Positions 1 to 64,000 of a DNA stretch of 64,000 bases are shown one piece after another. This stretch comes from an uncultured bacterium (lineage in GTDB: Bacteria > Auribacterota > JAFGBW01), in the NCBI GenBank assembly GCA_964443875.1, contig CAYUET010000002.1, positions 70,082-134,081 of the forward strand. Reading direction: 5' to 3'. Within the stretch, counting starts at the first letter, position 1, and every line of letters starts with the position of its first letter. Below the pieces are notes generated by a model. That model did no database searches. It was not told the origin of the DNA and was given only the letters and a program-made list of their open reading frames with translations. The translations under genes were made by a program, and so were the position numbers.

Positions 1-734
1 TCTGGACAAGTTTCTGCGATCGCTATATTGAATCCGTGAAACCCTATTTTTCTGAACAGGGAAAGAATAATGAACGTTCAGTTGCTGTATTATTCCATGT
101 TCTCAGTCAGTTTTTAAAATGTGCACACCCGGTCATCCCTTTTATTACTGAAGAATTGTGGCAGATTTTAAGACAGATCGATCCGGATCTTTCTCCTCTA
201 TTGGCCGCTGCCCGATACCCTGAAATAAAAATGCTCGCGCCGTCAGAGCCTCTTTTACAATACACAGAATCCAAATATGAGGTGATCAAGTCAGCAAGAA
301 ATCTGCGTAAGCAGTTTAACCTGGCTCCTTCTGCAGAGGTTCATTTCATCATTAAGGCGGATGATGAATCCAGACGGGAGTTTTTGATGGTTGAAGCAGT
401 AGCGATTTCAAGGCATATCAAGGCGGCATCCCTGAAGGTTGATTCTGCCTTTAAACCTCTTCATCCCATGCCTTCTGAAGTCACTCCTTTAGGGATCATT
501 TATATGGAACTGGATAAGTCTTATATTGACTTTGAGAAGGAAAAAGTGAGAATTCAGAAAAGAATAGATGAAGCGAACCGTGTTCTTGAAAATATTAGCA
601 AGAAAATAAACAATGAAAAATTTGTTGCCAATGCCGCTCCGGCGATTGTGGAGGCGGAAAAGGTCAAATATGAGGAAATGCAGGATGAACTTGCCAAGCT
701 GAAGGATATCCTGAATTTTTATTCTGAATCATGA
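1..734 (+). CDS. valS: Valyl-tRNA synthetase, C-terminal fragment (5' end lies outside the window)
   Basis: Frame 3 is open from the window edge and reads WTSFCDRYIESVKPYF. The FCDWY-like motif is typical of the class I ValRS/IleRS anticodon-binding region. The C-terminal coiled-coil tail (AIVEAEKVKYEEMQDELAKLKDIL) is typical of ValRS. The stop TGA overlaps the next ATG. Confidence 0.7.
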   Translation, partial: WTSFCDRYIESVKPYFSEQGKNNERSVAVLFHVLSQFLKCAHPVIPFITEELWQILRQIDPDLSPLLAAARYPEIKMLAPSEPLLQYTESKYEVIKSARNLRKQFNLAPSAEVHFIIKADDESRREFLMVEAVAISRHIKAASLKVDSAFKPLHPMPSEVTPLGIIYMELDKSYIDFEKEKVRIQKRIDEANRVLENISKKINNEKFVANAAPAIVEAEKVKYEEMQDELAKLKDILNFYSES

Positions 735-1585
735 AACCAACAAAAGAAAACATACAATGCCTTATTCAGCTCGCATTGACCGAGGATGCACCCAAGGGAG
801 ATGCAACAACACAGGCCATTGTGCCTTTGGACGCTTTTTCCGGGTTTAAAATTATAGCCAAGGAAGAAGTGGTGGTTTGCGGTTCTGATATTGCCGTGGA
901 ATTTTTCAGCCAATTAAGTCAGGGCTTTGTATTTGACAAAGTAACCAAAGACGGGGAGCTTCTTCAGACAGGAGAGGTTCTTCTTTCCGGCAAGGGGCCT
1001 TCCCGGACCATTTTAACCGCCGAGCGCTCGATACTTAATATCATGCAGCGCCTATGCGGAATTGCGACTCTCACGAGATCTTTTGTGCAGAAAACTGAAG
1101 GGTCCGGGATAACCATTCTTGATACGCGAAAAACAGCCCCGGGCCTGAGGCTTTTTGAAAAATATGCGGTCAGTACCGGAGGCGGAACAAATCACCGTTT
1201 TGGTCTTTCGGATATGATCATGCTTAAGGAAAATCATCTCATGATTGAAGGAAAACATGGTGAAGGCTATATCCGCAGAGCTGTCCAGAAATGCAGAGAC
1301 ATGCATCCTTCCTTGAGAGTTGAAGTGGAAATCAGAAGTTTTTTGGAAGCCGAGGAAGCGGCCTCTTCGGGTGCGGATGTGATTCTTCTGGATAATATGT
1401 CTCCTTCAGAAATAAAAAAATCAGTTAAGGTCATCCAGAACCGGACAAAAATTGAAGTTTCCGGGAATGTGGATCTGACAAATATTCACAAATATCTGAT
1501 CAGGGGAGTTGATTATATTTCCATTGGCGCTTTGACTCATTCCTATAAGTCCTCTGATTTATCTCTGCTGATTGACAATGCATAA
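731..1585 (+). CDS. nadC: Nicotinate-nucleotide pyrophosphorylase (quinolinate phosphoribosyltransferase)
   Basis: 284 aa. Motifs LTAERSILNIMQRLCGIAT, ILDTRKTAPGLR and YAVSTGGGTNHRFGLSDMIMLKENH match the QPRTase family. An ATGA overlap with valS suggests translational coupling. Confidence 0.9.
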   Translation: MKPTKENIQCLIQLALTEDAPKGDATTQAIVPLDAFSGFKIIAKEEVVVCGSDIAVEFFSQLSQGFVFDKVTKDGELLQTGEVLLSGKGPSRTILTAERSILNIMQRLCGIATLTRSFVQKTEGSGITILDTRKTAPGLRLFEKYAVSTGGGTNHRFGLSDMIMLKENHLMIEGKHGEGYIRRAVQKCRDMHPSLRVEVEIRSFLEAEEAASSGADVILLDNMSPSEIKKSVKVIQNRTKIEVSGNVDLTNIHKYLIRGVDYISIGALTHSYKSSDLSLLIDNA

Positions 1586-2375
1586 GGCATTTGCCTTGGC
1601 TGTTTTAATACGGGTTGTTTTTTTCTCAGGACTTTTTCTGTTTTATTGTGCAAGTCTGTCTTCGGGGTATTCTGAAAATTCACCGGAACCTCTTGCACAA
1701 TATTATGGGGAAAAATTATCCTATAATATTTCCTGGTTTGGAATTCCGGCAGGTGAGGCACTTCTTCAAACGGATATTGTTCCCTACCATGGAAAAAGAG
1801 CCTTGCGTTTTATAGGAAAAGTCCATTCTGCTCTATGGTTCTCAAGAATTTATTATGTGGAGGATACAGTTCAAACCTATGTTCATCCTGTTTCTCTGTC
1901 TCCCTATGAGATTGCGGTTGATTTCAGGGAGGGGAAAAAATATCATAGAAAAAAGAATTATCTTTTTGATTTAAAAGATAAGACGGTAAAAGAGAAAGAT
2001 TCCAGGAGGCCGGCTATACCCATTCCTTCGGATGTTATGGATATGTTTGGGGCTTTTTTTACGGCGAGAATATATCCTTACAGGAAGGAGGCTTGTTTGA
2101 AGAGGGCTGTTTCAGACGGAAGGAAATGTTATGAAGTCAAATCCGTCTTTAACGGATACGCGGAAATAGACAGTGTTCTGGGATCAAAACGGTGCATGCA
2201 AATCCGTCCAAGCCAGATCCAGCTTGATCTCATCGGAATAAGCCAGAATCCTTCCGCCCTCTTCATTTACCTGACGGATGATACGAGGCGTATTCCTCTT
2301 CTGGTGACAGGAGAGATAAGAATAGGATCTCTGGTTGCAAAACTTGTCAAAGCAGAATTTCCATTGAAAAAATAA
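1572..2375 (+). CDS. Hypothetical secreted or lipoprotein-like protein (possibly DUF3108-type)
   Basis: 267 aa with an N-terminal hydrophobic signal and Cys (FYCASLSSG). The [21 protein letters not shown] motif resembles DUF3108 proteins. It overlaps the nadC end by 14 nt. Confidence 0.55.
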
Positions 2376-2425
2376 AAAAATTGCTTAAAAGTATAGGCTT
2401 TAAAGAATTAAGAAAGGATAACCAT

Positions 2426-3367
2426 ATGGGGCGTTATGTTGTTACAGGCGGAGCAGGTTTTTTAGCATCGCATTTATGTGAACGGCTTTTAAAAGAAGGC
2501 CATGAGGTTGTTTGTATGGATAATCTTCTGACCGGGAGTTATAAGAATATTGAGTCTCTGGGCGGAAAACCTGGTTTTGAATTTTTAAAACAGAATGTCT
2601 CACAGAGTATTCTTGTTGCCGGTAAAGTCGATTACATTTTTCATTTTGCCTCCCCGGCCTCCCCTGTGGATTATCTGGAGTTTCCCATTCCAACGCTTAA
2701 GGTAGGGGCCATGGGAACACATAATTCCCTGGGTTTTGCCAAAGGGAAAAATGCAAAGTTTTTTCTGGCAAGCACTTCGGAAGTCTATGGAGATCCCCTT
2801 GTTCATCCACAGGAGGAAAGCTACTGGGGCAATGTGAATCCCATAGGGCCGAGAGGGGTTTATGACGAAGCCAAGCGTTATGCGGAATCCATTACCATGG
2901 CCTATCACCGTTACCACGGCATATCCACCCGTATTGTCAGAATTTTTAATACCTACGGTCCCCGCATGCGGCTCAGGGACGGGCGTGTGGTTCCGAATTT
3001 CATGTGTCAGGCACTTAAAGGCGAAGATTTGACTGTTTACGGAGACGGGTCACAAACTCGGAGTTTTTGTTATGTGGAAGATCTGGTAGACGGCATTTAC
3101 CGTCTATCCCAGAAAGAGTACTATGAGCCTGTCAATATCGGAAATCCATCCGAAATTACCGTTTTAGAGTTTGCAGAACGGATTATCAAAATTACCGGAT
3201 CAAAATCCAAAATCAAATTTGACCCTCTTCCTGAAAATGATCCCAAGGTGCGTCAGCCTGACATTACCCGGGCTAAAACGCTTTTAGGTTGGGAGCCTAA
3301 GATCGGTCTGGAAGAAGGTCTTGAAAAAACACTGGGATATTTCAAAAAAGAACTGGGAATAGCTTAA
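2426..3367 (+). CDS. UDP-glucuronate decarboxylase (UDP-xylose synthase, ArnA C-terminal-like SDR)
   Basis: It has the Rossmann motif [12 protein letters not shown], the YDEAKR catalytic region and [14 protein letters not shown]. The ATG at 2426 carries an AAGGA RBS 8 nt upstream. The longer ORF listed from 2381 starts with TTG and was not chosen. Confidence 0.85.
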
Positions 3368-3373
3368 TTTCAG

Positions 3374-4003
3374 ATGCTGTCCCTGAAGAACGCTGCTTTA
3401 TGTTCGTTGTATACGATGATCGCGGCCTGGTTGATTAACCTTTTCGGCCTGATAGCCAGTTATCAGGCCGTAACGCCCTATGCTACTCCAGGAATAGCTC
3501 TTCTGGCAACTCTGGGAATTTTCCCTCTTATTTCCTGTGTGTTACTGATTCCTTTGAGTCTGCCTTTTTATTTCTGGAAACGCTGGAGAAATCAGGTTGT
3601 TTTTTTGATTCTTGCCTCTCTTATTTATGTCTGTGTTTCCCTGACGGCGATGATCTTTTCCGGATGGATTGAGGAAAAAGGTATCCTGAATTTTACCAGA
3701 CGAATGAAGCCGTTGATTCAAAAGATTGAAGAATACCGCAATTCAAAAGGATACTTCCCGGATTCCCTCAAAGGATGCATTGAAGGCCGTATTGAAACCG
3801 GAATGTCACGTTTTTCGATTTTGGAATATAAGAAAAGGAAAGAGGGGGAGCCTTTTCTTTTTGATTCAGAATGGATGATAACGGTATCGGATAAGAAAAA
3901 TATACAGGACATCTTATTTTATCTTCCTTCCGGGAACTATCCTTCTTCAGCTTATGGAGGAAAGGTGGCGCGTTTCGAAGACTGGGGAAGAGTGAGAAGA
4001 TGA
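3374..4003 (+). CDS. Hypothetical integral membrane protein
   Basis: 209 aa with three or four hydrophobic helices at the N-terminus and no recognisable family. Confidence 0.5.
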   Translation: MLSLKNAALCSLYTMIAAWLINLFGLIASYQAVTPYATPGIALLATLGIFPLISCVLLIPLSLPFYFWKRWRNQVVFLILASLIYVCVSLTAMIFSGWIEEKGILNFTRRMKPLIQKIEEYRNSKGYFPDSLKGCIEGRIETGMSRFSILEYKKRKEGEPFLFDSEWMITVSDKKNIQDILFYLPSGNYPSSAYGGKVARFEDWGRVRR

Positions 4004-4120
4004 AAAGGTGCATTAATTATGATAAACCTGCAAAAATAAGATATCCCCTGAATTTTTCACTAACTCTTTTAAATTATTTTTTTTTATGATATTGATTTTG
4101 ATTGAATTCATCATTATGGA

Positions 4121-5044
4121 ATGGAAAATCCTGAATCAGAGTTTATGGAGAAAGCAGTGAACATTAAAGATCTATTTATACCATCATGGAAGAGAAGTGA
4201 TCCCCTGGTAAGACTTAAAGCGGTTCAGACTGGGGCATTGAATCCGGACATTCTGGAGGAAATAATTCTGAATAAGGAGGAAACTCTGGAAATAAAAAAA
4301 GCTGCCGTTCTCAGGTTAAAGGATGAAAACCGGAGTGAGAAATTGTTTCAGAATGTATATGGGGATGATTCGCAGGATTTAAGAAAACAATTGCTGAAAA
4401 ATATTATGGATGAACAGAGGATTCGTTCTCTTTATTTTAAAATGCGTAAGGAAGGAGGGAAAAGCTTTTTGGAAGTGCCTTTGGAATTGAGACTTTTTGA
4501 AATATGGGAAGATCAGGTTGCCCAGACAGATGACTCAGGTCTGCTTCTGGAGATTGCTCAAAAAGCGAGAACTTACACTATGGGATCTTATGTGAGCTGT
4601 CAGGTTTATACTGTTGTAGAGAAGGCGATTGCGAAGATAACGGATTTTCATAAGCTCACCGAGTGGTTTTTAAAAGAGTTTAAGACTACAAAGGAACTTC
4701 ATTATTCGATCCGGGATGGGTTGTATGAACTTTCGAAAAAGACTCAGCCTGATTTTATTTTTGCCCATATCAATGATCTTGATTATTTGGGATACAGTTT
4801 CATGCGCGGTGAAAAGGAATGGGCTCTTGCCGCTGAACGCAGAATTTTTAAGCTTGGAAAAAAGATAATGATTGAAGAAAAGAAGATCCGCAGGAAATGC
4901 TCAAGCTGCAATGGAAGCGGCGGAGGGGATGTGCGGGTGCCCTACACCGACCGGGACTGGGAATGGGAAAAGTGCGAATCCTGCAAGGGAACCGGGGTGG
5001 AAACAGTAACAAAAAAAGAATTCCGTTTTGAAAATGCAGAGTGA
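4121..5044 (+). CDS. Hypothetical protein with alpha-helical (HEAT-like) repeats and a C-terminal CxxC...CxxC zinc ribbon
   Basis: 307 aa. The C-terminus CSSCNGSGGG...CESCKGTG resembles a DnaJ-type CxxCxGxG zinc finger. The rest is helical and charged. Confidence 0.5.
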   Translation: MENPESEFMEKAVNIKDLFIPSWKRSDPLVRLKAVQTGALNPDILEEIILNKEETLEIKKAAVLRLKDENRSEKLFQNVYGDDSQDLRKQLLKNIMDEQRIRSLYFKMRKEGGKSFLEVPLELRLFEIWEDQVAQTDDSGLLLEIAQKARTYTMGSYVSCQVYTVVEKAIAKITDFHKLTEWFLKEFKTTKELHYSIRDGLYELSKKTQPDFIFAHINDLDYLGYSFMRGEKEWALAAERRIFKLGKKIMIEEKKIRRKCSSCNGSGGGDVRVPYTDRDWEWEKCESCKGTGVETVTKKEFRFENAE

Positions 5045-5242
5045 TTATTTTGATCAGTCCCTAATACAAGGCTGCTTTTGAATCTGTCTATAAATTTTTT
5101 AAAAATGAATTTTTTTGAGGAGAAGGATATGGGGGATATTTCAGGAAATCGATATCTGTCAGTTATCCACAAAAATGAAAGAAAAAATGATATATTTGTA
5201 TTATTTTTTCAGAACTCGACCTATCCAGGAGAATGAAAATTG

Positions 5243-5875
5243 TTAAATTTCCAGAAAATTGTAGATTTTTTCGGCAACATTTTTTTTGTTCAATAACCCC
5301 CAGGGTTGGGGTGTGGAGGCATTTCGAAGCCAAAGAGTATACTCGCCTGTATCACTGCCAAGCGAATCGGGCGTATTGTAGAGAATGGCATCCAGATTTT
5401 TTTTATTCATCTTATTCCGGATTTTTTCAGGCTGAAATTCTGTTTCCAGGGCGAAGCCCAGGGTTTTCTGATGCGGCTTTTTCAAAGCCCCTAAAGTGGC
5501 TGCAATATCCGGATTGTTTGTTAACTCCAGAGTCAGATTTTTCAGGCCGCTGGCTGTTTTGCTGGAATTGAAATTTTGGGGCGAATAGTCTGCAACTGCA
5601 GCGGCAAAAACGGCAGCATCGGCTTTTTGAAAGTATTTCAAACCTTCGTTCAGCATGTCCCGGGCGGTGAGGATGTGAATCGTGTGGATTCGGTTTCCAT
5701 GCGGCAGGTTGGATTCTTCCACCGGACCTGTGATGAAAATAACCTCAAAGCCCAAAGCATCTGCTTTTTCAGCCAGAGCTTTCCCCATTTTTCCGCTGGA
5801 AGCATTGCTGAGATAGCGTACCGGATCAATGGGTTCACGGGTAGGTCCTGAGAAAATCAGTATTTTTTTATTCAC
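5243..5875 (-). CDS. coaB: Phosphopantothenate--cysteine ligase (stand-alone CoaB domain)
   Basis: ILIFSGPTREPIDPVRYLSNASSGKMG matches the start of the CoaB half of Dfp. The start codon overlaps the coaC stop by 4 nt. Confidence 0.85.
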   Translation of the reverse strand: MNKKILIFSGPTREPIDPVRYLSNASSGKMGKALAEKADALGFEVIFITGPVEESNLPHGNRIHTIHILTARDMLNEGLKYFQKADAAVFAAAVADYSPQNFNSSKTASGLKNLTLELTNNPDIAATLGALKKPHQKTLGFALETEFQPEKIRNKMNKKNLDAILYNTPDSLGSDTGEYTLWLRNASTPQPWGLLNKKNVAEKIYNFLEI

Positions 5876-6447
5876 AGACTTTTTTTTTGAGCAAGACGGG
5901 AAAGAATTGTTTCAACGATCTGGGAGGGTTCACTCATTCGTCCCGTACCCAGAGCGCCGCAGGCCTGAACTCCGGTTTCCGGACCGATCTGAATCCATCC
6001 CTGATCCAGCATTGTTTTAACATTTTTCTGTACAGCTTCTTTACTCCACATGTTGGCATTCATAGCCGGGCAGAAAAAAAGGAGGCATTCAGGATTTGTT
6101 CCCAGGGCAGATCCGCAAACCGCATCATCTGCAAAGCCATGGGCGATTTTTGCAATCATATCCGCCGAGGCAGGCAGAACAATCATGGCTGCGGCTTCAC
6201 AGGCGGGATAAAGGTGCGGGAAGGTTTCATTTTTGATGCCGGAATGTGTTTTCGGAAAAATAGTGGTTATTACCGGATTGATGGTTACGGCTTCAAAGGA
6301 AAGGGGCTGAACAAATTCGCAGGCAGAGGGCGTCATGGCGGTACAGACTTTAAAATTTTCTTTTTTAAGCCGGCTGGCAACTTCTACCGCTTTATAGGCG
6401 GCGATGCCTCCACTGATTCCTAAAAGAATGACTGGATTTGTTTCCAT
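5872..6447 (-). CDS. coaC: Phosphopantothenoylcysteine decarboxylase (stand-alone CoaC flavoprotein)
   Basis: ILLGISGGIAAYKAVEVASRL and PAMNANMW are flavoprotein-decarboxylase motifs. The protein is 191 aa. Confidence 0.85.
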   Translation of the reverse strand: METNPVILLGISGGIAAYKAVEVASRLKKENFKVCTAMTPSACEFVQPLSFEAVTINPVITTIFPKTHSGIKNETFPHLYPACEAAAMIVLPASADMIAKIAHGFADDAVCGSALGTNPECLLFFCPAMNANMWSKEAVQKNVKTMLDQGWIQIGPETGVQACGALGTGRMSEPSQIVETILSRLAQKKSL

Positions 6448-6514
6448 AGATTACCTTTTTTTTAAGAGCATATTCTTTTAAAGAGTAAACAAAATCAGGT
6501 TATGCGTATGCTTA

Positions 6515-7486
6515 TTATGCCTTTATTTTGGGGTTCATAACATTGATCCCCCATTCTTTCAACAACTTTTTCGCCTGGCTCACATCTTTGGTGATTTGTT
6601 CAATAAGTTCATTTGTATTGGGAAATCGCATTTCATTACGTATTTTTTGAAGGGGTTCAATAGTGATTTTCCTGCCATAGAGAGAAACCGTGTCTTTGTA
6701 ATCAAAGAGGTGCACTTCATAGATGCAGTGTCCCTGATTTTCAAACGTGGGACGTTTTCCGATATAGAGAGCGCCTGTATATTTATTGTTATCTATCCAG
6801 GCCCGGATAACATAAATACCTTCAGTAAGTTCCTGAAGGGAAGGAGAGGAAAGATTGGCTGTCGGGAAGCCGAGCTTACGGCCTATCTGATGTCCCTGGA
6901 TAACCATGGCGGTATAGAAAATCTGACGGTTGAGGAGGCGGTTGACCAGTTCAAACTGATTTTTTTCCAAAGCTTGTCGGATGCGGGAGGAGCTTATGGT
7001 TTCATTTTGAAATGAAAGAAGGGGAATGATCTGAACTTTAAACCCGAATTGAGGTTCCATTATTTTCAGATCATGGGCAGAGGCTCCTGCATTCTTTCCA
7101 AAACGAAAATTTTCTCCGATAATAATGGATTTAACTTTGAAAAGGTCTACCAGAATTTTTTTGACAAAGGCTTCCGGAGGGGTGTTAAAGAAATGCCTGG
7201 ATACATCCGCAAGCATGCAGAAAGAAATCCCCATATCTGAAAAAAGGGAAAGCTTTTGAGGAATCGTCAGCAGAGTTTCCATTTGAGAGTTCTCATGAAG
7301 GATGTTAAAAGGATGTTTTCTGAAGGTGAATATGCCTGAGGGAATGGAAAGCTTTAAACCTTCAGCTACGGTTGCTTCAATGATTTTTTGATGCCCGGGG
7401 TGAATTCCGTCAAAGTTACCGATGGCGATGGAAGTTCCTTTTAATTCCTCCCATTTAAAATCTTCAATTTTTTCGAAAAGTTTCAT
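6515..7486 (-). CDS. ribF: Bifunctional riboflavin kinase / FMN adenylyltransferase
   Basis: 323 aa. IAIGNFDGIHPGHQKII is the nucleotidyltransferase motif. The C-terminal riboflavin kinase domain is recognisable (GRKLGFPTANL, YIGKRPTF). Confidence 0.9.
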   Translation of the reverse strand: MKLFEKIEDFKWEELKGTSIAIGNFDGIHPGHQKIIEATVAEGLKLSIPSGIFTFRKHPFNILHENSQMETLLTIPQKLSLFSDMGISFCMLADVSRHFFNTPPEAFVKKILVDLFKVKSIIIGENFRFGKNAGASAHDLKIMEPQFGFKVQIIPLLSFQNETISSSRIRQALEKNQFELVNRLLNRQIFYTAMVIQGHQIGRKLGFPTANLSSPSLQELTEGIYVIRAWIDNNKYTGALYIGKRPTFENQGHCIYEVHLFDYKDTVSLYGRKITIEPLQKIRNEMRFPNTNELIEQITKDVSQAKKLLKEWGINVMNPKIKA

Positions 7487-7493
7487 TCTGGCC

Positions 7494-8183
7494 TTATACC
7501 GGCAAAGTTCGTTTCAGTAGAGCTTCAATAGAATCTGGACGCTTATGAAGGGTAAAGGCCTCATTAACGTGATGCCCTGCCTGGCCTATGCGTCTTAAAG
7601 AAGTCAGAACGCCTCTTGTGGAGAGTTTTCTGGCGATATCTTCACAAAGAGTCCGGACATAGAATCCCTTTTTGCAGGTGATTTTAAAGCTGATATGAGG
7701 AAAATCATAACGGATCAGTTCGATTTTTTCAACAAAGGTCTCACGGCTTGGGATTTCAATATTCTGGCCGGTTCGGGCGTATTCATAGGCGGGTCTTCCC
7801 TGAATTTTTATGGCGCTGTAGGCAGGAGGCCTCTGGATGATGGTACCTACAAAACTATGGAGAGTCCCTTCCACATCCGCTTGTGCGGGAATGTGGGGCA
7901 AAGAACAGAAATCGGTAATTTTCCCTGTGATGTCTTCCGTGTCAAAAGCAACCCCCAGGAGAAGAGTGGCTTCATAAATTTTGGGCTGCTTCTGAAAAGC
8001 GTCAAATAATTTTGTGGCCTCTTCGGTCATGATGATGATTAGGCCGGAAGCAATGGGATCCAGTGAACCGGCATGGCCCATTTTACTGAAACGATATTTT
8101 TTTTTCAGGAAAGAGACACAGTCAAAGGAAGTCCATCCGCAGGGTTTGTCAAATAGCAGATAACCGCTGGTTTTATTTTTCAT
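7494..8183 (-). CDS. truB: tRNA pseudouridine(55) synthase
   Basis: GYLLFDKPCGWTSFDCV and MGHAGSLDPIASGLIII contain the catalytic Asp. Confidence 0.9.
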   Translation of the reverse strand: MKNKTSGYLLFDKPCGWTSFDCVSFLKKKYRFSKMGHAGSLDPIASGLIIIMTEEATKLFDAFQKQPKIYEATLLLGVAFDTEDITGKITDFCSLPHIPAQADVEGTLHSFVGTIIQRPPAYSAIKIQGRPAYEYARTGQNIEIPSRETFVEKIELIRYDFPHISFKITCKKGFYVRTLCEDIARKLSTRGVLTSLRRIGQAGHHVNEAFTLHKRPDSIEALLKRTLPV

Positions 8184-8526
8184 CCTTGTGAATTTCTCTG
8201 ATCAGGTGATCAATCTTAAAGGCATATTCCGAAGTGTGGTCCGGAAATAAGTGGAGTTTCGGGGTATACTTGAGGCGGATACGGCCTGAAAAAAGTTTTT
8301 GAATTCTATGGAGGGCATGGCAGAGATAAGTAAATCCCTCCTCTGCTTTTTCTTTGGAGCCTAAAACAGAAATATAAACACGTGCAACATCGAGATCAGG
8401 GGTGACGTCAACATCGGTTACCGTATAAAAATAATTTTTACCCTTGGGGACCTGAATGTCTTTCTGGATGATGTCGCTGACAATTTTGTGAATGAGGCTG
8501 CCGACCTTTTTTAAACGCTCTGACAT
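8173..8526 (-). CDS. rbfA: Ribosome-binding factor A
   Basis: 117 aa. RLKKVGSLIHKIVSDII...VTDVDVTPDLDVARVYISVLG is a KH-like RbfA sequence. It overlaps truB by 11 nt. Confidence 0.85.
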   Translation of the reverse strand: MSERLKKVGSLIHKIVSDIIQKDIQVPKGKNYFYTVTDVDVTPDLDVARVYISVLGSKEKAEEGFTYLCHALHRIQKLFSGRIRLKYTPKLHLFPDHTSEYAFKIDHLIREIHKDEK

Positions 8527-8538
8527 GGAAAAGCCTTT

Positions 8539-10890
8539 TTATAAACTTGAAGCGGTTTTTTCAAGAATGTGAAATTCAATAATATCACCTTCTTCAAATT
8601 CGTGAAATCCATCCAGCTGAACTCCGCACTCGATTCCCATTTTAACTTCGCCGACATCTTCTTTGTAATGCTTGAGTGTTGCAATTTTATAAGCCTGTTC
8701 GCTGAGTCTCTGTCCGCTGCGCTTAATTCTTCCGTAGGCGCTTTTCAGAATTTTGCCTTCAATTACAAGGCTTCCGGCAATTGCTCCCACTTTTGAAATT
8801 TTAAAGATTTTCTTCACTTCACAGGCACCTATGGGTTTTTCGACGGTTTCAAAGTCCAAAAGACCTTCCATGGCTTTCACAACATCTTCATAGAGTTTAT
8901 AGATTACCTGATACTCCGGAATTTTAACATTAAGCCTTTTGGCAAGGGTCTGCGCAGAAGGACTGACCCTGACGTTAAAGGCAAAAATAATAGCCCCGTA
9001 GGCCTGAGCCAGAGATACATCGGTATCAGTAACGGCGCCTGTGGCGGCATGAATAATTTTTAACTTCACTTTTTCCGAAGTAATGGAGAGAAGTAAAGAA
9101 TTTAAGGCGGCGATCGATCCCTGGAAGTCTGCCTTAAGGACGATTTTAAATTCCTTTTTGGTTTCATTCTGAAGGGAACTGTAAAGATTATCAAGCGTAA
9201 TGACGTCCCTTTTATTGAGCATGTTGCGACGTCTGGATTCCTCTTCCTTTTTTGCCACTTCCTTGGCTTCACGGTCAGAAGGGTAGACTTTGACTTTTGC
9301 CGCAACCTCCGGGACATCTGAGAATCCATATACTTTGACAGGCATGGAGGGAGTCGCTTTTTCTACCTGTTCTCCGCGATCATTTTCCATGCGTCGTATT
9401 TTACCGTAAATATGTCCGCAGACAACCGGATCGCCTGTGGAAATAACTCCATTTTTTACAAGTACCGTGGCCACAGGTCCGAGCTGGTTGGTCTGACAGC
9501 TTTCCAGGATGATTCCGAAAGGTTTTCCTTTTGGATTGGCTTTCAGTTCCAGGACTTCTGCCTGAAGATTAATGGCATCCAGAAGTTCATCGATCCCCTG
9601 ACCGGTTAAAGCCGATACAGCAATAAAAAGATTGTCTCCACCCCATTCTTCAGGGGTAATATTGTAAGGGGCAAGATCGGATTTGATTTTATCCGGATTG
9701 ACGTAAGGAAGATCAATTTTATTAATGGCGACAATGATTGGAACCTGTGCTTCACGGGCATGGCTTATAGATTCAATGGTCTGGGGCTGAATGCCGTCAT
9801 TGGCTGAGACCACCAGAACAACAATATCGGTTACATTCGCCCCCATGGCACGCATGGAGGTAAAAGCCGCATGACCGGGGGTATCAATGAAGCAGATTTT
9901 ACTTCCCTTATGCTGGACCATGTAGGCTCCAATGTGCTGGGTAATTCCTCCTGCTTCAGTATCTACAATTTTTGTTTTACGGATGGTGTCCAGAAGTGTG
10001 GTCTTTCCATGATCCACATGCCCCATGATCGTCACGACAGGGGCACGTACTTCCAGTGCCTCTTCTGTCTGTTCAACAGGGTCCTGTGTCTTTTCTGTGA
10101 TTTTTTTAAGAAGCTCCTGTTCAGGGGCTTTAACTTCCATATGAATTTTGAATTCATCGGCAACGATTAAAATCGTATCTTTGTCCAGGCTCTGGTTAAT
10201 AGAAGCGATCATTCCAAGCAAAAACAGTTTTTTGATGATTTCTGATGCAGGAATATTGGTGGCTTCTGCCAGTTCTTTAACCGTAACGCCGTCGGTAACA
10301 ATAATAGGTTCTTTTGTTTCGGGAACAAAACCAGCCGCATTTACATTTTGAGTGTCAGTAACTGCATCGGTTTCGCCGTCTTTGGTTTTTGGACTGAATT
10401 TTGTTTTTGTTGTTTTTCTTTTGATGTATTGTTCTTCTTCAAAGATTTCCTCAAAAACTTTTTCATATTTTTCAATGTCTACATTTTCTTCAGGAAGTTC
10501 TTCCAGAGTCGTTTCAGCAAAAGTTTTTGCATCCGGGGATTCCTCTGTGGCTACTTTATGCGTCGGAGGAGGAAGCGTGTCTTTTTTTGATTTTGCTTTG
10601 GGGGCCGTTTCTACAGATTTTTTTTCATGTTTTTTGGGTCTGGAGTCATCAGCGGGAGCCGCCTTTTTGGCAGGATTTTCTTTTTTAGCAGCGTGAACAA
10701 CGGGGGAAGGCGCAGACACAGCTGAGGTTCCCATGGCTAAAAGACGTGTGAGTTTTTCTTCCACCACAGTCAGAGATTCCTCAGGTATGGACGAAGAATG
10801 GGTTTTATAAGTTATTTTCAGTTCATCCAAAACAGTCTGAATTTCTTTGGAGGAACAGTTGTGTTTTTTTGCTAATTCATAAATTCGCAT
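8539..10890 (-). CDS. infB: Translation initiation factor IF-2
   Basis: 783 aa. The G domain carries GHVDHGKTTLLD, DTPGH and NKID. The N-terminal region is Lys/Pro-rich and the C-terminal beta-barrel domains are present. Confidence 0.95.
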   Translation of the reverse strand: MRIYELAKKHNCSSKEIQTVLDELKITYKTHSSSIPEESLTVVEEKLTRLLAMGTSAVSAPSPVVHAAKKENPAKKAAPADDSRPKKHEKKSVETAPKAKSKKDTLPPPTHKVATEESPDAKTFAETTLEELPEENVDIEKYEKVFEEIFEEEQYIKRKTTKTKFSPKTKDGETDAVTDTQNVNAAGFVPETKEPIIVTDGVTVKELAEATNIPASEIIKKLFLLGMIASINQSLDKDTILIVADEFKIHMEVKAPEQELLKKITEKTQDPVEQTEEALEVRAPVVTIMGHVDHGKTTLLDTIRKTKIVDTEAGGITQHIGAYMVQHKGSKICFIDTPGHAAFTSMRAMGANVTDIVVLVVSANDGIQPQTIESISHAREAQVPIIVAINKIDLPYVNPDKIKSDLAPYNITPEEWGGDNLFIAVSALTGQGIDELLDAINLQAEVLELKANPKGKPFGIILESCQTNQLGPVATVLVKNGVISTGDPVVCGHIYGKIRRMENDRGEQVEKATPSMPVKVYGFSDVPEVAAKVKVYPSDREAKEVAKKEEESRRRNMLNKRDVITLDNLYSSLQNETKKEFKIVLKADFQGSIAALNSLLLSITSEKVKLKIIHAATGAVTDTDVSLAQAYGAIIFAFNVRVSPSAQTLAKRLNVKIPEYQVIYKLYEDVVKAMEGLLDFETVEKPIGACEVKKIFKISKVGAIAGSLVIEGKILKSAYGRIKRSGQRLSEQAYKIATLKHYKEDVGEVKMGIECGVQLDGFHEFEEGDIIEFHILEKTASSL

Positions 10891-10896
10891 AATGTA

Positions 10897-12216
10897 TTAA
10901 GAAATCCTTTGTTTGATGGCATTTCGGATGATCTCCATGATTTCTTCAGTACCGCTTTTTCCGATACCGGGAATGGAATAGAGTTCATCTGCTTTTAAAT
11001 TTTGAAGATCGCTTAAAAACTGATACCCGTTTTCATTAAAATATTCACGGACTTTATTGCTGAAGCCTTCAATTTCAGAAAGGGGAATTTTTAATTTGTC
11101 ATCCGCTTCTGAAGCCGCCGCTTCAGATTCCTTACTTTCTTTTTTAGGGGCTACGGGTGTAATAGTAAGTTCTTTTTCAATCACTTCAATATCCACTTTC
11201 CAGCCCAGAAGCTTGGAGGTAAGACGTGCATTATGTCCATGTTTGCCGATCGCGAGCGAAAACTGTGTTTTATCCACATAAATCAGGATTCTTTTTTTCT
11301 GTTCATCCACGGTAACATGTTTTAATTTAGCCGGGTTCATGGCATTTCTGCAGAAGGTTTCAACATCGGCAGACCAGGGAACAATATCAATTTTTTCCCC
11401 GTTCAGTTCCTGGACGATATTTTTAACTCTGGAACCTCTCATTCCGACGCATGCGCCCACACAATCGACCTTGGATTCTTTTGAAAATACGGCAATCTTT
11501 GTCCGGTAGCCGGGTTCACGAGCGATTCCCTTGACTTCAACGGTTCCATCGGAAATTTCCGGAACTTCGATTTCAAAAAGTTTTTTTACAAAATTGGGAT
11601 GTGAACGGGAAACCAGAACCTCAGGGGTTTGTGAGGATTTTTTAACTTCAAGAATATAGACTTTTAAACGGTCCCCGATGTTGTAATCTTCGTTTTCAAT
11701 CTGTTCTCTCTGTTTTAAAAGGGCTTCACCGCGACCCAGATCAATAATGATGTTGGATCCCTCCTTCTGGCGTACAGTTCCTGTGACAACCTGAAAAACT
11801 TTATCTTTGTACTCATTAAAGACCAGATCTGCTTCCGCATCGCGAAGTTTTTGAATCAGAACCTGCTTGGCGGTCTGGGCCGCTATTCTGCCGAAATTAT
11901 CAGGAGTCACCTCCAGAACAACGAAATCACCTAAAGCAACGTCCGGGTTGGTTTCCTGGGCTTTGGAAATGTTGATTTCATGAGTGCCTGCAACTTTTTC
12001 ATCTTCAATGACAGTGAATTTTGCATGAACTTCCACTTCAAAGGTGTCAGGATTAATTTCAATGATTGGGTTTGCAATTCCGCTAACGCTTTTTCGAGCA
12101 GCAGATTGAAGAGAGGACTTGATGGTCTCTAAAAGGACATTCCGTTCAATTCCCTTTTCCCGCTCCATATAGTCGATTACGGTTTTTAATTCTTTATTCA
12201 TCATTTTCAATCCCAT
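10897..12216 (-). CDS. nusA: Transcription termination/antitermination factor NusA
   Basis: 439 aa with S1 and KH domains and a C-terminal acidic repeat. Alternative in-frame starts exist at 12204 and 12201 (MMNKEL), so the true start may be 4-5 codons shorter. Confidence 0.9.
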   Translation of the reverse strand: MGLKMMNKELKTVIDYMEREKGIERNVLLETIKSSLQSAARKSVSGIANPIIEINPDTFEVEVHAKFTVIEDEKVAGTHEINISKAQETNPDVALGDFVVLEVTPDNFGRIAAQTAKQVLIQKLRDAEADLVFNEYKDKVFQVVTGTVRQKEGSNIIIDLGRGEALLKQREQIENEDYNIGDRLKVYILEVKKSSQTPEVLVSRSHPNFVKKLFEIEVPEISDGTVEVKGIAREPGYRTKIAVFSKESKVDCVGACVGMRGSRVKNIVQELNGEKIDIVPWSADVETFCRNAMNPAKLKHVTVDEQKKRILIYVDKTQFSLAIGKHGHNARLTSKLLGWKVDIEVIEKELTITPVAPKKESKESEAAASEADDKLKIPLSEIEGFSNKVREYFNENGYQFLSDLQNLKADELYSIPGIGKSGTEEIMEIIRNAIKQRIS

Positions 12217-12335
12217 CTTTCTTTAGGTGGATCTTCTATAAAACAAAAAGGAGTGGACAAACCACTCCTTTTACCAAGGAAAAAATTTTTAGAACTTTTT
12301 ATCAAAGAGTCCGCAGATATGCAAGTTAAAAGTTT

Positions 12336-13514
12336 TTAAGAGTTTATCCTCAGGGAAAAGTCATCAGGAAGGGTTGGGTTAATAAAAGGGGGGATTTTGT
12401 AAAGTTTCTGATAAGCCTTAAGAATAGTCCCGTATTCATAAGGCTTAAGCCAATCCGGGGAAAGGGGAATATAGATGAAATGACCCTCCATAATCCGGCG
12501 GCAGTACTCAGTGGCGGTATTCAGATCCTGAAAAGGATAAAAAAAACCCTGTTCTCCCTGTTTCATAATACTTGTAATGCCTCCACGGAAGGGAATAACC
12601 ATAGGGATTTTGAGGTATAGGCATTCCAGTTCTGCCATGGAAAGTCCCTCAAAGCGTGAAGTTGAAACATAAAGAGTCAGACGGGAGTAGAATTCCCTCA
12701 TGTTTTTGTATATTCCCGGAAAGTGAACATTCGAAAGTTCCAGTTTTTCGGCATATTTCCGGCAGGCCTTCAAACCAATGGCTTCTCCCGCAATAAGAAA
12801 TTCTGCGGAAGGAAAGAGAAGAGAAAGTCTTTTAAAAAGAGTCAGAAGTGCAAAGGGCTGTTTTTGCTCTTTGAAATTTGAAACCGAACCGATGCAAAGG
12901 GATTTGGCAGGCGGCGGATTTTGAACGTTCAGTGTCAGCTCTTTTAAATCAAGACAGTCAGGGATTACATGGGCTTTGGAAGAGGAAGAACAAAGAGAGC
13001 AGCTTTGTGCACGTTTAAGGTTTTCCCGGGCAATAAAAACCAGAGAGTCGGACCTTTGGTTAAGCCAGGCTTCAAGTGCAACATAAATTTTTGTCAGAAG
13101 CGGATTAAGAAAATAATCATGTCCAAATCCGTGATAGGTATGAATAACCCCCTGTATTTTGGAACAAAACGCAGCAAAGCGGACTGCAAGAGAGGGTTTT
13201 GAGCAGTGTGTGTGAACAATATCAAATTTATTTTTACGGAAAAAACGGATCAGAGCAATTATAAGGAACAGATCTTTGAAAGGATTGAACGGCCTGCAAA
13301 GGAGAGGATTGCGGATTACCTGAATGCCCTGTTTTTTCAGGGCCTGATATTCCGGCTCAAGAGGGCCGGATTCCCCGTAAAAAAGTGAAAGATCAAAGCA
13401 TTGAGCCGAATTTAACAGGGATAGGAGGCGAAGCGTGGAAAGCTGTGCCCCGCCCATTTCAGCGGTGGTGATGACATGGAGGATTTTTATTTTTTGATTA
13501 TTCGCAGCATGCAT
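12336..13514 (-). CDS. Glycosyltransferase family 4 (GT-B fold)
   Basis: 392 aa. The N-terminus KILHVITTAEMGGAQ matches Glyco_trans_4-like_N. The C-terminal FEGLSMAELECLYLKIPMVIPFRGG carries the GT4 EX7E-type motif. Confidence 0.7.
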   Translation of the reverse strand: MHAANNQKIKILHVITTAEMGGAQLSTLRLLSLLNSAQCFDLSLFYGESGPLEPEYQALKKQGIQVIRNPLLCRPFNPFKDLFLIIALIRFFRKNKFDIVHTHCSKPSLAVRFAAFCSKIQGVIHTYHGFGHDYFLNPLLTKIYVALEAWLNQRSDSLVFIARENLKRAQSCSLCSSSSKAHVIPDCLDLKELTLNVQNPPPAKSLCIGSVSNFKEQKQPFALLTLFKRLSLLFPSAEFLIAGEAIGLKACRKYAEKLELSNVHFPGIYKNMREFYSRLTLYVSTSRFEGLSMAELECLYLKIPMVIPFRGGITSIMKQGEQGFFYPFQDLNTATEYCRRIMEGHFIYIPLSPDWLKPYEYGTILKAYQKLYKIPPFINPTLPDDFSLRINS

Positions 13515-13618
13515 GAGAATGTATTATCTTTTTTTAATGGAAAAAACATCCCTTTTTTCTATTGAAAAGTTGAAGTGAGTTTGGATAATACGAACATTTA
13601 ACCAAGAAAAGAGGTTTT

Positions 13619-13933
13619 ATGCAGGACTTTAAAAATGTAAAGGTGATAAAAAAAGCGAATATCTATTTTGATGGAAAAGTGACAAGCCGTACTGTTGTTT
13701 TCAGCGACGGCACCAAAAAGACGCTCGGAATCATGCTGCCGGGTGAATATGAGTTTGGTACTGGAGCCAAGGAAATAATGGAGATTCTGGAGGGCGATCT
13801 GGAGGTGCTTCTTCCCGGAGAAACGCTATGGGATCACTTTACTCAGGGTGATTCCTTTGAGGTGAAAGCTAATTCCAAATTCAGCCTCAAAGTTAAGACA
13901 GTTACAGATTACTGCTGTTCTTATCTGCAGTAA
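13619..13933 (+). CDS. ppnP: Pyrimidine/purine nucleoside phosphorylase PpnP (YaiE/DUF1255 cupin)
   Basis: 104 aa. The YFDGKV...[11 protein letters not shown]...[14 protein letters not shown]...FEV pattern is colinear with E. coli PpnP. An AAAGAGG RBS is present. Confidence 0.8.
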
Positions 13934-13960
13934 TGAGGATGTCCTTCATATGGAGGTGAT

Positions 13961-15226
13961 ATGACTTCTCTGGAAATCTGTTTCAGATGTCTGAAACACA
14001 GGGAGGTTGAAATATCACCCGATAAAAAATACTGTGTCTGCGGCGGGACTTTTCATTATTTTGATCATCCCTCAAGTCTTCGAATTCTTCATGCCGACAT
14101 GGATGCCTTTTTTGCCAATGTGGAAATTCATGACAACCCCGGGCTTAAAGGAAAACCTATCATTGTTGGGGGAAGTCCGAAAAGTCGAGGCGTCGTGTCG
14201 ACCTGTTCCTATGAGGCCCGAAAATTCGGTATTCATTCCTCCATGTCGCTTGCAAAGGCTTATACGCTTTGTCCCTCCGGAGTTTTCCTCCCGGTACGGA
14301 TGCAGCGTTATGCAGAAGTTTCCGCTCAGGTCTTTAAAATATTTGAATCCTTTACCCCTGAATATGAACCTTTAAGTGTTGATGAGGCCTTTCTCGATAT
14401 GAAAGGAACCGAAGGTCTGTTCGGACATCCTGTTGCGGCCGCTTTGAAATTGAAGCACAAGGTCAAAGAAAAAACCGGGATAACGGTTTCTGTCGGAGTT
14501 GCCCCCAATAAATTTTTAGCCAAGCTGGCTTCCGGAGAAAATAAGCCGGATGGCCTTTTTGTGGTCACCCCGGATTCCACAGACTCCTATCTCGACCGTT
14601 TGAGCATAGAAAATATGTGGGGCATAGGGAAAGCCACTTTGCCGGTGATGAAGGGAAACAGGATTAATACGATTGGAGACTTACGGCGCTGTTCTGAAGA
14701 AAAGCTCAAGAGCATTTTTGGAAATCAGTGGCAGCGTTTTTACAAGCTTTCACGGGGTGAGGATGACCGTAAGGTTGAAACAGAGTATGAGGCGGAGTCC
14801 ATAGGCAGGGAAACCACTCTGGAAAAGGATAGCTCAGATAAAGAGGAAATGAGGAAGATCCTCTGGGGGCTTTGTGAAAATGTTTCAAGACGGCTCTATA
14901 ATGATGGTGTAAGAGGAAAGAAAGTAACCTTGAAAATCAAAACAAGTCAGTTTATACTCATGACCCGTTCCCGGAAACTTTCCAACCCTGTTTATCTTGA
15001 TCTGGATATTTTTAACACAGTAAAGGACCTTCTGGAACAACTGGATTTAAGGGGGCTCAGGATAAGGCTTCTTGGTGTTTCGGTCTCTTGTTTCAAAAAA
15101 GAGGGGCCTGAGGAATTACTGCTCTTTGAAGACTCAAGGGAAATCCGCAAGGAAAAACTCAGCGAGGCCTTAAATAAGATCAAAGACAGGTTCGGGGATT
15201 CTGTGATTACCCGTGCTGTAAAGTAG
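13961..15226 (+). CDS. dinB: DNA polymerase IV with an N-terminal zinc-ribbon extension
   Basis: ILHADMDAFFANVEIHDNPGLKGKPIIVGG matches the DinB/UmuC palm. About 40 extra N-terminal residues carry CFRC...CVCGG. The RBS is GGAGGTGA. Confidence 0.9.
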   Translation: MTSLEICFRCLKHREVEISPDKKYCVCGGTFHYFDHPSSLRILHADMDAFFANVEIHDNPGLKGKPIIVGGSPKSRGVVSTCSYEARKFGIHSSMSLAKAYTLCPSGVFLPVRMQRYAEVSAQVFKIFESFTPEYEPLSVDEAFLDMKGTEGLFGHPVAAALKLKHKVKEKTGITVSVGVAPNKFLAKLASGENKPDGLFVVTPDSTDSYLDRLSIENMWGIGKATLPVMKGNRINTIGDLRRCSEEKLKSIFGNQWQRFYKLSRGEDDRKVETEYEAESIGRETTLEKDSSDKEEMRKILWGLCENVSRRLYNDGVRGKKVTLKIKTSQFILMTRSRKLSNPVYLDLDIFNTVKDLLEQLDLRGLRIRLLGVSVSCFKKEGPEELLLFEDSREIRKEKLSEALNKIKDRFGDSVITRAVK

Positions 15227-15533
15227 GGAGAGAAAGAAAGGGCATACTCGCCTGGGTCCTTTAAATGCCCTTATGTCTTAGTCTGAATTTTGCGCGCAGG
15301 CGTCAAATATTCAGGAGGCAACGTCAGTTTGATTCAGTCAAAACAGGCTTGCGCAGATAAAAGGTTGTTTTTTGTTTGGATGTAAGATTGAGTACAATTT
15401 GTACCATAAGATTGAAGTCGATATTAGGGCTGGAATGATTGATTTGTTAGCCTTTAAAAGGATTTGAGTTAATTTTTCATGCAATATTCGGGTTAGAGGT
15501 TAAGTTTTGCGGGGAAGTTAAAAACGTTAAGAT

Positions 15534-18500
15534 TTATTTGGAGTCCATGGAAGAAATCTGAAAATTTTTGAGAATCAAAGCACGGTTTTCCTGGGGCTGT
15601 TTTGTTTTTATTTTCCAGCGTTTGGGTCTGTCAGATTCACAAAGTCCAATCAGAGCAGTAATATTGGCTTCATCTTTCAGAGTCTTCGGGACAGGGATTA
15701 GATGTTCGAACTGGAGAATTCCATTCTTATCAAAATTTTTTGAATAGGGTGAGTGGATTTGAATGTCTTCCTGAAAAAGGAGCTCTCCTTTGGAATTTAA
15801 AAAATGGATGAATAGATTGAACGGCGGGAGTGTTTTCTGGAGACTTTTTCCGGAGCAGTAAAACATGAGATATTCACTGGGTTTGAGAAGATGAGAGGAA
15901 AAGGCGATTGTATTGATTTCTGCTTTTCCGTCAAACAGGGCGTTTACGGGGTGTTTTTGCCATCCTTTGGAATCAGGAAGGGAAGGGGGCTCTGGCAAAG
16001 GATTTGTCATTTCTGCTTCAATCTTTTTCAATGTGAGGGAATTCAGCATAAGCTCAGGAATACCGATCATTACCCGATCCGCTGATAATGTTTCTGAAAA
16101 AAGAAAATCTGTCTGAAAATCTGTTTTCCGGGCAATAAAGCCGTCTGCCCAGATCCACCGGTCGAGACACAGGGGGGTCTTTTTAAGAATATTTCCTTTG
16201 TTGAATAGGGTGATTTTCAGATCATTGAGTTTGATGAGATCAGGATTTCGAAGGCTGATCCGGATCTTTTTTAAAAGAGTGTCCGGCTTAAGGGGGTAGG
16301 AGAGCTGAATTTCGTGAAGGGAGGAGTCATAAAGAATCTGTGGATGGGTTAAACGGGTGAGAAACAGGGACGTTTTATCGGTAAGGGGGGCAAGAGCAGG
16401 CAGGGAAACATAGCTCCATCCTTGGGACTCGTGAACCGAATAAGGGAGATGATTGTCTGTAAAAAATTGTTTTAATCCATTGAGATGAATCGATTCGAGG
16501 AGGAATCCGTTTTCTCCGAAGGGATTGATCACTCTTTCGTTATAGTCCCAAAACAGATACCTGTCCCGGTAACAGGCTTTGTCCTGAATCAGCCGGGGAG
16601 TGGTTAATCCCGGAAGGTGTTTCTGGACGGAGGGAATGAGTGCGGGCGGAAGAAATACTTTTTCTTGAGGATTAAGGCTTTGGATCAGAGACAGGGCTTC
16701 TTTTTTATCGGGTTGAAGGGAGGCATGTTGTTTATAAACAAACAGTTCAGCGATTCCCCATGAATTTTTTCCGGAGAGAGTAAGACGTATTTGTCTGAGG
16801 GGGGTCTCTTTGAAGCGGATATCAATATGTCCGTTCGGAAGGAGACGTATATTACCGTTGAATTCCTGAAAAACAGGAATGTATCCCGGTATTTGTGCAA
16901 GGGTAAGCCATTGCCCGGCTTCCTGGGCTCCTTCCACGAGAATACCTTGAGGAATGGAGGTTACATCCGTTCCGGATACCAGCTCAATTCTGCAGAGGGC
17001 GACAGGAGTCTGACAGTTAAAAGTGAGAGAGGAGTTTTTTTCGGCGGGGGAGGTCCAGAGGGTTGAAAAATGGCGGTCCAGAAGATTTTGTCCAAAAGGC
17101 GCCTTTTTATTTTCCTGTATCGGAATAAGCAGGGCCGATATGTCTTCATAGGCATTGGGGGAAAAGGTGAAATCATGGAAAACCGTGTAGCTGCCCATGT
17201 CCCTCCGTATATAAGAGCAGACAAGAGATTTTAGCTGGGTTTCAAGAGCGTCTGGATTGGGGAGATTCATCCGGCTATCCGTGATCAGGGCAGTTTTTGA
17301 AGCGTCATCCACAAGTTTTAAAAATTCGATGTTTCTGAAACCGCCGAAGTCCGAACAGATAATTTTCTTTTTACTTTCAAAGGAAACCGACTGGGCGGTT
17401 GTGAAATGAGCGTAGGCCTTTGAAATGCCCTGTTGCTCCAGATAACGGATGACTTCTTCCGGGCCTTCCATGCGTTTTTTATCATGGGCGTAAAACTGCA
17501 TGAAGGCCAGATTATAGGGAAGGACAAGAACTATGAGTATGGAAAGGAAGGGAATGTGGAGGACAGGTTTCCAGGCGGCAAATCTTTCAAAAGCGGATAG
17601 AAAGGGAATGCCCAGAAAAACATAGAGAGGCAGCCCGTAGCGGCTTAGTTGTTCCCTGCCGTTCTGGCTGAAGATGAAGCATGCGGCGAAAAAAAGAAGT
17701 CCTGAAAAAAGCATCAAGGAAACAGCATTAGTCTCCTGTCTGTTTTTGAGGCGGTTGCGGAATGAGAAGAAAAAGGACATAAAGGCCGAAATCCACACCA
17801 GCGATGTAAGTCCTGTAATAAGAGGGCCCCAGGGGTGATGGGCGAATTCCCGGCAGCGGCCGAAGAGCATGGAGGATATGTTGATGAAATTGACAAGCTG
17901 GTCGAAGTATACGGAGAAATGGGCAAGTCCCCCTTTCATACGGAAGGTAAGCCACCCGTTTTCAATATTTCCCATCCACCAGGGAAGGCTTCCGATGAAG
18001 AAGAAAAGACTCAGAAGAACCAGGGCTTTTCCCCGGTATTCGGAACGAAGCCGGATGAAAAAGACAAGGGCTCCTGCCCCCAGAAAGGGAAGGATCATCA
18101 TAAAGGTCCAGAAGCCTATCCCGGCAATCAGTCCGGCAATGGAGATTGAAACGAGGGGAAAGGAAGCCTCGGAGTTTTTCAGGGCCTGAAGAAGAAGGAT
18201 GAGAAACCAGGTTCCCAGAGCAATAGTTTGCATATAGCCGCCCATAGGGGAGAGACTGTATTCATTAAAAACGAGAGGCGGAATTGTCAGAAAAAGGGCG
18301 GTATAGACGGGAAAACGGTTTCCGTTCATTTTACGTGAAAGAATGAGCATTCCGGCTATGAGAAAGAGGGAGGAGATGAAGGGGGACATGCGGAGCCAGA
18401 AGGTATCCGTGGAAAACAGGGAAAAGAAAAACGCGGCAAGGATCGATTCCAGGGACCCCAGATAGGGGGCCCCCCAGTAAAAGGGTGAAAAACGGCCTTC

Positions 18501-18635
18501 GAGCATATCCATGGCCATGAGCCCGGGAACCGCTTCGTCATAATAGACGTGTCCGAAGCAGGGAAGTTTCCAGAAGATGAAACGAAAGGCAAGGCCTGTT
18601 GCAATCAGAGCAAGTGAAGAGACCCATTTCAACAT
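15534..18635 (-). CDS. GT-C family glycosyltransferase, ArnT/PMT-like (GT39/GT83-type) with a large C-terminal periplasmic domain
   Basis: About 1,033 aa. TM1 is followed by YYDEAVPGLMAMDMLEGRFSPFYWGAPYLGSLE, carrying the DE motif and a PYxxKPPL-like loop of ArnT/PMT. It has at least 10 predicted TM helices. The roughly 550-aa C-terminus is a discoidin-like beta-rich domain. The ATG at 18635 lies 7 nt after the ubiA stop. The longer ORF from 18677 uses GTG and overlaps ubiA. Confidence 0.75.
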   Translation of the reverse strand: MLKWVSSLALIATGLAFRFIFWKLPCFGHVYYDEAVPGLMAMDMLEGRFSPFYWGAPYLGSLESILAAFFFSLFSTDTFWLRMSPFISSLFLIAGMLILSRKMNGNRFPVYTALFLTIPPLVFNEYSLSPMGGYMQTIALGTWFLILLLQALKNSEASFPLVSISIAGLIAGIGFWTFMMILPFLGAGALVFFIRLRSEYRGKALVLLSLFFFIGSLPWWMGNIENGWLTFRMKGGLAHFSVYFDQLVNFINISSMLFGRCREFAHHPWGPLITGLTSLVWISAFMSFFFSFRNRLKNRQETNAVSLMLFSGLLFFAACFIFSQNGREQLSRYGLPLYVFLGIPFLSAFERFAAWKPVLHIPFLSILIVLVLPYNLAFMQFYAHDKKRMEGPEEVIRYLEQQGISKAYAHFTTAQSVSFESKKKIICSDFGGFRNIEFLKLVDDASKTALITDSRMNLPNPDALETQLKSLVCSYIRRDMGSYTVFHDFTFSPNAYEDISALLIPIQENKKAPFGQNLLDRHFSTLWTSPAEKNSSLTFNCQTPVALCRIELVSGTDVTSIPQGILVEGAQEAGQWLTLAQIPGYIPVFQEFNGNIRLLPNGHIDIRFKETPLRQIRLTLSGKNSWGIAELFVYKQHASLQPDKKEALSLIQSLNPQEKVFLPPALIPSVQKHLPGLTTPRLIQDKACYRDRYLFWDYNERVINPFGENGFLLESIHLNGLKQFFTDNHLPYSVHESQGWSYVSLPALAPLTDKTSLFLTRLTHPQILYDSSLHEIQLSYPLKPDTLLKKIRISLRNPDLIKLNDLKITLFNKGNILKKTPLCLDRWIWADGFIARKTDFQTDFLFSETLSADRVMIGIPELMLNSLTLKKIEAEMTNPLPEPPSLPDSKGWQKHPVNALFDGKAEINTIAFSSHLLKPSEYLMFYCSGKSLQKTLPPFNLFIHFLNSKGELLFQEDIQIHSPYSKNFDKNGILQFEHLIPVPKTLKDEANITALIGLCESDRPKRWKIKTKQPQENRALILKNFQISSMDSK

Positions 18636-18642
18636 GATGGAT

Positions 18643-19644
18643 TTACCATTGCCAGAGAGGCATGATTTGATTCTCACTGATGTTGAAAAGGGAGTAAAGG
18701 CCTGGAATTTTACACAGCATCAGGACAATAAAGAGAATGAGACAGAACAGTGTGAAAAAAACAAAATTACGTTCCCTGTAGAGTTTCTCCGGTGCCTGAA
18801 CCGGGCTGTCCGTTTTAAAGCCCAGATAGAGGTAGTAGGTGAGAAATCCTGAGAGGAAAGGAAGCATGAGAATGAGTTCCAGGTGGTAGCGCACCATGAA
18901 AATGCCGGCAAAAAGGCTTCCGGTGACAGCATAGAAGAAGACACTGAAAAGAAGCCGTTCAGGGGTGTAGTGCCGAAAGGATTTTCGGTAGGCTCCGGCT
19001 TTTCCTTCCTGTTTGATTTCCCGAAGTTCCGCAAAGCGCTTGAGGGCCATAAAAAAGGCCCCGTACATCCAGTAGGCGATGAAAAGGGATACCGGAGGAA
19101 AACGGTCCGGAATCAGAATAAACCAGCCCATCACGAGACGGATGGGGTTGTTTATGGATTCGGAAAGGACATCCAGGTAAGGGATTTCCTTGGTGCGGAA
19201 AGGGGAAATATTGTAGAACATTCCCATGATCCACAGGGAGACTGCGGCCCAGCCAAAGGGAATATTGATAGAGAAGGAGAGGCTTATGCCCACACAGGCA
19301 AGAAAGATCCATTCGGCATAACCCAGGGGAATATTGATCAGACCGGAGGGTACGGGTCTGAATTTTTTTTTGGGATGATAAAGGTCAAAGGGGGCATCCA
19401 GGATTTCATTAATCACATAGTTGCTTGAAGCCACAAGGCAGATGGCTGAAACGGAGAGCAGAAGTTTTAAGGGCGAAATGACTGAAAAATCCGGAATCAG
19501 AAAAAAAGCCAGAATAATGCCCAGCCCCATGAAAACGTTTTTAAACCAGTGATCCGGTCTTGCGATATCCACATAGGGCCCGAATTTTCCGAGTGTTTTA
19601 TAGCGGGGAATGGAGGATTTTTCACTTCCATCAATGGTTTTCAT
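18643..19644 (-). CDS. UbiA-family polyprenyl-phosphate 5-phosphoribosyltransferase (DPPR-synthase type)
   Basis: 333 aa with 8-9 TM helices. NEILDAPFDLYHPKKKFRPVPSG matches the NDxxDxxxD...HPxKRFRPIAAG signature of mycobacterial Rv3806c-type decaprenyl-phosphate phosphoribosyltransferases. A second Asp-rich region is present. Confidence 0.75.
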   Translation of the reverse strand: MKTIDGSEKSSIPRYKTLGKFGPYVDIARPDHWFKNVFMGLGIILAFFLIPDFSVISPLKLLLSVSAICLVASSNYVINEILDAPFDLYHPKKKFRPVPSGLINIPLGYAEWIFLACVGISLSFSINIPFGWAAVSLWIMGMFYNISPFRTKEIPYLDVLSESINNPIRLVMGWFILIPDRFPPVSLFIAYWMYGAFFMALKRFAELREIKQEGKAGAYRKSFRHYTPERLLFSVFFYAVTGSLFAGIFMVRYHLELILMLPFLSGFLTYYLYLGFKTDSPVQAPEKLYRERNFVFFTLFCLILFIVLMLCKIPGLYSLFNISENQIMPLWQW

Positions 19645-19809
19645 GATAAGCCCCGGACCTTTCTAAAAAGGATGTTTCCTTGAAGTATAAAAATGTTGTT
19701 TATCAACACTTTTTTCAGATACGTCAATAAAATTATATGCTGGAATTCGCTTTACAAAAAGTTCTGTTTGAAGGAATCTTAAAAACTAATTTTTAAGGAA
19801 TTTAAATAA
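19645..19809. promoter_or_regulatory. AT-rich divergent promoter region between the ubiA-GT-C operon and the GT-C paralog
   Basis: The spacer is 165 bp with no ORF and contains TGTTG-N5-CAACA. The downstream ATG has an AAGGAA RBS. Confidence 0.4.
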
Positions 19810-22800
19810 ATGTTTTTGTTCAAACGGAGCCTTTTCTGGACCTCAGCAGCAATTCTTGTCTTTGTTTTTACACGGCTGTTTTTCATCTCTCTTCCCTCCT
19901 ATGCGGTCACTTATTTTGATGAGGCGATCACCGGGCTTATGGGGATGCATCTTTTAAGGGGTGAGTTTCCCGTATTTTACTGGGGTTGTCCCTATCTAGG
20001 GCCTCTGGAGGCCCTGTTTGCAGCTCTTTTTTTTCTTATCACCGGAGAAGCCTCCACTTTTGCCTTAAGGCTTTCCCCACTCCTGGCCTACCTGATCTAT
20101 GGAGGAGCCCTTTTAGCCCAGGCAAGACTCACCATGAAAAAGGAAGTCTTTTATTTCTGTTTTCTGTTTCTGATTTTTCCGCCTTATTATCTTCTTCATT
20201 TTTCTCTGACCGCCATCGGGGATTACATGAATACGGTCATGCTTGGAAGTTTAATGATACTTCTGACCTCTATCATGATTACGGATGAAAAACGGCTGAA
20301 TTTACGGAATGTTTTTCTTCTGGGGCTTCTTTCGGGTTTTTCCTTCTGGACTTTTATTCAGACTGCGCCTGTGATTCTGGCCTGCCATTTGATTCTGTTT
20401 CTCCGGATGCGTTTCAGCTATCCGGGAATCCCTCTGCTTCTTTCCTTTCTGGGATTTGTTCTGGGGAGTCTTCCCTTCTGGATGTGGAACTGGAATAACG
20501 ATTTTTTAACCTTTACCATGAAAGTCACGGGGGCTGACCCGGGAAGTTTTCCGGGTCATGCCCGTAATTATTATGAGGTGTTAAAACTACTTCTGGGTAA
20601 CTATTCCCTTCAGCCCCAGGGATACAGGACTTTTACCGCAGGCCTTGCCGCTTTTTTTCTGATCGCGGTTCCCTGTCTTCTTTTTTCCGGACAGGGTCTT
20701 TTTGCGAGACTTAAGAAACCTGATCCTCTTCTCCTTTTGATTGTTGCTTTTACCGGAAACTCTCTGGCTTATATTGTAAGCTCGCATGGAGATCTTAAAC
20801 TCCCGCGTTATCTTCTTCCTCTTTATTCCTCGCTTCCTGTTCTTCTGCCTTTTGCCTTATCTTTTCTGCTTAAAGGGCGTTATTTTTTTGTTTTTTCAAC
20901 AGGGCTTCTTCTTTTGATGAGCCTTCCTGAAAATATCCGCTTTACGAAAAGTAATCTCGATCCTGCCTATATCAATCGTTTCACGCCCAGAAGAGCGGAA
21001 TTAAATGAGTTTTTTGATTATCTGGGACAGAATAATATCCGGCATCTTTATGGGGCCTACTGTTTTACTCAGATATTGACTTTTGAGTCCAAAAAATCGG
21101 TGACTGCTGCGGATTATTCGGGTTTCAGAAATATGAGTTACCTGCGGGAGGCGGACAATGACCCTCGCACCGGGCTTGCCGCAGAGGATCTTCTGGGGGC
21201 TCCGGACAGTGATTCCCTGGAATCCACAATCAAGCTTTTGACGAGGAAATATCAGAAGAAAAAATGCGGCCGTTTTACTGTTTTTCATGATTTTAAAATT
21301 AATGACGCCTCTGATGCCCCTTTGCCCTCCGGCAGCATTCAGAGTATTTCGGTATGTGAACAGCAGGAACGGAAAAATTTACTGAATGACAGGATTTTTG
21401 AAACCTTCTGGGAAACGCAAAAGCCCATGACCGGCAAAGAGTGGATAACTTTGACTTTTGTGAAACCGGTGAGGGTGACGCGGCTTCTTCTGATTCCGGG
21501 GACGGATTATCTTGCCTTTCCAAGAGGGCTTCGCATGGAAGGAACGGATGTCCGCGGGCACAGGATCAAGCTTGCAGAGGCGAAATCCATTTGCGGATCT
21601 TTCAAGGTTTTTCATGGAAAGCCAAGGCTTTTTGGGAAAGGGGAAATTGAGATCCGTCTGGACAAAGAAACAGAGCTTTCTTCTGTCACACTTTTTCAGA
21701 CCGGGGAGGATCGCTTTTTTCATTGGAAAATAGGGGAGATTATCCCTTTTGAACAGAAACAGGAAAATTCTCTTTTAATCAGCTCTGTGCCTGAAATTCC
21801 GGAGGACAGATTTCTTGTTACAACCCCGGAGCTATATCTCAAACATTATTATAAAACTTTCCATGATCAGCAAACCATTCCTCTTTATCCGCCCATGCTG
21901 ACTTATCTGCACTGGTCAAGGGTATGGGACTATGACACTCCCAAAAGGTATTTGAATATGGATTCTGATCTTTTGTTTATTTTGCCGCCTGATCATTGGG
22001 AGTATTTTAAAAATTATCTTCAGTCCCATGAAATAGCCTATAGTCTGAAGGAAACGCACAACCTCGTTACTGTGCAAACACAGTCCTGCGGGATTCCGAA
22101 AGATCGAAAATACATCCCTTTGCTGCCCCGGACAAAATGGGCAGAGACTTTTAATCAAAATCCGGTATTTGAAGCTTTTTTTCCTGAGCCTGTCTTGCTT
22201 TATGGTTTTAAACTGGCAAAACCGCCATGTGGATTTCAGTGGAAAGATCTGATGATTGAGATTCTGGATTCGGGCGGAGAATGGAAGTCTGTTGCTTTTA
22301 AAACTCATGAGGCCTATTGGACGGATGAAGTGATTCTGGAATCCTGCCGTGAGGGCTCAGAGGTACATTTTGAAAAACCGGTTCCTGCTCAAAAAGTTCG
22401 GTTTATTCTTCATGGCCTTTACAAAACACCTCAGGATCTTGAGGATTTCTGCAAATCAGAGATTATTGGGGATTTTAAATCCGGGAAGGACGAGTATCTG
22501 GTAAAAAAGACTGAGGCTTCGGGTTCTGTGGCAATTTTTGAAGAAACCCTTTCTCTGGATGATTTTTCTCTTAATCCTTCAAACCCTCATCCGGGCGGGT
22601 ATCTTGAGGTTCATGCCCGTTTTTCATGGCTTAAAAAGAAGAGAAAGAATATGGCTTCTACTTTTTTCCTTCATGCCCTGGACTCCACAGGGTATAAAGT
22701 TTTTCAGCTGGACAGAGATCTGGATTTTGGTAGAAACCCTCAGGATTTAAAAAAACCTTTTGAGAGGAAATATTTTATAAAAATCCCTGAATCCATTAAG

Positions 22801-22950
22801 GAGAAGTCTTTAAGGGTGATTATCGGGCTTTATGATCAGCGAACGGGTAAGCGTTCCAAGCCCTCTTCTTCTCATCCTGTCGACATGAGGTCTGTTGAGC
22901 TGGGGGAGATTTTTATTGCCCCTGATGTTCACAGACCAGAAGATCAGTGA
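19810..22950 (+). CDS. GT-C family glycosyltransferase, ArnT/PMT-like, paralog of 15534..18635
   Basis: 1,046 aa. YFDEAITGLMGMHLLRGEFPVFYWGCPYLGPLE aligns residue by residue with the paralog. Homology continues through the C-terminal domain (FESKKSV...YSGFRNMSYLRE versus FESKKKI...FGGFRNIEFLK). Confidence 0.75.
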   Translation: MFLFKRSLFWTSAAILVFVFTRLFFISLPSYAVTYFDEAITGLMGMHLLRGEFPVFYWGCPYLGPLEALFAALFFLITGEASTFALRLSPLLAYLIYGGALLAQARLTMKKEVFYFCFLFLIFPPYYLLHFSLTAIGDYMNTVMLGSLMILLTSIMITDEKRLNLRNVFLLGLLSGFSFWTFIQTAPVILACHLILFLRMRFSYPGIPLLLSFLGFVLGSLPFWMWNWNNDFLTFTMKVTGADPGSFPGHARNYYEVLKLLLGNYSLQPQGYRTFTAGLAAFFLIAVPCLLFSGQGLFARLKKPDPLLLLIVAFTGNSLAYIVSSHGDLKLPRYLLPLYSSLPVLLPFALSFLLKGRYFFVFSTGLLLLMSLPENIRFTKSNLDPAYINRFTPRRAELNEFFDYLGQNNIRHLYGAYCFTQILTFESKKSVTAADYSGFRNMSYLREADNDPRTGLAAEDLLGAPDSDSLESTIKLLTRKYQKKKCGRFTVFHDFKINDASDAPLPSGSIQSISVCEQQERKNLLNDRIFETFWETQKPMTGKEWITLTFVKPVRVTRLLLIPGTDYLAFPRGLRMEGTDVRGHRIKLAEAKSICGSFKVFHGKPRLFGKGEIEIRLDKETELSSVTLFQTGEDRFFHWKIGEIIPFEQKQENSLLISSVPEIPEDRFLVTTPELYLKHYYKTFHDQQTIPLYPPMLTYLHWSRVWDYDTPKRYLNMDSDLLFILPPDHWEYFKNYLQSHEIAYSLKETHNLVTVQTQSCGIPKDRKYIPLLPRTKWAETFNQNPVFEAFFPEPVLLYGFKLAKPPCGFQWKDLMIEILDSGGEWKSVAFKTHEAYWTDEVILESCREGSEVHFEKPVPAQKVRFILHGLYKTPQDLEDFCKSEIIGDFKSGKDEYLVKKTEASGSVAIFEETLSLDDFSLNPSNPHPGGYLEVHARFSWLKKKRKNMASTFFLHALDSTGYKVFQLDRDLDFGRNPQDLKKPFERKYFIKIPESIKEKSLRVIIGLYDQRTGKRSKPSSSHPVDMRSVELGEIFIAPDVHRPEDQ

Positions 22951-24493
22951 AAGTTTTGACCGGGACAAAGGTGCTTTCCGGGATTTCTGCAAAAAGGGTA
23001 TTCCAGTAATACATGCCTCCGTTCCATAAGCCCGGAAGCTCAAGAGCTTTCAGGTTTCTGCCTTCATGCGATTTAATCGAGATGATCCCGCCTTCCGGTT
23101 CCGAAAAATGAGTCAGATCATAGGCCTCCCCTTTGTAGTTTTTGAGGCCCAGGACCATGAAAACCGGATTAAAATGTGTGGAGCTTCTGACCATGGACAT
23201 TACTTTATCGGAGTTCAGATCGATCTGTGAAGTTTCCACAATCTGAAGAGAACGTGATTTATCGTGGTTCTCCACCCAGAAGGGGAGTCCTCCGATTTCT
23301 CCCTTGTTGCGCACAAGTCCGCAAATCCTCACGGGTCGGTTGAGTGTATGGCGCAGATAGTTTATCTGGTTTTCAAGGCTTTCAGAATGAAGAGCGGGCG
23401 GCGGTGTAAGGGAGAGTGTTTCTTTGATGAATTTAACAATCTGCTGCACATGGCTTTTATCGGGTTTGGTGAGATCCAGTTCTTTTTGATAATTGAAAAT
23501 TTTTTCCTGGATTCCGAGTAAAAGTCCGGCAAGCATTCTCATGTTTTGAATGGAAGGTGTTTTCGCTGAAAGGGTCTGCACATTATCAATGTTTTTAATG
23601 AAGACAATATCGTACTCCCCGGAGACTTGGCTGAGATTCCGGAGAAGAGCGCCGTGTCCCGCAGGGCGTAAGACAAGGCGGCCTTTTGAATCACGGAAAG
23701 GCTTGTTTTCCAGATCCAGAGCGAGGGTATCGGAAGATTTGGATTGAACGGAGAAGCTGACGGAGCTGGGCCGCAGGACCTCTGTTTCGGCGTTTTTACG
23801 GCACTGAATATATTCTTTCAGGGGATCTAAAAAATCTTCGGAAATAGTGAAATGTACATGGGAATTTTTTGGAAAGGGACTGCAGGTTAAAGCAGCTTCG
23901 AAAAGATGTTCATCCACAGGGCTTAAAGATTGCTGGTCATTTTTATGAAATTTGATCAGGGCCTTGGGTATTTTTCCGTAGTTCAGTCCTTTGGGGGTCA
24001 GGAGGATATCGAGTATTTCTCTATAGTGTTCGCGGGAGATGAGTTCTTTTACTGTTTTTCCTGTTTGTTCCCTGAGACAAGCCTGGAGGTCTTCAAAAAA
24101 GGCGAATTTCTGAATGTTGTTCAGAAATTGTTCAAGGCTCAAAAAGTCCGGATCTTTGTTGATGACTCCGTGGTAGAAGACGGAACGGCTGATGGAGGGA
24201 TAGCTGTTGAGCAGGGAAAGCAGGGGTTTGAACATCCGGGAAGCCGCGCCGGAGGCGGGGATAAAGTGGAGCCAGAGTTTTGACTGGATTTCTCTTTTAA
24301 AATAGTTTTCAGCATCCTGAATTTCTGCAGGATTCAGCATTACAATGCCTTCCCCAGGCGTACAGGGCTTGATTAGTTTTAACGGTGAGAATCCGCGGGT
24401 AATTGTTTGAATCTGGGATTCAATCTGGGGCATATTTAATCCGTGTTCTTCAACTTGCCGGATATCAGCCTGAGAAAAGGAATAGTCTGTCAA
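22913..24493 (-). CDS. UDP-sugar pyrophosphorylase-like nucleotidyltransferase (UDPGP-like, resembles DUF4301 family)
   Basis: 526 aa. IPASGAASRMF parallels the LNGGLGTxMG motif of UGPase/UAP family enzymes. LRPAGHGALLRNL parallels their PDGNGGLYRAL motif. The 3' end overlaps the convergent GT-C gene by 38 nt. Confidence 0.5.
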   Translation of the reverse strand: MTDYSFSQADIRQVEEHGLNMPQIESQIQTITRGFSPLKLIKPCTPGEGIVMLNPAEIQDAENYFKREIQSKLWLHFIPASGAASRMFKPLLSLLNSYPSISRSVFYHGVINKDPDFLSLEQFLNNIQKFAFFEDLQACLREQTGKTVKELISREHYREILDILLTPKGLNYGKIPKALIKFHKNDQQSLSPVDEHLFEAALTCSPFPKNSHVHFTISEDFLDPLKEYIQCRKNAETEVLRPSSVSFSVQSKSSDTLALDLENKPFRDSKGRLVLRPAGHGALLRNLSQVSGEYDIVFIKNIDNVQTLSAKTPSIQNMRMLAGLLLGIQEKIFNYQKELDLTKPDKSHVQQIVKFIKETLSLTPPPALHSESLENQINYLRHTLNRPVRICGLVRNKGEIGGLPFWVENHDKSRSLQIVETSQIDLNSDKVMSMVRSSTHFNPVFMVLGLKNYKGEAYDLTHFSEPEGGIISIKSHEGRNLKALELPGLWNGGMYYWNTLFAEIPESTFVPVKTFTDLLVCEHQGQ

Positions 24494-24687
24494 AGCGGTT
24501 TCCTTTTGGATGTTGAAAAATAATATAAAGATCCCTCTGTCAAAGAGTCAAGAAAGAAAGAAGAAATCAGTGTTCAATGTAAAGATGCTTATGAATTGAA
24601 TTTCTATTGCTTTGTTGTTTTTTGGGTAATATAAAAATTAAAAAAATGAATGTATAAAAAATACAAAATATAATTATTTTTATTAAA

Positions 24688-24710
24688 AAATGTAATAAAA
24701 AATTACATTT
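24688..24710. promoter_or_regulatory. Perfect 9-bp inverted repeat (AAATGTAAT-N5-ATTACATTT), a candidate operator
   Basis: It lies in a 308-bp AT-rich region upstream of the pilin-like operon. A related TGTAATGTATTTT follows at about 24766. Confidence 0.45.
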
Positions 24711-24840
24711 TTAGACCATAAAAGCCTTAAATGTTAATATTATGTTGTTTTTTTGAAAAAAATATTGTAATGTATTTTTTGATGATGTTGATCAGAATTT
24801 AATGAATGGCAGGGATCTTAAGAAAGAGGAGCTGAAAAGG

Positions 24841-26229
24841 ATGAAAACAACAAAAAGATTATCTGTTAAAGGGAGTGCGCTGATTGTATCTATTATTTTT
24901 TCAACCCTTATCGGGATGGGGACTGTTGCGCTTCAGAATTTTCAATACCTGACACACAAGACGAACCATAAATCTTTTGAGGGTAATAAAGCCCGCTATA
25001 TGGCGGAAGCTGGTATTATGCTTGCCCTTGATGAGCTTAATAACCAGACTTCCTCCCCTTTTTCCGGAGCCGGGGATTTTTACTGGGCTTCTTCAGGCGG
25101 TAATATTTATACCCTCTCCCGTTCGGATATCGGGAGTGTGAATGTGACGGTTGATTATACAGACCCCAATTCCGTGGTGATTAAAAGTTATGGATTCTAT
25201 CAGAGTGTAAGAAAAGGTTTAGAAGTTAAGGCTATTAAGGCAGGCTCTTCAGCCATTAATCCCATTTTCCCGGGAGCCATTGCCGCCCAGTCCGACATTG
25301 TGACCATGAATTCTTTTACCGTGGATTCCTTTGCAAATGGGGTCTATGACGCTCTTCATCCGGGCTACAACGGGCATGTGTTTACCAAAGATGACAGTAT
25401 CAATTTAAAATCAGGAACCATTGTCAGAGGTCATGTTTACGCCCCTCCAAGTCCTGTTCCGGTTTTCAATACCGGAGAAAATTCCAACGGTAATGTGTAC
25501 TGGACCGCTGCAGATGAAACTGCAGCACATAATTGCGGCGGGAGTACAGGGGTTTTTACAGAGTTTAAACCGGTCGCTATTCCTCCTCATCTTTTAATGA
25601 CAGGCTCGCCTACTGCAGTTCTGTCAAGCGGGGGGAGTTATGGAAGCGGTCATTATACAGGGGCAACGGGTCTTGGAAACTTGACTTTTACCGGCGGTTT
25701 TTATAAAATAGATGGGGATATGGCTCTTGGCAACAGCAAGGTGCTGACCATTAAAGGAAACAGTGATATCTATATCACAGGAGACTTGTCTCTGGGGAAC
25801 GGAGCGATGATAATCAATTATACCCTGAAAGCGGATGGATCTGATCCTGACACCTTGCCTGACGTGGATAAGGTTTATACCCTGAGAATTTATGTGGACG
25901 GCGGACTCACCTTTTCTCAGGGCAATGAAGTGAATATGTACTGCAATTATGATGTCACCAAGCTTCAGCTTTACGGATGCGGGAACGGCTATTTTGCAAC
26001 CCCAGCTAAAAAAATCAATATTAAAAACGGAGGGTCATTTTTCGGATTTGTCTATGCCCCGTATTATGAGGTGGAATTTAATAATGCCAATGAGGTTTTC
26101 GGCGCCTTTGCCTCGTATCAGATTATTCCGAAAAACGGATCAAAGATTCATTTTGATGAACGTTTATGGGGCTTTGTGGACGGGGTGGCCCCGGATAAAT
26201 ACGGATTAAGCGGATGGGAGGAAATATGA
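24841..26229 (+). CDS. PilX-like minor pilin (type IV pilus or pseudopilus assembly protein, PilX_N domain)
   Basis: The N-terminus KGSALIVSIIFSTLIGMGTVALQN...KARYMAEAGIMLALDEL fits the PilX N-terminal domain. The ATG at 24841 has an AGAGGAG RBS. An alternative upstream ATG lies at 24802. Confidence 0.65.
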   Translation: MKTTKRLSVKGSALIVSIIFSTLIGMGTVALQNFQYLTHKTNHKSFEGNKARYMAEAGIMLALDELNNQTSSPFSGAGDFYWASSGGNIYTLSRSDIGSVNVTVDYTDPNSVVIKSYGFYQSVRKGLEVKAIKAGSSAINPIFPGAIAAQSDIVTMNSFTVDSFANGVYDALHPGYNGHVFTKDDSINLKSGTIVRGHVYAPPSPVPVFNTGENSNGNVYWTAADETAAHNCGGSTGVFTEFKPVAIPPHLLMTGSPTAVLSSGGSYGSGHYTGATGLGNLTFTGGFYKIDGDMALGNSKVLTIKGNSDIYITGDLSLGNGAMIINYTLKADGSDPDTLPDVDKVYTLRIYVDGGLTFSQGNEVNMYCNYDVTKLQLYGCGNGYFATPAKKINIKNGGSFFGFVYAPYYEVEFNNANEVFGAFASYQIIPKNGSKIHFDERLWGFVDGVAPDKYGLSGWEEI

Positions 26230-26421
26230 AGAAGACAAACCAGACGCATTATTTGTTTAAAAGCGGATTTCACCCGAATATGGACCGGCATTGCAAATAT
26301 TCGGGAGCCAGGGTCAGGCCTATGCCGCATAGGACTGGCATGCGTAAAAAATAATCGCTTTTAAAAAAATAATAAGAGTGATCTGTGCCGTTTTACCTTT
26401 TAAACCTGAAAGGTCGAAACC

Positions 26422-26880
26422 ATGGGGATATTATGTAATCATCACGATTCCAGGATCCGGATTAAGGGATTTTCCCTGATCGAACTCCTGATCGCCATTT
26501 TTATATTTTTTCTGATTTTTTCAGGAGTCATGAAAAGTCTTGCCTCTATTTTCACTGTTCAAAAGGATTCCCGTGAACTGGCGATCGCCTCTCAGATTCT
26601 AGGTGATATTGCCGAAAAAATCACCTATATGAGAAATACGGCCGGATGGGATGTGATTGATTCTTCCACCCTGGTTTTTAACTCAACGACGGTTGCTGAA
26701 TTGAATTCTCTCCCCGGGAGTTCGGTCAATGTTGCAGTTGTACCTTATAAGGATGCATCCGGCGCAGATACGAATACTTTGAAAAGGATTACGATTACGC
26801 TGAATTGGACTTCCAAAAATGGGAAAGCAAAATCAGAGGCCTTTGAAATGGTGTTGTCAAAACCGCCGTCAGGAATATGA
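26422..26880 (+). CDS. Prepilin-type N-terminal cleavage/methylation domain protein (PilV-like pseudopilin)
   Basis: KGFSLIELLIAIFIFFLIF is a class III signal (G|FxLIE) followed by a hydrophobic helix. The protein is 152 aa. Confidence 0.7.
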   Translation: MGILCNHHDSRIRIKGFSLIELLIAIFIFFLIFSGVMKSLASIFTVQKDSRELAIASQILGDIAEKITYMRNTAGWDVIDSSTLVFNSTTVAELNSLPGSSVNVAVVPYKDASGADTNTLKRITITLNWTSKNGKAKSEAFEMVLSKPPSGI

Positions 26881-26884
26881 GTTT

Positions 26885-27508
26885 ATGAAAAAAAGAGCTT
26901 TTTCAATAGTGGAGCTGCTTATTTCTCTGACTCTGCTTGCGGTGGTGAGTATAGGTTTTTTTTCTGCCTTCCGGTTTTACCAGGCAAGAGGGCTTGCCTC
27001 CACCCAGAAAGCGATAAATCTTAATGCCATGCGTTCCTCTCTGGATAAGCTCAAACAGGATCTCCTGATTTCCAAAGGGCTTTATAACAATGATTATTCA
27101 AAAGTTCACGCCGTGAATGACCCCTTTAATGTTTATCAGACAAAAGATAATCAGCTGATTGTCAAAATTCCTTCGGTTTATTCTACCAATGAGTTTATTG
27201 ATGTATCTGATCCGGAATATACCGATTATTATTTTTATTACTTATCCGGAGGCGAGCTCATCAGAAAAACATTCAGAAGCACAAAAACGGGTTCATCCCG
27301 GCCAACGGATGATTATATTCTTGCCAAAGGATTGAAATCCATTCGTTTCAGTGACGGATTACATACTTTAGGGACTCTTTCCAGCGAAAAGCTGTTGAGC
27401 ATCCGGCATATTCAGATTGTCATTACCGCAGAGGTGCAGAACACGCTGAACGGGACTCCCCAGACTGAAACATTGACCTTGAATGTTTCCTTTCGTAATT
27501 ATATGTAA
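26885..27508 (+). CDS. Prepilin-type N-terminal domain protein (PilW-like pseudopilin)
   Basis: MKKRAFSIVELLISLTLLAVVSIGFF has Ala rather than Gly at position -1. The ATG at 26885 was chosen over the longer ORF from 26819. Confidence 0.65.
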   Translation: MKKRAFSIVELLISLTLLAVVSIGFFSAFRFYQARGLASTQKAINLNAMRSSLDKLKQDLLISKGLYNNDYSKVHAVNDPFNVYQTKDNQLIVKIPSVYSTNEFIDVSDPEYTDYYFYYLSGGELIRKTFRSTKTGSSRPTDDYILAKGLKSIRFSDGLHTLGTLSSEKLLSIRHIQIVITAEVQNTLNGTPQTETLTLNVSFRNYM

Positions 27509-27684
27509 ATCGCCTTTTCTTTCTTTTTTTCCAGGATAAGTCTGCTTCCTTAACTCTTCGAAAACCTGATTGTTATGAAATGAAAATATTTTGCCTGTTG
27601 CCATTCCCATTGAACAGGGGATGTGGTAGCTTATTCTTTATATGCGGAAATTTATTTATAACGTAAAAACAGGTATCGGAATTC

Positions 27685-30600
27685 ATGGTGTTTTTTAAAA
27701 AACTGACAGTCCTCCTTTTTGCCTTTATTTTTCTTTTTGAGCAGGCTTTTTCAGTTTATGCAACCCCTTGTGTTTCAAATGATTCAGAGATGTCAAAACA
27801 GTGCCTTGCTCCAAATTCAGAGATGGGAGCCATCCATGTTAAGAAACTGTTTCTCAACACCCTGATAGAGGCCTGGCTTTATTATTCCCGGAATAAGGAC
27901 CCTGAAGGGGTAATGGACTGGAAAAAAATTCATTATCACCTTGTGAAAAACGGATTTAATATCAGGGAAATATCCGGAAGCAGTGAAAAGGACAGCTATG
28001 TCACCCTTTATTTTAAAACAATGAAGGGAACCACCCAGGAGGTCTCTTTTCATTTTGACAGAAAAGGAAAAAACCTGATCAAGCCTAAAATAACTTTTCC
28101 TCCGGACAAGGAGACCTATGCTTTTGGTTTCAATGAAGGGATTGAAAGCATGGATACCCGGATTCTTGATTTTCTTGAAACACCTGCTTTTGACGAGGAT
28201 CTCTGGGCTAATCAGCAGGAAAAGAAAAAAGAAACCCTTAGGGAAGTTAATAAAAACAGCACTCCTGAAAGTTCAACGCGCATTGCCGGAGCTGTCCTTG
28301 CCTATGCGGCGACTTTTTCAGCCCTTACTTTGCTTTTTTTATATGCGCCCTTTGGGCTTTATGCCCTGGGATCTGTACTTCTGATTGCTGTGATAACGGG
28401 GCTTATCACCATGGCTGAAACAGCCCTGATCAGCACGACAAGGGATGAAAAAGCGGTGGCGTATCTTCAGAAAGAGGCTAAGAAAGGGAACCGGTCCGCT
28501 AAGAAGGCGCTTGACCTTGTGAATAAAACCCATCAGAAACTTCCTACAATCACCCTGACTAAAAATCTGGTTGGTGTTCCGGGCGGAATCATGATTTCGG
28601 GTATTTCGAATTCTTTTATTTCACGCTATTTTACGGGCGGAATAGCGGCCCAGATTCTTGACAGGATTTTTTCAGTAGTCTTGACACTTGTTTTTACTGA
28701 ACAGATTCCCAAGGATATAGCTTCTGCGGATAAAAAGGTTTATATTGTCATGGCCATGGCCCCTGTTTTTCCTTTTTTTGAAAAGATTTTGTGGCCGGTG
28801 ATAGCCCTTTTGAACAGATTAAATCATTTTTCTCTTCAGTTTGTTTCAGCTCTGTTTTTTCTGGACCGTTCCTCGCAGAAAAAACAAAGGACTTATGCTA
28901 AAAAAATGGGGAGAATTTTTGAAAATGGCTGGCTTGAAGGAACGCTTTCTGACCTGGAATACCATTTTCTTGACGGAGTTCTTGCCCTTGATTCTACAAC
29001 AGTCGGAGAGCTTTTTGCCAAAAGAGACTGGAGCTATACCCTCTTTTCGTTATCCCCGGAGCTAAGTATTTCTAAAGCCGTAGAAAAACTGGATGGAACA
29101 TTTTTTTCCTATATTCCGCTGATTGATAAATATGGTTCCTGTCACCAGGTTGTATCCAGAGAGGATATTCTTCTTCATAATCAAAAGAGGGTGACGCTGC
29201 AGAAAAAACTGGATTTTTTCCGGGATAGGAAAGAAAAATTGATGCATCACCTTGAAGTTCAGGAAGCTTCATTGAAAGAACTCCCGGAGGATGGACAAAT
29301 TCAAAGGCTGGTCTCTATTTATAAAAAACATATTCAGATTGCAGAAAAGAACTCCATGGAACTTGGATATCAGATTTCATCCCTGGAGTATAAAAATCTC
29401 CTGACTCTGGATCCTCTTCCTCATGTGATGATCAGTAAAGATCAGCCGGCGGGTGATGTGCTGAAATTTTTTCTTTCCGAATATCCACCGAAAATGGCGC
29501 TTATGGTGGATGCCCGTAAAAGGCCTGTTGGGGTGGTGACCCTGGAAGATATCATGGAATTTCTTTTTCAGCAGGAGATTTTTGATGAGACGGACATTGC
29601 CAAGAATTCTGGAAGCAGGGAAAGCCTCTCCCGGAAACCCATGCAGCTTATTTCGAATCCTGTAATTCAGAAAAACAGACGTCTGGCGGCAAGACTTCTT
29701 GAATTTAAAAAAACAAAGCCGGAAACTTCTGCATTGGATCATCGCTATGAAATTTCCCATCTGAAAAAGGAACTTGAATTTCTTTCTTCTGTTCAGATTG
29801 GTTTCCTTTTTGACCTTTTATGGGCAGATGCGTTTGGCAACCGTAAAATACAGCCTTTTATCTATTCCTGCAATATGGAGGGTTATCATGTCCTTGCCGG
29901 ATGGTTTCAGCAAAAAAAAGAGTATGAAGATCTTTTCATTCTGCTGAGAAAGGCATTTAAAGAAATCAAGCGTATGAATTCAGGGGTTCCCGCCGCACAT
30001 AATTTTCATCAGATTTACAATGACTTCTACAAATTGATCCGCTATGCCCAGATTGGAAATCCCCAGAAGGATCCCCGGATTGATTTTCTCCTTAAGGAAC
30101 CAGTGCTTCAGAAAACGGCCGCTTTTTTAATGAACAGGAATGAAGATTATTTGAAAGATAATCTGATCCGTCTGAAAGAAATGTCCCAGATTGCCGAATC
30201 CACTCAAAGTTACCATCCCCGGAGTTTTTTTAGAAAAATACAGCCTTTCCTCACCTCCGGAATGATTGCTTTTCTGATCGGGGGAGTTGTGGCTTTGGGA
30301 TTCCTGATCAGTTCACAGATGGGCGGTTTTGTTCTTGTGACCCTGACGCTTACGTTTTTATCCGGATTGATCTCTGCAATGGAAGCGGCGGTCTTTTCCG
30401 TCAACAGGGAATCAGTTGAAAACTTGAGTTATTCAGGGGATCCTCTGGCTTTCCTTCTCAAGGATATCCTTGAAAACCGGCAGAAATATATTCCGACCAC
30501 TGTATTTTTTGATACTCTGATTAAAATTCCCGGAGGGATCCTTTTGAAATCCGCATCCCTTCCCATACTCGGGGAGCTGGGAAGCTGGTTTTTTTCCACC

Positions 30601-31494
30601 CTGTGGTTTACTGTTTTCGTCAAAGTCATTCCGAAATTTTTAGGTGTAAGTTTTTCTCTTTCCGTTTCAAAAGTAGCGGCTCCTATTCTTAAATTTTTAA
30701 GAGCAGTTTTCTACCCTGTTATTTTTTTAATGCAGAAACTTACTTTGTTTTTTAAATTGTATCTCAAGGCGCTTACCTTTGGGAAAATTGATTTTATTGC
30801 CCCTGCCCATCAGAAGGAGAGCGTTGAGATTTATAACCAGCAAAGGCAGCAGATCAACCGCGTTTTTGAGTCGGAAAAACAGGAGGCTCTTGCCAGCGAA
30901 CCTGACTCACCTGTTTATAAAGAAAAGAAGACTACGCTGGGTCTTCTTGAAAAGGGTCTTGCCTTTTTCGGTGAGGTTCCGGGAGTTGTTACTGTTGCAG
31001 ACCTATTGAACATCAAAGCTCAGCAGAAATCCCTTCCGAAAATTTTTGATCTGCCTTTTGATATTACGATCGAAAAGGCCAACTCTGCTATTCAGAATTG
31101 TCCTTTTTCCAGAATTCTTCTCTATGACCGTGTTATCAACGGTAAAATGAATTACATCGGATGTGTATTCAAGGAAGATATCCTTCAGGCCTATACGGAA
31201 AAGAACAGAAGGGGAGCTCCCCTTTCGAGTCTTTTATATACCCTGGTTCCTAAAATTTCTCTTTCCTCCCCGGCAAAGGATTTGCTGAAAAAGTTTCTGG
31301 CTGTGGGAACAGCCCATCTTTCCATTGTGGAGGATGGGGAGGGAAATCCTGTTGCCGTTCTTTCTCTGGAGGATGTTATGAAATATATGCTGACCCCGAA
31401 AAATGCGGAAACACGGGTAAGAGAAAATGTACCAATCCCCGCTGAAATTTCAGAAATGATTTCCCCTTATCACCCGGAAAAACACGCGGCTTAA
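27685..31494 (+). CDS. Large membrane protein with a tandem duplication of the DUF21 (CNNM/CorC-type) transmembrane domain plus CBS domains
   Basis: 1,269 aa. It has a signal peptide, a roughly 200-aa soluble N-domain, a first DUF21 (ITGLITMAETALISTTRDE...TEQIPKDIA) with a CBS pair (VGVVTLEDIMEFLFQQEIFDE), a second DUF21 (LISAMEAAVFSVNRESVENL...VKVIPKFLG) and a terminal CBS (VAVLSLEDVMKYML). Confidence 0.7.
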   Translation: MVFFKKLTVLLFAFIFLFEQAFSVYATPCVSNDSEMSKQCLAPNSEMGAIHVKKLFLNTLIEAWLYYSRNKDPEGVMDWKKIHYHLVKNGFNIREISGSSEKDSYVTLYFKTMKGTTQEVSFHFDRKGKNLIKPKITFPPDKETYAFGFNEGIESMDTRILDFLETPAFDEDLWANQQEKKKETLREVNKNSTPESSTRIAGAVLAYAATFSALTLLFLYAPFGLYALGSVLLIAVITGLITMAETALISTTRDEKAVAYLQKEAKKGNRSAKKALDLVNKTHQKLPTITLTKNLVGVPGGIMISGISNSFISRYFTGGIAAQILDRIFSVVLTLVFTEQIPKDIASADKKVYIVMAMAPVFPFFEKILWPVIALLNRLNHFSLQFVSALFFLDRSSQKKQRTYAKKMGRIFENGWLEGTLSDLEYHFLDGVLALDSTTVGELFAKRDWSYTLFSLSPELSISKAVEKLDGTFFSYIPLIDKYGSCHQVVSREDILLHNQKRVTLQKKLDFFRDRKEKLMHHLEVQEASLKELPEDGQIQRLVSIYKKHIQIAEKNSMELGYQISSLEYKNLLTLDPLPHVMISKDQPAGDVLKFFLSEYPPKMALMVDARKRPVGVVTLEDIMEFLFQQEIFDETDIAKNSGSRESLSRKPMQLISNPVIQKNRRLAARLLEFKKTKPETSALDHRYEISHLKKELEFLSSVQIGFLFDLLWADAFGNRKIQPFIYSCNMEGYHVLAGWFQQKKEYEDLFILLRKAFKEIKRMNSGVPAAHNFHQIYNDFYKLIRYAQIGNPQKDPRIDFLLKEPVLQKTAAFLMNRNEDYLKDNLIRLKEMSQIAESTQSYHPRSFFRKIQPFLTSGMIAFLIGGVVALGFLISSQMGGFVLVTLTLTFLSGLISAMEAAVFSVNRESVENLSYSGDPLAFLLKDILENRQKYIPTTVFFDTLIKIPGGILLKSASLPILGELGSWFFSTLWFTVFVKVIPKFLGVSFSLSVSKVAAPILKFLRAVFYPVIFLMQKLTLFFKLYLKALTFGKIDFIAPAHQKESVEIYNQQRQQINRVFESEKQEALASEPDSPVYKEKKTTLGLLEKGLAFFGEVPGVVTVADLLNIKAQQKSLPKIFDLPFDITIEKANSAIQNCPFSRILLYDRVINGKMNYIGCVFKEDILQAYTEKNRRGAPLSSLLYTLVPKISLSSPAKDLLKKFLAVGTAHLSIVEDGEGNPVAVLSLEDVMKYMLTPKNAETRVRENVPIPAEISEMISPYHPEKHAA

Positions 31495-31638
31495 AAGATA
31501 GCCCGAATTTTGAACCAAGTAACAAAGAATCTTTTTCTTTAAACCTCTCTCGAAGTATTTCTTTATTCTTTCCGTGTATTTGTTAAAATGATTACTTTTA
31601 TTAAATAATCGTTTCGTCATAATCCGGAGGATTTAAAA

Positions 31639-32655
31639 ATGAAGGTTTTTAAGTGCATTTTCTTTTTATTGCTTTGTTCTCTAATTTTGCCTTCAGCCCT
31701 TTTTGCTTCAGTAATTAAATTTGCCTCTCTGGCCCCTGAGGGGAGCACCTGGGTCAAGGTGCTTACTCAATGGAATCAGGAACTTACGGAAAAAAGCAAG
31801 GGAGCACTTAAGTTTCGTGTGTATTCCGGAGGGGTGGCCGGGGACGAAAAGGATGTGATCCGGAAAATCAGGCTGGGACAGCTCCATGCCGGAGGCTTTA
31901 CCGGAGTAGGTCTTGGTGAAATTGCGCCTGAGGTACGCATTCTGGATGCTCCCTTTCTATTCAGAAATACCGAAGAAGTTGATTATATTCTGGGTGCCTT
32001 TGAAAAAGAATTCTTCAAAGCCTTCAGACAGAAAGGCTATGTGCTTTTAGGCTGGGCGGAAGTGGGGTTTGTTTATTTTTTTACCGCAGAGAAAGCCTCT
32101 GATTTTGAGAATCTAAAAGGGATGAAGATGTGGGCCTGGGAAGGAGATCCCATTGCAGAAGCCCTTTTTAAAAGCTTGAATATAAGTCCGGTTCCCCTTT
32201 CTATTGCCGATGTTACAACCTCCCTTCAGACCGGACTCATCAACGGGGTATATTCCTCTCCCATGGGGGCCCTGGCTCTTCAGTGGACAAACCGTACAAA
32301 ATACATGCTGAACCTCAAATTGTGCAATGCTTCAGGGGCTGTCCTGGTTTCTGCCAGGCTTTTTGATTCCTTGCCCGGCGATCAAAAAGATCTTCTTCTG
32401 GACACGGGGAAGAAACATTTAAGGCATCTCACAGAACTTTCGCGTGCTGAAAATATTTCGGCAATTGATTTTTTGAAGCAGAATCATGTTGAAGTTACGG
32501 AGTCCCTGATTCCCGAGGGATCGGAAACGATAGAGAAGACCGGAACCAGGGCAAGGGAAATGCTGATTGGAAAGCTGTATGACAAAAAATTTCTGGAAAA
32601 GGTTGAAACCTCCCTTGCGGAATATCGTGCCGCACATCCATTAAAAGCGGATTAG
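31639..32655 (+). CDS. dctP: TRAP transporter substrate-binding protein (DctP family)
   Basis: 338 aa with a signal peptide and DctP-family motifs. It is the first gene of a three-gene operon. Confidence 0.85.
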   Translation: MKVFKCIFFLLLCSLILPSALFASVIKFASLAPEGSTWVKVLTQWNQELTEKSKGALKFRVYSGGVAGDEKDVIRKIRLGQLHAGGFTGVGLGEIAPEVRILDAPFLFRNTEEVDYILGAFEKEFFKAFRQKGYVLLGWAEVGFVYFFTAEKASDFENLKGMKMWAWEGDPIAEALFKSLNISPVPLSIADVTTSLQTGLINGVYSSPMGALALQWTNRTKYMLNLKLCNASGAVLVSARLFDSLPGDQKDLLLDTGKKHLRHLTELSRAENISAIDFLKQNHVEVTESLIPEGSETIEKTGTRAREMLIGKLYDKKFLEKVETSLAEYRAAHPLKAD

Positions 32656-32659
32656 ACTG

Positions 32660-33172
32660 ATGCCCTGGATTCAGAAAATTGAAGCTTTTCTTTTAAAAGT
32701 TGAACAGTTTTTTCTGGTTCTGCTTTTAACTCTCATGATATTTTTTGCCTTTACCCAGGTTATTTTGCGGCAGTTTTTTTCAACAGGGATTCTCTGGGCT
32801 GATTTGTTTGTAAGACATCTTGTGCTCTGGACAGGATTTTTTGGCGCGGCATGCGCCACAGTGAGGAAAAGACATTTTATTATCGATCTCTTAAATAAAA
32901 ATCTTTCCCCGGGTTTTAGGGAATTTGCGGATTTTTTGACGGATATCTTTGAGATCCTTGTCCTGGCCTTGCTTTTAAAGGGCGCCTTTGTTTTTTTTAT
33001 GGATGATTATCAATACGGATCAGAGCTTTTTTCCTTTTATTCTTTGCACGTTAAATCCTGGAGCATGACTCTGATTTTTCCGGCAGGTTTTATTCTGCTT
33101 CTGACTCATTCCCTGCTTTCCTTCATCAAAAATGCCTGTCTTCTGTTCAGAGGAAAAGGGGGGCGAAAATGA
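32660..33172 (+). CDS. dctQ: TRAP transporter small permease (DctQ family)
   Basis: 170 aa with 4 TM helices. It is positioned between dctP and dctM. Confidence 0.8.
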   Translation: MPWIQKIEAFLLKVEQFFLVLLLTLMIFFAFTQVILRQFFSTGILWADLFVRHLVLWTGFFGAACATVRKRHFIIDLLNKNLSPGFREFADFLTDIFEILVLALLLKGAFVFFMDDYQYGSELFSFYSLHVKSWSMTLIFPAGFILLLTHSLLSFIKNACLLFRGKGGRK

Positions 33173-34428
33173 TACTCCTCCTTCTTTCTGTCCTCCTGAT
33201 CCTGACCTTTTTGGGTGCTCCGATTTTTTTGATTCTCGGCGCTCTGGCCCTCGTGGCCTTTCACTCCGCAGGAATTGATTCTTCAGCCATTTTTGCGGAA
33301 ATGTACCGCCTTGCTTCTCTCCCTGCCCTGGTGGCGATACCACTTTTTACCTTTGCCGGATATGTTCTCGCGGAAAGCAGGGCTCCAAAACGTTTTTTAG
33401 GGATTGCGGAGTCTCTTTTCGGCTGGATTCCCGGAGGGCTTTCCGTGGTCAGTCTTTTTACCTGTGCCTTTTTTACGGCTTTTACCGGTGCTTCCGGAGT
33501 CACAATCATTGCCTTGGGAGGCTTGCTTTATCCTATGCTTACCAATAAAGGCTATTCGGAAAAATATACCTTGGGCCTTCTAACCACAACAGGAAGCCTG
33601 GGGCTTCTTTTCCCTCCCAGTCTTCCCATAATTCTTTACGGTCTCATTGCCAAAATCAGCATTGATCAGCTTTTTCTTGCAGGGCTCATTCCCGGATTAC
33701 TTCTGATCCTTGTTCTTATGGTTTACGGGTTTGTCTGTGAAAAGCATCCTCCCCTGGTTTCTTTTTCATGGATAAATGTCCGGACCTCAATTCGGGAGGC
33801 GATGTTTGAGATTCCTCTTCCCTTTATCATTCTCGGGGGAATCTACGGGGGGATTTTTACAGCCACGGAGGCCTCCGCCATCATGGCTTTTTATGTGTTT
33901 GTTGTTGAGTTTTTCATCTATCGTGATCTTGCCTTAAAAAAAGATCTGGTGAAAGTGATTGAACAGAGCATGATGCTGGTAGGCGCTATTCTCATCATGA
34001 TGGGAATGGCCATGGGGCTTACCAATTATCTGATTGATGCTCAGGTTCCCATGCATATGTTTGAATGGATTCATATGTATATTTCAAATAAATATTTTTT
34101 TCTTATTCTTCTGAATGTTTTTCTTCTGGTCATGAATATGATTCAGATGTTTTCCGCCATCATCATTGTCGTCCCTCTCATTTTGCCGGTTGCTTTGCAG
34201 TATGGCGTGGATCCCCTTCATCTGGGGATTATTTTTCTTCTGAATCTGGAAATCGGATACATGACGGCCCCCGTGGGCATGAATCTGTTTCTGTCGGCGC
34301 TCCGTTTTGAAAAACCGATTACTCAGGTTTACAGGGCGTCTTTACCCTTCTGGTTCATTATGATGGCTGTTCTTGTTCTGGTGACTTATGTTCCGGAGCT
34401 TAGTCTGGCATTAATTTTCAGGAATTGA
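33169..34428 (+). CDS. dctM: TRAP transporter large permease (DctM family)
   Basis: 419 aa and polytopic. It overlaps dctQ by 4 nt. Confidence 0.85.
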   Translation: MILLLLSVLLILTFLGAPIFLILGALALVAFHSAGIDSSAIFAEMYRLASLPALVAIPLFTFAGYVLAESRAPKRFLGIAESLFGWIPGGLSVVSLFTCAFFTAFTGASGVTIIALGGLLYPMLTNKGYSEKYTLGLLTTTGSLGLLFPPSLPIILYGLIAKISIDQLFLAGLIPGLLLILVLMVYGFVCEKHPPLVSFSWINVRTSIREAMFEIPLPFIILGGIYGGIFTATEASAIMAFYVFVVEFFIYRDLALKKDLVKVIEQSMMLVGAILIMMGMAMGLTNYLIDAQVPMHMFEWIHMYISNKYFFLILLNVFLLVMNMIQMFSAIIIVVPLILPVALQYGVDPLHLGIIFLLNLEIGYMTAPVGMNLFLSALRFEKPITQVYRASLPFWFIMMAVLVLVTYVPELSLALIFRN

Positions 34429-34517
34429 TTCCTTTCGAGTTTTGTACGCGCGATAAATATTCAGATTATTCCTGTTTGTATTAATTCATTAACGGGAGTT
34501 ATGTCAAAAGGTCAACA

Positions 34518-36581
34518 TCACTGGAAATTGGGGGAAGTTTTTAAACCAGGGGTGCCGAAATGAAGGAGTTTATGTGCAGCCTGTATTTGTTCAGCAGTGC
34601 CCAGCATGAATACCCTGTCCCCGGTTAAAAAGGTATGATCAGGATTGGGATTGGTCATGTGCTGCCCTTTCCGTTCAATGGCAATCAGCGTTGCACCCGT
34701 CTTCCTTCGTAAGTCGACTTCCCGAAGGGTGCGCCCCTCAAAAGCAGCCGTATACTGGGATTCAAGTTCAAAGGAGTCAACGTAAATGCCGGGGGATAAT
34801 TCCGTGTGTAATAAGGAAGTGTCAATGGAGGTTTTTTCCCTTTTAGGGGAGGGCTCCTTGACGGAGATCATGGATTCCAAAGCTGTCTGCGCGCGGCTGT
34901 ATACAAGCGACATGCGTTTGCGTGCCCACAGGGTGATAAACAAGGCCACTGCAGTCAACAATAAAAACACCGTCCGGGAAGGAAGAAGGGTTGAACTCAA
35001 GATGGAGGTTAAAAGAAACAGCAGAAAAATCGACGCCAATACGAGAGCGTTGGTAATGAATAAGCGGGTTGGACGCACCCATACGCCCTTCAGGGAGAGG
35101 GGCAGAGCTGTCTCCGCAAGCATCATGGCCAGGGCTTCAGTTTTTCTTATAATCGCGAGATAAAGCGGCAAACTGAAAATCACACAAGCAAGACATACAA
35201 AGGCTGCCAGCTGCCCCGACAGTGAAATCCCGTATCTTGCCAATGCCCCGTATCCGAAAGTCCCAAGTGCAAAAATAGCTGAAATTAAAACCAGATTCAT
35301 GACAATGGTGATAATGGAACGTTTGACAACAAGGCGTATAGCGCTGTTTGATTTTCCCCTGCTTAATTGTTCAATCCACTGCGCGTAGAAAGCAAACCTT
35401 GCGGCCCAGCGGCGTCCGGATTCATACTGAGGGAGCAATTTTGAGCCCCTTTCCCCGGCTCTGATCATATAGGGGCTGAGAATGGTAGTTAAGACAGCTA
35501 CTCCTACTCCTATCTGGTAAACAGACTCGCCCCCGATTCCCTGGGAGAAAGCCAGTGCGGAAATAATGAAGGCAAACTCCCCTACCTGTGCCATTCCTGC
35601 TCCAATCCGGATGGCGGAATCCAGAGAATGGCCTGTAAACAATGTGCCAAAAAAATTCATTGTAAATTTACCGGCGATCACAACAAAGGTGATCAGAAGG
35701 AGAAAAGGGAGATAATTCCAAAGAGCCGCCGGATTCAACTGAAGCCCGATGGTCACAAAAAATACAGCGCTGAAGATATGCCTTAAAGGATCTATAAGGG
35801 CCACGATTTGTTTTTTTGCATTGGATTCCGAGGCGATTGCTCCGATCAGAACAGCTCCAAGGGCAAGGCTCAGTTCGAGTTTTACGGCCAAAAAGGCCAC
35901 ACCAAAACACAGGCCGACAAGCATCACGATAAGCAACTCATCATTTTTAAAACGGCCAATGTAATTGAGCAGACGCGGGATGGTCAATAAACCGGCGACA
36001 ATAACCATCGCCAGAAAAAGAGTCAAATGCCAAAGCCGTTCAACAACCATCGCTGTCTGAAAAGTCCCGGTATAGGCTATGCCTGTGAGTATGGCAATCA
36101 TGATAACCGCCAGCATATCCTCCACCAGGGTAATCCCGATCATTGCCCCGGCGTATTTTTCCCTGGTAAGTCCCATTTCATTCAGAATTTTCGCGAGGAT
36201 TGTACTGGAGGAATCACAGATAATGGCCCCTAAAAAAAGGCTCTCCACAGGTGCCCAGCCCATGAACCGTCCAAGAATGAATCCTATCCATAACATAATG
36301 GCGACATCCAGCAAGGCCACGATAAAAGCAGTGCCCCCCACTGTTCTCAGTCTGCGAAGGTTGAAATCAACTCCCAGTGAAAACATCAGAAACACCAAAC
36401 CGATATCTCCAAGCGTCCTTATGATCTGTTCATCATGAATAAAATTGAAAGGAGGGGTATTAGGGCCGATGATTAACCCTGCCAGGACATATCCGATAAC
36501 TTTCGGCTGATCCAGTTTGTGAAAGATAAAGGCGGTAAAACCCGCTATTGTTAATATGAGAGCCAAATCTTGCAGGAGCAT
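34518..36581 (-). CDS. Monovalent cation:proton antiporter (CPA2/Kef-type) with a C-terminal RCK_C (TrkA-C) domain
   Basis: 687 aa. The Na_H exchanger core shows GYVLAGLIIGPNTPPF. The C-terminus GRTLREVDLRRKTGATLIAIERKG...GDRVFMLG is a TrkA-C domain. The RBS is AGAGGAAG. Confidence 0.8.
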   Translation of the reverse strand: MLLQDLALILTIAGFTAFIFHKLDQPKVIGYVLAGLIIGPNTPPFNFIHDEQIIRTLGDIGLVFLMFSLGVDFNLRRLRTVGGTAFIVALLDVAIMLWIGFILGRFMGWAPVESLFLGAIICDSSSTILAKILNEMGLTREKYAGAMIGITLVEDMLAVIMIAILTGIAYTGTFQTAMVVERLWHLTLFLAMVIVAGLLTIPRLLNYIGRFKNDELLIVMLVGLCFGVAFLAVKLELSLALGAVLIGAIASESNAKKQIVALIDPLRHIFSAVFFVTIGLQLNPAALWNYLPFLLLITFVVIAGKFTMNFFGTLFTGHSLDSAIRIGAGMAQVGEFAFIISALAFSQGIGGESVYQIGVGVAVLTTILSPYMIRAGERGSKLLPQYESGRRWAARFAFYAQWIEQLSRGKSNSAIRLVVKRSIITIVMNLVLISAIFALGTFGYGALARYGISLSGQLAAFVCLACVIFSLPLYLAIIRKTEALAMMLAETALPLSLKGVWVRPTRLFITNALVLASIFLLFLLTSILSSTLLPSRTVFLLLTAVALFITLWARKRMSLVYSRAQTALESMISVKEPSPKREKTSIDTSLLHTELSPGIYVDSFELESQYTAAFEGRTLREVDLRRKTGATLIAIERKGQHMTNPNPDHTFLTGDRVFMLGTAEQIQAAHKLLHFGTPGLKTSPNFQ

Positions 36582-36643
36582 ATTTTCTTCCTCTTTATTC
36601 CATAGTTGTTATAACTATCTGAAATTAATCAAGATCTCCTTAC

Positions 36644-37021
36644 TTAAATGATTCTTTTAAATTCCCTCAGATAGAGATCCTCGGTCATTATGCTTATAAA
36701 TTTATCATCATCGCATATGCTGATAATATCCTTCATTCTTAACAGCGGAAAAAAATGTTCTGTTAACCAGACTTTCAAATTTCCCCGGTCATCGCACATG
36801 AAGATTTTCCCACCGGAACTGGTGAAATTTTCAGTAAGTTTTACGACATCATATTTTTCATGGCAGATGTTTTTATATTTTAATCCCGAGTCCACAAAAT
36901 AGATATAAACATGTGCCTGTTCCATAAGGTGAAAGGATGCATAGCGCACAGCCACCCAGCAGGTTTCAATATCATTGGTCGAAATGATAATGCCCACTTT
37001 TTTATTTTCAGTCTTTTTCAT
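36644..37021 (-). CDS. Small DsrE/DsrF/YchN-like protein (tentative)
   Basis: 125 aa. KKVGIIISTNDIETCWVAVRYA and KIFMCDD loosely match the DsrE-like fold. The RBS is weak. Confidence 0.4.
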   Translation of the reverse strand: MKKTENKKVGIIISTNDIETCWVAVRYASFHLMEQAHVYIYFVDSGLKYKNICHEKYDVVKLTENFTSSGGKIFMCDDRGNLKVWLTEHFFPLLRMKDIISICDDDKFISIMTEDLYLREFKRII

Positions 37022-37353
37022 AATCTTTATTTAATCTTTTTTATATAAATAACCAACCAGTTTTTTATGGAGATCAATCCTTTGTGCAAACGGGCGGCAT
37101 CAGTCCCTGGGGAGCCCTTCAGCTATGGCTATCCCGTATACGGCATGAATATAAACATAAATCCTTTTTTTTGAAATTGGACTCCAATTGATTCCAGATT
37201 TCTATTTATAAAATGTGCGGGTAAAAGAATCCAAAAAAGTCTTTTCCGCGTGACGTAAGTTTAAAATAGTATTATAAGAAAAAACTTCATGATTGCGACA
37301 CAGTGTTTTAGTATAAAAAAGCAGGCTTTTCCCTTTCAACTTAAAAAGGACTT

Positions 37354-38895
37354 TTGCCCATGACATCTTTGGTTAACACATATTTTAATAACTCTGTTAT
37401 TCAGGGAAGTATCAATCTTTTTCTTCTTGTTCTGATCGTTACAGGTGTCTGTTTTCTGATTATCGGGCATGAGCGCAGAAGTGACAGGGAAAAACTTCAC
37501 CCCTGGTTCGGGCAATATACCGTAAACATCCCCAATTTCATGTCCTATCTCCGTTTTCCAATCGGGGCCTTTATGTGCTGTATTTACTTTTTTACGATTT
37601 TCCATACCCCTTTCTGGAATTTTATTTTCCATTTATGTTTTGCCCTGGTCTGTGTTTTTGACTATCTGGACGGAACCTTTGCCCGAAAATGGAATGCCAT
37701 CACCGAAGACGGGAAATCCCTGGATCCGGCATCAGATAAATGGGTCACTTTCTGCCTTGCTCTTCTGGGCTTTTTTTATGCGGGACTTCGCTGGTGGGTG
37801 CTTGCGATTGTGGTTGTCCGCGAGGTTTTAAGCATGTTTCAAAGGGCAAGAATGCGGCGCAAGGGAGAGGATGTTTCAGCCAAATGGCTTGGGAAGGTGA
37901 AAACGGGGGTGCAGTTTGCCGTACTCTATATTGTCATTTTGAGATCCCCTGTTCTGCCTGGTACGATTGGTCTGGACCAGTTTGCAAAAATGCTTCCTGA
38001 CGGTCTTGTTCTCTGGGGAATGCTTCTGATGTGCTTTTGCACCATTATTTCCCTGTTCCCCTTTTATAAAACATTTTCCTATGTGAACGATTATACCAAA
38101 TCTCAGAAGGAGGAATGCAATAAGGCCTGGTATATTCTTGGCATTCCGAACTTCTTTACCATGGGGAATTATCTTTGCGGGGTCACGGCTGTCTATTTTG
38201 CGATGCCGGAGGTGCATGTGGACTACCGGCCTTTTGTGGTGCTGTTCTGGATTATCGCGGCCGGGATTTGCGATGCCATCGACGGTCCCATGGCCAGAAA
38301 ATTGAAGTCCTATTCGGATTTCGGAGCCTGCCTGGATTCTTCGGTGGATCTTTCCACCTTCGGTCTTGCTACCGCCATCATTATTTCCTTCCGTTTCTGG
38401 CAGGAAAACTGGCCTTTGCTGGGCATTGTTCTTGGCTCGATCTATTTTGTTTTCGTTCATTTGCGGCTTGCGCGTTTTACCGTGCTTTTAAATGATAATG
38501 AGGATAAAACCAAAAAACAGGATTTTGTCGGCATGCCTTCCCCTTCCGGCTCCATGGGAGTGATGGTGGCGTTTACTTTTTTTCAGGAGGTCTGGGCGCT
38601 TACGATTGCGGTTCTTTTTCTTTCCTGGGTCATGTACAGCAAATTGGATTTCATCAGTCATTCGAATTCCGTTAAACATACGATTTATAGATATGTGCTG
38701 ATCCCTTTTGTTCTCATCGGTTTTTTTATGCTTTGTATCCTGGTGTTTCAGCAGCCTTTTGTGAGTGCGCATACGTCCCGTGAACTGATTATTTATTTTA
38801 AAATTTGTTCCTGGATTCTTTTTGTGCCCTGGATGATCTATATGCTGGATGCTATCTGGAGGACCTATATCCGGAAATGGATCAAAGAGGTTTAA
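37354..38895 (+). CDS. Membrane protein with two tandem CDP-alcohol phosphatidyltransferase domains
   Basis: 513 aa. Two complete DGx2ARx8Gx3Dx3D signatures are present: FDYLDGTFARKWNAITEDGKSLDPASD and DAIDGPMARKLKSYSDFGACLDSSVD. Each sits in its own TM bundle. Confidence 0.8.
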   Translation: MPMTSLVNTYFNNSVIQGSINLFLLVLIVTGVCFLIIGHERRSDREKLHPWFGQYTVNIPNFMSYLRFPIGAFMCCIYFFTIFHTPFWNFIFHLCFALVCVFDYLDGTFARKWNAITEDGKSLDPASDKWVTFCLALLGFFYAGLRWWVLAIVVVREVLSMFQRARMRRKGEDVSAKWLGKVKTGVQFAVLYIVILRSPVLPGTIGLDQFAKMLPDGLVLWGMLLMCFCTIISLFPFYKTFSYVNDYTKSQKEECNKAWYILGIPNFFTMGNYLCGVTAVYFAMPEVHVDYRPFVVLFWIIAAGICDAIDGPMARKLKSYSDFGACLDSSVDLSTFGLATAIIISFRFWQENWPLLGIVLGSIYFVFVHLRLARFTVLLNDNEDKTKKQDFVGMPSPSGSMGVMVAFTFFQEVWALTIAVLFLSWVMYSKLDFISHSNSVKHTIYRYVLIPFVLIGFFMLCILVFQQPFVSAHTSRELIIYFKICSWILFVPWMIYMLDAIWRTYIRKWIKEV

Positions 38896-39026
38896 CCCGG
38901 ATTTCAGATGCTGCTGCAATATCCCCGGAACAAGGCCCGTCTTCTGAAAAAAACAGGGCTTTGTAAAAAAATCAAAAGAGATCAGGCCTGAAGGAAGCAG
39001 ATTTTCAGAGAGACCTTACTATTTTT

Positions 39027-39752
39027 TTATGATCTGTTCCGGCTGAGATAATTTTTTTGAAGTTCAAGAATCTGCTGAATGCCTGATTTTCCAAGGGAAA
39101 CAAGACTTTCCAGCTGGGATTGAGTAAAAGGATTTTCCTCGGAGGACATCTGCACTTCCACGAATTTCCCTGATTCCGTCATTACGAGGTTCATGTCCAC
39201 ATCGGCTTTGGAATCCTCGGAATAATCCAGGTCTAAGAGCAGTTCCCCTTTGACAAGCCCCAGGCTTACGGCGCAGACATGTTCGATCTGCGGATTTTCC
39301 TGAAGGAGACCTTCCCTGAGCATCCGGGAAATCGCAAGGCTTAAGGCTACGGAAGAGCCGGTGATAGATGCCGTACGGGTTCCCCCGTCGGCTTGAAGCA
39401 CATCACAGTCAATCCAGATTGTTTTACCCGGAATTTTTTTAAGATCCACAACGGTTCGGAGGGCCCGGCCGATAAGTCTCTGAATTTCAATGGTGCGTCC
39501 GCCCTGTTTGCCTTTGGAGGCTTCCCGGGGAGCGCGGGTCGGTGTAGAGGCGGGAAGCATGGAATATTCGCAGGTGAGCCAGCCGTCGGTCAGGGGATTC
39601 AGAAAAGGAGGAACTTTGTCTTCAATGCTCACCGCACAGTTGACAAGGGTATTGCCGGATTGCATGAGAACTGATCCCTTGGCATACTTCTGCAGAGGTG
39701 CCAGAAGGGAGGTTTCCCGGAGCTGATTGAAAAGCCGTCCTTCAGAACGCAT
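39027..39752 (-). CDS. rph: Ribonuclease PH
   Basis: MRSEGRLFNQLRE...KGKQGGRTIEIQRLIGRALR...DCDVLQADGGTRTASITG is colinear with E. coli RNase PH. The start was set at the internal Met matching the family N-terminus. The ORF is open upstream to 39842. Confidence 0.85.
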   Translation of the reverse strand: MRSEGRLFNQLRETSLLAPLQKYAKGSVLMQSGNTLVNCAVSIEDKVPPFLNPLTDGWLTCEYSMLPASTPTRAPREASKGKQGGRTIEIQRLIGRALRTVVDLKKIPGKTIWIDCDVLQADGGTRTASITGSSVALSLAISRMLREGLLQENPQIEHVCAVSLGLVKGELLLDLDYSEDSKADVDMNLVMTESGKFVEVQMSSEENPFTQSQLESLVSLGKSGIQQILELQKNYLSRNRS

Positions 39753-39759
39753 AAAGACT

Positions 39760-40080
39760 TTAGTTGCTCTGGGCAAGAGTGCGCAGGTAAGCCCGCACAT
39801 TCTTGAACCCCTGAAGGTGTTTGAAGGTGGCCCCATTTTCAAAAATCACAGCGGTTTCTGAATAGGGCAGATTATAATGTTCAATGATTTTCCGGCTCAT
39901 TTCATAATTCAATTCAAATTTTCTGAGCCTGCCGTTGTATTCGGGCTGAATGACTTCTACAAAAGGCGGGGAATTTCTGTCGTCCATTTCATTTTTCCTT
40001 TGAAAGTTCACCAGGACCGGGGTTTTTATGTCCCTTATCATGGTTTTGAAAGCGTCAAGCATCTGTTCGTTATGAATCAT
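39760..40080 (-). CDS. Hypothetical protein (106 aa)
   Basis: It ends 8 nt upstream of rph and is probably co-transcribed. No family was recognised. Confidence 0.4.
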   Translation of the reverse strand: MIHNEQMLDAFKTMIRDIKTPVLVNFQRKNEMDDRNSPPFVEVIQPEYNGRLRKFELNYEMSRKIIEHYNLPYSETAVIFENGATFKHLQGFKNVRAYLRTLAQSN

Positions 40081-40186
40081 AAGGCCCCCCTCATTTAAGG
40101 CGTAATCTTAAGACGGGGATTGAAAAAAAACAAGAGAAAAAAACGATTTTTTCTCACATTGCTGAAAAATGGAACATTGGGGGATT

Positions 40187-40585
40187 TTATTGCTGGACGT
40201 TGAAGAAAATGTAGGCGAGAACTCCGGAGAGGATAATAAGAGCCAGGCGGTTTAAATGTTTGATGATATGGAATTTTTCTTCATTTTCAGGGGCGATCAC
40301 ATCATCGGCCAGTTCCTCGAAATTCTGAAAAAGCTCTATTCCGATGAAAATGCAGAGAAGGAGAATTAAAAAGGGGTGATACGATATAAACTGATAGAGG
40401 GATTGAAAACTTTTAGAAAACCCTGTAAAGATGATGGTCAGGGTCAGGCAGGCAATAAAGATCTTTAAAAATTTCTGATGAATTTTCAGCATAAAAAATT
40501 CCCTTCTGCTCAAGTATTTTGAAATACGGTTGAAAGGATTCTTCCTGTTTAACACATTATAGCTTTTCAGAAGGAATGTTTCCAT
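40187..40585 (-). CDS. Hypothetical small membrane protein
   Basis: 132 aa with three hydrophobic helices. Confidence 0.4.
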   Translation of the reverse strand: METFLLKSYNVLNRKNPFNRISKYLSRREFFMLKIHQKFLKIFIACLTLTIIFTGFSKSFQSLYQFISYHPFLILLLCIFIGIELFQNFEELADDVIAPENEEKFHIIKHLNRLALIILSGVLAYIFFNVQQ

Positions 40586-40820
40586 CTTTTACTTAAATAT
40601 TTATCGGCGTCTGCGGATGATGAAAAATTTTAAGGTATATTTTTTTTAAGTATGATAGGGTCAAAAAACATGGTTTAAGGTTGGTTATCGTGCCAGCGGT
40701 AATTCCCCTAAAAGGAGGGTGACAGGATCAAACTTTTTATATAATAAGGGATTCAAAGCATTTAAAATTATTTTCATTCAATATGCGGGTTATTCGAGTA
40801 AATATAAGGAGTGTTGAATA

Positions 40821-42020
40821 ATGTCGGAGAACATATTTTCAGATCGAATCGTGGATGTTCCCAGGTCTTTTATCCGGGAAATTCTTAAGGTCACCCTTGA
40901 TAAAAATGTTATTTCATTTGCCGGAGGCCTGCCCAATCGTGATCTTTTTCCGGTTGCAGAGCTTAAAGAAGCGACTCAGCAGGTGTTTGATATTTACGGC
41001 TGTGATATTTTTCAATACAGCAACTCCGAAGGTCATCAAAAGCTCCGGGAATACATTTCCGCACGCTACCGGCAAAAGAAAAATCTGAACATTCCGGTGG
41101 ATAATATTCTCATAACGAGCGGTTCCCAGCAGGGACTGGATCTTCTGGGAAAGGTGCTTTTAAACGACAGGGACGGCCTCGTGATTGAAGAACCCGGATA
41201 CCTCGGAGCTATTCAGTCTTTTTCACTTTATAAGCCCCGTTTTCTGCCGGTCAGGATCACTGAAACAGGCATGGATACAGAGAAATTAAGAGAAGTCATT
41301 GTTTCTGAAAAACCGAAACTGATGTATACCGTCCCCACCTTTCAGAATCCTTCAGGAATTTCCTATACGCCTGATAACCGCCGTGAAGTCGCTAAAATCA
41401 TTGAGCGGAGTCAGACCCTGCTGATTGAGGATGACGCCTACGGTGAATTGCGGTTCTCAGGGGAGAGCAAAGAGTCTTTTAAGGACCTGCTTCCTGAACA
41501 GTGCGTGCTTTTAGGATCTTTTTCAAAAATTGTAATTCCGGGATTCAGAATCGGGTGGGTTGTGGCTTCAGATTCCATCATGGATAAGCTGATCGTTGCC
41601 AAGCAGGCGGCGGATCTGCATACGAGCCATTTTACCCAGAGTATCCTGTATCAGTATCTGAACGATAATGATGTGGACAAGCACATCCGTCTTATCCGCG
41701 AGGCCTATGGGAAGCAATGTCAGGCGATGCTTGACGGGATGGAGGAGTATTTTCCAAAAGAGATGAAATTTACACGGCCCGAGGGAGGAATGTTTTCCTG
41801 GGCTGAACTGCCCGAGGGGCTTAATTCTCTCGATCTTTTTGAGCTGGCGGTGAAGGATAATGTTATTTTTGTTCCGGGAGATCCTTTTTATGTGGGAAAG
41901 AAAAAAACTCGCACCATGAGGCTTAATTTTTCCTGCGTTGATGAAGCCACAATTCTTGTGGGGATTCAAAGGCTGGGCAAGGCTATTCAGAAATTGATGG
42001 ATAAAAGAGTATCTGTCTAA
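40821..42020 (+). CDS. PLP-dependent aminotransferase, class I/II
   Basis: 399 aa. SFSKIVIPGFRIGWVVAS carries the PLP lysine motif. The RBS is AAGGAG. Confidence 0.8.
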   Translation: MSENIFSDRIVDVPRSFIREILKVTLDKNVISFAGGLPNRDLFPVAELKEATQQVFDIYGCDIFQYSNSEGHQKLREYISARYRQKKNLNIPVDNILITSGSQQGLDLLGKVLLNDRDGLVIEEPGYLGAIQSFSLYKPRFLPVRITETGMDTEKLREVIVSEKPKLMYTVPTFQNPSGISYTPDNRREVAKIIERSQTLLIEDDAYGELRFSGESKESFKDLLPEQCVLLGSFSKIVIPGFRIGWVVASDSIMDKLIVAKQAADLHTSHFTQSILYQYLNDNDVDKHIRLIREAYGKQCQAMLDGMEEYFPKEMKFTRPEGGMFSWAELPEGLNSLDLFELAVKDNVIFVPGDPFYVGKKKTRTMRLNFSCVDEATILVGIQRLGKAIQKLMDKRVSV

Positions 42021-42027
42021 TCCCTAT

Positions 42028-42149
42028 GGGTTTAATTCCCTGGAGTTTACTGCGGATTGTCATTTCGGGCGTTGGTGAGAAATCCAGATTCCTCACATTT
42101 GTTCGGAATGAGATTTGATACTCCGCAGCCTGCGAGAGGGTTGTTCATT
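42028..42149. repeat. Structured intergenic repeat element, copy A
   Basis: It has conserved termini (GGGTTTAATTCC...ACTGCGGaTTGTCATT and ...CGCAGCcTGCGaGaGGGTTGTTCATT). These flank a nested hairpin core (GTCATTTCGgG...TTCGGAATGA and GTGAG-N12-CTCAC). Confidence 0.7.
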
Positions 42150-42170
42150 CTTCTTTGAAGACAGAAAATT

Positions 42171-42638
42171 TCAGGCTTTGTTTTTTTTTATTTGCTTGAG
42201 AATGGCCTGGATCAGAGTGTCCAGGCTTTGAAGAAAGGCGGAGCGGTCTTTTTTTTCAAAGGGCGCGGGGCCTGAAGTCATATCCCCGATGCTTCGCAGG
42301 TAGGTGGAAAGATCCCGGGCGGCCAGGGCGCTTCCTATGGATTCCGGAGTGTAAATACGGCCCTTGGAGTTGAGAACTCTTGCCCCTTTTTTAATGGAGC
42401 GGGAGGCAAGCGGGATGTCGGTTGTGATGACGATGTCGGTATCTGTGACCTTTTCAACAATCCAGTCGTCGGCCGCATCCATGTTTCCGGGGACGACGAC
42501 CATTTCAAACAGGTCTTCCCGGGGTATCCGCATGGGAGCGTTGGCCACGAGATACACCCTGATCTTATAGCGCAGAGCCACACGATACACCTCTTCTTTG
42601 ACAGGACAGGCATCCGCATCCACATAGAGGGTAATCAT
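42171..42638 (-). CDS. YaiI/YqxD family protein (UPF0178, DUF188)
   Basis: 155 aa. MITLYVDADACPVKEEV is the N-terminus typical of the UPF0178 family. Confidence 0.75.
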   Translation of the reverse strand: MITLYVDADACPVKEEVYRVALRYKIRVYLVANAPMRIPREDLFEMVVVPGNMDAADDWIVEKVTDTDIVITTDIPLASRSIKKGARVLNSKGRIYTPESIGSALAARDLSTYLRSIGDMTSGPAPFEKKDRSAFLQSLDTLIQAILKQIKKNKA

Positions 42639-42691
42639 TTTAAAAACCTTTCCTATAAAGAAATTGTAAAATTTCTGATTTTAATTTCATT

Positions 42692-42813
42692 GGAATTAAT
42701 TCCCGGAAGCTTACTGCGGCTTGTCATTTCGAGCGTTAGCGAGAAATCCAGATTCCTCACGTTTGTTCGGAATGACTTTAGATACCTCACAGCTTGCTGC
42801 GGGGTGTTTCATT
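42692..42813. repeat. Structured intergenic repeat element, copy B
   Basis: It is about 85% identical to copy A through the core (GTCATTTCGAGCGTTAGCGAGAAATCCAGATTCCTCACGTTTGTTCGGAATGAC) and has the same termini (CAGCTTGCTGCGGGGTGTTTCATT). Confidence 0.7.
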
Positions 42814-42941
42814 TTTTATTTTCATGTTCCTTGAGCAGTTAACCATATTTTAAGTTTAAAAACAAATCAAAGCTTGATTTGAATTTGTTTTTGATTAACA
42901 TCAACTGTTAAATGACGGTCAATAACAACAGAGGAGGCGTT

Positions 42942-43544
42942 ATGAGAAATGGATTGAAAATACTTTTTTGGGGAATGATTGTGGCCATTTTTAGCGGCGT
43001 GGTTCTCAATGCAGAAGAGATTACGAATGACACCCTGAAAACAATCTTCAGCCGTAAAAGTGTCCGTTCTTATAAAAATGAAGTGGTCACCCGGGATCAG
43101 TTAAGTCTGCTCGTCAAGGCTGCTATGGCTGCTCCAACGGCTGTGGACAAGCGTCCCTGGGAATTCATTGTCATCACGGACAGGAAAGTGTTGGAGGAAT
43201 TGAGCGAAGTTCTGCCGTATGCCAAAATGGTGACAGAGGCAGGCTCGGCGGTGATTATTTTAGGGGATACGGAAAAACAGTTCGGCGGAACAAACAGCAA
43301 TTTCTGGGTGATGGATTGCAGCGCCGCTACGGAGAACTTTCTTTTGGCTGCTGAATCCATGGGGCTTGGCGCTGTATGGACAGCCATTTATCCGGATCAG
43401 TTGAGAGTCAGTAAGGTACGGGAGGCACTTAAGATTCCCGACCGTTACATCCCCTTGAATCTGATTCCCGTGGGCATTCCCACAGGGGAGGATAAACCTA
43501 AAGACAAATATAATGCCGCTCAGATCCACTGGGAGAAATGGTAG
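42942..43544 (+). CDS. Nitroreductase-family flavoprotein with an N-terminal signal or anchor
   Basis: FSRKSVRSYKNEVVTRDQLSLLVKAAMAAPTAVDKRPWEFIVI is the nitroreductase motif. The ATG at 42942 follows an AGGAGG RBS that lies inside the longer listed ORF. Confidence 0.8.
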   Translation: MRNGLKILFWGMIVAIFSGVVLNAEEITNDTLKTIFSRKSVRSYKNEVVTRDQLSLLVKAAMAAPTAVDKRPWEFIVITDRKVLEELSEVLPYAKMVTEAGSAVIILGDTEKQFGGTNSNFWVMDCSAATENFLLAAESMGLGAVWTAIYPDQLRVSKVREALKIPDRYIPLNLIPVGIPTGEDKPKDKYNAAQIHWEKW

Positions 43545-43612
43545 ATATTTACGATATAAAAAAAGCCGGATACGGGAGCTCCCTGTATCCGGCTTTTTTT
43601 AATTTGAAGTTT

Positions 43613-46351
43613 CTATTTTTTAATCAGGTCAATTTCAATATTCAGAGGTTCGGCAAATTGATCCAGTACCTCTTTTTCAATAAAGGGAATATCCTGTTCC
43701 AGCTTAAAGGCAAGGTCTTTATTCTGACAGCGGAGTTTTCCGATTTTATACTGTCCATAGGAAAGCTTTTCAGGATTTTTATAGGTTACGATGATTTTTT
43801 TGCCCTGGAAAAGTGTCTGGACGCTGATTTCGCAGCTTTCATCAAACTGTTTTGCAAGCAGTTTCGGATTGAAGCTTAAATGGCCCATGATGCCGCGGAT
43901 GCCGAAAACCTCCAGGAGCATGGTCATGACAGTCCAGGCGGCAGAGCCTGTGATGTAGCAGTAACGCGCGCGGCCTTCGCCGTTGAAATATTCCGGAACG
44001 CAGGGGAAGAAAAGGCTTTTTTCAGTATTCTTCCACATTTTATAGATGGAGTGGAGGACCTCAAAACCCTCTTTTACAAGGCCTCTGCGGTAAAGTCCGT
44101 TGGCGAACATGACGTTCATGTGGCTGAAGAAGCTTCCGTTTTCCTTGTCTCCGTAATTGAAGGAAAAGGCGCGTCCCATGTTGAGCATCATTTTTCCGAA
44201 GTTGGTATTGAGCCTGAAGCCCTGGTGCTCCTTGTCTCTCAAAAGATCGCCTGCGGCCTTGAAGGCCTTTTTACACTGGGATTCAGTAGCCACGCCGGAC
44301 ATGATGGGGAAGACCTGACCGGTGAGGGTCATCTGTTCTTCATTATTAATCATTCCTTCAAGGCGCATTCCGTCGTTGTTGTAATAGCCGTTGAAATATT
44401 CGTGTTTTCCGGTAGAGATGAACTCATTGTCACGGATCTGTTTTTTGAGGGCCTCTGAATAGGTGTTCAGAATTTCAGAAAGTTCATTCAGATTAAAAGA
44501 AACCTGTTCCCCATTAATTCTTCCTTCTTCTACCTTAATGAAATAAGCCTGAAGCACAGCCTGCAGTTTTACGGGGTCGTTTAAAAAGACAGCGGGGATT
44601 CCGGGCTTGACCAGGGAGAGCATTTCCGAGGGAAGGGAAAGGGCGGGGATGTCTTTTTCCGCAAGAATGCCGCAGTAACGGGCCAGGGTTGCGAGGTTGG
44701 CTGCAAAGGCTGCGGAAAAGGGAACGGATTCGCCTTTGGCATGAGCCATGTCCAGACCGTCATTCCAGTCCGCATCTTCAAGCCGGAGATTTCCGTGTTC
44801 TCCGCGGTTGAAGAACTGGGTGAGGTTCTGAAGAAGCAGGTGGATAAAAATTTCACTTTTAACGACTTCATTATTTTTATTTTTAAGCCAGGTTCCGTCT
44901 TCTTTTTTCCAGTCCGGGTTGATTTTTTTGCTCCGGTGTGAAAAACGGTCCTGGAAAAAGGGTCTTTTTTCCAGAAGAATGGAATAATCGCCTGTCTGCT
45001 GAACATAGAGATCAATGGTCACTGTCGGCCATACGCCGTGATCCATCCAGGTCCTGGGAATGTTATTGCGGTCGGCAATGAATTCTCCGGGTTTAAGCCC
45101 GATAATGGTTGCATTGGAGCCGTCGATCCTGACTCCCTGAATGTTGTTCAAAAGGATGTCTCGTGTATCGGAAGGGTTGGTTAAAAGGATGCCCAGACAG
45201 TCCTGCCACAGGTCTCTCCAGCCTCTTCCTCCGCGGCCATAGCCGAAATCCGGAAGAAAGGAACAGCCGAAGATGCGGCGCATGACGGGCTGCAGGGAAA
45301 CCCAGACAAGCCAGTTGTTGAAGGCGGGATCTCCGGTCATGAAGACGAGCCGCTCAACCTGGTTTTTCCACCAGACCCTGGTTTCCTCAAAAACAGACAT
45401 GACCTTCCGGTCGGAATTGTAGCGTTCCAGAAGAGGCATCCAGTTCTCTTCCCGGTTATGAATTCCAAGAAGGATTGCAAATTGCCGGGATTCTCCGGGA
45501 TTAAGCGTAAAGGATTTGAAGCGCAGGGCCGCGATGCACTGCATGCCGTCTGTGTCTTTGGGATCTTCAAAGGCTTTGTCCGTATAGATCATTTCCGGGG
45601 TTTCCAGACTTCCGCCCTCGCCGATAAAGGCTTCAAGGTCGGAAACAACACCTGCAAGGGTTTCCCCTTCTGAAGAAAAGGCAAAGGCTGAATAATCATT
45701 GGCGCAGGGTTTGTGGCCTCTTTCATCAAAGGACATGGTCGGGCAGAGGATCACGCCGTTGGGGTGTTTTTTATTCCGGTTGAGCATGGTGGTCACCTGA
45801 CGGTGGTCCCTCAAATTATCAGCAGAACGGCCGTATAAAGGAATTGCAGCCGTAGGCAGAAGCGTCAGCGGGGCATCAGAAGTGTTGGTGAGCGTAATCA
45901 GACTGACTTCAAAAGGGTCTCCATTGGAAGGAACAAACATATCGGTTCGGGCTTTTAAGCCTGTTTTTTTATGGGCTCTTTCAGTGGTAAAATACCCCGG
46001 TCCGGCAAAGACATCCGTATTGCAGGCTTTCTGGCTTTTGGCTCTCTGAAAAGCTTCATCGGCACTGACCCCCGGGACAGACCAGATTTCCTTATCGTTG
46101 ATTTTGACCCAGAAATTCCTGGAATTTTTGGTTTGTAGAATGCTTTCGGATACCTGGGGTTCTGTTAAAAAGGAATTCTGGCCGGTTTTGATATCGCCTT
46201 TGAGCTCGGGGGTGACGGCGGACATCATTCCCTGCATATTGAAAAGAGGAAAGTAAAGCCGGTTGATACGGTTTGCATTTTTAACCGTGAATTCGCCTGT
46301 GGGTTTTTTTTCTTTTGCGGTAAAGTCCAGCTGCATTCTTTTTGAGGCCAT
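43613..46351 (-). CDS. GH94-family-like glycoside phosphorylase (cellobiose/cellodextrin/chitobiose phosphorylase-like)
   Basis: 912 aa. GRGGRGWRDLWQD parallels the GxGxGFRDSNQD motif. LRLEDADWNDGLDMA carries the catalytic-Asp DWND motif. ITGSAAW parallels the WLTGSASW motif of the GH94/GH65 six-hairpin fold. Confidence 0.6.
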   Translation of the reverse strand: MASKRMQLDFTAKEKKPTGEFTVKNANRINRLYFPLFNMQGMMSAVTPELKGDIKTGQNSFLTEPQVSESILQTKNSRNFWVKINDKEIWSVPGVSADEAFQRAKSQKACNTDVFAGPGYFTTERAHKKTGLKARTDMFVPSNGDPFEVSLITLTNTSDAPLTLLPTAAIPLYGRSADNLRDHRQVTTMLNRNKKHPNGVILCPTMSFDERGHKPCANDYSAFAFSSEGETLAGVVSDLEAFIGEGGSLETPEMIYTDKAFEDPKDTDGMQCIAALRFKSFTLNPGESRQFAILLGIHNREENWMPLLERYNSDRKVMSVFEETRVWWKNQVERLVFMTGDPAFNNWLVWVSLQPVMRRIFGCSFLPDFGYGRGGRGWRDLWQDCLGILLTNPSDTRDILLNNIQGVRIDGSNATIIGLKPGEFIADRNNIPRTWMDHGVWPTVTIDLYVQQTGDYSILLEKRPFFQDRFSHRSKKINPDWKKEDGTWLKNKNNEVVKSEIFIHLLLQNLTQFFNRGEHGNLRLEDADWNDGLDMAHAKGESVPFSAAFAANLATLARYCGILAEKDIPALSLPSEMLSLVKPGIPAVFLNDPVKLQAVLQAYFIKVEEGRINGEQVSFNLNELSEILNTYSEALKKQIRDNEFISTGKHEYFNGYYNNDGMRLEGMINNEEQMTLTGQVFPIMSGVATESQCKKAFKAAGDLLRDKEHQGFRLNTNFGKMMLNMGRAFSFNYGDKENGSFFSHMNVMFANGLYRRGLVKEGFEVLHSIYKMWKNTEKSLFFPCVPEYFNGEGRARYCYITGSAAWTVMTMLLEVFGIRGIMGHLSFNPKLLAKQFDESCEISVQTLFQGKKIIVTYKNPEKLSYGQYKIGKLRCQNKDLAFKLEQDIPFIEKEVLDQFAEPLNIEIDLIKK

Positions 46352-46406
46352 TATATTCTCCTTTTTATATAAATAGTCCGGATATTTAGGGATTTTTTTG
46401 GCTCAA

Positions 46407-46434
46407 GGTCAAGGCTTTTCCTGACCCTTTTTTT
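46407..46434 (+). terminator. Terminator-like hairpin (GGTCAAGG-cuuuu-CCTGACC followed by CTTTTTTTAT) in the 5' leader of the 46528 gene
   Basis: A GC stem of 7 bp plus a bulge is followed by a run of 7 T on the + strand. It lies 90 nt upstream of the start codon, between divergent genes. Confidence 0.4.
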
Positions 46435-46527
46435 ATCGGTTTTTATCCGGAAGAAAAAGTAACGAGACTCTTCCCACACCTCTCCACTTATGGTATCTTA
46501 TGTTAATTTGAATAAAAGTGGACGATT

Positions 46528-49008
46528 ATGGCCAGACAAATAATTTATATCCTGGTTTTTGCCGTGTCCTGCGGCTTCTGCCTGACGGGAAACTCCGTAT
46601 GGGGACTCAGTCCTCATTCTGTCATGGTTCAGTCTGAAGGCAGTGATTTTCGGGTGAATTATGACGAAGTGATTATCAGCGAGATTTCAAAGCTTGAAGA
46701 GGAATTGAAAAATCTGCCGGATAAGATTCAAAAGACTCCTGAGGATTATAAGGTTAAAATTGTTGAGGGCTTCACCCCTCACGGCAAGGATCTTTTGAAG
46801 CAGATGCTTAAGAGAGGGAAAATCACCCTCCTGGCCGCACCAGAGGGTACTCCGCTTAAAAATCTGGTGGAGGAGGTCGCAGATCCCAGAATGACAACCG
46901 TTTTCCGAATTTCCGACTACTACCTGGATCAGACTGTGAAATACAAGGCAACCCCCAGAGATGTTCACTGGGAGCTTTTGAAAAAAGATATTGCCAAACA
47001 TCTGGTAAAAAAACCTAACAAGAGGATTGTGGTGGAAGGCCCTTTTGCCCTTCAGGATGAGCTTTGGAACTACCTGGCCGGAGAGACGGGAGTTTTTGTT
47101 TTAAAACTTTTTGTCAATTACCCTAAAAAAATCCGAAAGGGGAAACTGGGCATTGCGGATGATAGTAAATCCGTGGAAAAATGGAACCTGATCCGTAAGA
47201 ATGAGCTGAATGATATTTATCCGCAGCTTCCCCATGCTCATTTTGTGGTTAATCTTGCGCCTGCCCAGGAATTTTATCCCTATTCCAACTTAAGGCTTAT
47301 GAATCTGTCAGACAAATCCTTTCATTCCAAAGACCGCTTTGCCAATGCCTTTCTGTCCATTCCTGACAACGGAACAGTGGATATTGTCACGGCCGGGGGG
47401 GGAGGAGATGTTTACGGGGCCATTCTGCAGGCCATGTCCCTGAAGGAAGTGCTTCTTAAGGCCGGTAAAAAAAATATTCGCTTCAGGGTTTTTACCTCGA
47501 ATTTGAAAAGGGGAAGCGAGAATCCCAAGGGCGGTCCGGCAGACATGAAAAAAATTCTCTACCCTGTAAAGGGCAAACTGAAATCGATTCCCCCCTGTAA
47601 AAACAGTCGTCATTTTTATCGTATTTTTGAGGGCATTGAGGTTGTTTCCTCTGTGAGCGATGATGAGAGGCGCGATATAGTTATCGATGGTAAAGAGCTT
47701 ACCACCCGGGTGGCTTTAAGTGACGGGGAAATTGTTGAGAAGGCAAAATCTTTAGGGATAGAAGTGCTTATGGCGGATGCGGCGGTCAGCGGAAAGGATC
47801 TGGCAGAGGATTACGAAGGGATGACATCAAAGGAATCCGTTTTTACCATAATCGGAGATATGGGAGGGGATATTGCGGCCCGTTTTCCTGTTCCCCGGAA
47901 CGGTAAAAATTATCCTGAGAAAGATGTGCGTTCCCCCAATACGGATACCCTGTTTCTGGATATGGCCTATCATTTGAAAAAAATCCAGCTTTCACGCGGC
48001 ATTGAGGATAAAACCTGGGTATCCATTGCCGCCTACGGCGGTGACGGGGAGCTTGGATATACCGGGCTTCAGTATCTGAAGGAAATTATAGGCTCTGAAG
48101 AGCTGCAGGCTGTGTTTTATAATCTGAAATTTCTTACGGCTCACAAATCGATCCTGGACCGTCTGCTTCAGTGGAATATTCACAGCGAGGTTTCCGGAAA
48201 TCTGATCAACAATATCCGGAAATGGATAGAGGAATATAAACCCAATGAATATGAAGAAAAAAGATCCCCCTGGAGCTTTGATCAGGCTTCACAGATCAAA
48301 GGTCCTCAGCAGACCATCCGCAACGGCACAAGAACCGTTGTAATGCCTGTGGAATATGTGAATACGATTTATGTGGCTCCTGAAACCTTAAGAGAGCGCA
48401 TTGACGACCAGATCAGCACTGAAGGAAAAGGGTGGTTTGATATTGACCAGGAACTCCGGTCAAAGTGTGAGCATAATCCCGTGGGAGAGCCCACGGGATT
48501 ATGCACGGAAATGACGGATCCCAACAATATCCGTGACCGTAAAAATGTCAATGTAAGACTTCTGGTGGATCATGTGAGAAAAGTATCCGGCTGCATGACC
48601 TTTAAAGAGGCCGTGCAATGGCTTTTCAGAAAGGGTGTTCTCGGGGGCGGAATCAATGCTTATCAGTTTGAAAAAGGGCTTCTTTTTCTCAAGCTGAGCG
48701 AGGTCTATCCCTCTGAGATTTTAATTCAGAATGAACTGCAGAGCCTGTCTGAAATATTTGTTTTACTGGAAACGCTGAATAAAAAGGAAGTGAATCCTAA
48801 GGAAAGGGAAAGAGTTCAGGCGCTTTATCATTTATTGAGTCAGTACATTCTGTACAAGGTCGGCGGGTTTGAGGAAACAGTCAAAGAGGATTTGAAGCTT
48901 ATGCCTTTTATTGCAGAATACTACCCTGTGCTTTATTTTCTGCTCGCAAACCGTGGTCCTTTGGAGGAACTGAAAATTTCCGGCGAAGCGGTTTCAAAGG
49001 CGGCCTAA
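46528..49008 (+). CDS. Large hypothetical secreted protein (826 aa)
   Basis: It has a signal peptide (MARQIIYILVFAVSCGFCLTGNSVWG) and three Gly-rich acidic loops (TAGGGGDVYG, IGDMGGDIA, AAYGGDGELGY). No family was recognised. Confidence 0.5.
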   Translation: MARQIIYILVFAVSCGFCLTGNSVWGLSPHSVMVQSEGSDFRVNYDEVIISEISKLEEELKNLPDKIQKTPEDYKVKIVEGFTPHGKDLLKQMLKRGKITLLAAPEGTPLKNLVEEVADPRMTTVFRISDYYLDQTVKYKATPRDVHWELLKKDIAKHLVKKPNKRIVVEGPFALQDELWNYLAGETGVFVLKLFVNYPKKIRKGKLGIADDSKSVEKWNLIRKNELNDIYPQLPHAHFVVNLAPAQEFYPYSNLRLMNLSDKSFHSKDRFANAFLSIPDNGTVDIVTAGGGGDVYGAILQAMSLKEVLLKAGKKNIRFRVFTSNLKRGSENPKGGPADMKKILYPVKGKLKSIPPCKNSRHFYRIFEGIEVVSSVSDDERRDIVIDGKELTTRVALSDGEIVEKAKSLGIEVLMADAAVSGKDLAEDYEGMTSKESVFTIIGDMGGDIAARFPVPRNGKNYPEKDVRSPNTDTLFLDMAYHLKKIQLSRGIEDKTWVSIAAYGGDGELGYTGLQYLKEIIGSEELQAVFYNLKFLTAHKSILDRLLQWNIHSEVSGNLINNIRKWIEEYKPNEYEEKRSPWSFDQASQIKGPQQTIRNGTRTVVMPVEYVNTIYVAPETLRERIDDQISTEGKGWFDIDQELRSKCEHNPVGEPTGLCTEMTDPNNIRDRKNVNVRLLVDHVRKVSGCMTFKEAVQWLFRKGVLGGGINAYQFEKGLLFLKLSEVYPSEILIQNELQSLSEIFVLLETLNKKEVNPKERERVQALYHLLSQYILYKVGGFEETVKEDLKLMPFIAEYYPVLYFLLANRGPLEELKISGEAVSKAA

Positions 49009-49032
49009 CCCGCATAAGGTCTTTCTTCGTGA

Positions 49033-49581
49033 TTATTTGATATTTCCTTTGACGAAACTCATGAATTCCTGACGGGTGGCTCTGTCGCGGAAGCAGCCTA
49101 AAATGGAGCTGGTGATCATGGTGGCATTCTGTTTTTCAACCCCGCGCATGGCCGTGCAAAGGTGATAGGCTTCAATCACAACGCCAACTCCCTGCGGATT
49201 CAGGGCTTCTTCAATACACTGGGCGATCTGCTGGGTCAGCCTTTCCTGAACCTGCAGACGGCGCGCATAGGATTCCACAACCCGCATGATTTTGCTTAAA
49301 CCCACGATTTTTCCGTTGGGAATATAGGCCACATGGGCCTTTCCGTGGAAGGGCAAAAGGTGGTGCTCACACAGGGAATAAAGGCCTATGTCTTTTACAA
49401 CCACCATTTCATCATAGTTTTCATGAAAAACAGCGGATTTCAGGATTTGGATCGGGTCTTCCTTGTATCCTTTGGTGAGAAACTGATACGCTTTTTCAAC
49501 GCGTTCAGGAGTTTTTTCAAGCCCTTCACGTTTCGGGTCTTCTCCAATGGCTTTTAATATCTGAACAATGGCATCCTGCAT
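49033..49581 (-). CDS. folE: GTP cyclohydrolase I
   Basis: 182 aa. The motifs [18 protein letters not shown] and [12 protein letters not shown] match the FolE family. Confidence 0.9.
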
Positions 49582-49879
49582 GCTGTTACGCTCCTTCCTG
49601 TGAATTCAACAAAAGTGTATTTAACACAATCCCTGGTTTGCTGGCAATAGAGTAAGGTTTTTTTCTTCGGTTTGTGACAAAATGTCTCATTTTTTGACAG
49701 GGGTATCCGTGTAATAAAAAAAGGTCTGATGAAGGCTTTTTTGTGTAATTTATTTAAAAATATAAAGTTGCAATTATTGCGATGTTTGGCATGCGTTATG
49801 AATTTATAATAAGCATAAATACTAAACACAGCCCTTATAGGGATAATAAAAAACAAATAAACCAAGAAAGGAGTTAACC

Positions 49880-50308
49880 ATGAATGGAACTTATGCTTAC
49901 TACAATCCGTTAAGGGAGCTGCACTATTTCCAGAAACAGCTCAGTGATTTATTTGAGGATTTTAATGAGCGTCGTGGTGAATATCCCCTTGTGAATATCT
50001 GGGGGAATTCTGAAGGTCTTCTGGTCACAGCAGAGCTTCCTGGTCTGGATGTGAAAGACATTCAGCTGACCGCCAAAGGGGATACTCTGACTCTGGAAGT
50101 TGAAAAAAAATCAGAGGTCATTGATTCACAGGGGATCTGTATTCACAGGAATGAAAGGGAAGGTGATCCCTTTATTAAAACAGTGAGGCTTCCCTATGAA
50201 GTAAACGGGGAGAATATTTCCGCAAAATATTCCAATGGTGTTTTAAAGGTAACACTGCCTAGGGCAGAAGCGGGAAAACCGAGAAAAATAACCGTAACAC
50301 AAGAATAA
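49880..50308 (+). CDS. Small heat-shock protein (Hsp20/alpha-crystallin family), 1 of 3
   Basis: It has an alpha-crystallin domain (LVTAELPGLDVKDIQLTAKGDTLTLEV...GVLKVTLPR). The RBS is AAAGGAG. Confidence 0.85.
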   Translation: MNGTYAYYNPLRELHYFQKQLSDLFEDFNERRGEYPLVNIWGNSEGLLVTAELPGLDVKDIQLTAKGDTLTLEVEKKSEVIDSQGICIHRNEREGDPFIKTVRLPYEVNGENISAKYSNGVLKVTLPRAEAGKPRKITVTQE

Positions 50309-50335
50309 TAACCGACAACAAAAAGGAGGCTGCAC

Positions 50336-50731
50336 ATGAATAACGATGCCAACAATAATAAAAAAGAAAATACCCGGCCTGAACTCACACAAGACAAACC
50401 TGTATTCACCCCGCTCACAGATATTTATGAATCAACGGAGTCGATTTATGTGGTTTGTGATGTTCCCGGGGTGCAGGAAAAAAACATTGATATTTCCCTT
50501 GAAAACGATGTGCTGACCATTACCGCCTACCAGGATGAGGAGCAGTACGAAGGGTACCAGGCCCTGTACAAAAGTTATGACAGGGGAATTTTTCAGAGAT
50601 CCTTCACGCTTTCTCAGACCATAGACAAGGCAAAAATCAAGGCCACTGTCAAACAGGGAGTCTTAAAGATTGAGCTTCCCAAGTCCGAAGAGGTGAAGCC
50701 TAAGAAGATATCTGTAGAAATTGAAAAATAA
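50336..50731 (+). CDS. Small heat-shock protein (Hsp20 family), 2 of 3
   Basis: VVCDVPGVQEKNIDISLENDVLTITA...GVLKIELPK. The RBS is AAAGGAGG. Confidence 0.85.
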   Translation: MNNDANNNKKENTRPELTQDKPVFTPLTDIYESTESIYVVCDVPGVQEKNIDISLENDVLTITAYQDEEQYEGYQALYKSYDRGIFQRSFTLSQTIDKAKIKATVKQGVLKIELPKSEEVKPKKISVEIEK

Positions 50732-50760
50732 AAATTCTTAAGAACAAGGAGGTGATTTCC

Positions 50761-51276
50761 ATGTTTAAGAATCTTATCCCATGGAAAAAAGGAAAAATGG
50801 AGGCGGCTCGGAAGAAGGAAGATTCATTTATGAATTTTCATAAACAGATGGATCAAATGTTTAATCAATTTCTGAGAGATTTCGATATGCCTGGTTTTGC
50901 TTTTCCTCCACTCAACAGATTTGAAAAGGGATGGATGAAGGCGCCTGAGGTGGATGTGGATGAAAATGAAAAGGAAATCCGGGTTACTGCCGACCTTCCG
51001 GGGATTGATGAGAAAGATGTGGATGTGTCGCTTGAAGGAAACAGTCTGACCCTCAAAGGGGAGAAGAAGGAGGAGAAGAGTTCAGGCCAATCGAAGGGAC
51101 GCCTGACGGAAAGGCGCTACGGCTCCTTTGAAAGAAGGATAGCAGTACCTTCGGATCAGATAGATCCGGCTAAGATCAGGGCTTCCATGAAAAAGGGAGT
51201 ACTGACTGTTCTTCTTCCCAAAATCAGAGGCAGGCAGGAGAATCAAAAAAAGATAGCGATTCAGACGGAGGATTGA
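50761..51276 (+). CDS. Small heat-shock protein (Hsp20 family), 3 of 3
   Basis: VTADLPGIDEKDVDVSLEGNSLTLKGEKK...GVLTVLLPK. The ATG at 50761 follows an AAGGAGGTGA RBS. The listed ORF from 50752 starts at a GTG inside that RBS. Confidence 0.85.
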   Translation: MFKNLIPWKKGKMEAARKKEDSFMNFHKQMDQMFNQFLRDFDMPGFAFPPLNRFEKGWMKAPEVDVDENEKEIRVTADLPGIDEKDVDVSLEGNSLTLKGEKKEEKSSGQSKGRLTERRYGSFERRIAVPSDQIDPAKIRASMKKGVLTVLLPKIRGRQENQKKIAIQTED

Positions 51277-51350
51277 TAATCTATGCCCTTAATCCGGCCG
51301 GTTTTTTCCGGCCGGGTTTATTTTTTATAAACGTTTAAAAGGAAAGAAAA

Positions 51351-52301
51351 GTGAAATATAAGGACTATTATGAGATACTGGGCATAGGGAAGAATGCTTC
51401 GGCAGACGATATTAAAAAGGCCTACCGCAAGCTTGCAAGAAAATACCATCCGGATGTGAACAAGGCCGCCGGGGCGGAAAATAAATTCAAAGACATCAAT
51501 GAAGCGAATGAAGTGCTGAGTGATCCTGAAAAAAGAAACCGCTATGATCACATGGGCAGTGCCTGGCAGAACGGGCAGGATTTTAACCCGCCGCCGGATT
51601 GGGAGCAGTACGGGTTTGGTAAAAGAAGAAGCGGAAGACAAAGCAATGCGGATTTTGGAAACTTCGGCGGATTCAGTGATTTTTTTGAATCCTTTTTCGG
51701 CGGTGGCGGCTTCGGGCAGGGCATGAGCCAGGAGGATATTTTTTCCGGAAGACACAACCGTCATGCCGCAGGACAGGATCTGGAAGCGGAAGTAAGCATC
51801 ACCCTGGAAGAAGCCTACAAGGGGGTAAATAAGACGCTTTCCTTTGAATCCAGAACCCATGGAGCCCGAAATTTTGATGTTAAAATTCCGGCTGGAATCA
51901 GTGACGGAGCGGTTTTAAGACTTAAAGGACAGGGGGGGGAAGGCCGTGGATCAGGTAAAAAAGGCGACCTGCTTTTAAAAATTCATCTTCAGCCTCATTC
52001 GAAATTCCGCATTAAGGGGTCTGATCTTGAAACGGATCTGGAAGTAAGTCCCTGGGAGGCTCTGCTTGGAACCAAGGTCAGTTTTACACTTCTGGACAAT
52101 CCCATCACCCTTACTATTCCGTCAGGCGCACAGTCAGGAAATCGGCTGCGGCTGAAGGGAAAGGGTATGAAAATGAAGAATAACGAGAGCGGGGATTTGT
52201 ACATTGTCGTTAAAATCATGAATCCCAAATACCCCACGCATGAGGAAAAAAAGTTATTTCAGGAACTGGCGGATATTTCCAAATTCAACCCGAGAGGGTA
52301 G
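51351..52301 (+). CDS. cbpA: Curved-DNA-binding protein (DnaJ homolog without zinc finger)
   Basis: The J domain is [36 protein letters not shown]-rich linker and C-terminal substrate-binding domains follow, with no CxxCxGxG repeats. It uses a GTG start. Confidence 0.8.
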
Positions 52302-52318
52302 AGTTTTTTTATCTCATT

Positions 52319-52460
52319 GGGTTTAATTCCTCGCAGCTTGCTGCGGCTTTGTCATTGCGAGGCTTTGCGAAGCAATCTAGATGAGAGAGATTGCTTCGTC
52401 CCAAAGCGTCCTCGCAATGGCGTATTTGATACCTCGCAGCTTGCTGCGGGGTAGTTCATT
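52319..52460. repeat. Structured intergenic repeat element, copy C (variant core)
   Basis: Its termini match copies A and B (GGGTTTAATTCCTCGCAGCTTGCTGCGGCTTTGTCATT ... ACCTCGCAGCTTGCTGCGGGGTAGTTCATT). The core is a perfect nested double hairpin: CATTGCGAGG/CCTCGCAATG outside and CGAAGCAATCT/AGATTGCTTCG inside. Confidence 0.7.
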
Positions 52461-52743
52461 AGGGGATCTGGAAATAATCGGATTCTTTTATAATATCGTT
52501 TTATTTAAAATAAACGATGGAGGACTGTTTTGACATTATTTCAGTTTGATTAATTCTGTTTCAGCAGGGAGTTTTTTTAGTTTTTAAATAATTTTCCGGG
52601 TCAGCCCGCTTTAGTCCGAAATTTCTAAAATACAGTAAAAAGCCTGTTTTTGTGTGATTAATTCTGGACAAATTCTTATCTCAGGAATAAGGTTTTTGTC
52701 ATAAAGAATACACCCTTTAATCCATACAAAAAAAGGTTTATTT

Positions 52744-55700
52744 ATGAAAAGAGTTCTGTTCTTTTTTTTCATGCTTTATTCCGGTTTCTGTTTTTCAGCT
52801 ACGTACACAGTAAGCAGCGACAGCGAGGCAGAATTCGCAGTCGGTACGCTGAGAGGATCTTTGCACCAGGCGGAGGCAAATCCGGGTCCGGATACCATTG
52901 TGTTTGATAGAGATATGACTATTAGTTTAACAAATATTAGCCGTGTTTTTGTTTATAATAATGAGGGGGTTACCATTGATGCCCAGGGGTACAATGTGAT
53001 CATCGACGGAACGGGTATGAATCTGGATCCTGGATGGCCTGCAGTTGGAATATGGCTTGTGGACACCGGGCACCTTTGGGGGGGGGGGCAGTTAGGCGGT
53101 AATGCGACAATAAGGGGAATTACTTTCAGAAATTGTGCCTATGGGGGCGCTTTGGTTTCATCCGGATCAGCGAATAATTCCTTTATTGATTGTACATTTC
53201 ATAACAATGGAGCCAGCGGTATTGTTGTCGATGGTACTGATGCTTCTTTGGACGGAAGTCAGAATACCTCCAATATCACGATTCAGAATTGTGTTTTTTA
53301 TAACCAGGCGCATAGCGGTGTTTATATTAAGAGGACTGAGGATGTTTCCATTGAAAACTGCGTAAGTTACAACAATACCCAGAATGGTTTTCTGATTGCT
53401 GAAAGTTCAAATGTAGATATCAGCAATTGCAGAACCTATTCCAATACCCAGAGCGGAATCTGGTTTATTTCTGATTGCCACAACAATTCTGTAACCGGAT
53501 GCGAAATCGGGGGAAGCGCAGGAGGCAACGGCTGGCCGGGTGTTATCATTTCAGGAACCTGCACGGACAACACCTTAAGAAATAATTCCATTACCCACAA
53601 TGGGGCTGAGGGAATAAAGATTGATGACCATTGCGAAACCACGACCATAGAAAATAATGTGATTGCTGAAAATATTTATTCAGGAATTCTGGTTACGGGT
53701 AGTTCAGGTTCCAGTACCATTATCAACAACACCCTTCTTGGAAATCAGCAGAACGGGATCTGGCTGATGGGGGCTTCCAACAATCGAATCCATAACAACA
53801 CCATTGGAACAAATTCTTCCGGGGCTGTATACGGCAATCGCTGGTGCGGGGTTCTGGTTTCAAGCGGATCAACGGATAATTTTATAGGTGGTGATACAGC
53901 GAGTCTCGGGAACCTCATTGTGAACAACCTTGCAGAAGGGGTAAAGGTGGATGGCTGGGATACGATCCGGAACCTGGTCCGATTCAATACCTATTATTCC
54001 AATGCGCAGGGCGGATACAGGAATGTGAACGGTGCCAACCAGGCGCTTCCAGTTCCTTACATTTACCCCCCGGCAACCTATACTTCTCCCCAGCAGGTTA
54101 CTGTTCACGGGCTGGGTACTCCCGGGACAGTGGTTGACATCTATATCAGTGATTCTCAGACTGATAAAACCCAAGCTCGGTATTATAAGGGAACTGTCGA
54201 GCCCAATGCGGACGGCGAGTTTTCCTTCACCTTTGATTATGACCATCCGGGGCAGATCATTACAGCTGTCGCACGCGACGGAGTCCGGAATTCCAGCGGC
54301 TTTGACGTGCAGATAACAGAAGGCGGCCTGACGGGAACTGTTCTGGATTCCAAGACCAAGATGCCGGTTTATGATGCGGAAGTTTATCTTTATGATTCCC
54401 AAAACCGGATTTATACCGCCACACGCACAGGCACGGACGGAAAATTTACTTTTGCACTTCTTCAGGGGACTTTTTCCATTGTTGTGAAGAAACAGGGGTA
54501 TCGCTTTCCTTCCATACTTACGGAGTCGCTTTCCGGTGCGGCCAAAGGGGAGGTTTTCAGTTTTCAATCTTCTCTGAATCTGGAAATTCCTGTGGATCAG
54601 GGGTATCCGCTGGATGTTAATCTGACCCTGGAAAAGGATAAGGTTTCTGCCGGAGATCCCCTTGGTGTTCAACTGGCAATAAACAATACTTCGACGGATG
54701 ATTATTCAAAAGTGAATCTTCGCTATTATCTTCCTCCCACCCTGAAACTGGCATCGTCCGCTCCTGTCCAGGTGAATGGAGAAACGGTCAGCCTGCAGAC
54801 GGAAACAGACGGTTTTATTCTGCCTCTTTCCAATATCAGGGCAGGAGATAACTTTACCATTCCCCTCGTTTTCTGGGTGTCCGGAGGGGCCGAGGAAAAA
54901 GAGTTTATGATCGGGGCAAGGGCCTATCAGGTTCGCGGCGGAAGTGCTCTTTATTTAAGTGACCTCCGCCTTAAGGAGGTTGCGGTTGTGCCGGATGAGT
55001 TCATGGAAAATTCAACCCTGATCGGCAAGGTCTTTCTGGATTCCAATGCAAACGGTATCCAGGATTACGGAGAAAAGGGAATTCCCAACGCGGTGATTTA
55101 CTCCGAGCAGGGACTTATCATTACGACGGATAAAAACGGTTTATATTCTGTGCCTGACATCACAGAAGGTTCCCATGTGTTCATGGTTAAAAGAAACTCT
55201 TTACCCAAAGGCATGACTCTGGAAAAAAATTCCATGATGGTTCACGTGCGTAAAGGTTCCATGCACAAGGTGAATTTTGCAGTGAAGGCGGAGAGTGCGG
55301 ATATCTCTGTGGATACCCCGGCTTCCACGATCATTCTTCAGGAGGAGATGAATCCTCCCGTTGCCTTTACCGAGGTTAATCTGCGGAAATATGAGAATCA
55401 GGGATTCAGAAAAACCGGAGAGGACCAATACCAGATGGAATTTGATATTGTGTCGAATTCGAGGCTTTATATCAAAGATTGGGATTTTGTCTTAAGGACC
55501 GTTTCGGATCAGAGGGAGGTGTTTGTAAAATCCTCCCAGCAAATTTCAATGCTTCCCAAACAATTTATAGTGCCCCTGAACGGGCGTCAGCTTTATGAAC
55601 TCAACGGAAAAAATCTGGAATATTTTTTAACAATCACCTATTCCAATGGAGTAAAGACAGAGACCCCGGCTCAGAAAATTAGAATTGAGCATAAGGGAAG

Positions 55701-58700
55701 CGGAATAATCCCGGGTTTGCTGCAATTTGAGGCCAGAAACCCGCTGAAATTGAAAACAACCCCGAATTTACCCAAACAGGGAGCTATTTCTGTTTCCGGG
55801 TATACCAGGGCTGATTCATCGCTGATCGTGAGCTGTGTTTCCCATGAGGAAATTCTTTTTGAACAGCTGATTGATTCGGATTCCAAGGGGCATTTTGAGC
55901 ATTCCTTTCTGGTGCCTTTCGGAGAATACGAAATTCGTCTTACCAATGAAAACGAAAAGGCCCCGTTTTATCAGAAATCCATTACTTTAAGCTCCAGCCA
56001 GTTGATTTTGGTCGCCATGGCGGAAGAGGAAATCGGAAAGCTCAGCAGCACCGGAAATATTGAGGTTGCCGGCAACAGTGATAAGTTTGATGAGGAATTA
56101 TATAACGAAGGCAAAGCGGCTTTTTACCTGAAAGGAAAAGTGAAGGGAAAGTATCTGCTTACCCTTTCCTATGATTCGGAAAGAGGAAAAACTCAGGATG
56201 ATGAGCTGTTTAATTATCTTGATCCGGATAAGTATTATCCCATCTACGGGGATTCCTCACAGACCGATTATGATGCAACAGACAGCGACGGAAAGCTTTT
56301 TCTGATGGTGGAATGGGACAGATCCAAAGCGCAATGGGGAAATTTTCAGACCCGTCTTAACGACGAATCTCTTTTGTTTTACAACCGTTCTCTTTACGGC
56401 GGAAAAGTGGAATACACCTCCTTATCTTCAACAAAGTTTGGAGATCCGGACATGCAGGTCATCCTTTTCGGATCTTCTTCACTTTCCCGTCAGGGCTTCA
56501 ATACCATTGAATCCACCGGGGGCTCTCTTTATTATTTGAGCCGGAGTGATATTGTGAAAGGCAGCGAGCAGGTGTTTTTAGAAGTCAGGGATACTGTTAC
56601 CGGGGAAGTCGTTGAAAAGATCGATCAGATCCGCAGTGTGAATTATGAGATGGATTATGACTCGGGCCGCATTGTTTTTACCTCTCCGGTTCCCAGAACT
56701 ATGAGGACCAGCCGTGTTACGGATACCAGCCTGAATTTCAGAAATCAGGTGTATATTGTGGTGACCTATGAATACAAACCGGACTCCCCGATTGAAGATG
56801 CAAATGCCGGCTTAAGAGTGGAAAAGGCTATCGGCGATCATGTTTCCGTGGGCACGACTTTAATTACAGAGGATAATGGAAGCAATGATAATGCTGAACT
56901 TAAATCTGTGGATGTGACTTCGCATATTACAGAAAACACGAAAATCCGCATGGAGGCGGCGGCAACGGATCAATATAATCCGAGGACGCTTTCCTCTCAG
57001 AACGGGGGCTTATCCTTTTCCCAGAATTCTTTGGGACGTGCGGATGATTCAGGGCATGCCTATTCCGTAGTGGTTTCCAACCAGAAGGATCAGAAAAGGG
57101 ATTTGTCTGTGTATTATACCAAAAGAGAGTCCGGATTTATTAATGAACGGGACTACAACGAAGCCGGTACGGAAAAAACAGGAGCCAACGCCCAGGTCAG
57201 GGTCTCTGAAAAGGTGAAACTTTTTTCCGAACTTTTCCATGAAACCACCGATGATGAAACCCAGATAGCCAAGGGTTATAAGAAGAAACTGGAAGGCCGC
57301 GCCGGAGTTGCCTGGCAGGCCCTTGAGAAACTGAGACTGGAAACGGAATATCACGGCATCAAAAAAGAAGTGCCGGATGATACGATCAATCTCTGGGGGC
57401 TGGCCGGGTATTATGATTTTTCGCAGAAAATGAGCGCTTTTCTGAAGCAGCAGGTCAGCGGGGCAGAAGATGACATGACCGCCACTCAGGGGGGACTGGA
57501 ATATCAGGTGACTGAACGTTTGCGTCTGGGACTTTCCCATACGGTCGGTGAAGAAGGGGATTATTCACAGGTCAATGCCCTGTGGGCCGTGGATAAAACA
57601 AGAGAGTTTTACATGGAGGCCCAGAGCGACGGATTAAACCAGGGCAGCGGAAATGATACCGAGCTGGTCGTGGGAATGAATGATGTTTTAAACCGTTATT
57701 CCTCCATGTATACGGAATATAAAATCCGCAGCAGCGGGGATTATTCCTATACCACGATCGGTTCAGGTTACCGTCATAAAATCAGTGATCTGACTCAGAT
57801 GTATATCAACTATGAAAATGAAACCCGTGACGATGACAGGGACAGCAATGTACTGGGAGGCGGGATCAGCTACTGCAAACCGGACAAAGCCTATCTTTCA
57901 ACCGGGGTGGAAGTCAGAAGGGATGAAACAACAGATGAGATCGAGCAGTGGCTCACCCAGAACAAGGCCAAATGGACCTTTGACTGCGGTCTTTCCCTGT
58001 TTGGAAAAGTGAATTATTCGCAGACAGACAATGAAACCCTGGACATCCGGCAGGCGGACTATAAGGAATACGCAACAGGAATAGCCTACAGGCCCGTGCT
58101 TCTGGATGTGGTTAATTTTCTTTTCAAATATACCCGTCTGACCGACCAGAATCCTGCGGAAAGAGAAGAGCCGGAATGGCTCTCCGAGCACAAGACCGAT
58201 GTGTATTCCGGTGAATTTTTATGGGATATCTGCAAATGTGTTCAATACTTTTTCAAATACGCCTGGAAACAGTCGGATTATGAATACACGTTTTCAGAAG
58301 AGGAATTTGAATCCGAGATCTCCCTGTGGATCAATCGCATCAATGTCTATATCACGCAGAATATAGGAACAGCCCTGGAATACCGGGTAAAGGATTACCA
58401 GACCCTGGATGAGAAAAAAGAGGGTTATGCTGCGGAATTGTTTTATGACCCTGTGGAAAATTTCAGGGTCACGGTAGGTTATAATTTTACGGATTTTTCA
58501 GACAATATGCAGTCCTTCAATGATTATGAAAACTATGGCCCTTATATTCGTTTCACCGGTAAGGCTGCCTTTGATGAACTGGAGATGCTTTCTCCCTTTA
58601 AGAAGGAATATTACAACTGGAGACTTTTCAAGAGTATGCCTGAAGACTTTAAAATTTCCGGGAAATTGGACCTGGCCTTTGGCTTTGTGGACAGGGATTT

Positions 58701-60909
58701 TGAGTGGAATCTTTCAAACATGGACCTCTGGGAAAAGAATTGGCGCTACCTTTACGGAGAAGATAAGGAAAATACCTATAATCCGGGTATGTACAGCCAG
58801 TTAAGAGTGAATACGGAATATCCTCTTTCGGATGAATGGGCGCTCTATTTTGATTTTTCAATTGATCCCCATATGGTCGCTTCCAAGTCAGATACTGTCC
58901 ATGTGACGAGTGAATCCGGGGACTCTGCGGAGGTGACTTTTTATTACTGGGCGTCAAATGACAAAACGATCTCGCGAAGTGTACGAACAAAAAATGGAAA
59001 TGCCTTTAATACGGGCGAACAGAATGTTCATGATAACACCATCGATTCTTATCAGATAGAGACCAGCTGGGGGGATACTTTTACCATTCCTGAAACAAAG
59101 CTTGATGAACAGATTGTACCCTGGAAGACACTTGCTTTAGGTTATAAGTCAGATGAGAATTATTTTAAGTTGAATGTACTGGGCGATATGACCGCCACCT
59201 ATAGCAGTGATGATCCCCTGAGACTGGTTGGAAACCGGGATTTCTGGCAGCCTCATTCCTGGCTTTATTTCTGGCAGCCCGGCCAGTATTATTACGGGAC
59301 TCAGGCCTTCGGGAAGGGAAGGCTGGATGACTCTCTTATTTTTTACAACCGTAACAGTTTTGCCCAATGGCTCACCTATGTGCGGGGCGCACAGTTTGCA
59401 ACGAACGTAGAGGGTCTCGGCCGTTTTGAAGGAGCCGTGGCAACGCCCATTACCCAGTGGGATCTTTATGACGGATACACGGACGTCAATAATGTGAGCG
59501 GAGCCTTCCGCTATAAGTCAGCCCTTGATGCAGAGGCCCCTGTTCAGATCGGAAGTACTTATGCCTTCAGGGCCGGGTACAACGATGAAGAGCTGGATTT
59601 TATGAACCAGGTTTTTGCAGGAGATTGCTATTTTACACTGTGGAATGATTATAAGGTAACTATGGAATATGCGGTCAGCAGCACAGAGACGGATAAGACC
59701 TCGGATATCTACGCTGAGAAATATATTGGTCAGGCTTTTAAACTGAATGTGGAACGCAAGGTTGATTTTGCTTCTTTTGAGCACACCTTAAGCTTGGATG
59801 CCTCGGGGATGACCAAGGATTTTATGTCCGCAGGGTCGGATTACCGTTTTACTTCCCTTGATCAGTTCTGGTCAAATCACCTTGATTTTTATGACCATCC
59901 CCAGTGGTTCAAGGATGAGGTGCTTCCTTGCAGGCTGGGTAACGGGCTTCGTGAAAACCGGAATGTATACAAGGCTGCTTGTATCTCCCAGAACAGTGAT
60001 AAGGTGACCAACCTTCTGCAGTTCATGTATGTGGAAAGCAATGAGGAGCAGGAATTCCAGGAAAGAAGGCTCCGTGAAGAGCTGACAGTTCCTGTGGAGG
60101 ATCTTTTTACCCTGCAGTTCATGGTATTGAACAACCATTACCCTGAAACTGAAGCCGGGATTGAGCCTCTGGCGAATCAGACCGATGTCGCCAAATATCT
60201 TTCGCCCAACGCGGATGAAAGGGATATTCTGAATAATTCCATTCTTGCCGGAGAGGATCCCTCCATAGGAGCTTACTCCACGGGAATCAAGGTGCCGCTG
60301 TTTGGAAAGAAGATAGAGTTGGTGGGTGTTTATGAATATACCAATAATTACGGGGATCAGTTCCCCCAGTTTATCATGCAGGATACATCCTATGGAAACC
60401 TTGTCAGCAACGACGACGGGCGTTTTGATTCCCCCGTCACCTTTCTGGATAGTCAGCAGATTTTTGACCTTCCTTCCTATGATTATTACAATATCTACAG
60501 AATGAAACTGTTTTTCTACCCTTGGGAACCGGTAACCCTTCAGGTGGCCTATACCAAGAATGAGAATAAATTTGCTTCGGGTATTGACGACAATATCAAT
60601 CATTTATTTTTTGAAGCCAAGTACCAGGATCCGGATAAAAAGTACCAGACGAGGATGAATTATACCCGTTCCAAGATGATGAATGTTCCGGATTATATGG
60701 AAACAGGAGACCTGGAATATGAGTCCCACGATAATTTTTTCACGGAGTTTGCCTACTTTTTTTCAAAGGATTCCAAGATGTATGTGCATTATGGTATTTT
60801 TGCAGGCATGACCGATTATACTTCAACCCCTTACCTGGTTTCTCCCTGGTCTTTGCCTACGCTGGATACCCGGAATATTGTTCGTGTGACCTATTCTAAA
60901 AAGTTTTAG
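52744..60909 (+). CDS. Giant secreted or surface protein (2,721 aa): parallel beta-helix repeats, Cna-B/CarboxypepD_reg-like and DUF11-like domains, and a long C-terminal putative beta-barrel region
   Basis: It has a signal peptide (MKRVLFFFFMLYSGFCFS). Residues about 100-430 hold roughly 10 PbH1-type repeats (NxxxNGxxI/V...). Cna-B-like modules follow (GTVLDSKTKMPVYDAEVYLYD...TDGKFTF and GKVFLDSNANGIQDYGEKGIPNAVIY...TDKNGLYSV), then a DUF11-like repeat. About 1,700 aa rich in Tyr/Asp/Asn/Gly follow, ending VRVTYSKKF. Confidence 0.8.
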   Translation: MKRVLFFFFMLYSGFCFSATYTVSSDSEAEFAVGTLRGSLHQAEANPGPDTIVFDRDMTISLTNISRVFVYNNEGVTIDAQGYNVIIDGTGMNLDPGWPAVGIWLVDTGHLWGGGQLGGNATIRGITFRNCAYGGALVSSGSANNSFIDCTFHNNGASGIVVDGTDASLDGSQNTSNITIQNCVFYNQAHSGVYIKRTEDVSIENCVSYNNTQNGFLIAESSNVDISNCRTYSNTQSGIWFISDCHNNSVTGCEIGGSAGGNGWPGVIISGTCTDNTLRNNSITHNGAEGIKIDDHCETTTIENNVIAENIYSGILVTGSSGSSTIINNTLLGNQQNGIWLMGASNNRIHNNTIGTNSSGAVYGNRWCGVLVSSGSTDNFIGGDTASLGNLIVNNLAEGVKVDGWDTIRNLVRFNTYYSNAQGGYRNVNGANQALPVPYIYPPATYTSPQQVTVHGLGTPGTVVDIYISDSQTDKTQARYYKGTVEPNADGEFSFTFDYDHPGQIITAVARDGVRNSSGFDVQITEGGLTGTVLDSKTKMPVYDAEVYLYDSQNRIYTATRTGTDGKFTFALLQGTFSIVVKKQGYRFPSILTESLSGAAKGEVFSFQSSLNLEIPVDQGYPLDVNLTLEKDKVSAGDPLGVQLAINNTSTDDYSKVNLRYYLPPTLKLASSAPVQVNGETVSLQTETDGFILPLSNIRAGDNFTIPLVFWVSGGAEEKEFMIGARAYQVRGGSALYLSDLRLKEVAVVPDEFMENSTLIGKVFLDSNANGIQDYGEKGIPNAVIYSEQGLIITTDKNGLYSVPDITEGSHVFMVKRNSLPKGMTLEKNSMMVHVRKGSMHKVNFAVKAESADISVDTPASTIILQEEMNPPVAFTEVNLRKYENQGFRKTGEDQYQMEFDIVSNSRLYIKDWDFVLRTVSDQREVFVKSSQQISMLPKQFIVPLNGRQLYELNGKNLEYFLTITYSNGVKTETPAQKIRIEHKGSGIIPGLLQFEARNPLKLKTTPNLPKQGAISVSGYTRADSSLIVSCVSHEEILFEQLIDSDSKGHFEHSFLVPFGEYEIRLTNENEKAPFYQKSITLSSSQLILVAMAEEEIGKLSSTGNIEVAGNSDKFDEELYNEGKAAFYLKGKVKGKYLLTLSYDSERGKTQDDELFNYLDPDKYYPIYGDSSQTDYDATDSDGKLFLMVEWDRSKAQWGNFQTRLNDESLLFYNRSLYGGKVEYTSLSSTKFGDPDMQVILFGSSSLSRQGFNTIESTGGSLYYLSRSDIVKGSEQVFLEVRDTVTGEVVEKIDQIRSVNYEMDYDSGRIVFTSPVPRTMRTSRVTDTSLNFRNQVYIVVTYEYKPDSPIEDANAGLRVEKAIGDHVSVGTTLITEDNGSNDNAELKSVDVTSHITENTKIRMEAAATDQYNPRTLSSQNGGLSFSQNSLGRADDSGHAYSVVVSNQKDQKRDLSVYYTKRESGFINERDYNEAGTEKTGANAQVRVSEKVKLFSELFHETTDDETQIAKGYKKKLEGRAGVAWQALEKLRLETEYHGIKKEVPDDTINLWGLAGYYDFSQKMSAFLKQQVSGAEDDMTATQGGLEYQVTERLRLGLSHTVGEEGDYSQVNALWAVDKTREFYMEAQSDGLNQGSGNDTELVVGMNDVLNRYSSMYTEYKIRSSGDYSYTTIGSGYRHKISDLTQMYINYENETRDDDRDSNVLGGGISYCKPDKAYLSTGVEVRRDETTDEIEQWLTQNKAKWTFDCGLSLFGKVNYSQTDNETLDIRQADYKEYATGIAYRPVLLDVVNFLFKYTRLTDQNPAEREEPEWLSEHKTDVYSGEFLWDICKCVQYFFKYAWKQSDYEYTFSEEEFESEISLWINRINVYITQNIGTALEYRVKDYQTLDEKKEGYAAELFYDPVENFRVTVGYNFTDFSDNMQSFNDYENYGPYIRFTGKAAFDELEMLSPFKKEYYNWRLFKSMPEDFKISGKLDLAFGFVDRDFEWNLSNMDLWEKNWRYLYGEDKENTYNPGMYSQLRVNTEYPLSDEWALYFDFSIDPHMVASKSDTVHVTSESGDSAEVTFYYWASNDKTISRSVRTKNGNAFNTGEQNVHDNTIDSYQIETSWGDTFTIPETKLDEQIVPWKTLALGYKSDENYFKLNVLGDMTATYSSDDPLRLVGNRDFWQPHSWLYFWQPGQYYYGTQAFGKGRLDDSLIFYNRNSFAQWLTYVRGAQFATNVEGLGRFEGAVATPITQWDLYDGYTDVNNVSGAFRYKSALDAEAPVQIGSTYAFRAGYNDEELDFMNQVFAGDCYFTLWNDYKVTMEYAVSSTETDKTSDIYAEKYIGQAFKLNVERKVDFASFEHTLSLDASGMTKDFMSAGSDYRFTSLDQFWSNHLDFYDHPQWFKDEVLPCRLGNGLRENRNVYKAACISQNSDKVTNLLQFMYVESNEEQEFQERRLREELTVPVEDLFTLQFMVLNNHYPETEAGIEPLANQTDVAKYLSPNADERDILNNSILAGEDPSIGAYSTGIKVPLFGKKIELVGVYEYTNNYGDQFPQFIMQDTSYGNLVSNDDGRFDSPVTFLDSQQIFDLPSYDYYNIYRMKLFFYPWEPVTLQVAYTKNENKFASGIDDNINHLFFEAKYQDPDKKYQTRMNYTRSKMMNVPDYMETGDLEYESHDNFFTEFAYFFSKDSKMYVHYGIFAGMTDYTSTPYLVSPWSLPTLDTRNIVRVTYSKKF
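53078..53088 (+). repeat. Homopolymeric G11 tract inside the giant gene (codons about 112-115, WGGGQ)
   Basis: Eleven consecutive G were counted directly in the sequence. They sit in-frame within the 5' part of the 2,721-aa ORF. Confidence 0.9.
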
Positions 60910-60971
60910 TCCGGATCATGAAACAGAAAATTTCTTCAGTGATGAAGAACGCTATATAAAAGGAGTGGATT

Positions 60972-61250
60972 ATGCTGACAGCCATTATTTTAATTCAGGT
61001 TGAAAGAAAAAAAGTAAATGAAGTTGCGGATAAACTTCTGGAAATCAAGGGTATTACTGAAGTGTATTCGGTGAGCGGGCACTGGGATCTTGTGGCGGTC
61101 CTGAGGGTCTCCCAGAATGAACAGCTGGGAGAGGTTGTCACCTCTCATATTACCCAGATTGAGGGGATTCACAAAACAGAAACCATGGTTGCCTTTAAAG
61201 CCTTTTCAAAACACGACCTGGAATGCATGTTTGACATCGGGAACGCATAG
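60972..61250 (+). CDS. Stand-alone Lrp/AsnC-type ligand-binding (RAM) domain protein
   Basis: 92 aa. IILIQVERKKVNEVADKLLEIKGITEVYSVSGHWDLVAVLRV matches the AsnC_trans_reg C-terminal domain. There is no HTH. The RBS is AAGGAG. Confidence 0.6.
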   Translation: MLTAIILIQVERKKVNEVADKLLEIKGITEVYSVSGHWDLVAVLRVSQNEQLGEVVTSHITQIEGIHKTETMVAFKAFSKHDLECMFDIGNA

Positions 61251-61332
61251 GATTTTTAAAAATAAAAAAGGATAAAGCGGAGGGGATCTGCTTTATCCTT
61301 TTGAGGGGTATCATCCTTAATTAGGGATGATC

Positions 61333-61704
61333 TTAAATCAGGATCATGCGGGTGAGCGCAATATCGCCGTCCGCAAGATAATGCAGGACGCGGATAATCT
61401 TGTTGCGGAAACCGTTTCTGTGACTGATGACTTCGCAGATGGTTTCCCGTCCGCCTTTAATAATACGGGTACAGAGTTCAATATTATGTTCCATTAATAT
61501 TTTTGCAATTTCTGTAACTTTGACATGCAGGGGGGTATTTTCCTGAAAGAGGGCATGAAAGAGTTTTTCAAGCGTGAATAAAGAGGGTTCAAATAACTGG
61601 ACAATTTGCCGGTAATAGCGGATCAGATCATCCACACGCGCATCGTGTGATAAATTGAGTTCAACTCGTCGAATTGGATAGAAAAAATTTCGCAAAAAGC
61701 TCAT
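61333..61704 (-). CDS. Hypothetical protein (123 aa)
   Basis: Soluble and helical, with no family recognised. Confidence 0.4.
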   Translation of the reverse strand: MSFLRNFFYPIRRVELNLSHDARVDDLIRYYRQIVQLFEPSLFTLEKLFHALFQENTPLHVKVTEIAKILMEHNIELCTRIIKGGRETICEVISHRNGFRNKIIRVLHYLADGDIALTRMILI

Positions 61705-61964
61705 TGATTTCCCCTTTATTTTGAATTGGTGAAAAAGAATAAAGCAGGAATGGTGCCAATTTTTATTAAAAATAAATTTGTGATGTAATATGCTTGTTTG
61801 TAGTTAATTGTGATTTATTATTTTTTTAATTTCTCGCTTTCGTTTATGAACAGTTTTGTTCACTCCTGTACAAAAGGAAAATAAACTTGACGAAAAAGTG
61901 AGGGAGGACTAAAAAGTCACAAAATCCAATAGTTTTCGCACATTAACAGAGGAGATGAAATTTT

Positions 61965-62675
61965 ATGAAGAAACTGATGGCTATATTTGCATTGGTATCC
62001 GCTTTATGTTCCTTATCTTATGCTGATGATTATGATTTTGAATTCGGCCCACGGCTTGGATATATTTCTTATTCAGATGATCTGCTTGATGCAGGGATGA
62101 TGTGGGGGGTGCAGGGCTCCTTCTATCTGAATCCGGATAATCGCATCCGCTTAAGTTATGATTTCTATACCGGAGATAAAACCAGTGAAGTTCGTGAACT
62201 CGATTACTCCAGGACCTGGACGCAGAACGGTACTGTTTATACGAATTATTATTTTATTGACTGGATCTTTGAATATGAAATTGAAACCAATCCTCTTTTT
62301 CTTGAATATAATTATCTTTTTATCCTGGATGATTTTAATTTTTACATCGGTGCCGGCCTGGGTATTTCTTTTAATGATATCTCCACCAGTTCCAGCTTTC
62401 ATCGGCAGAATGCGATCAGTCAGAGTATTGCCGCAGAGCTGAACAGTGCCATAAATGTAAAATCGGATATGGATGATTCTTTTATGTATGGATTTACCGC
62501 CGGGGGGGCCTACAAAATTTATGATAACCTGACGGTTGAGGTCACTGCAGCCTATATTCTTAATGAGGCTGATGCAAGCGTATCCATTAGAGGTCCTGAC
62601 TATGCAGCTGATCAGGATATCACTGTGGATATGGATAGTTTCAGTCTTGTTTCTTCGCTGAATTATCTGTTTTAA
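61965..62675 (+). CDS. Small outer-membrane beta-barrel protein (OmpA-like/OmpW-like barrel)
   Basis: It has a signal peptide (MKKLMAIFALVSALCSLSYA). Amphipathic strands alternate, and it ends in a C-terminal ...LNYLF. The RBS is GAGGAG. Confidence 0.65.
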   Translation: MKKLMAIFALVSALCSLSYADDYDFEFGPRLGYISYSDDLLDAGMMWGVQGSFYLNPDNRIRLSYDFYTGDKTSEVRELDYSRTWTQNGTVYTNYYFIDWIFEYEIETNPLFLEYNYLFILDDFNFYIGAGLGISFNDISTSSSFHRQNAISQSIAAELNSAINVKSDMDDSFMYGFTAGGAYKIYDNLTVEVTAAYILNEADASVSIRGPDYAADQDITVDMDSFSLVSSLNYLF

Positions 62676-62692
62676 ATAGTTCTGATTTATCT

Positions 62693-62732
62693 AAAAGGGG
62701 GGGGGATCAATAAGATTTCCCCCTTTTTTTTT
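62693..62732. terminator. Bidirectional intrinsic terminator (AAAA-G9-loop-C5-T9)
   Basis: It lies 18 nt after the OMP gene stop. A G-run pairs with CCCCC and is flanked by A4 upstream and T9 downstream. Confidence 0.6.
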
Positions 62733-62940
62733 GTCTTGATTTTATGCATATCGCCAGATATCCGGGGTCGAAAGTCCGGGAAATGGTTTTCGAAAAAAAA
62801 AGGTATTGTGTTTTTATAAAATTAGGTTCAATTTTGAACATTGGAAATTAGGCTTTGATCCATGAAAAGCCTGAAAAATTTGGAATGCATGTTATTAACG
62901 GCAGCCATTCAGGCGGCAGGCCGGTTAACGAAATGAGTGT

Positions 62941-64000
62941 ATGAACGAGACGTTACTGAAAAAAGAAATTCATGAATGCCTTTTGAAATATTTTGGCTAT
63001 TCGGCTTTCCGCCCCGGTCAGTATGAAGTGATTGAGAGTCTGCTTATGGGGATTCCCACCATGGCGGTCATGCCGACAGGAGGGGGAAAGTCCATCTGCT
63101 ACCAGATTCCCGCCCTTCTTCTGCCGGGTGTGACGATTGTGGTATCCCCCTTGATTTCTCTGATGAAGGACCAGGTGGATAAGCTGGTTCAGAGAAAAAT
63201 CCCGGCAGCCCTTCTCAACAGCACCTTAAGCTTAAGACAGGGAGAGGATGTTCTGGAAGAGTGCCGGAAAAGGCGGATCAAGCTTCTTTATATTGCCCCT
63301 GAACGCTTTCATTCCTCCCTGTTCAGGGAGGCTTTTCAGAATATTCAGGTCTCTCTTTTTGCCGTGGATGAAGCGCATTGCATTTCCCAGTGGGGGCATG
63401 ATTTCAGGCCCTCCTATCTCCGGATGAACCATGCGGTGCATATGCTTGGAAACCCTGTGGTCGGTGCTTTCACAGCCACAGCCACCCCCGAGGTGCGGGA
63501 GGATATTGTCAGGCAGCTGGAATTGAAAAATCCGCGGGTGGTGATCCGGGGGTTTGACCGCCCCAATATCCGTTATCTGACCCTTGCTCTCAAGGAAAAG
63601 GAGAAGGAAATGGAAGTGGTGGATATTTTAAGAAAATTCAGGGTTTCAACCATTATTTACTGTTCTACAAAAAAAAGCACGGATCGTCTCTGCGAGCATC
63701 TGCAGCATCACGGGGTTCGCTGCGAAAGTTATCATGCGGGGCTTGATCCCCGCCAGCGGGATCAGGTGCAGGAATGGTTCATCACCGGCAGGCTTCCGGT
63801 CATAGTCGCCACCAATGCCTTTGGAATGGGAATAGACAAGCCGGATATTCGTCTCATCATCCATTACAATCTCCCCGGTTCACTGGAGGCCTTTTATCAG
63901 GAATCCGGAAGAGCCGGCCGGGACGGCCAGGTTTCATACAGCATGCTTATGGGGAATACAAGGGATGTTAAAATTCAGGAGTATCTGGTCAACTGCAGTT
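62941..64000 (+). CDS. recQ: ATP-dependent DNA helicase RecQ (3' end lies outside the window)
   Basis: FGYSAFRPGQYEVIESLLMG, AVMPTGGGKSICYQIPALLL, FAVDEAHCISQWGHDFRPSY and ESGRAGRDGQ are helicase motifs I-VI. The ORF is open to the window end and is not in the supplied ORF table because it has no stop. Confidence 0.9.
   Translation, partial: MNETLLKKEIHECLLKYFGYSAFRPGQYEVIESLLMGIPTMAVMPTGGGKSICYQIPALLLPGVTIVVSPLISLMKDQVDKLVQRKIPAALLNSTLSLRQGEDVLEECRKRRIKLLYIAPERFHSSLFREAFQNIQVSLFAVDEAHCISQWGHDFRPSYLRMNHAVHMLGNPVVGAFTATATPEVREDIVRQLELKNPRVVIRGFDRPNIRYLTLALKEKEKEMEVVDILRKFRVSTIIYCSTKKSTDRLCEHLQHHGVRCESYHAGLDPRQRDQVQEWFITGRLPVIVATNAFGMGIDKPDIRLIIHYNLPGSLEAFYQESGRAGRDGQVSYSMLMGNTRDVKIQEYLVNCS

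What the first reader, a model, noticed from the sequence alone, without database searches (positions are those of the whole stretch)
15534..27508. Candidate lipid-linked pentofuranosyl glycosylation locus next to a pilin-like operon
A UbiA-family protein is translationally coupled (7-nt gap) to a roughly 1,033-aa ArnT/PMT-like GT-C glycosyltransferase. The UbiA protein has the Rv3806c-type signature (NEILDAPFD...HPKKKFRPVPSG), that of decaprenyl-phosphate 5-phosphoribosyltransferase, the enzyme that commits to polyprenyl-P-ribose/arabinose donors in Corynebacterineae. A paralogous 1,046-aa GT-C is transcribed divergently. A UDPGP-like nucleotidyltransferase and a PilX/PilV/PilW-like prepilin cluster follow immediately.

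It is established that GT-C enzymes use polyprenyl-phosphate-linked sugars. ArnT transfers Ara4N, Emb/Aft transfer Araf from DPA, and PMTs O-mannosylate proteins. The P. aeruginosa GT-C TfpW arabinofuranosylates type IV pilins using a DPA pathway with an Rv3806c homolog.

The arrangement here suggests a system that builds a polyprenyl-P-pentofuranose donor and transfers it in the periplasm. The adjacent pilins are obvious candidate substrates. The inferred non-actinobacterial context, and the lack of DprE1/DprE2 epimerase genes in the window, would make the chemistry ribofuranosyl or otherwise undescribed.
Basis: partly seen in the sequence, partly recalled or inferred. Interest (0 to 1): 0.85.

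Follow-up and report, generated by a model that had tools for sequence, protein, structure and literature searches.

The report
Lipid-linked ribose glycosylation gene cluster
An uncultured bacterium (probably Candidatus Auribacterota) carries an enzyme predicted to load ribose phosphate onto a membrane lipid, coupled to two giant membrane glycosyltransferases; this looks like a variant of a sugar-decoration pathway described in 2024, and nothing ties it to the nearby pilin-like genes.

Summary
The core observation holds. A 333-aa UbiA-family gene (18643-19644, -) ends 7 nt before a 1,033-aa gene (15534-18635, -). A full-length paralog of 1,046 aa (19810-22950, +) is transcribed divergently.

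The UbiA protein is not a quinone or heme prenyltransferase. Its only sequence match among solved structures is M. tuberculosis Rv3806c. It keeps 9 of 11 residues that bind PRPP or Mg in Rv3806c. In 56 of 72 related loci a HAD phosphatase gene abuts the UbiA gene.

The best reading is a module that adds a pentofuranose, probably ribofuranose, outside the cytoplasm. This is the kind of pathway described by Kelly et al. (PNAS 2024), so the chemistry is not undescribed.

It differs from that pathway in three ways:
- The GT-C family is a large uncharacterised one that is not otherwise found next to UbiA (0 of 50 genome loci).
- There are two GT-C paralogs.
- No phosphatase or flippase gene lies in the 64-kb window.

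The pilin link rests on proximity alone. A convergent gene separates the two clusters, and no prepilin motifs occur around 53 related loci. The "UDPGP-like" gene matches Pfam DUF4301 only.

The parts
18643..19644 (-). UbiA-superfamily gene (333 aa), predicted polyprenyl-phosphate 5-phosphoribosyltransferase (PPPRS/DPPRS-like, in a clade of its own)
   Evidence: Pfam PF01040, E 1e-21. Best NCBIfam models are PRK08238 (HAD-UbiA) and DPPR synthase, at 59-77 bits against at most 41 bits for any other prenyltransferase, but all far below the equivalog cutoffs. The only PDB sequence hit is 8j8j Rv3806c, E 2e-12. R29, K35, Y76, N79, D83, K93, R96, Y144 and K152 match the Rv3806c PRPP/Mg residues and are invariant in 31 relatives. 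AF2 model pLDDT 90.9; top Foldseek hit is 8j8j.
15534..18635 (-). GT-C-A (1,033 aa): N-terminal multi-helix GT-C catalytic domain, small alpha/beta domain, CBM32-like domain and C-terminal beta-rich domains. It starts 7 nt after the UbiA stop codon.
17436..18635 (-). GT-C-A residues ~1-400: transmembrane GT-C core, with the conserved Asp33 in the motif YYDEA after the first helix
16716..17153 (-). GT-C-A residues ~495-640: CBM32 / F5-8 type C (discoidin)-like beta-sandwich, predicted to be extracytoplasmic
19810..22950 (+). GT-C-B (1,046 aa): full-length paralog of GT-C-A, transcribed divergently from the UbiA/GT-C-A operon
   Evidence: BLASTP 27% identity over 1,061 columns, E 1e-96; same YFDEA motif after TM1. 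Weak F5_F8_type_C hit at residues 521-565.
19645..19809 (.). 165-bp divergent intergenic region between the UbiA and GT-C-B genes (presumed divergent promoters)
   Evidence: ORF coordinates. The promoter scan over 15000-27800 found no more sites than shuffled sequence, so no promoter is claimed.

Best explanation
The three genes form the core of a system that adds a pentofuranose outside the cytoplasm, of the kind defined by Kelly et al. 2024.

Proposed steps:
1. The UbiA-type enzyme transfers 5-phosphoribose from PRPP to a polyprenyl phosphate at the cytoplasmic face. This is inferred from homology and conserved PRPP-binding residues.
2. A phosphatase removes the 5-phosphate. In 78% of related loci this is a HAD gene abutting the UbiA gene. 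Here it is not in the window and must be encoded elsewhere.
3. An unidentified flippase, also not in the window, exposes polyprenyl-P-ribofuranose on the outer face.
4. The two paralogous GT-C enzymes transfer the pentofuranose to extracytoplasmic acceptors. Each has a predicted CBM32-like carbohydrate-binding domain and further beta-rich domains. The acceptors are most likely envelope or surface glycans, with the two paralogs differing in acceptor or linkage.

No epimerase gene accompanies the locus, so ribofuranose is the default sugar.

Shown: gene arrangement, family and fold assignments, residue conservation, and the neighbourhood statistics of relatives. Inferred: every enzymatic step, the sugar and the acceptor.
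For: UbiA is of the PRTase type:
- The only PDB sequence hit is Rv3806c.
- phmmer gives 50-70 bits to Rv3806c, Rhodococcus and Legionella DPPRS, against 3-15 bits to E. coli UbiA, CyoE and MenA. In an NJ tree it falls in a clade sister to the DPPRS clade, apart from the three E. coli enzymes.
- 9 of 11 residues that bind PRPP or Mg in Rv3806c (PMC10994848) are conserved and invariant in the clade.
- It shares the KR(Y/F)AEL loop with DPPRS.
- The top structural hit is 8j8j.

Clade context:
- A HAD gene abuts the UbiA gene in 56 of 72 loci.
- UbiA-HAD-GtrA operons occur on Rhizobium and Rhodobacter plasmids.
- A HAD-UbiA fusion, P0090, is 52% identical. This is the architecture of the biochemically proven C. 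youngae ORF15.

GT-C:
- Fold matches, with the conserved Asp after TM1.
- A CBM-bearing GT-C is what the proven system uses.

Coupling and precedent:
- 7-nt gap on the same strand.
- The same minimal DPPRS-then-GT-C pair exists in Legionella adelaidensis.
- PMT_2 GT-Cs directly follow this UbiA clade in 6 of 50 loci.
Against: - No phosphatase (HAD or PAP2) and no flippase candidate (GtrA, SMR or MATE) was found anywhere in the 64-kb window. Two of the components needed are therefore missing in cis.
- The UbiA protein scores far below the NCBIfam DPPRS equivalog cutoffs (72 against 234 bits).
- It lacks the equivalents of Rv3806c Gln135 and Tyr157.
- The NJ node joining its clade to DPPRS has only 52% bootstrap support.
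- Fold alone barely separates Rv3806c from AfUbiA.
- Relatives of this GT-C family never have a UbiA gene within 10 kb (0 of 50). At least one sits next to GT2 and LPG_synthase_TM genes instead. The family as such is therefore not dedicated to pentofuranose donors.
- No biochemical data exist for any member of either clade.
Confidence: 0.6

Rival explanations
1. Pilin O-glycosylation system of the TfpW type. The GT-C enzymes pentofuranosylate the adjacent type IV pilin-like proteins, using the donor made by the UbiA enzyme.
For: Two prepilin N_methyl proteins and a DUF7305 protein lie 1.9-4.6 kb downstream of GT-C-B. By established knowledge, repeated in PMC11127046, P. aeruginosa uses an Rv3806c homolog to make the Araf donor for pilin O-glycosylation; that the transferase there is the GT-C enzyme TfpW is my own knowledge.
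Against: The pilin-like genes form a different transcription unit, separated by the convergent DUF4301 gene. They resemble minor pilins or pseudopilins, and no major pilin gene lies next to a GT-C. The GT-Cs carry CBM32-like glycan-binding modules. No prepilin motif occurs in 783 kb flanking 53 loci of the same GT-C family. No DprE1 or DprE2 is in the window.
Confidence: 0.1
2. The adjacency is functional but the donor is not a pentofuranose. Alternatively, the GT-Cs use a hexose donor made elsewhere (polyprenyl-P-Man, -Glc or -GlcNAc from a GT2), as relatives of this GT-C family appear to do, and the UbiA-like enzyme serves another lipid pathway.
Against: The 7-nt coupling of UbiA to GT-C-A. 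The PRPP-binding residues are invariant. The UbiA clade is strongly associated with HAD and GtrA genes. No GT2-type polyprenyl-phosphate glycosyltransferase was found next to the locus.
Confidence: 0.17
3. ArnT-like modification of lipid A or LPS core, with Ara4N or a related sugar whose biosynthetic genes lie elsewhere.
Against: There is no sequence similarity to ArnT or to the PF02366 and PF13231 models for the window proteins. No arn genes are in the window. The extra ~600 residues, including CBM32, are absent from ArnT. The operon partner is a PRTase-type UbiA, not ArnC.
Confidence: 0.05
4. The UbiA protein is an ordinary quinone, heme or chlorophyll prenyltransferase, and the neighbourhood is coincidental.
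For: Generic PF01040 membership. JGI auto-annotations call many relatives '4-hydroxybenzoate polyprenyltransferase'.
Against: NCBIfam scores are 18-28 bits for the heme O, UbiA, chlorophyll-synthase and EboC models, against 59-77 bits for the DPPRS-type models. phmmer gives 3-15 bits to E. coli UbiA, MenA and CyoE. There is no PDB sequence hit to any aromatic prenyltransferase at E<=0.01. The clade is embedded in polysaccharide loci with HAD, GT2, Wzy_C and PMT_2 genes.
Confidence: 0.03

Closest known systems
Three-component extracytoplasmic pentofuranose addition system (Citrobacter youngae O1 ORF15 PPPRS-PRP, ORF14 MATE flippase, ORF12 GT-C/GT136; Kelly et al., PNAS 2024, PMC11127046)
   Same: A UbiA-type PRPP-dependent polyprenyl-phosphate phosphoribosyltransferase sits next to a GT-C enzyme that carries an extracytoplasmic carbohydrate-binding module. 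With no epimerase present, Ribf is predicted. That paper's SI already lists variants with a separate PRP, different transporters and several GT-Cs.
   Different: There is no PRP/HAD domain or gene and no flippase gene in the 64-kb window. The PPPRS belongs to a separate clade. The GT-Cs are about 1,000 aa (ORF12 is 652 aa), with CBM32 and further domains, and belong to a family not otherwise linked to UbiA. There are two divergent paralogs. The organism is an uncultured Auribacterota-like bacterium and the acceptor glycan is unknown. GT136 membership could not be tested.
Mycobacterial DPA pathway (Rv3806c DPPRS, Rv3807c PAP2 phosphatase, DprE1/DprE2, Rv3789, Emb/Aft GT-C enzymes)
   Same: The predicted first committed reaction is the same. 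9 of 11 substrate-binding residues are shared with Rv3806c. GT-C enzymes are the consumers, and AftA, AftB and AftD are structural matches.
   Different: About 21-25% identity to Rv3806c. No PAP2, DprE1 or DprE2 here, so arabinofuranose is not predicted. The carrier lipid is probably not decaprenyl phosphate. The GT-Cs are not detectably related in sequence to Emb or Aft proteins.
Pseudomonas aeruginosa TfpW pilin arabinofuranosylation (group IV pilins, PA7/Pa5196)
   Same: A non-actinobacterial use of an Rv3806c homolog together with a GT-C. Pilin-like genes are in the vicinity.
   Different: By my own knowledge of that system, tfpW sits directly beside the major pilin gene and the pathway includes DprE1/DprE2 homologs. 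Neither applies here, and the GT-C family shows no conserved link to pilins.
ArnT (GT83) and PMT/PMT_2 (GT39-like) GT-C enzymes
   Different: The window proteins themselves match no Pfam GT-C model. They carry about 600 extra extracytoplasmic residues. The predicted donor differs.

Membership tests
UbiA superfamily (PF01040) | Score above the Pfam gathering threshold; nine-helix fold with an N/D-x-x-x-D motif in the first cytoplasmic loop | tested here: met
   77.9 bits against a cutoff of 34.2. NEILDAPFD at residues 79-87. AF2 model pLDDT 90.9; Foldseek TM 0.75 to UbiA-fold structures.
Polyprenyl-phosphate phosphoribosyltransferase (DPPRS/PPPRS, Rv3806c type) | Closer to characterised DPPRS than to aromatic or heme prenyltransferases | tested here: met
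   The only PDB sequence hit is 8j8j. NCBIfam gives 59-77 bits for DPPRS-type models against at most 41 bits for others. phmmer gives 50-70 bits against 3-15 bits, and the NJ tree places it sister to the DPPRS clade with 52% bootstrap support.
Polyprenyl-phosphate phosphoribosyltransferase (DPPRS/PPPRS, Rv3806c type) | Conservation of the residues that bind PRPP and Mg2+ in Rv3806c (R22, K28, Y70, N73, D77, K87, R90, Q135, Y138, K143, Y157; PMC10994848) | tested here: inconclusive
   9 of 11 are conserved (R29, K35, Y76, N79, D83, K93, R96, Y144, K152) and invariant in 31 clade members. Q135 aligns with Gly and Y157 with Asn. This rests on a pairwise HMMER alignment.
Polyprenyl-phosphate phosphoribosyltransferase (DPPRS/PPPRS, Rv3806c type) | Reaches the NCBIfam equivalog cutoff for decaprenyl-phosphate phosphoribosyltransferase | tested here: not met
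   71.8, 69.7 and 59.0 bits against cutoffs of 234, 207 and 474. PRK08238 gives 77 bits against 351. It is therefore not an ortholog of the curated families but a separate clade.
Polyprenyl-phosphate phosphoribosyltransferase (DPPRS/PPPRS, Rv3806c type) | PRPP-dependent formation of polyprenyl-P-ribose-5-P | not testable with these tools
   Needs an enzyme assay.
Three-component pentofuranose addition system (Kelly et al. 2024) | A phosphoribose phosphatase (HAD PRP domain or gene, or PAP2) accompanies the PPPRS | tested here: not met
   A HAD profile built from 55 neighbours of clade members found nothing in the six-frame translation of the window at E<=10. No HAD or PAP2 appeared in the Pfam scans. 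Relatives have an adjacent HAD in 56 of 72 loci.
Three-component pentofuranose addition system (Kelly et al. 2024) | A flippase gene (MATE, SMR or GtrA type) in the cluster | tested here: not met
   No GtrA homolog by phmmer at E<=1. No MATE, SMR or Polysacc_synt family in the Pfam scans of the window ORFs. No small hydrophobic ORF in the locus.
Three-component pentofuranose addition system (Kelly et al. 2024) | A GT-C glycosyltransferase next to the PPPRS, with an extracytoplasmic carbohydrate-binding module | tested here: met
   7-nt gap. GT-C fold and CBM32-like domain in the model.
GT-C fold glycosyltransferases | Multi-pass membrane core superposable on solved GT-C enzymes, with a conserved acidic residue at the start of the first extracytoplasmic loop | tested here: met
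CAZy GT83 (ArnT) / GT39 (PMT), as Pfam PF02366 / PF13231 | Sequence match to the family models | tested here: inconclusive
   The window proteins give no hit even at E<=1. Relatives P0002 and P0133 reach the PMT_2 threshold (41.5 and 26.9 bits against 26.1), and others fall just below it. The relationship is distant and transitive only.
CAZy GT136 (C. youngae ORF12) | Sequence similarity to ORF12 and its essential residues (D31, E34, H106, R349, Y350) | not testable with these tools
   No ORF12 sequence could be obtained. BK026208 and CP099034 are not in the collections. The window proteins do have D33-E34 after TM1 and an R332-Y333 pair (Y333 invariant), which is only suggestive.
TfpW-type pilin glycosylation | GT-C gene directly associated with a (major) pilin gene, and a conserved GT-C/pilin linkage | tested here: not met
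   The convergent DUF4301 gene intervenes. There are 0 prepilin motifs in 783 kb around 53 related GT-C loci.
   Only DUF4301 (579 bits) at E<=0.01. No NCBIfam family. No PDB sequence relative at E<=0.1. Fold not tested.

The most novel reading that the evidence does not exclude
The locus has no phosphatase or flippase gene in cis, and its GT-Cs come from a family otherwise unconnected to UbiA. It may therefore represent an uncharacterised route in a candidate phylum. One possibility is that the GT-Cs transfer ribose-5-phosphate, or an otherwise modified pentose, directly from the undephosphorylated lipid donor. Another is that they ribofuranosylate proteins, for example the neighbouring pilin-like proteins, rather than glycans. 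Either way this would give the first functional handle on a family of more than 1,000 clusters of ~1,000-aa GT-C enzymes.
Probability: 0.1. Interest if true: 0.75.

Novelty: new variant of a known kind. Interest (0 to 1): 0.4.

Why it matters
If the reading is right, it extends the lipid-linked pentofuranose pathway described in 2024 to an uncultured PVC-related candidate phylum. It also gives a first donor hypothesis for two members of a large, unannotated family of ~1,000-aa GT-C enzymes. That family has 1,177 clusters (at 50% identity) at E<1e-30, and no Pfam model matches the membrane domain of the two window proteins. The work also delimits a very conserved UbiA clade, 52-60% identical across phyla and usually paired with a HAD phosphatase. 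Public annotations name it inconsistently, as 4-hydroxybenzoate polyprenyltransferase or as DPPR synthase. The finding does not open new chemistry by itself. The pathway concept, ribofuranose as the default sugar, and the variability of accessory genes are all published.

Tried and rejected
- Sequence searches of the GT-C proteins against Pfam, NCBIfam and PDB found nothing for the membrane domain. A 52-sequence family profile against PDB found only F5/8C/CBM32 and TPR segments. The GT-C assignment therefore rests on structure prediction.
- The word-indexed homolog search found only 3 relatives. The exhaustive HMM search showed the family is in fact large.
- The first search for related loci attempt, with the 52-sequence alignment, failed for lack of a conserved stretch. 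The 4-sequence alignment worked.
- Four exact look-ups returned nothing (P0001, the DUF4301 protein and GT-C-B in the look-up of encoding contigs, NusA in the cluster table). The source record stayed unidentified, and taxonomy was inferred from NusA relatives.
- I tried to obtain GT136/ORF12 or ORF15 sequences from the loci listed in the Kelly SI. BK026208 and CP099034 are absent from the collections. NZ_CP032687 is present, but I did not locate its system.
- tblastn of the UbiA protein against phages and of the GT-C core against plasmids gave no match.
- The afdb50 fold library was unavailable.
- hhalign of the family profile against GT-Cs that neighbour UbiA genes elsewhere showed no or marginal similarity (Legionella GT39, Planctomycetota PMT_2, Lactococcus 533-aa protein).
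- Apparent ~740-aa 'GT-C-HAD fusions' upstream of UbiA in L060 and L066 were rejected as long-ORF artefacts of high-GC DNA.
- The promoter and terminator scan was uninformative, with counts like those in shuffled sequence.
- The extended-SDR gene at 2381-3367 was considered as an auxiliary epimerase. It is 12 kb away behind housekeeping genes and is a generic NDP-sugar dehydratase/epimerase.

Full report
**What is in the sequence.** On the minus strand, a 333-aa ORF (18643-19644) is followed after TAA-atccatc-ATG, a 7-nt gap, by a 1,033-aa ORF (15534-18635). An independent gene call on a Logan contig carrying the identical genes gives the same two products. The pair is bounded downstream by a convergent DinB-like gene (13961-15226, +). 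A 165-bp intergenic region separates the 333-aa gene from a divergently transcribed 1,046-aa ORF (19810-22950, +). The two large proteins are full-length paralogs (27% identity, E 1e-96). A DUF4301 gene (22913-24493, -) lies next, convergent with the 1,046-aa gene and overlapping it by 38 nt. Only after that does a plus-strand cluster begin: a DUF7305 protein (24802-26229) and two proteins with a prepilin N-methylation motif (26422-26880, 26819-27508). The best named NusA relatives are Candidatus Aureabacteria/Auribacterota (52-63% identity), so the context is indeed non-actinobacterial.

**The UbiA-family protein: sequence evidence.**
- It passes Pfam PF01040.
- Among NCBIfam models the four best are the HAD-UbiA model PRK08238 and three decaprenyl-phosphate phosphoribosyltransferase models, at 59-77 bits. 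The next prenyltransferase model scores 41 bits, and the heme O, UbiA, chlorophyll-synthase and EboC models score 18-28 bits. All hits are far below the equivalog cutoffs.
- The only solved structure found by sequence is M. tuberculosis Rv3806c (8j8j, E 2e-12).
- The Rv3806c structure paper (PMC10994848) lists the residues that bind PRPP and Mg2+. In the HMMER alignment, nine of eleven have identical counterparts here (R29, K35, Y76, N79, D83, K93, R96, Y144, K152). All nine are invariant in an alignment of 31 relatives. Gln135 and Tyr157 are not conserved.
- A crude NJ tree used E. coli UbiA, MenA and CyoE as comparators (fetched). It places the protein in a clade sister to the Rv3806c/Rhodococcus/Lactococcus/Legionella DPPRS clade (52% bootstrap). 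phmmer gives 50-70 bits to Rv3806c, Rhodococcus and Legionella DPPRS and 3-15 bits to the E. coli enzymes.
- The AF2 model (pLDDT 90.9) has 8j8j as its top Foldseek hit, though AfUbiA is nearly as good.

**The UbiA-family protein: genomic context of the clade.** The protein belongs to a very large clade; 6,482 of the 8,000 candidates scored had E<=0.001. The 120 relatives listed are 52-60% identical, and the few with a taxon name come from different phyla.
- In 83 loci of this clade, a HAD-family gene abuts or overlaps the 5' end of the UbiA gene in 56 of the 72 loci with enough upstream DNA.
- Rhizobium and Rhodobacter plasmids carry UbiA-HAD-GtrA or HAD-UbiA-GtrA operons.
- A 495-aa HAD-UbiA fusion is 52% identical (P0090).
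- A HAD phosphoribose phosphatase fused to a UbiA-type PPPRS is exactly the architecture of C. youngae ORF15. That enzyme was shown biochemically to make polyprenyl-P-Ribf from PRPP (PMC11127046).
- The genes immediately downstream in the clade are polysaccharide-type: GT2 in 11, Wzy_C in 7, Asn-synthase-like in 6 and PMT_2 GT-C in 6 of 50.

**The two large proteins.**
- By sequence they match no Pfam, NCBIfam or PDB entry in the membrane region.
- An exhaustive profile search shows they belong to a large family of mostly ~1,000-aa proteins: 7,055 hits at E<=1e-3 and 1,177 at E<=1e-30.
- Some family members just reach the Pfam PMT_2 threshold over residues ~60-240, and F5/8 type C over ~500-640.
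- An AF2 model of the 1,033-aa protein, built on 52 family sequences, has pLDDT 82.1 and pTM 0.80.
- An Asp just after the first helix (D33 in YYDEA) is at least 90% conserved, as expected for GT-C catalysis.

They are therefore GT-C enzymes with a CBM32-like module and further beta-rich extracytoplasmic domains. The fold does not point specifically to pentofuranosyl transfer.

**Is the pairing typical?** It is not, and this is the most distinctive feature.
- In 50 genome loci holding relatives of the GT-C family, none has a UbiA homolog within 10 kb. These loci come from Thermodesulfobacteriota/Desulfarculaceae, Kiritimatiellia, Verrucomicrobiota, Lentisphaerales and Thermoanaerobaculia.
- One relative sits beside GT2 and LPG_synthase_TM genes.
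- Conversely, the GT-Cs that neighbour UbiA genes elsewhere show no or marginal profile similarity to this family.
- The minimal two-gene layout itself has precedent. On a Legionella adelaidensis plasmid, a gene annotated as DPPRS is directly followed by a GT39 GT-C, with no phosphatase or flippase nearby.

**What is missing.** No HAD, PAP2, GtrA, MATE, SMR, DprE1 or DprE2 gene was found among the window ORFs scanned (all of at least 150 aa except overlapping shadow ORFs, plus five of 104-142 aa), nor by HAD and GtrA profile searches of the six-frame translation. The only sugar epimerase or dehydratase is a generic extended-SDR gene 12 kb away, behind housekeeping genes.

**Interpretation.** The best-supported model is a module that adds a pentofuranose, by default ribofuranose, outside the cytoplasm, as defined by Kelly et al. 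2024.
1. A PPPRS makes polyprenyl-P-5-phosphoribose from PRPP.
2. An unlinked phosphatase removes the 5-phosphate.
3. An unlinked flippase exposes the donor on the outer face.
4. Two CBM-bearing GT-C paralogs transfer the sugar to extracytoplasmic glycan acceptors.

I put this at about 0.6. The identity of the UbiA enzyme is the firmest step (about 0.8). That the GT-Cs use its product is inferred from the 7-nt coupling. The sugar and the acceptor are conjecture.

**The pilin hypothesis.** It rests only on proximity. The pilin-like genes form a separate unit behind a convergent gene and look like minor pilins or pseudopilins. No prepilin motif occurs in 783 kb around 53 related GT-C loci. I give it about 0.1.

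**The claim of undescribed chemistry.** It does not hold. Lipid-linked Ribf transfer by GT-C enzymes, with epimerases as optional add-ons, is published and reported as widespread. Variants with a separate PRP, different transporters and several GT-Cs are already listed.

**Verdict.** The locus is a new variant of a known kind of system. Moderate interest comes from three points: the unusual GT-C family, the apparent lack of phosphatase and flippase genes in cis, and the candidate-phylum host.

Noticed in passing
window 15534-18635 (-): The NCBI-derived protein for this gene is a 748-aa product (P0001) starting at internal Met286. It lacks most of the transmembrane GT-C core, including the conserved Asp33. 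The Logan gene call gives the full 1,033 aa. This is probably a start-site misannotation in the public record.
   Followed up: partly
L009-L058, L006-L008 (relatives of the GT-C family): The ~1,000-aa GT-C + CBM32 family is large (1,177 clusters at E<1e-30), and most members also carry a TPR segment. In 12 of 53 loci, similarity to an ~849-aa protein without any Pfam hit (L007:7047-9596) is found within the locus. It is nearly full-length in five loci, including L007 and L008, which hold the same gene. It may be a conserved partner, and it is absent from the window.
   Followed up: partly
L003-L005, L059-L138 (relatives of the UbiA gene): This UbiA clade is unusually conserved: the 120 relatives listed are 52-60% identical, and the few with a taxon name come from different phyla. 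It usually has an overlapping upstream HAD gene (56 of 72 loci). Source annotations name it inconsistently, as '4-hydroxybenzoate polyprenyltransferase' or 'decaprenyl-phosphate phosphoribosyltransferase'. Asn-synthase-like and Wzy_C genes are frequent downstream neighbours.
   Followed up: partly
window 22913-24493 (-): A 526-aa DUF4301 protein (Pfam 579 bits) has no NCBIfam family and no PDB sequence relative. It overlaps the 3' end of GT-C-B by 38 nt in convergent orientation. The only paper in the library that mentions DUF4301 is a rumen metaproteome study. Its function, and any link to the GT-C genes, is unknown.
   Followed up: partly
window 24802-27508 (+): The pilin-like cluster is a 475-aa DUF7305 protein with an N-terminal hydrophobic segment, then two prepilin N_methyl proteins whose ORFs overlap. 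No major pilin, prepilin peptidase or assembly ATPase was found among the window ORFs that were scanned.
   Followed up: partly
window 27685-31494 (+): A 1,269-aa protein with two CNNM transmembrane modules, and CBS-domain matches recorded for the first module, i.e. an apparent internal duplication of a CorC/HlyC-type transporter.
   Followed up: no
window 37354-38895 (+): A 513-aa protein made of two CDP-alcohol phosphatidyltransferase modules: PgsA-like at residues 57-221 and PssA-like at residues 269-433. It looks like a fused phospholipid synthase.
   Followed up: no
window 52744-60909 (+): A 2,721-aa protein with right-handed beta-helix/NosD, CarboxypepD_reg and SdrD_B domains. It is probably a giant surface protein and could be a glycosylation target.
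   Followed up: no
window 49880-52301 (+): Three tandem HSP20/alpha-crystallin genes followed by a DnaJ-like gene.
   Followed up: no
window 2381-3367 (+): An extended-SDR NDP-sugar dehydratase/epimerase, with best scores (below cutoff) to dTDP-glucose 4,6-dehydratase, LegB and GalE. The Ribf-to-Xylf epimerase of Kelly et al. is also GalE-like. Nothing links this gene, 12 kb away, to the locus.
   Followed up: partly
L146 (Legionella adelaidensis plasmid NZ_LR134420) and L147 (Lactococcus plasmid NZ_PP589792): Legionella carries a gene annotated as DPPRS directly followed by a GT39 GT-C, with no phosphatase or flippase. The Lactococcus plasmid carries a complete set: hypothetical 533-aa protein, then DPPRS, HAD-IB phosphatase and GtrA. 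Both are useful comparators for minimal and complete layouts.
   Followed up: partly

Follow-up and report, generated by a model that had tools for sequence, protein, structure and literature searches.

A UbiA-family gene beside two GT-C-fold paralogs: a candidate three-gene unit for extracytoplasmic glycosylation

Introduction

Two large membrane proteins, here called A and B, are encoded close together in a 64-kb window (the whole stretch of DNA analysed, 64,000 nucleotides) from an uncultured bacterium, and their GT-C glycosyltransferase fold raises the question of which activated sugar they use and to what they attach it. A precedent comes from O-antigen decoration, where a PPPRS together with a GT-C enzyme carrying a carbohydrate-binding module (CBM) has been shown biochemically to add Ribf/Xylf (Kelly et al., 2024, PMC11127046). 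In Citrobacter youngae O1/O2 the components are ORF15 (PRP-PPPRS), the MATE flippase ORF14 and ORF12, a GT-C/GT136 enzyme with a CBM (Kelly et al., 2024, PMC11127046). At the present locus a PPPRS-like gene, U, is likewise encoded together with GT-C enzymes. The reading that we favour, to which we give a probability of roughly 0.55, is that U, A and B form a three-gene unit for extracytoplasmic glycosylation with a lipid-linked pentofuranose, a variant of the three-component system.

Organisation of the locus

Paralog A occupies positions 15534–18635 on the minus strand and encodes a GT-C-fold membrane glycosyltransferase with a CBM32-like domain; paralog B, at 19810–22950 on the plus strand, encodes a second such protein of 1046 aa. 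The open reading frame list begins A at a GTG at 18677 (15534–18677, minus strand, 1047 aa), but the ATG at 18635, giving 1033 aa, is the more likely start and is the one called on Logan contig L009. A sequence-only reading of this DNA had described A and B as a direct divergent pair around a shared AT-rich spacer of 165 bp. The spacer exists (19645–19809; GC 27.9% vs 43.8% for the window), but that description missed an intervening ubiA-like open reading frame, U (18643–19644, minus strand, 333 aa), which sits between the two paralogs. The stop codon of U lies 7 nt upstream of the ATG of A on the same strand, again with the same call on L009; U precedes A and is tightly coupled to it, with B diverging across the 165 bp. 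Since U lies between A and B, the spacer separates a ubiA-like/A operon from B and is common to U and B. Neither a sigma-70 consensus nor an Rfam match was found in the spacer, from which the sequence-only reading had suggested that the two transferases may be co-regulated, and divergent adjacency is the sole basis for linking B to U. Pilin-like genes, minor-pilin-like in character, lie 2–4 kb downstream, with a convergent DUF4301 gene between them and B; this region holds a DUF7305 gene (24802–26229) and prepilin-motif genes (26422–27508).

Two GT-C paralogs with predicted lectin domains

End-to-end BLASTP alignment bears out the earlier claim that the two products of about 1,040 aa are genuine full-length paralogs: they are 27% identical (E 2e-96), far beyond chance, the extracytoplasmic part of some 640 aa included, and all six peptide strings quoted in that claim are found in the two frames. 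The duplication is old, and B takes a basal position in the tree of the subclade. In the AlphaFold models a membrane domain is followed by soluble domains, the transmembrane GT-C core comprising aa 1–401 of A (17433–18635, minus strand; DSSP helices) and aa 1–407 of B (19810–21030, plus strand; model helices), so that the membrane domain measures about 400 aa and not the 650 or so first proposed. A hydropathy scan gives 7–9 strongly hydrophobic segments.

The GT-C fold itself, also proposed from the sequence, is upheld by Foldseek matches of both models to solved GT-C enzymes. For A (model pLDDT 73.7) these include AftD (E 3e-8), ArnT (5f15, E 5e-8, TMt 0.63; TMt 0.61–0.63 across the ArnT matches), EmbB (1e-6) and PglB, in addition to CBM32 structures, and the best whole-chain match is ArnT/PMT; B matches AftD and EmbA-EmbB/EmbB. 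On their own sequences A and B reach none of the Pfam/NCBIfam thresholds, and neither matches Pfam PMT_2 (PF13231) at E <= 0.01. The PMT_2 cut-off of 26.1 bits is passed by the homologs P0003 (41.5 bits), P0009 (36.2) and P0007 (29.4), and the link of A and B to this family is one of transitive homology only. Membership of the Emb family was considered and rejected, there being no Pfam Emb/arabinosyltransferase match for either protein, PMT_2 matches among the homologs, and ArnT/PMT as the best whole-enzyme structure. A and B represent an uncharacterised GT-C family present in two copies.

An Asp-Glu pair just after the first transmembrane helix (TM1) is a PMT-type motif. It is present as Asp33-Glu34 in A (18534–18539) and Asp37-Glu38 in B (19918–19923), with the codons verified in both cases, and would be the catalytic acidic pair. 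The Asp (D33 in A, D37 in B) is invariant in a 15-sequence family alignment, and each paralog retains 14 of the 14 family-invariant residues.

Outside the membrane, A has a discoidin/CBM32-like beta-sandwich at aa 496–636 (16728–17150, minus strand), delimited by model strands and supported by Foldseek matches to CBM32 and F5/8 type C domains; D520, W527, W626 and E630 within it are invariant in the family alignment. Its C-terminal Ig-like beta-sandwich (aa 893–1027; 15555–15959, minus strand; model pLDDT about 75–90) aligns with the C-terminal domain of P0004-type relatives. The model of B shows a small alpha/beta periplasmic domain containing an FESKK...GFRN motif (aa 410–500; 21037–21309, plus strand), a discoidin/CBM32-like domain (aa 505–650; 21322–21759, plus strand) and a C-terminal Ig-like beta-sandwich (aa 905–1040; 22522–22929, plus strand; pLDDT about 80–90), and it is to the last of these that we would assign the NPC2-type beta-sandwiches in the Foldseek list of the whole model. 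With Pfam F5_F8_type_C (PF00754) B scores 20.4 bits, below the cut-off of 28.2, and A gives no match; the homologs score 35.8–60.5 bits, and P0003, P0007 and P0009 pass. The sequence-only reading had proposed a discoidin/CBM-like fold in the C-terminal parts, and a CBM32-type beta-sandwich does follow the membrane domain in both paralogs; it is predicted to be a sugar-binding (lectin) domain.

A phosphoribosyltransferase-like UbiA protein

U matches Pfam UbiA well above threshold (E 1e-21, 77.9 bits vs a cut-off of 34.2), and the only PDB chain that it finds at E <= 1 is the DPPR synthase 8j8j (E 2e-12). Its top four NCBIfam matches all fall below their cut-offs: the first is PRK08238, a model named only 'UbiA family prenyltransferase' (the match spans 194–389 of 482 profile positions), and the other three are DPPR synthase models, whose equivalog cut-offs are missed by a wide margin (71.8 bits vs 234; 69.7 vs 207). 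Of the UbiA enzymes, DPPRS is the one that U resembles most in these comparisons. In DPPRS/PPPRS the NDxxDxxxD motif lies in cytoplasmic loop II and an R/E motif in loop IV; replacing the Asp at the second position of the former in ORF15 (D248A) gives an inactive enzyme (PMC11127046). U has NEILDAPFD at 19384–19410 and KRFAE at 19027–19041, the latter corresponding to KRYAE of Rv3806c (KRxAE common to both). U shares the NExxDxxxD form with each of its 120 closest relatives, as against NDxxDxxxD in Rv3806c and ORF15. This difference and the missed cut-offs count against a phosphoribosyltransferase role. U is probably a decaprenyl-phosphate-phosphoribosyltransferase-type enzyme that makes a lipid-linked ribose-type donor.

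Gene neighbourhoods and the source of the donor

Across 80 metagenomic loci, relatives of U usually stand in a module of GT-C, HAD phosphatase and UbiA genes. In 46 of 64 metagenomic loci a HAD phosphatase frame directly precedes the UbiA gene, and a GT-C gene lies nearby in 12 of the 19 loci with long flanks; three further contigs have a GT-C gene near the U relative, two of them with HAD directly adjacent, and the matches include a HAD-UbiA fusion (P0255). The protein relatives, from delta-proteobacterial and Rokubacteria MAGs, point to an environmental bacterium as host.

Seen from the GT-C side, it is context evidence only that would assign a polyprenyl-phosphate-linked sugar donor to A and B. 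In the window and in L008, L011 and L013 the GT-C gene directly follows a gene of the UbiA or GT2 type, which means that this slot is repeatedly occupied by genes of kinds whose known products synthesise lipid-linked sugar donors. In family members at a greater distance a small GT2 gene overlaps the GT-C start instead, and around P0008 and P0010 the succession of DegT aminotransferase, small GT2 and GT-C repeats the ArnB/ArnC/ArnT order. A and B could accordingly use a polyprenyl-P-hexose or -aminosugar made by an unlinked GT2 synthase of the ArnC/GtrB type, the adjacency of U being incidental or belonging to another pathway. ArnT as the best whole-chain match of A is in keeping with this, as are the lack of GT-C genes of the A/B family at all 80 U-type loci and the absence of a UbiA gene from two of four subclade contexts (P0003 in L007, with ~2.6 kb of downstream sequence only, and P0045 in L018); the last two findings also count against the pentofuranose reading. 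Against the GT2 alternative stand the same-strand gap of just 7 nt between U and A, the failure of tblastn to find a GT2 of that type in the window, and the close A/B relative P0002, in a UbiA, HAD, GT-C arrangement in which a UbiA 50% identical to U lies directly upstream together with HAD. We regard an unlinked GT2 donor as unlikely.

Proposed mechanism and remaining alternatives

On the pentofuranose reading, homology and gene context suggest that U, as a DPPR-synthase-type enzyme, would transfer 5-phosphoribose from PRPP to polyprenyl phosphate at the inner membrane face. A phosphatase would strip the 5-phosphate and a flippase would move polyprenyl-P-ribofuranose outward, both of them encoded elsewhere. 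No HAD gene for the first of these steps turned up in the window, whether with Pfam or with three HAD queries in tblastn. Among window frames of at least 150 aa there is no Pfam match to a MATE/SMR flippase, the multi-TM frames being TRAP, Na/H exchanger, CNNM and CDP-alcohol transferase proteins. An epimer of the donor is possible if epimerases are encoded elsewhere in the genome, neither DprE1/E2 nor an ORF13-type epimerase being found in the 64 kb (Pfam, tblastn). These absences count against the reading. A and B would act as ArnT-like GT-C enzymes through the Asp-Glu after TM1, their CBM32-like lectin and further beta-sandwich domains lying in the periplasm according to the modelled fold. 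We infer both donor and acceptor: the pentofuranose would pass to a surface glycan held by the lectin domain. EmbA-EmbB is a heterodimer of paralogs, and Pmt1-Pmt2 likewise; the two old paralogs here might pair in this way, or might serve two acceptor sites or linkages.

The acceptor might instead be protein, with A and B as PMT-like or TfpW-like O-glycosyltransferases acting on proteins that are secreted or exposed at the surface, such as the pilin-like ones encoded downstream. The Asp-Glu motif and the PMT_2 matches of the homologs would fit, as would the prepilin-motif and DUF7305 genes, and TfpW of Pseudomonas aeruginosa, described as arabinosylating pilins, offers a precedent. Such a role is improbable, however: a lectin domain of the CBM32 type points to a glycan as acceptor, A and B have neither the PMT MIR domain nor a TfpW-type TPR (Pfam, model), the DUF4301 gene intervenes before pilin-like genes of the minor type, and P0002 lies in a polysaccharide cluster that also contains genes for GT2, GT4 and Bac_transf proteins.

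The sequence-only reading had likened A and B to EmbA/EmbB/EmbC and suggested that they may be a priming and an elongating enzyme, or enzymes for two acceptors. In its first form this would give a pair that builds a homopolymer, such as an arabinan- or ribofuranan-like chain. In its favour, there are two paralogs and Foldseek places AftD and EmbA-EmbB/EmbB among their top matches; the analogy is indeed better than that reading knew, because the locus holds a DPPR-synthase-like UbiA gene, as mycobacterial arabinan synthesis uses ubiA (Rv3806c). The Pfam result for the arabinosyltransferase families and the lack of DprE1/E2 genes in the window tell against it, and in the Gram-negative systems that have been characterised, single residues are attached as side chains (PMC11127046). 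An Emb-like pair is more doubtful still, and the priming and elongating roles are speculative. That one paralog is a non-catalytic partner of the other, as an old duplication would permit through subfunctionalisation, is very improbable, the Asp-Glu pair and all 14 invariant residues being kept in both. Neither outcome that the sequence-only reading had named as refuting it, C-terminal domains of another fold or a paralog with a substituted DE motif, is observed.

Comparison with known systems

The preferred reading, glycosylation with a lipid-linked pentofuranose, brings the locus closest to C. youngae. Here too a UbiA-family PPPRS-like gene adjoins a GT-C gene with a predicted C-terminal beta-sandwich carbohydrate-binding domain, and both have a putative catalytic acidic residue in the region of the first transmembrane helix; an Arg-Tyr pair (R349/Y350 in ORF12, R333/Y334 in B) may correspond, in position only. 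The HAD gene that usually lies directly upstream of U-type UbiA genes elsewhere follows the same order as the ORF15 PRP-PPPRS fusion. The window, in contrast, has no HAD/PRP domain or gene, MATE flippase or epimerase, the locus lies outside any obvious O-antigen cluster, and U carries NExxDxxxD instead of NDxxDxxxD. The two GT-C paralogs here measure about 1,040 aa, with four domains outside the cytoplasm, whereas C. youngae has one GT-C of 652 aa; those here are PMT_2-related with discoidin/CBM32.

The mycobacterial arabinan machinery (Rv3806c, EmbA/B/C, AftA-D) similarly combines a DPPR-synthase-like enzyme with several paralogous CBM-bearing GT-C transferases, and the best Foldseek matches of A and B include AftD and EmbB. 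The resemblance is confined to the fold, without Emb/Aft membership in sequence; the CBM here is of the CBM32/discoidin type, DprE1/E2 genes are absent from the window and the host is not an actinobacterium. The likeness to ArnT (GT83) is structural, the transmembrane core and alpha/beta periplasmic domain of A superposing on ArnT over its entire chain (TMt 0.63), and extends to ArnB and ArnC in the distant relatives that follow aminotransferase and GT2 genes. A and B differ in some 550 extra residues (CBM32-like and further domains) and in an upstream donor-synthase slot held by a UbiA-type enzyme, not ArnC. TfpW, whose donor is proposed to be the product of a DPPRS ortholog (PMC11127046), is another Gram-negative GT-C with a proposed polyprenyl-P-pentofuranose donor, and B has pilin-like genes nearby; TfpW itself modifies protein and has its gene linked to a pilin gene, whereas the pilin link here is one of proximity only. 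Taken together, the locus resembles an uncommon variant of a recently reported mechanism by which bacteria decorate surface sugars, and does not appear to be a new type of system.

Organisation of the locus and its surroundings

The genes for the two paralogous GT-C glycosyltransferases, A (15534-18677, minus strand; 1047 aa if a GTG start is used) and B (19810-22950, plus strand; 1046 aa), do not face each other across a shared spacer, as the sequence-only reading had it. A third open reading frame, U (18643-19644, minus strand; 333 aa), intervenes, and the 165-bp spacer (19645-19809) separates U from B. The size and AT-richness of the spacer had been described correctly (27.9% GC vs 43.8% window-wide), and neither a promoter and terminator scan nor an Rfam search of it returned anything informative. 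U ends in a TAA codon at 18645-18643, and the most plausible start of A is an ATG at 18635-18633, 7 nt past this stop. The same start was chosen in a separate gene call on the Logan contig L009, giving a protein of 1033 aa. U thus sits between A and B, tightly coupled to the A gene that it precedes on the minus strand; the two are arranged like an operon, and B is oriented away from U. As L009 shows 100% identity to the window across 7,002 nt it confirms the assembly, not conservation, and since L010, from the same sequencing series, encodes an identical U protein, the two contigs were rejected as independent support for conservation. The public NCBI gene call for A (P0023) begins at an internal Met and, at 748 aa, loses most of the membrane domain; that annotation is corrected here.

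The wider neighbourhood of A, U and B is of a housekeeping nature (nusA-infB-truB-ribF, coaBC), so the unit does not lie within a classical polysaccharide gene cluster. A GT4 glycosyltransferase is encoded at 12336-13514 (minus strand), with only ppnP and a dinB-type polymerase IV gene between it and A (region 12336-15226). On the other side, a DUF4301 protein (22913-24493, minus strand; Pfam E 1e-173), with no NCBIfam or PDB relative, is encoded convergently to B, the two genes sharing 38 nt at the 3' end of B. The DUF4301 gene is followed, 2-4 kb from B, by a cluster of minor-pilin or pseudopilin type (24802-27508, plus strand), comprising a DUF7305 protein of 475 aa and two small proteins with a prepilin N-methylation motif, and by a 1269-aa membrane protein (27685-31494, plus strand) with two stretches matching CNNM and a CBS match, apparently an unusually long, duplicated protein of the CNNM/CorC type. 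Further along are a GH94-family phosphorylase-like protein (43613-46351, minus strand; 912 aa), a divergent gene for an 826-aa protein with a DUF1152 match (46528-49008, plus strand), and a 2721-aa open reading frame with right-handed beta-helix/NosD, CarboxypepD_reg and SdrD_B domains (52744-60909, plus strand), probably encoding a giant surface protein. Across the whole 64 kb (1-64000) there are no tRNA genes and no Rfam families at the gathering threshold.

Fold and family of A and B

The paralogy of A and B is genuine. BLASTP gives a single full-length alignment (27% identity, 44% positives, E 2e-96) that takes in the membrane domain as well as the long C-terminal region, and the peptide strings quoted in the sequence-only reading are all present in the two translations. 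Neither protein reaches threshold against Pfam or NCBIfam, B having a sub-threshold Pfam match to F5_F8_type_C, and neither has a match in a PDB sequence search. As direct family assignment is empty, homologues and predicted structures are needed. Three relatives (P0003, P0007 and P0009) exceed the Pfam cut-offs for both the GT-C family PMT_2 and F5_F8_type_C. AlphaFold models, built from a 15-sequence alignment for each protein (mean pLDDT 75.1 for B and 73.7 for A; pTM 0.66 for both), have a common architecture in which a helical membrane domain of about 400 aa is followed by a small alpha/beta domain with a FESKK...GFRN motif, a beta-sandwich at about residues 500-650, a poorly modelled middle region containing an alpha/beta unit and a further beta-sandwich, and a confidently modelled C-terminal Ig-like beta-sandwich. 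The top Foldseek matches of the B model are AftD, EmbA-EmbB and AglB; the A model matches AftD (E 3e-8) and ArnT (E 5e-8; ArnT-normalised TM-score 0.61-0.63 over about 585 columns), and further EmbB, PglB, OST and CBM32 domains. These matches indicate an ArnT-like GT-C core of about 500 aa followed by a domain with a CBM32-type lectin fold, so that both proteins are predicted to combine the two folds, as had been guessed before any structure was modelled.

A word-index search returned only 14 matches for B and four for A, with relatives of 800-930 aa. The impression of a very rare family was a sensitivity artefact of the word index, because an exhaustive HMM search, run on 1.84 billion representatives, yields 4,063 clusters with E <= 1e-30. 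At least 150 of them have E < 1e-130; these best 150 are mostly of 650-1,000 aa with a few shorter fragments, and the majority span the membrane, alpha/beta and discoidin parts. Source names are confined to 'discoidin domain-containing protein' or 'hypothetical protein', and no paper linking GT-C to discoidin came up in a full-text literature search. In a neighbour-joining tree A, B and four relatives (P0002, P0003, P0045 and P0049) form one small subclade in which B branches first and A is the sister of these four relatives, implying that the duplication is old. Relatives in metagenome-assembled genomes (MAGs) occur in tandem arrays, of four copies in L005 and of two or three in L002, where a YfhO-family membrane protein adjoins the array; a supposed tandem paralogue beside P0003 in L007 was rejected (BLASTP E 0.62).

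U belongs to a large UbiA subfamily

U, the key gene overlooked in the sequence-only reading, is a member of the UbiA family (Pfam E 1e-21). Its best NCBIfam match is PRK08238, named only 'UbiA family prenyltransferase', over positions 194-389 of a 482-position profile, followed by three decaprenyl-phosphate phosphoribosyltransferase models; all of these matches are far below the equivalog cut-offs. In the PDB, the Mycobacterium tuberculosis decaprenyl-phosphate phosphoribosyltransferase (DPPR synthase; 8j8j, E 2e-12) is the sole match with E <= 1. U and the mycobacterial enzyme, Rv3806c, have the KRxAE motif in common, and U has NEILDAPFD where Rv3806c and ORF15 of Citrobacter youngae have NDxxDxxxD. 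The NExxDxxxD form is found in 120/120 of the closest U relatives, whereas characterised DPPR and polyprenyl-phosphate phosphoribosyltransferases (PPPRS) have NDxxDxxxD; the variant is thus a trait of the subfamily and not a lesion. Computationally, U is DPPR synthase-like.

This NE-type subfamily is very large (over 6,400 clusters reach E <= 1e-10; one of the matches, P0255, is a HAD-UbiA fusion), and its usual setting is a module of small GT-C, HAD and UbiA genes. On three long contigs with U relatives a PMT_2 GT-C gene lies within 5 kb, inside polysaccharide gene clusters, the order being PMT_2 GT-C, HAD phosphatase, UbiA in two of the three. A metagenome scan for U relatives gave 80 loci, on which ORF-level HMM searches were run: of the 64 loci with enough upstream sequence, 46 have a HAD open reading frame as the immediate same-strand upstream neighbour of the UbiA gene, and a small PMT_2-type GT-C of about 470-520 aa is present in 12 of the 19 loci with long flanks. 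U-type genes are therefore recurrently associated with HAD and GT-C genes; a GT-C of the A/B family occurs in 0/80.

A proposed donor for A and B and its alternatives

The one other pairing of a UbiA gene with an A/B-type GT-C that was found involves P0002, which is closely related to A and B. Its contig has the order UbiA, HAD, P0002, followed by GDSL, GT4, GT2 and Bac_transf genes, and the UbiA protein is 50% identical to U (E 4e-108). More distant members, among them P0008 and P0010, are preceded by genes for a DegT aminotransferase and a small GT2 that overlaps the GT-C start, which is the ArnB/ArnC/ArnT order. This arrangement is seen on L011, L012 and L013, where the stop of the GT2 gene overlaps the GT-C start; on L013 a radical SAM/SPASM gene comes immediately after the discoidin GT-C. 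Other contexts have neither arrangement, and a genome-collection scan with a 4-sequence alignment gave six MAG loci that lack a UbiA gene and have heterogeneous neighbours. The position just upstream of the GT-C is thus taken by a GT2-type gene in some lineages and by a UbiA-type gene in the A/B subclade. This exchange of donor synthases is the chief reason to think that the product of U is used by A and, through paralogy and adjacency, by B.

On this basis U would make polyprenyl-phosphate-5-phosphoribose from PRPP, the lipid-linked product would be processed and exported by an unlinked phosphatase and an unlinked flippase, and A and B would move the pentofuranose onto a glycan to which the lectin domain is bound. 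A and B may differ in the acceptor site or linkage that they serve, or may pair up as a heterodimer like EmbA-EmbB and Pmt1-Pmt2. We give this full pentofuranose pathway a probability of roughly 55%. The main rival is a hexose or aminosugar donor for A and B, supplied by an unlinked GT2, in keeping with the ArnC-like neighbours of the distant members; given the occupant of that upstream position in the A/B subclade, and with no GT2 gene found in the window by tblastn, we regard it as rather unlikely. Protein glycosylation by A and B appears improbable. The pilin-like cluster near B recalls pilin arabinosylation by TfpW in Pseudomonas aeruginosa, a link that here consists of proximity only.

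The analogy with Emb drawn in the sequence-only reading is apt for how the system would work, although A and B are not members of the Emb family. In another, likewise improbable reading, A and B would form an Emb/Pmt-like heterodimer that polymerises a pentofuranose chain (ribofuranan or arabinan-like) with donor from an NE-type PPPRS without a dedicated phosphatase. Were this true, a polyprenyl-phosphate-pentofuranose polymerase with an ArnT-like core and lectin domains would exist outside Actinobacteria, and the discoidin GT-C family, with its thousands of clusters, would be one of donor-swappable surface-glycan modifiers. Emb-like polymerisation as such, to which the EmbA-EmbB and EmbB structural matches are congenial and the separate family membership is not, seems quite improbable. 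That one paralogue is a pseudo-enzyme partner is very improbable, as the Asp directly after TM1, invariant in the 15-sequence alignments, is retained in both (D33 in A, D37 in B), as are all 13 further invariant residues. The following Glu is present in both, so the loss of the DE motif that had been named as a refuting condition is absent. A and B are very probably, going by models and alignments, two active-looking GT-C enzymes with CBM32-like domains.

Relation to known pentofuranose systems

If the pentofuranose pathway is correct, the three-component pathway described in 2024 is not bound to one GT-C family, and ArnT-like transferases with discoidin lectin domains can plug onto the same lipid-linked ribose donor. 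This would give a large unnamed GT-C family a testable function and provide a handle on how donor-synthase swapping diversifies surface glycans; the locus is an example of such swapping, and introduces no new mechanism or principle.

In C. youngae O1 and O2, alpha-linked Ribf and Xylf side chains are put on the O antigen outside the cytoplasm, as shown biochemically (Kelly et al., 2024; PMC11127046). In the donor enzyme ORF15 a HAD phosphoribose phosphatase at the N-terminus is fused with a PPPRS of the UbiA type, a MATE protein is the flippase predicted by bioinformatics and gene context, and the GT-C ORF12, founder of GT136, has a C-terminal CBM that binds unmodified O antigen; serotype O2 additionally has an epimerase (PMC11127046). 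The strategy is widespread, with several GT-Cs in some systems (Kelly et al., 2024; PMC11127046), and the common metagenomic module of small GT-C, HAD and UbiA reads as a split-gene version of it.

The locus studied here differs in several respects. Whereas ORF15 carries a HAD domain, U has neither such a domain nor an adjoining HAD gene, and three HAD queries run by tblastn detected no HAD phosphatase in the window, where tblastn searches for small PMT_2 and GT2 genes were likewise empty. In contrast to the MATE flippase and O2 epimerase of C. youngae, no flippase or epimerase is linked to the locus, and Pfam searches of the window's open reading frames of at least 150 aa (plus ppnP) found no flippase, epimerase or HAD. 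Unlike in C. youngae, there are two copies of the GT-C partner, both from the large discoidin-type family. The locus is therefore best filed as a variant of the three-component pentofuranose systems, built on an uncharacterised GT-C family.

What the first reader, a model, noticed from the sequence alone, without database searches (positions are those of the whole stretch)
22913..24493. UDPGP-like nucleotidyltransferase (DUF4301-like) convergently overlapping the GT-C gene
The 526-aa protein has two motifs matching the catalytic loops of UTP-sugar-1-phosphate uridylyltransferases. IPASGAASRMF parallels NGGLGTxMG, and LRPAGHGALLRNL parallels PDGNGGLYRAL. Its overall sequence does not match UGPase closely and resembles the uncharacterised DUF4301 family in length and N-terminal pattern.

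Its 3' end overlaps the 3' end of the GT-C2 gene by 38 bp. That tight convergent arrangement suggests linked function and possibly antisense interference. It could supply the activated sugar or nucleotide precursor for the lipid-linked donor.
Basis: partly seen in the sequence, partly recalled or inferred. Interest (0 to 1): 0.55.

Follow-up and report, generated by a model that had tools for sequence, protein, structure and literature searches.

The report
DUF4301 enzyme with UDP-sugar pyrophosphorylase fold
The gene is a real, full-length member of the large uncharacterised bacterial family DUF4301, whose fold and catalytic motifs match UDP-sugar pyrophosphorylases, so it almost certainly joins a nucleotide to a phosphorylated small molecule; nothing outside its own close relatives ties it to the neighbouring membrane glycosyltransferase.

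Summary
The ORF at 22913-24493 (-) encodes 526 aa from a TTG start with a Shine-Dalgarno sequence. Its 3' end overlaps the convergent 1046-aa gene by 38 bp.

The neighbour is a genuine GT-C enzyme (AftD/Emb-like fold). The proposed functional link is not supported. None of 84 homologous loci carries a GT-C or UbiA gene, GT-C/UbiA modules occur elsewhere without DUF4301, and the gene has a promoter-like site of its own.

The strongest functional clue comes from other genomes. In Flavobacteriaceae, DUF4301 is fused or translationally coupled to a NadR-type ribosylnicotinamide-kinase domain that lacks NadR's adenylyltransferase domain, next to pnuC. That suggests a kinase-then-nucleotidyltransferase salvage route, possibly NMN to NAD. 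The substrate is still unknown. The window's clade also carries unusual acceptor-pocket substitutions.

The parts
22913..24493 (-). DUF4301 coding sequence, 526 aa plus TAA stop, TTG start
   Evidence: PF14134 E 1.2e-173, full length
24501..24551 (-). Own expression signals: sigma-70-like TTGACT-18-TATATT (24551-24522) and AGGA Shine-Dalgarno (24504-24501), 7 nt before the TTG. They lie in a 308-bp AT-rich divergent intergenic region.
   Evidence: These are consensus matches only; promoter-like counts are not above shuffled expectation.
24284..24493 (-). N-terminal helix/strand domain, residues 1-70, with conserved D10, Q13, G18, G34, G49
24227..24265 (-). Nucleotide-binding glycine-rich loop FIPASGAASRMFK (residues 77-89). 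It corresponds to GGxGT(R/T)(L/M) of UAP/UGP; R86 corresponds to AGX1 R115.
   Evidence: Invariant. The motif correspondence is by inspection, using the PDB-verified AGX1 and UGP sequences.
23984..24226 (-). Helical insertion 1 (residues 90-170, six helices). It separates the glycine loop from the PK lysine and is absent from UDPGP enzymes.
   Evidence: Secondary structure. The hhalign alignment resumes at residue 164, before PK.
23945..23968 (-). PKALIKFH (residues 176-183). P176-K177 aligns with the catalytic PK of UAP (AGX1 P121-K122).
23744..23755 (-). FSVQ (residues 247-250). Q250 aligns with the uracil-contacting Gln of UGP (FNQS) and AGX1 (Q196).
   Evidence: invariant S248 and Q250
23645..23668 (-). 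RPAGHGAL (residues 276-283), equivalent to PPGHGD of UGP and PDGNGG of UAP
   Evidence: invariant
23582..23596 (-). KNIDN (residues 300-304), equivalent to N(S/I)DN of UGP and CVDN of UAP (metal/ribose site)
   Evidence: invariant K300, N301, D303, N304
23342..23560 (-). Helical insertion 2 (residues 312-384), with no counterpart in UDPGP
23159..23302 (-). Predicted acceptor-binding loops: GEIGGLPFW (398-406), IVETSQ (418-423; E420 aligns with AGX1 E303) and HFNPVF (440-445; N442 aligns with AGX1 N327). In this clade P400I, G403L, D445F and C448L depart from near-invariant family residues.
22937..22969 (-). FVPVKTFTDLL (residues 509-519). K513 aligns with the catalytic C-terminal Lys of UGP (FLPVK..DLL) and AGX1 K407. 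The protein ends 13 residues later, so there is no C-terminal beta-helix domain.
22913..22950 (.). 38-bp convergent overlap of the two 3' ends. It covers DUF4301 codons 515-526 and the last 12 codons plus stop of the GT-C gene.
   Evidence: a 35-bp equivalent occurs in L085
19810..22950 (+). Context only: 1046-aa GT-C glycosyltransferase with discoidin/CBM32-like domains. It is a paralog of 15534-18677 (-), and the pair flanks a UbiA/DPPR-synthase-like gene at 18643-19644 (-).

Best explanation
The gene encodes a soluble cytoplasmic nucleotidyltransferase of the DUF4301 family. I read this family as a deeply divergent bacterial branch of the UDPGP-type (GT-A-like) pyrophosphorylases.

Proposed mechanism, inferred from conserved catalytic residues:
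- An NTP binds under the glycine-rich loop SGAASRM (R86) and the displaced PK lysine (K177).
- The base is read by Q250 and the RPxGHG loop.
- Mg2+ and the ribose sit at KNIDN (D303).
- The phosphate of a phosphorylated acceptor, held by E420, N442 and K513, attacks the alpha-phosphate. This releases PPi and gives an NMP-phospho-acceptor (an NDP-X compound).

The gene looks like a stand-alone transcription unit and is not part of the neighbouring UbiA/GT-C glycan module. The 38-bp overlap is a by-product of compact gene packing.

The acceptor is not established. Family-wide context points to a salvage route of transporter, then kinase, then nucleotidyltransferase. In Flavobacteriaceae, DUF4301 is fused or translationally coupled to a NadR-type ribosylnicotinamide-kinase domain that lacks NadR's own adenylyltransferase domain, downstream of pnuC. 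My leading single candidate is therefore NMN + ATP to NAD+ + PPi, or a closely analogous riboside-phosphate. A classical UTP:sugar-1-phosphate reaction is the main alternative.

The window's own clade has altered acceptor-pocket residues and may use a different acceptor from the rest of the family.
For: Shown by computation:
- Full-length DUF4301 match.
- More than 8000 homologs at 90% clustering and 3830 clusters at 50%.
- Confident model without templates (pLDDT 90.4).
- Foldseek top 50 are all UDPGP enzymes, E down to 8.6e-12.
- Weak but repeated PF01704 hits: 8 of 41 members, and a precomputed hit on P0166.
- Co-linear motif alignments to PDB-verified UGP and AGX1 sequences.
- All these motif residues are invariant in both solo and fused members.
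- No hydrophobic segments.
- A family member was detected as protein in the rumen metaproteome (PMC7035244).

Independence from the GT-C gene.

Kinase coupling:
- More than 100 clusters of about 699-aa AAA_28::DUF4301 fusions across Flavobacteriaceae genera.
- Unfused versions overlap by 4 nt, and pnuC overlaps the kinase by 46 nt.
- The same arrangement is seen in loci L088 and L089.
- The kinase matches only the RNK part of NadR models and structures.

Inferred: the residue roles, taken from published AGX1/UGP structures recalled from knowledge; the identity of the acceptor; and isofunctionality across the family.
Against: - No sequence search gives a statistically significant link to UDPGP: the best PDB profile hit has E 0.94 and hhalign P is 0.0015-0.0065. 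Homology therefore rests on the predicted fold plus motif co-linearity.
- Kinase/pnuC coupling is confined to one family, Flavobacteriaceae. Across 100 operon-like partners in 53 loci there are 164 different Pfam families and no universal partner.
- The same Flavobacteriaceae operon carries a YkoF/Thiamine_BP-like protein. A Bacteroidales locus has pnuT-TPK beside DUF4301. Two Desulfobacterales-type loci (L014, L023) have a queuosine-precursor-type transporter 54 and 16 bp downstream, and a third (L021) carries one about 4.5 kb away. The salvaged compound could therefore be something other than nicotinamide riboside.
- One singleton fusion carries a domain that JGI names mannose-6-phosphate isomerase, which points to sugar metabolism.
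- Conserved Q250, E420 and N442 match uracil- and sugar-binding residues of UDP-sugar enzymes.
- All known NMN adenylyltransferases use a different fold.
- The window contains no pnuC or RNK gene among the ORFs of at least 150 aa scanned.
Confidence: 0.72

Rival explanations
1. Classical housekeeping UDP-sugar pyrophosphorylase: UTP plus glucose-1-P, GlcNAc-1-P or another hexose-1-P gives the UDP-sugar. It could be the enzyme that supplies UDP-glucose in lineages such as Bacteroidota, whose GT3 glycogen synthase uses UDP-glucose.
For: - The nearest structures are all UTP:sugar-1-P enzymes.
- Residues aligned with the AGX1 uracil and sugar ligands (Q196, G290, E303, N327, K407) are invariant.
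- The lone-gene context resembles galU-type housekeeping genes.
- Prevotella bryantii and other Bacteroidetes use UDP-glucose-dependent glycogen synthase (PMC7935935; PMC11046441).
- One locus places the gene beside glycogen phosphorylase.
- One singleton fusion carries a domain that JGI names mannose-6-phosphate isomerase.
Against: - DUF4301 shows no recurrent association with sugar or glycan genes in 84 loci.
- The only abundant fusion partner is a nucleoside-kinase-type P-loop domain, which does not make sugar-1-phosphates.
- I could not test whether DUF4301 genomes lack galU.
Confidence: 0.25
2. One reading: the enzyme makes an activated sugar or nucleotide precursor for the adjacent UbiA/GT-C lipid-linked glycan pathway, and the 3' overlap couples the two genes by antisense interference.
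For: - The convergent overlap with the GT-C paralog is kept in the one informative close relative (35 bp, L085).
- The window clade differs from the rest of the family at 18 of 152 highly conserved columns. These include non-conservative changes in predicted acceptor loops (P400I, G403L, D445F, C448L), consistent with a clade-specific substrate.
Against: - No GT-C or UbiA homolog lies near DUF4301 in 84 other loci.
- The GT-C/UbiA(+HAD) module exists without DUF4301.
- The two genes are on opposite strands and DUF4301 has its own promoter-like site.
- DPPR-synthase-type UbiA enzymes use PRPP, so no NDP-sugar is required (established knowledge of that family).
- The relative that keeps the arrangement is 72-82% identical, so synteny alone explains it.
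- Co-directional overlaps of 35-62 bp occur elsewhere in this window.
Confidence: 0.08
3. Nucleotidylation of a thiamine-related or other vitamin-type phosphate. The products could be adenosine thiamine di- or triphosphate, or a deazapurine or other salvaged precursor, rather than NAD or a sugar nucleotide.
For: - A YkoF/Thiamine_BP-family protein passes the Pfam cut-off in the Flavobacteriaceae operon.
- pnuT-like plus thiamine pyrophosphokinase lie immediately upstream of DUF4301 in L062.
- A Vut_1 queuosine-precursor-type transporter lies 16-54 bp downstream in two Desulfobacterales-type loci, L014 and L023.
- The TIGR01528 PnuC model scores the thiamine-context transporter as well as the others, so it does not separate the two.
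Against: - No TPP or preQ1 riboswitch was found in these loci.
- The fused kinase is most similar to NadR ribosylnicotinamide kinase.
- The L062 adjacency has a 470-bp gap and is a single case.
Confidence: 0.08
4. Non-catalytic protein: a regulatory or binding pseudo-enzyme that keeps only the fold.
For: In one locus the gene sits between STAS and anti-sigma-kinase-like genes with overlapping ends.
Against: Every catalytic motif of the pyrophosphorylase fold is invariant across phyla. That is the signature of an active enzyme.
Confidence: 0.03

Closest known systems
Eukaryotic-type UDP-sugar pyrophosphorylases (Pfam UDPGP, PF01704): UAP1/AGX1, UGPase, USP
   Same: - Same order of motifs: glycine loop, PK, Q, PxGHG, NxDN, GG loop, E, FN, FxPVK..DLL.
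- The expected chemistry is therefore the same: NTP plus phospho-acceptor gives NDP-X plus PPi.
   Different: - Below the Pfam threshold for PF01704; 10-18% identity.
- The glycine loop reads SGAASRM instead of GGxGTxM.
- An 81-residue helical insertion separates the loop from the PK lysine, and a second insertion of about 73 residues follows NIDN.
- There is a distinct N-terminal domain and no C-terminal beta-helix or dimerisation domain.
- The family is bacterial, and its gene context shows no sugar-metabolism partners.
Bacterial NTP_transferase-type nucleotidyltransferases (GlmU N-domain, GalU, RmlA, IspD, MobA, CobY)
   Different: These are more distant than UDPGP. They are much smaller and lack the DUF4301 and UDPGP C-terminal lysine motif.
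NadR (bifunctional NMN adenylyltransferase plus ribosylnicotinamide kinase) with PnuC
   Same: Flavobacteriaceae operons and fusions combine pnuC, a NadR-type RNK domain and a nucleotidyltransferase, DUF4301. This is the same three-step logic as PnuC/NadR nicotinamide-riboside salvage.
   Different: - The nucleotidyltransferase part is DUF4301 (GT-A-like fold), not the HIGH-motif NMNAT domain.
- The domain order is reversed, with the kinase N-terminal.
- Activity on NMN is untested.
- The window gene has no kinase or pnuC partner.
Bifunctional kinase/pyrophosphorylase salvage enzymes (for example Bacteroides FKP fucokinase/GDP-fucose pyrophosphorylase, HldE)
   Same: A kinase fused to a nucleotidyltransferase that acts on the kinase's product.
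   Different: Those kinases are of the GHMP or ribokinase type and act on sugars. Here the kinase is a P-loop nucleoside-kinase type.

Membership tests
DUF4301 (Pfam PF14134) | Score above the Pfam gathering cut-off over the whole model | tested here: met
   579.1 bits against a cut-off of 27; protein residues 8-524 match model positions 2-507 of 507
DUF4301 (Pfam PF14134) | Family-invariant residues present | tested here: met
   All 76 invariant columns of the 41-sequence alignment are by definition shared, and they hold again when fusion proteins are included. The window clade departs at 18 of 152 columns that are at least 92% conserved in the rest of the family.
UDPGP uridylyltransferases (Pfam PF01704) | Score above the Pfam gathering cut-off | tested here: not met
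   The window protein gives no PF01704 hit even at E 10. Eight of 41 homologs give sub-threshold hits, best E 0.039.
UDPGP uridylyltransferases (Pfam PF01704) | Three-dimensional fold of the catalytic core | tested here: met
   [not shown]
UDPGP uridylyltransferases (Pfam PF01704) | Nucleotide-binding signature L(X)2GXGTXM(X)4PK | tested here: inconclusive
   The loop is PASGAASRM, with the equivalent of AGX1 R115 kept. PK is present and invariant but lies 89 residues downstream, after a helical insertion. The signature itself is recalled from the literature.
UDPGP uridylyltransferases (Pfam PF01704) | PxGHG/PDGNGG, NxDN, sugar-binding E and N, and C-terminal FxP(V/L)K lysine, in the same order | tested here: met
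   hmmsearch and hhalign alignments to PDB-verified yeast and Arabidopsis UGP and human AGX1. All of these residues are invariant.
UDPGP uridylyltransferases (Pfam PF01704) | C-terminal beta-helix or oligomerisation domain after the catalytic lysine | tested here: not met
   The protein ends 13 residues after K513.
UDPGP uridylyltransferases (Pfam PF01704) | UTP plus sugar-1-phosphate pyrophosphorylase activity | not testable with these tools
   Needs an enzyme assay.
NMN/NaMN adenylyltransferases (NadD, NadR, NadM; HIGH-motif fold, PF01467) | Rossmann-like HIGH-motif nucleotidyltransferase fold | tested here: not met
   No such Pfam or structural match; the fold is GT-A-like. Any NMNAT activity would be analogous, not homologous.
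GT-C glycosyltransferases (the neighbouring gene 19810-22950) | Multi-span N-terminal membrane domain with a conserved Asp in the first loop, GT-C fold, large periplasmic domain | tested here: met
   - About 10 hydrophobic segments in the first 360 residues.
- Invariant D37 in the YFDEA motif.
- Homologs carry PF13231 PMT_2 and PF00754.
- The model (pLDDT 74) best matches AftD, EmbB, EmbA/B, EmbC, AglB and STT3.
- The window protein itself has no PMT_2 Pfam hit.

The most novel reading that the evidence does not exclude
DUF4301 could be a previously unrecognised class of dinucleotide-cofactor synthase. The specific proposal is an NMN adenylyltransferase built on a UDP-sugar-pyrophosphorylase (GT-A-like) fold, replacing the HIGH-motif NMNAT domain of NadR. 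Flavobacteriaceae would then carry out PnuC import, RNK phosphorylation and DUF4301 adenylylation of nicotinamide riboside. Solo members such as the window's gene would recycle NMN, or, given the altered pocket in the window's clade, act on a related riboside phosphate.
Probability: 0.2. Interest if true: 0.8.

Novelty: new member of a known kind. Interest (0 to 1): 0.42.

Why it matters
DUF4301 is a large family: thousands of clusters across Bacteroidota (including Prevotella and Segatella of the gut and rumen), Desulfobacterota, Calditrichota, Ignavibacteria, Binatia and others. I found no published function for it.

Placing it firmly among UDPGP-type nucleotidyltransferases, with a residue-level active-site map, turns a DUF into an assayable enzyme. 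The abundant natural fusion to a NadR-type ribosylnicotinamide kinase gives a concrete and cheap experiment. If that experiment is positive, it would reveal a non-orthologous NAD-salvage enzyme in major marine and gut bacterial groups. If it instead shows a UDP-sugar enzyme, that could be a source of UDP-glucose for bacteria whose glycogen synthase uses UDP-glucose.

For this window specifically, the result is mostly a clarification. The gene is an ordinary, divergent member of the family, and its overlap with the GT-C gene should not be read as a pathway link.

Tried and rejected
- **Direct sequence links to solved structures.** phmmer of the protein gave only a spurious aspartylglucosaminidase hit at E 0.19. 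The family profile gave yeast Ugp1 at E 0.94. I used this only for motif mapping.
- **hhalign against small UDPGP alignments.** Results were weak (P 0.0015-0.0065). Global mode failed.
- **afdb50 fold library.** Not available.
- **Literature.** DUF4301 appears in one proteomics table only. PF14134 appears in no paper. Searches on PnuC/RNK in Bacteroidetes and on galU in Bacteroidetes gave background only.
- **Conserved neighbours.** All-against-all clustering of ORFs in 84 loci found no universal partner. RelA/SpoT (12 Prevotella-type loci), a TPR protein (8), and DUF368 plus shikimate dehydrogenase were judged lineage synteny.
- **Riboswitches.** None found in pnuC, Vut_1 or pnuT loci. No Rfam or tRNA hits in the window.
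- **Extra domains of rare long members.** P0400 (N-terminal extension) and P0334 (C-terminal extension) have no PDB sequence match and do not recur in other loci.
- **Source contig.** Look-up of the window's own contig failed, so the organism remains unidentified.
- **ENOX1 Pfam hit** (E 7.6e-4, below cut-off). It lies in helical insertion 2 and I dismissed it as noise.
Full report
**Observation.** The minus-strand ORF 22913-24493 exists exactly as described. It encodes 526 codons from a TTG start. An AGGA Shine-Dalgarno sequence lies 7 nt upstream. A sigma-70-like TTGACT-18-TATATT site lies at 24551-24522, inside a 308-bp AT-rich divergent intergenic region. The TTG start is supported because the conserved N-terminal residues D10, Q13 and G18 would be lost from the next ATG. 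The stop (complement of 22913-22915) and the TGA of the + strand ORF 19810-22950 give a 38-bp convergent overlap.

**Family.** The protein is a full-length member of Pfam DUF4301 (PF14134): E 1.2e-173, model positions 2-507 of 507. No NCBIfam model matches it.

- The family is large. More than 8000 clusters at 90% identity were returned. An exhaustive profile search of 1.84 billion representatives found 3830 clusters at 50% identity with E up to 1e-3, and 1509 with E up to 1e-30.
- Named members come from Bacteroidota (Prevotella, Segatella copri, Flavobacteriaceae, Saprospiraceae and others), Desulfobacterota, Calditrichia, Ignavibacteriaceae, Binatia and Verrucomicrobia.
- The window protein has only three close relatives (74-82% identity). 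Everything else is 45% or less, and it is its own 50% cluster representative.
- The only literature mention I found is a Prevotella ruminicola DUF4301 protein detected in a rumen metaproteome (PMC7035244). PF14134 appears in no indexed paper.

**Relation to UDPGP enzymes.** In an alignment of 41 members, 76 columns are invariant. They include FxPASGAAxRM, PK (176-177), H183, E195, HxT (214-216), SxQ (248-250), RPxGHG, KNIDN, C391, GG (401-402), E420, Q423, HFNPV, ELPGLWNG and FxPVK..DL.

Sequence-only searches barely see any solved structure. The profile's top PDB hit is yeast Ugp1 at E 0.94. It is not significant, but it aligns PxGHG..NxDN and LLExxQV..FN..FxPVK..DLL in the same order. PF01704 is the second commonest weak Pfam hit among members (8 of 41, best E 0.039). 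One fusion member carries a precomputed PF01704 hit.

An AlphaFold2 model built on the alignment is confident (pLDDT 90.4, pTM 0.89).

- Foldseek against the PDB returns only UDP-glucose and UDP-GlcNAc pyrophosphorylases in the top 50 (E 8.6e-12 downwards).

**Active-site map.** I recovered exact PDB sequences for Arabidopsis UGP (2icx, residues 80-373) and human AGX1 (1jv1, residues 107-437) by querying with recalled sequences. Both came back 100% identical. Profile alignments are statistically weak (P 0.0015-0.0065) but co-linear. They give the following correspondences.

| DUF4301 residue | Known-enzyme equivalent |
|---|---|
| P176-K177 | AGX1 P121-K122 |
| Q250 | AGX1 Q196; FNQS of UGP |
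| G279-H280 | AGX1 G222-N223; PPGHGD of UGP |
| D303 | AGX1 D253 |
| G401/G402 | AGX1 G290 |
| E420 | AGX1 E303 |
| N442 | AGX1 N327 |
| K513 | AGX1 K407; FLPVK of UGP |

By inspection, SGAASRM matches GGQGTRL of AGX1, which puts R86 opposite R115. The roles of these AGX1 residues (uracil, sugar and phosphate contacts) are recalled from the published structures and were not recomputed here.

The differences are clear.

- An 81-residue six-helix insertion (residues 90-170) separates the glycine loop from the PK lysine.
- A second helical insertion (residues 312-384) follows NIDN.
- There is a distinct N-terminal domain.
- The chain ends 13 residues after K513, so the C-terminal domain of UGP and UAP is absent.

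DUF4301 therefore works like a UDPGP pyrophosphorylase. It does not meet the PF01704 threshold and has a different architecture.

**The neighbour and the proposed link.** The 1046-aa product of 19810-22950 is a paralog (27% identity over the full length) of the 1047-aa product of 15534-18677. The two flank a UbiA-family gene most similar to decaprenyl-phosphate phosphoribosyltransferase models, although below their cut-offs.

- Only 14 homologs were found. Most carry PF13231 (PMT_2, GT-C) and PF00754 (discoidin).
- The protein has about ten hydrophobic segments in its first 360 residues and an invariant Asp in a YFDEA motif.
- Its model (pLDDT 74) best matches mycobacterial AftD, EmbB, EmbA/B and EmbC, then AglB and STT3, plus CBM32 domains.

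The label "GT-C gene" is therefore right. The functional link is not supported.

- tblastn with both GT-C paralogs, UbiA, the upstream GT4 and DUF7305 found nothing within 10 kb of DUF4301 in 84 loci.
- GT-C homologs elsewhere sit with UbiA and a HAD phosphatase, or with unrelated genes, and never with DUF4301.
- The convergent arrangement recurs only in an 82%-identical ortholog, whose neighbour is 72% identical, with a 35-bp overlap.
- The GT-C tail inside the overlap lies beyond the region that aligns with its paralog. The DUF4301 residues there (D517, L518, L519, H523) are conserved across the family. The overlap therefore looks like read-through of the GT-C ORF into a constrained 3' end.
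- Terminator-like and promoter-like counts do not exceed shuffled expectation.
- A DPPR-synthase-type pathway uses PRPP and needs no nucleotide sugar. This rests on established knowledge of that family, not on a test here.

**What the family context says.** Clustering about 1070 ORFs from 84 loci found no universal neighbour. One hundred operon-like partners from 53 loci hit 164 different Pfam families. The recurrent partners are lineage-specific.

- RelA/SpoT is divergent from DUF4301 in Prevotella-type loci.
- A TPR protein lies downstream in Bacteroidales.
- In all four Flavobacteriaceae loci, pnuC and a 187-aa AAA_28 gene lie upstream. The overlaps are 46 nt (pnuC with AAA_28) and 4 nt (AAA_28 with DUF4301).

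A search with the concatenated kinase and DUF4301 sequences then found more than 100 clusters of natural fusion proteins of about 699 aa (PF13521 plus PF14134). They come from Flagellimonas, Croceitalea, Maribacter, Arenibacter, Robiginitalea, Flaviramulus, Neotamlana and other genera. Two of them were confirmed in genomic context directly after pnuC.

The kinase matches only the ribosylnicotinamide-kinase part of NadR. It aligns to TIGR01526 positions 164-320, and to PDB 9x6f residues 172-321 (E 7e-19) and 1lw7 residues 172-325. NadR's own NMN adenylyltransferase domain is missing. Fused and solo DUF4301 domains share every catalytic invariant, which argues for one chemistry across the family.

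This is Rosetta-stone evidence that DUF4301 acts on the product of an RNK-like kinase. The missing step of PnuC/NadR-type salvage is precisely a nucleotidyl transfer, NMN plus ATP giving NAD+.

There are cautions.

- The coupling is confined to one bacterial family.
- The same operon encodes a YkoF/Thiamine_BP-family protein that passes the Pfam cut-off.
- A Bacteroidales locus has a pnuT-like gene plus thiamine pyrophosphokinase upstream of DUF4301.
- Two Desulfobacterales-type loci (L014, L023) have a queuosine-precursor-type transporter 54 and 16 bp downstream; a third (L021) has one about 4.5 kb away.
- No riboswitch was found in any of these loci.
- One singleton protein fuses DUF4301 to a domain that JGI names mannose-6-phosphate isomerase.
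- The conserved Gln, Glu and Asn residues match uracil and sugar ligands of UDP-sugar enzymes.

The common theme is salvage of an imported small molecule. The identity of that molecule is open.

**The window's own clade.** The window protein, P0002 and P0004 differ from the other 38 aligned members at 18 of 152 columns that are at least 92% conserved. These include non-conservative changes right after NIDN (P307T, D308L) and in the loops predicted to hold the acceptor: GEPGGGPFW becomes GEIGGLPFW, and HFNPVDLVC becomes HFNPVFMVL. All nucleotide and phosphate motifs are intact. This clade may therefore use a different acceptor.

The rest of the window is ordinary housekeeping and contains no pnuC or RNK gene among the ORFs scanned. 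It includes the end of valS, nadC, coaBC, ribF, truB, infB, nusA, dinB, a TRAP transporter, folE, dnaJ and others.

**Verdict.** The interpretation as a UDPGP-like nucleotidyltransferase of the DUF4301 family is supported by fold, motif invariance and co-linear alignments. The proposed coupling to the GT-C gene is not supported.

The gene is a divergent member of a catalogued but uncharacterised family. That family is a structurally distinct variant of a known enzyme kind, and its substrate is unknown. The most novel reading still open is that DUF4301 is a new-fold NMN adenylyltransferase or related dinucleotide synthase. I give this about 0.2, and it can be tested directly with the natural kinase fusions.

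Noticed in passing
window 15534-22950: Two paralogous 1046/1047-aa GT-C glycosyltransferases (AftD/Emb-like predicted fold, discoidin/CBM32 domains) flank a UbiA gene resembling decaprenyl-phosphate phosphoribosyltransferase. Only 14 homologs exist in 5.8 billion proteins. One homologous locus (L087) has UbiA-HAD-GT-C in a row. It looks like a polyprenyl-phospho-pentose glycan pathway outside Actinobacteria.
   Followed up: partly
L036, L050, L068, L083 at about 8800-11540; L088 and L089 at 5164-8115: Flavobacteriaceae operon: an 86-aa YkoF/Thiamine_BP-like protein, then pnuC, then a NadR-type ribosylnicotinamide-kinase domain, then DUF4301. The last two are fused into a protein of about 699 aa in more than 100 clusters from many genera. 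NadR's adenylyltransferase domain is absent.
   Followed up: yes
L090 1233-3962 (P0400); P0334: Rare long DUF4301 proteins. One 909-aa singleton has a 394-aa N-terminal extension that JGI names mannose-6-phosphate isomerase class I. One 834-aa protein has an unidentified 320-aa C-terminal extension. Neither extension matches a PDB sequence or recurs near DUF4301 elsewhere.
   Followed up: partly
L014 4928-5647; L023 1691-2398: In two Desulfobacterales-type loci a Vut_1/queuosine-precursor-type transporter lies 16-54 bp downstream of DUF4301 on the same strand. A third locus (L021) has one about 4.5 kb away.
   Followed up: partly
L062 95-3370: In a Bacteroidales contig a PnuC-family transporter and thiamine pyrophosphokinase (the pnuT-tnr3-type pair) lie 470 bp upstream of DUF4301. 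DUF4301 is followed by a TPR protein and a ComA (phosphosulfolactate synthase) homolog.
   Followed up: partly
L001 7301-10056: In a Thermodesulfobacteriota MAG, DUF4301 sits between a STAS-domain gene (7-nt overlap) and a HATPase_c_2 anti-sigma-kinase-like gene, after a large PAS/Hpt signalling cluster. It is convergent with glycogen phosphorylase.
   Followed up: no
window 22913-24493 (protein residues 190, 307-308, 318, 400, 403, 445, 448, 520): The window clade replaces family near-invariant residues (R190L, P307T, D308L, K318M, P400I, G403L, D445F, C448L, R520V), mostly in predicted acceptor-binding loops. This suggests a changed substrate.
   Followed up: partly
window 24802-27508: Divergent from DUF4301 lies a DUF7305 protein (475 aa), followed by two pilin-like proteins with N-terminal methylation motifs. 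The second overlaps the first by 62 bp.
   Followed up: no
window 27685-31494: An unusually long 1269-aa protein with two CNNM transmembrane stretches and CBS domains.
   Followed up: no
window 52744-60909: A giant 2721-aa protein with right-handed beta-helix/NosD, CarboxypepD_reg and SdrD B-like repeats. It is probably a surface or secreted protein.
   Followed up: no
window 37354-38895: A 513-aa protein with two CDP-alcohol phosphatidyltransferase stretches, which is a duplicated or fused architecture.
   Followed up: no
window 43613-49008: A GH94-like phosphorylase (912 aa) lies next to an 826-aa protein with a weak DUF1152 match.
   Followed up: no
window 1-64000: No tRNA genes and no Rfam family at gathering threshold anywhere in the 64 kb. 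The source contig look-up failed, so the organism could not be identified.
   Followed up: partly
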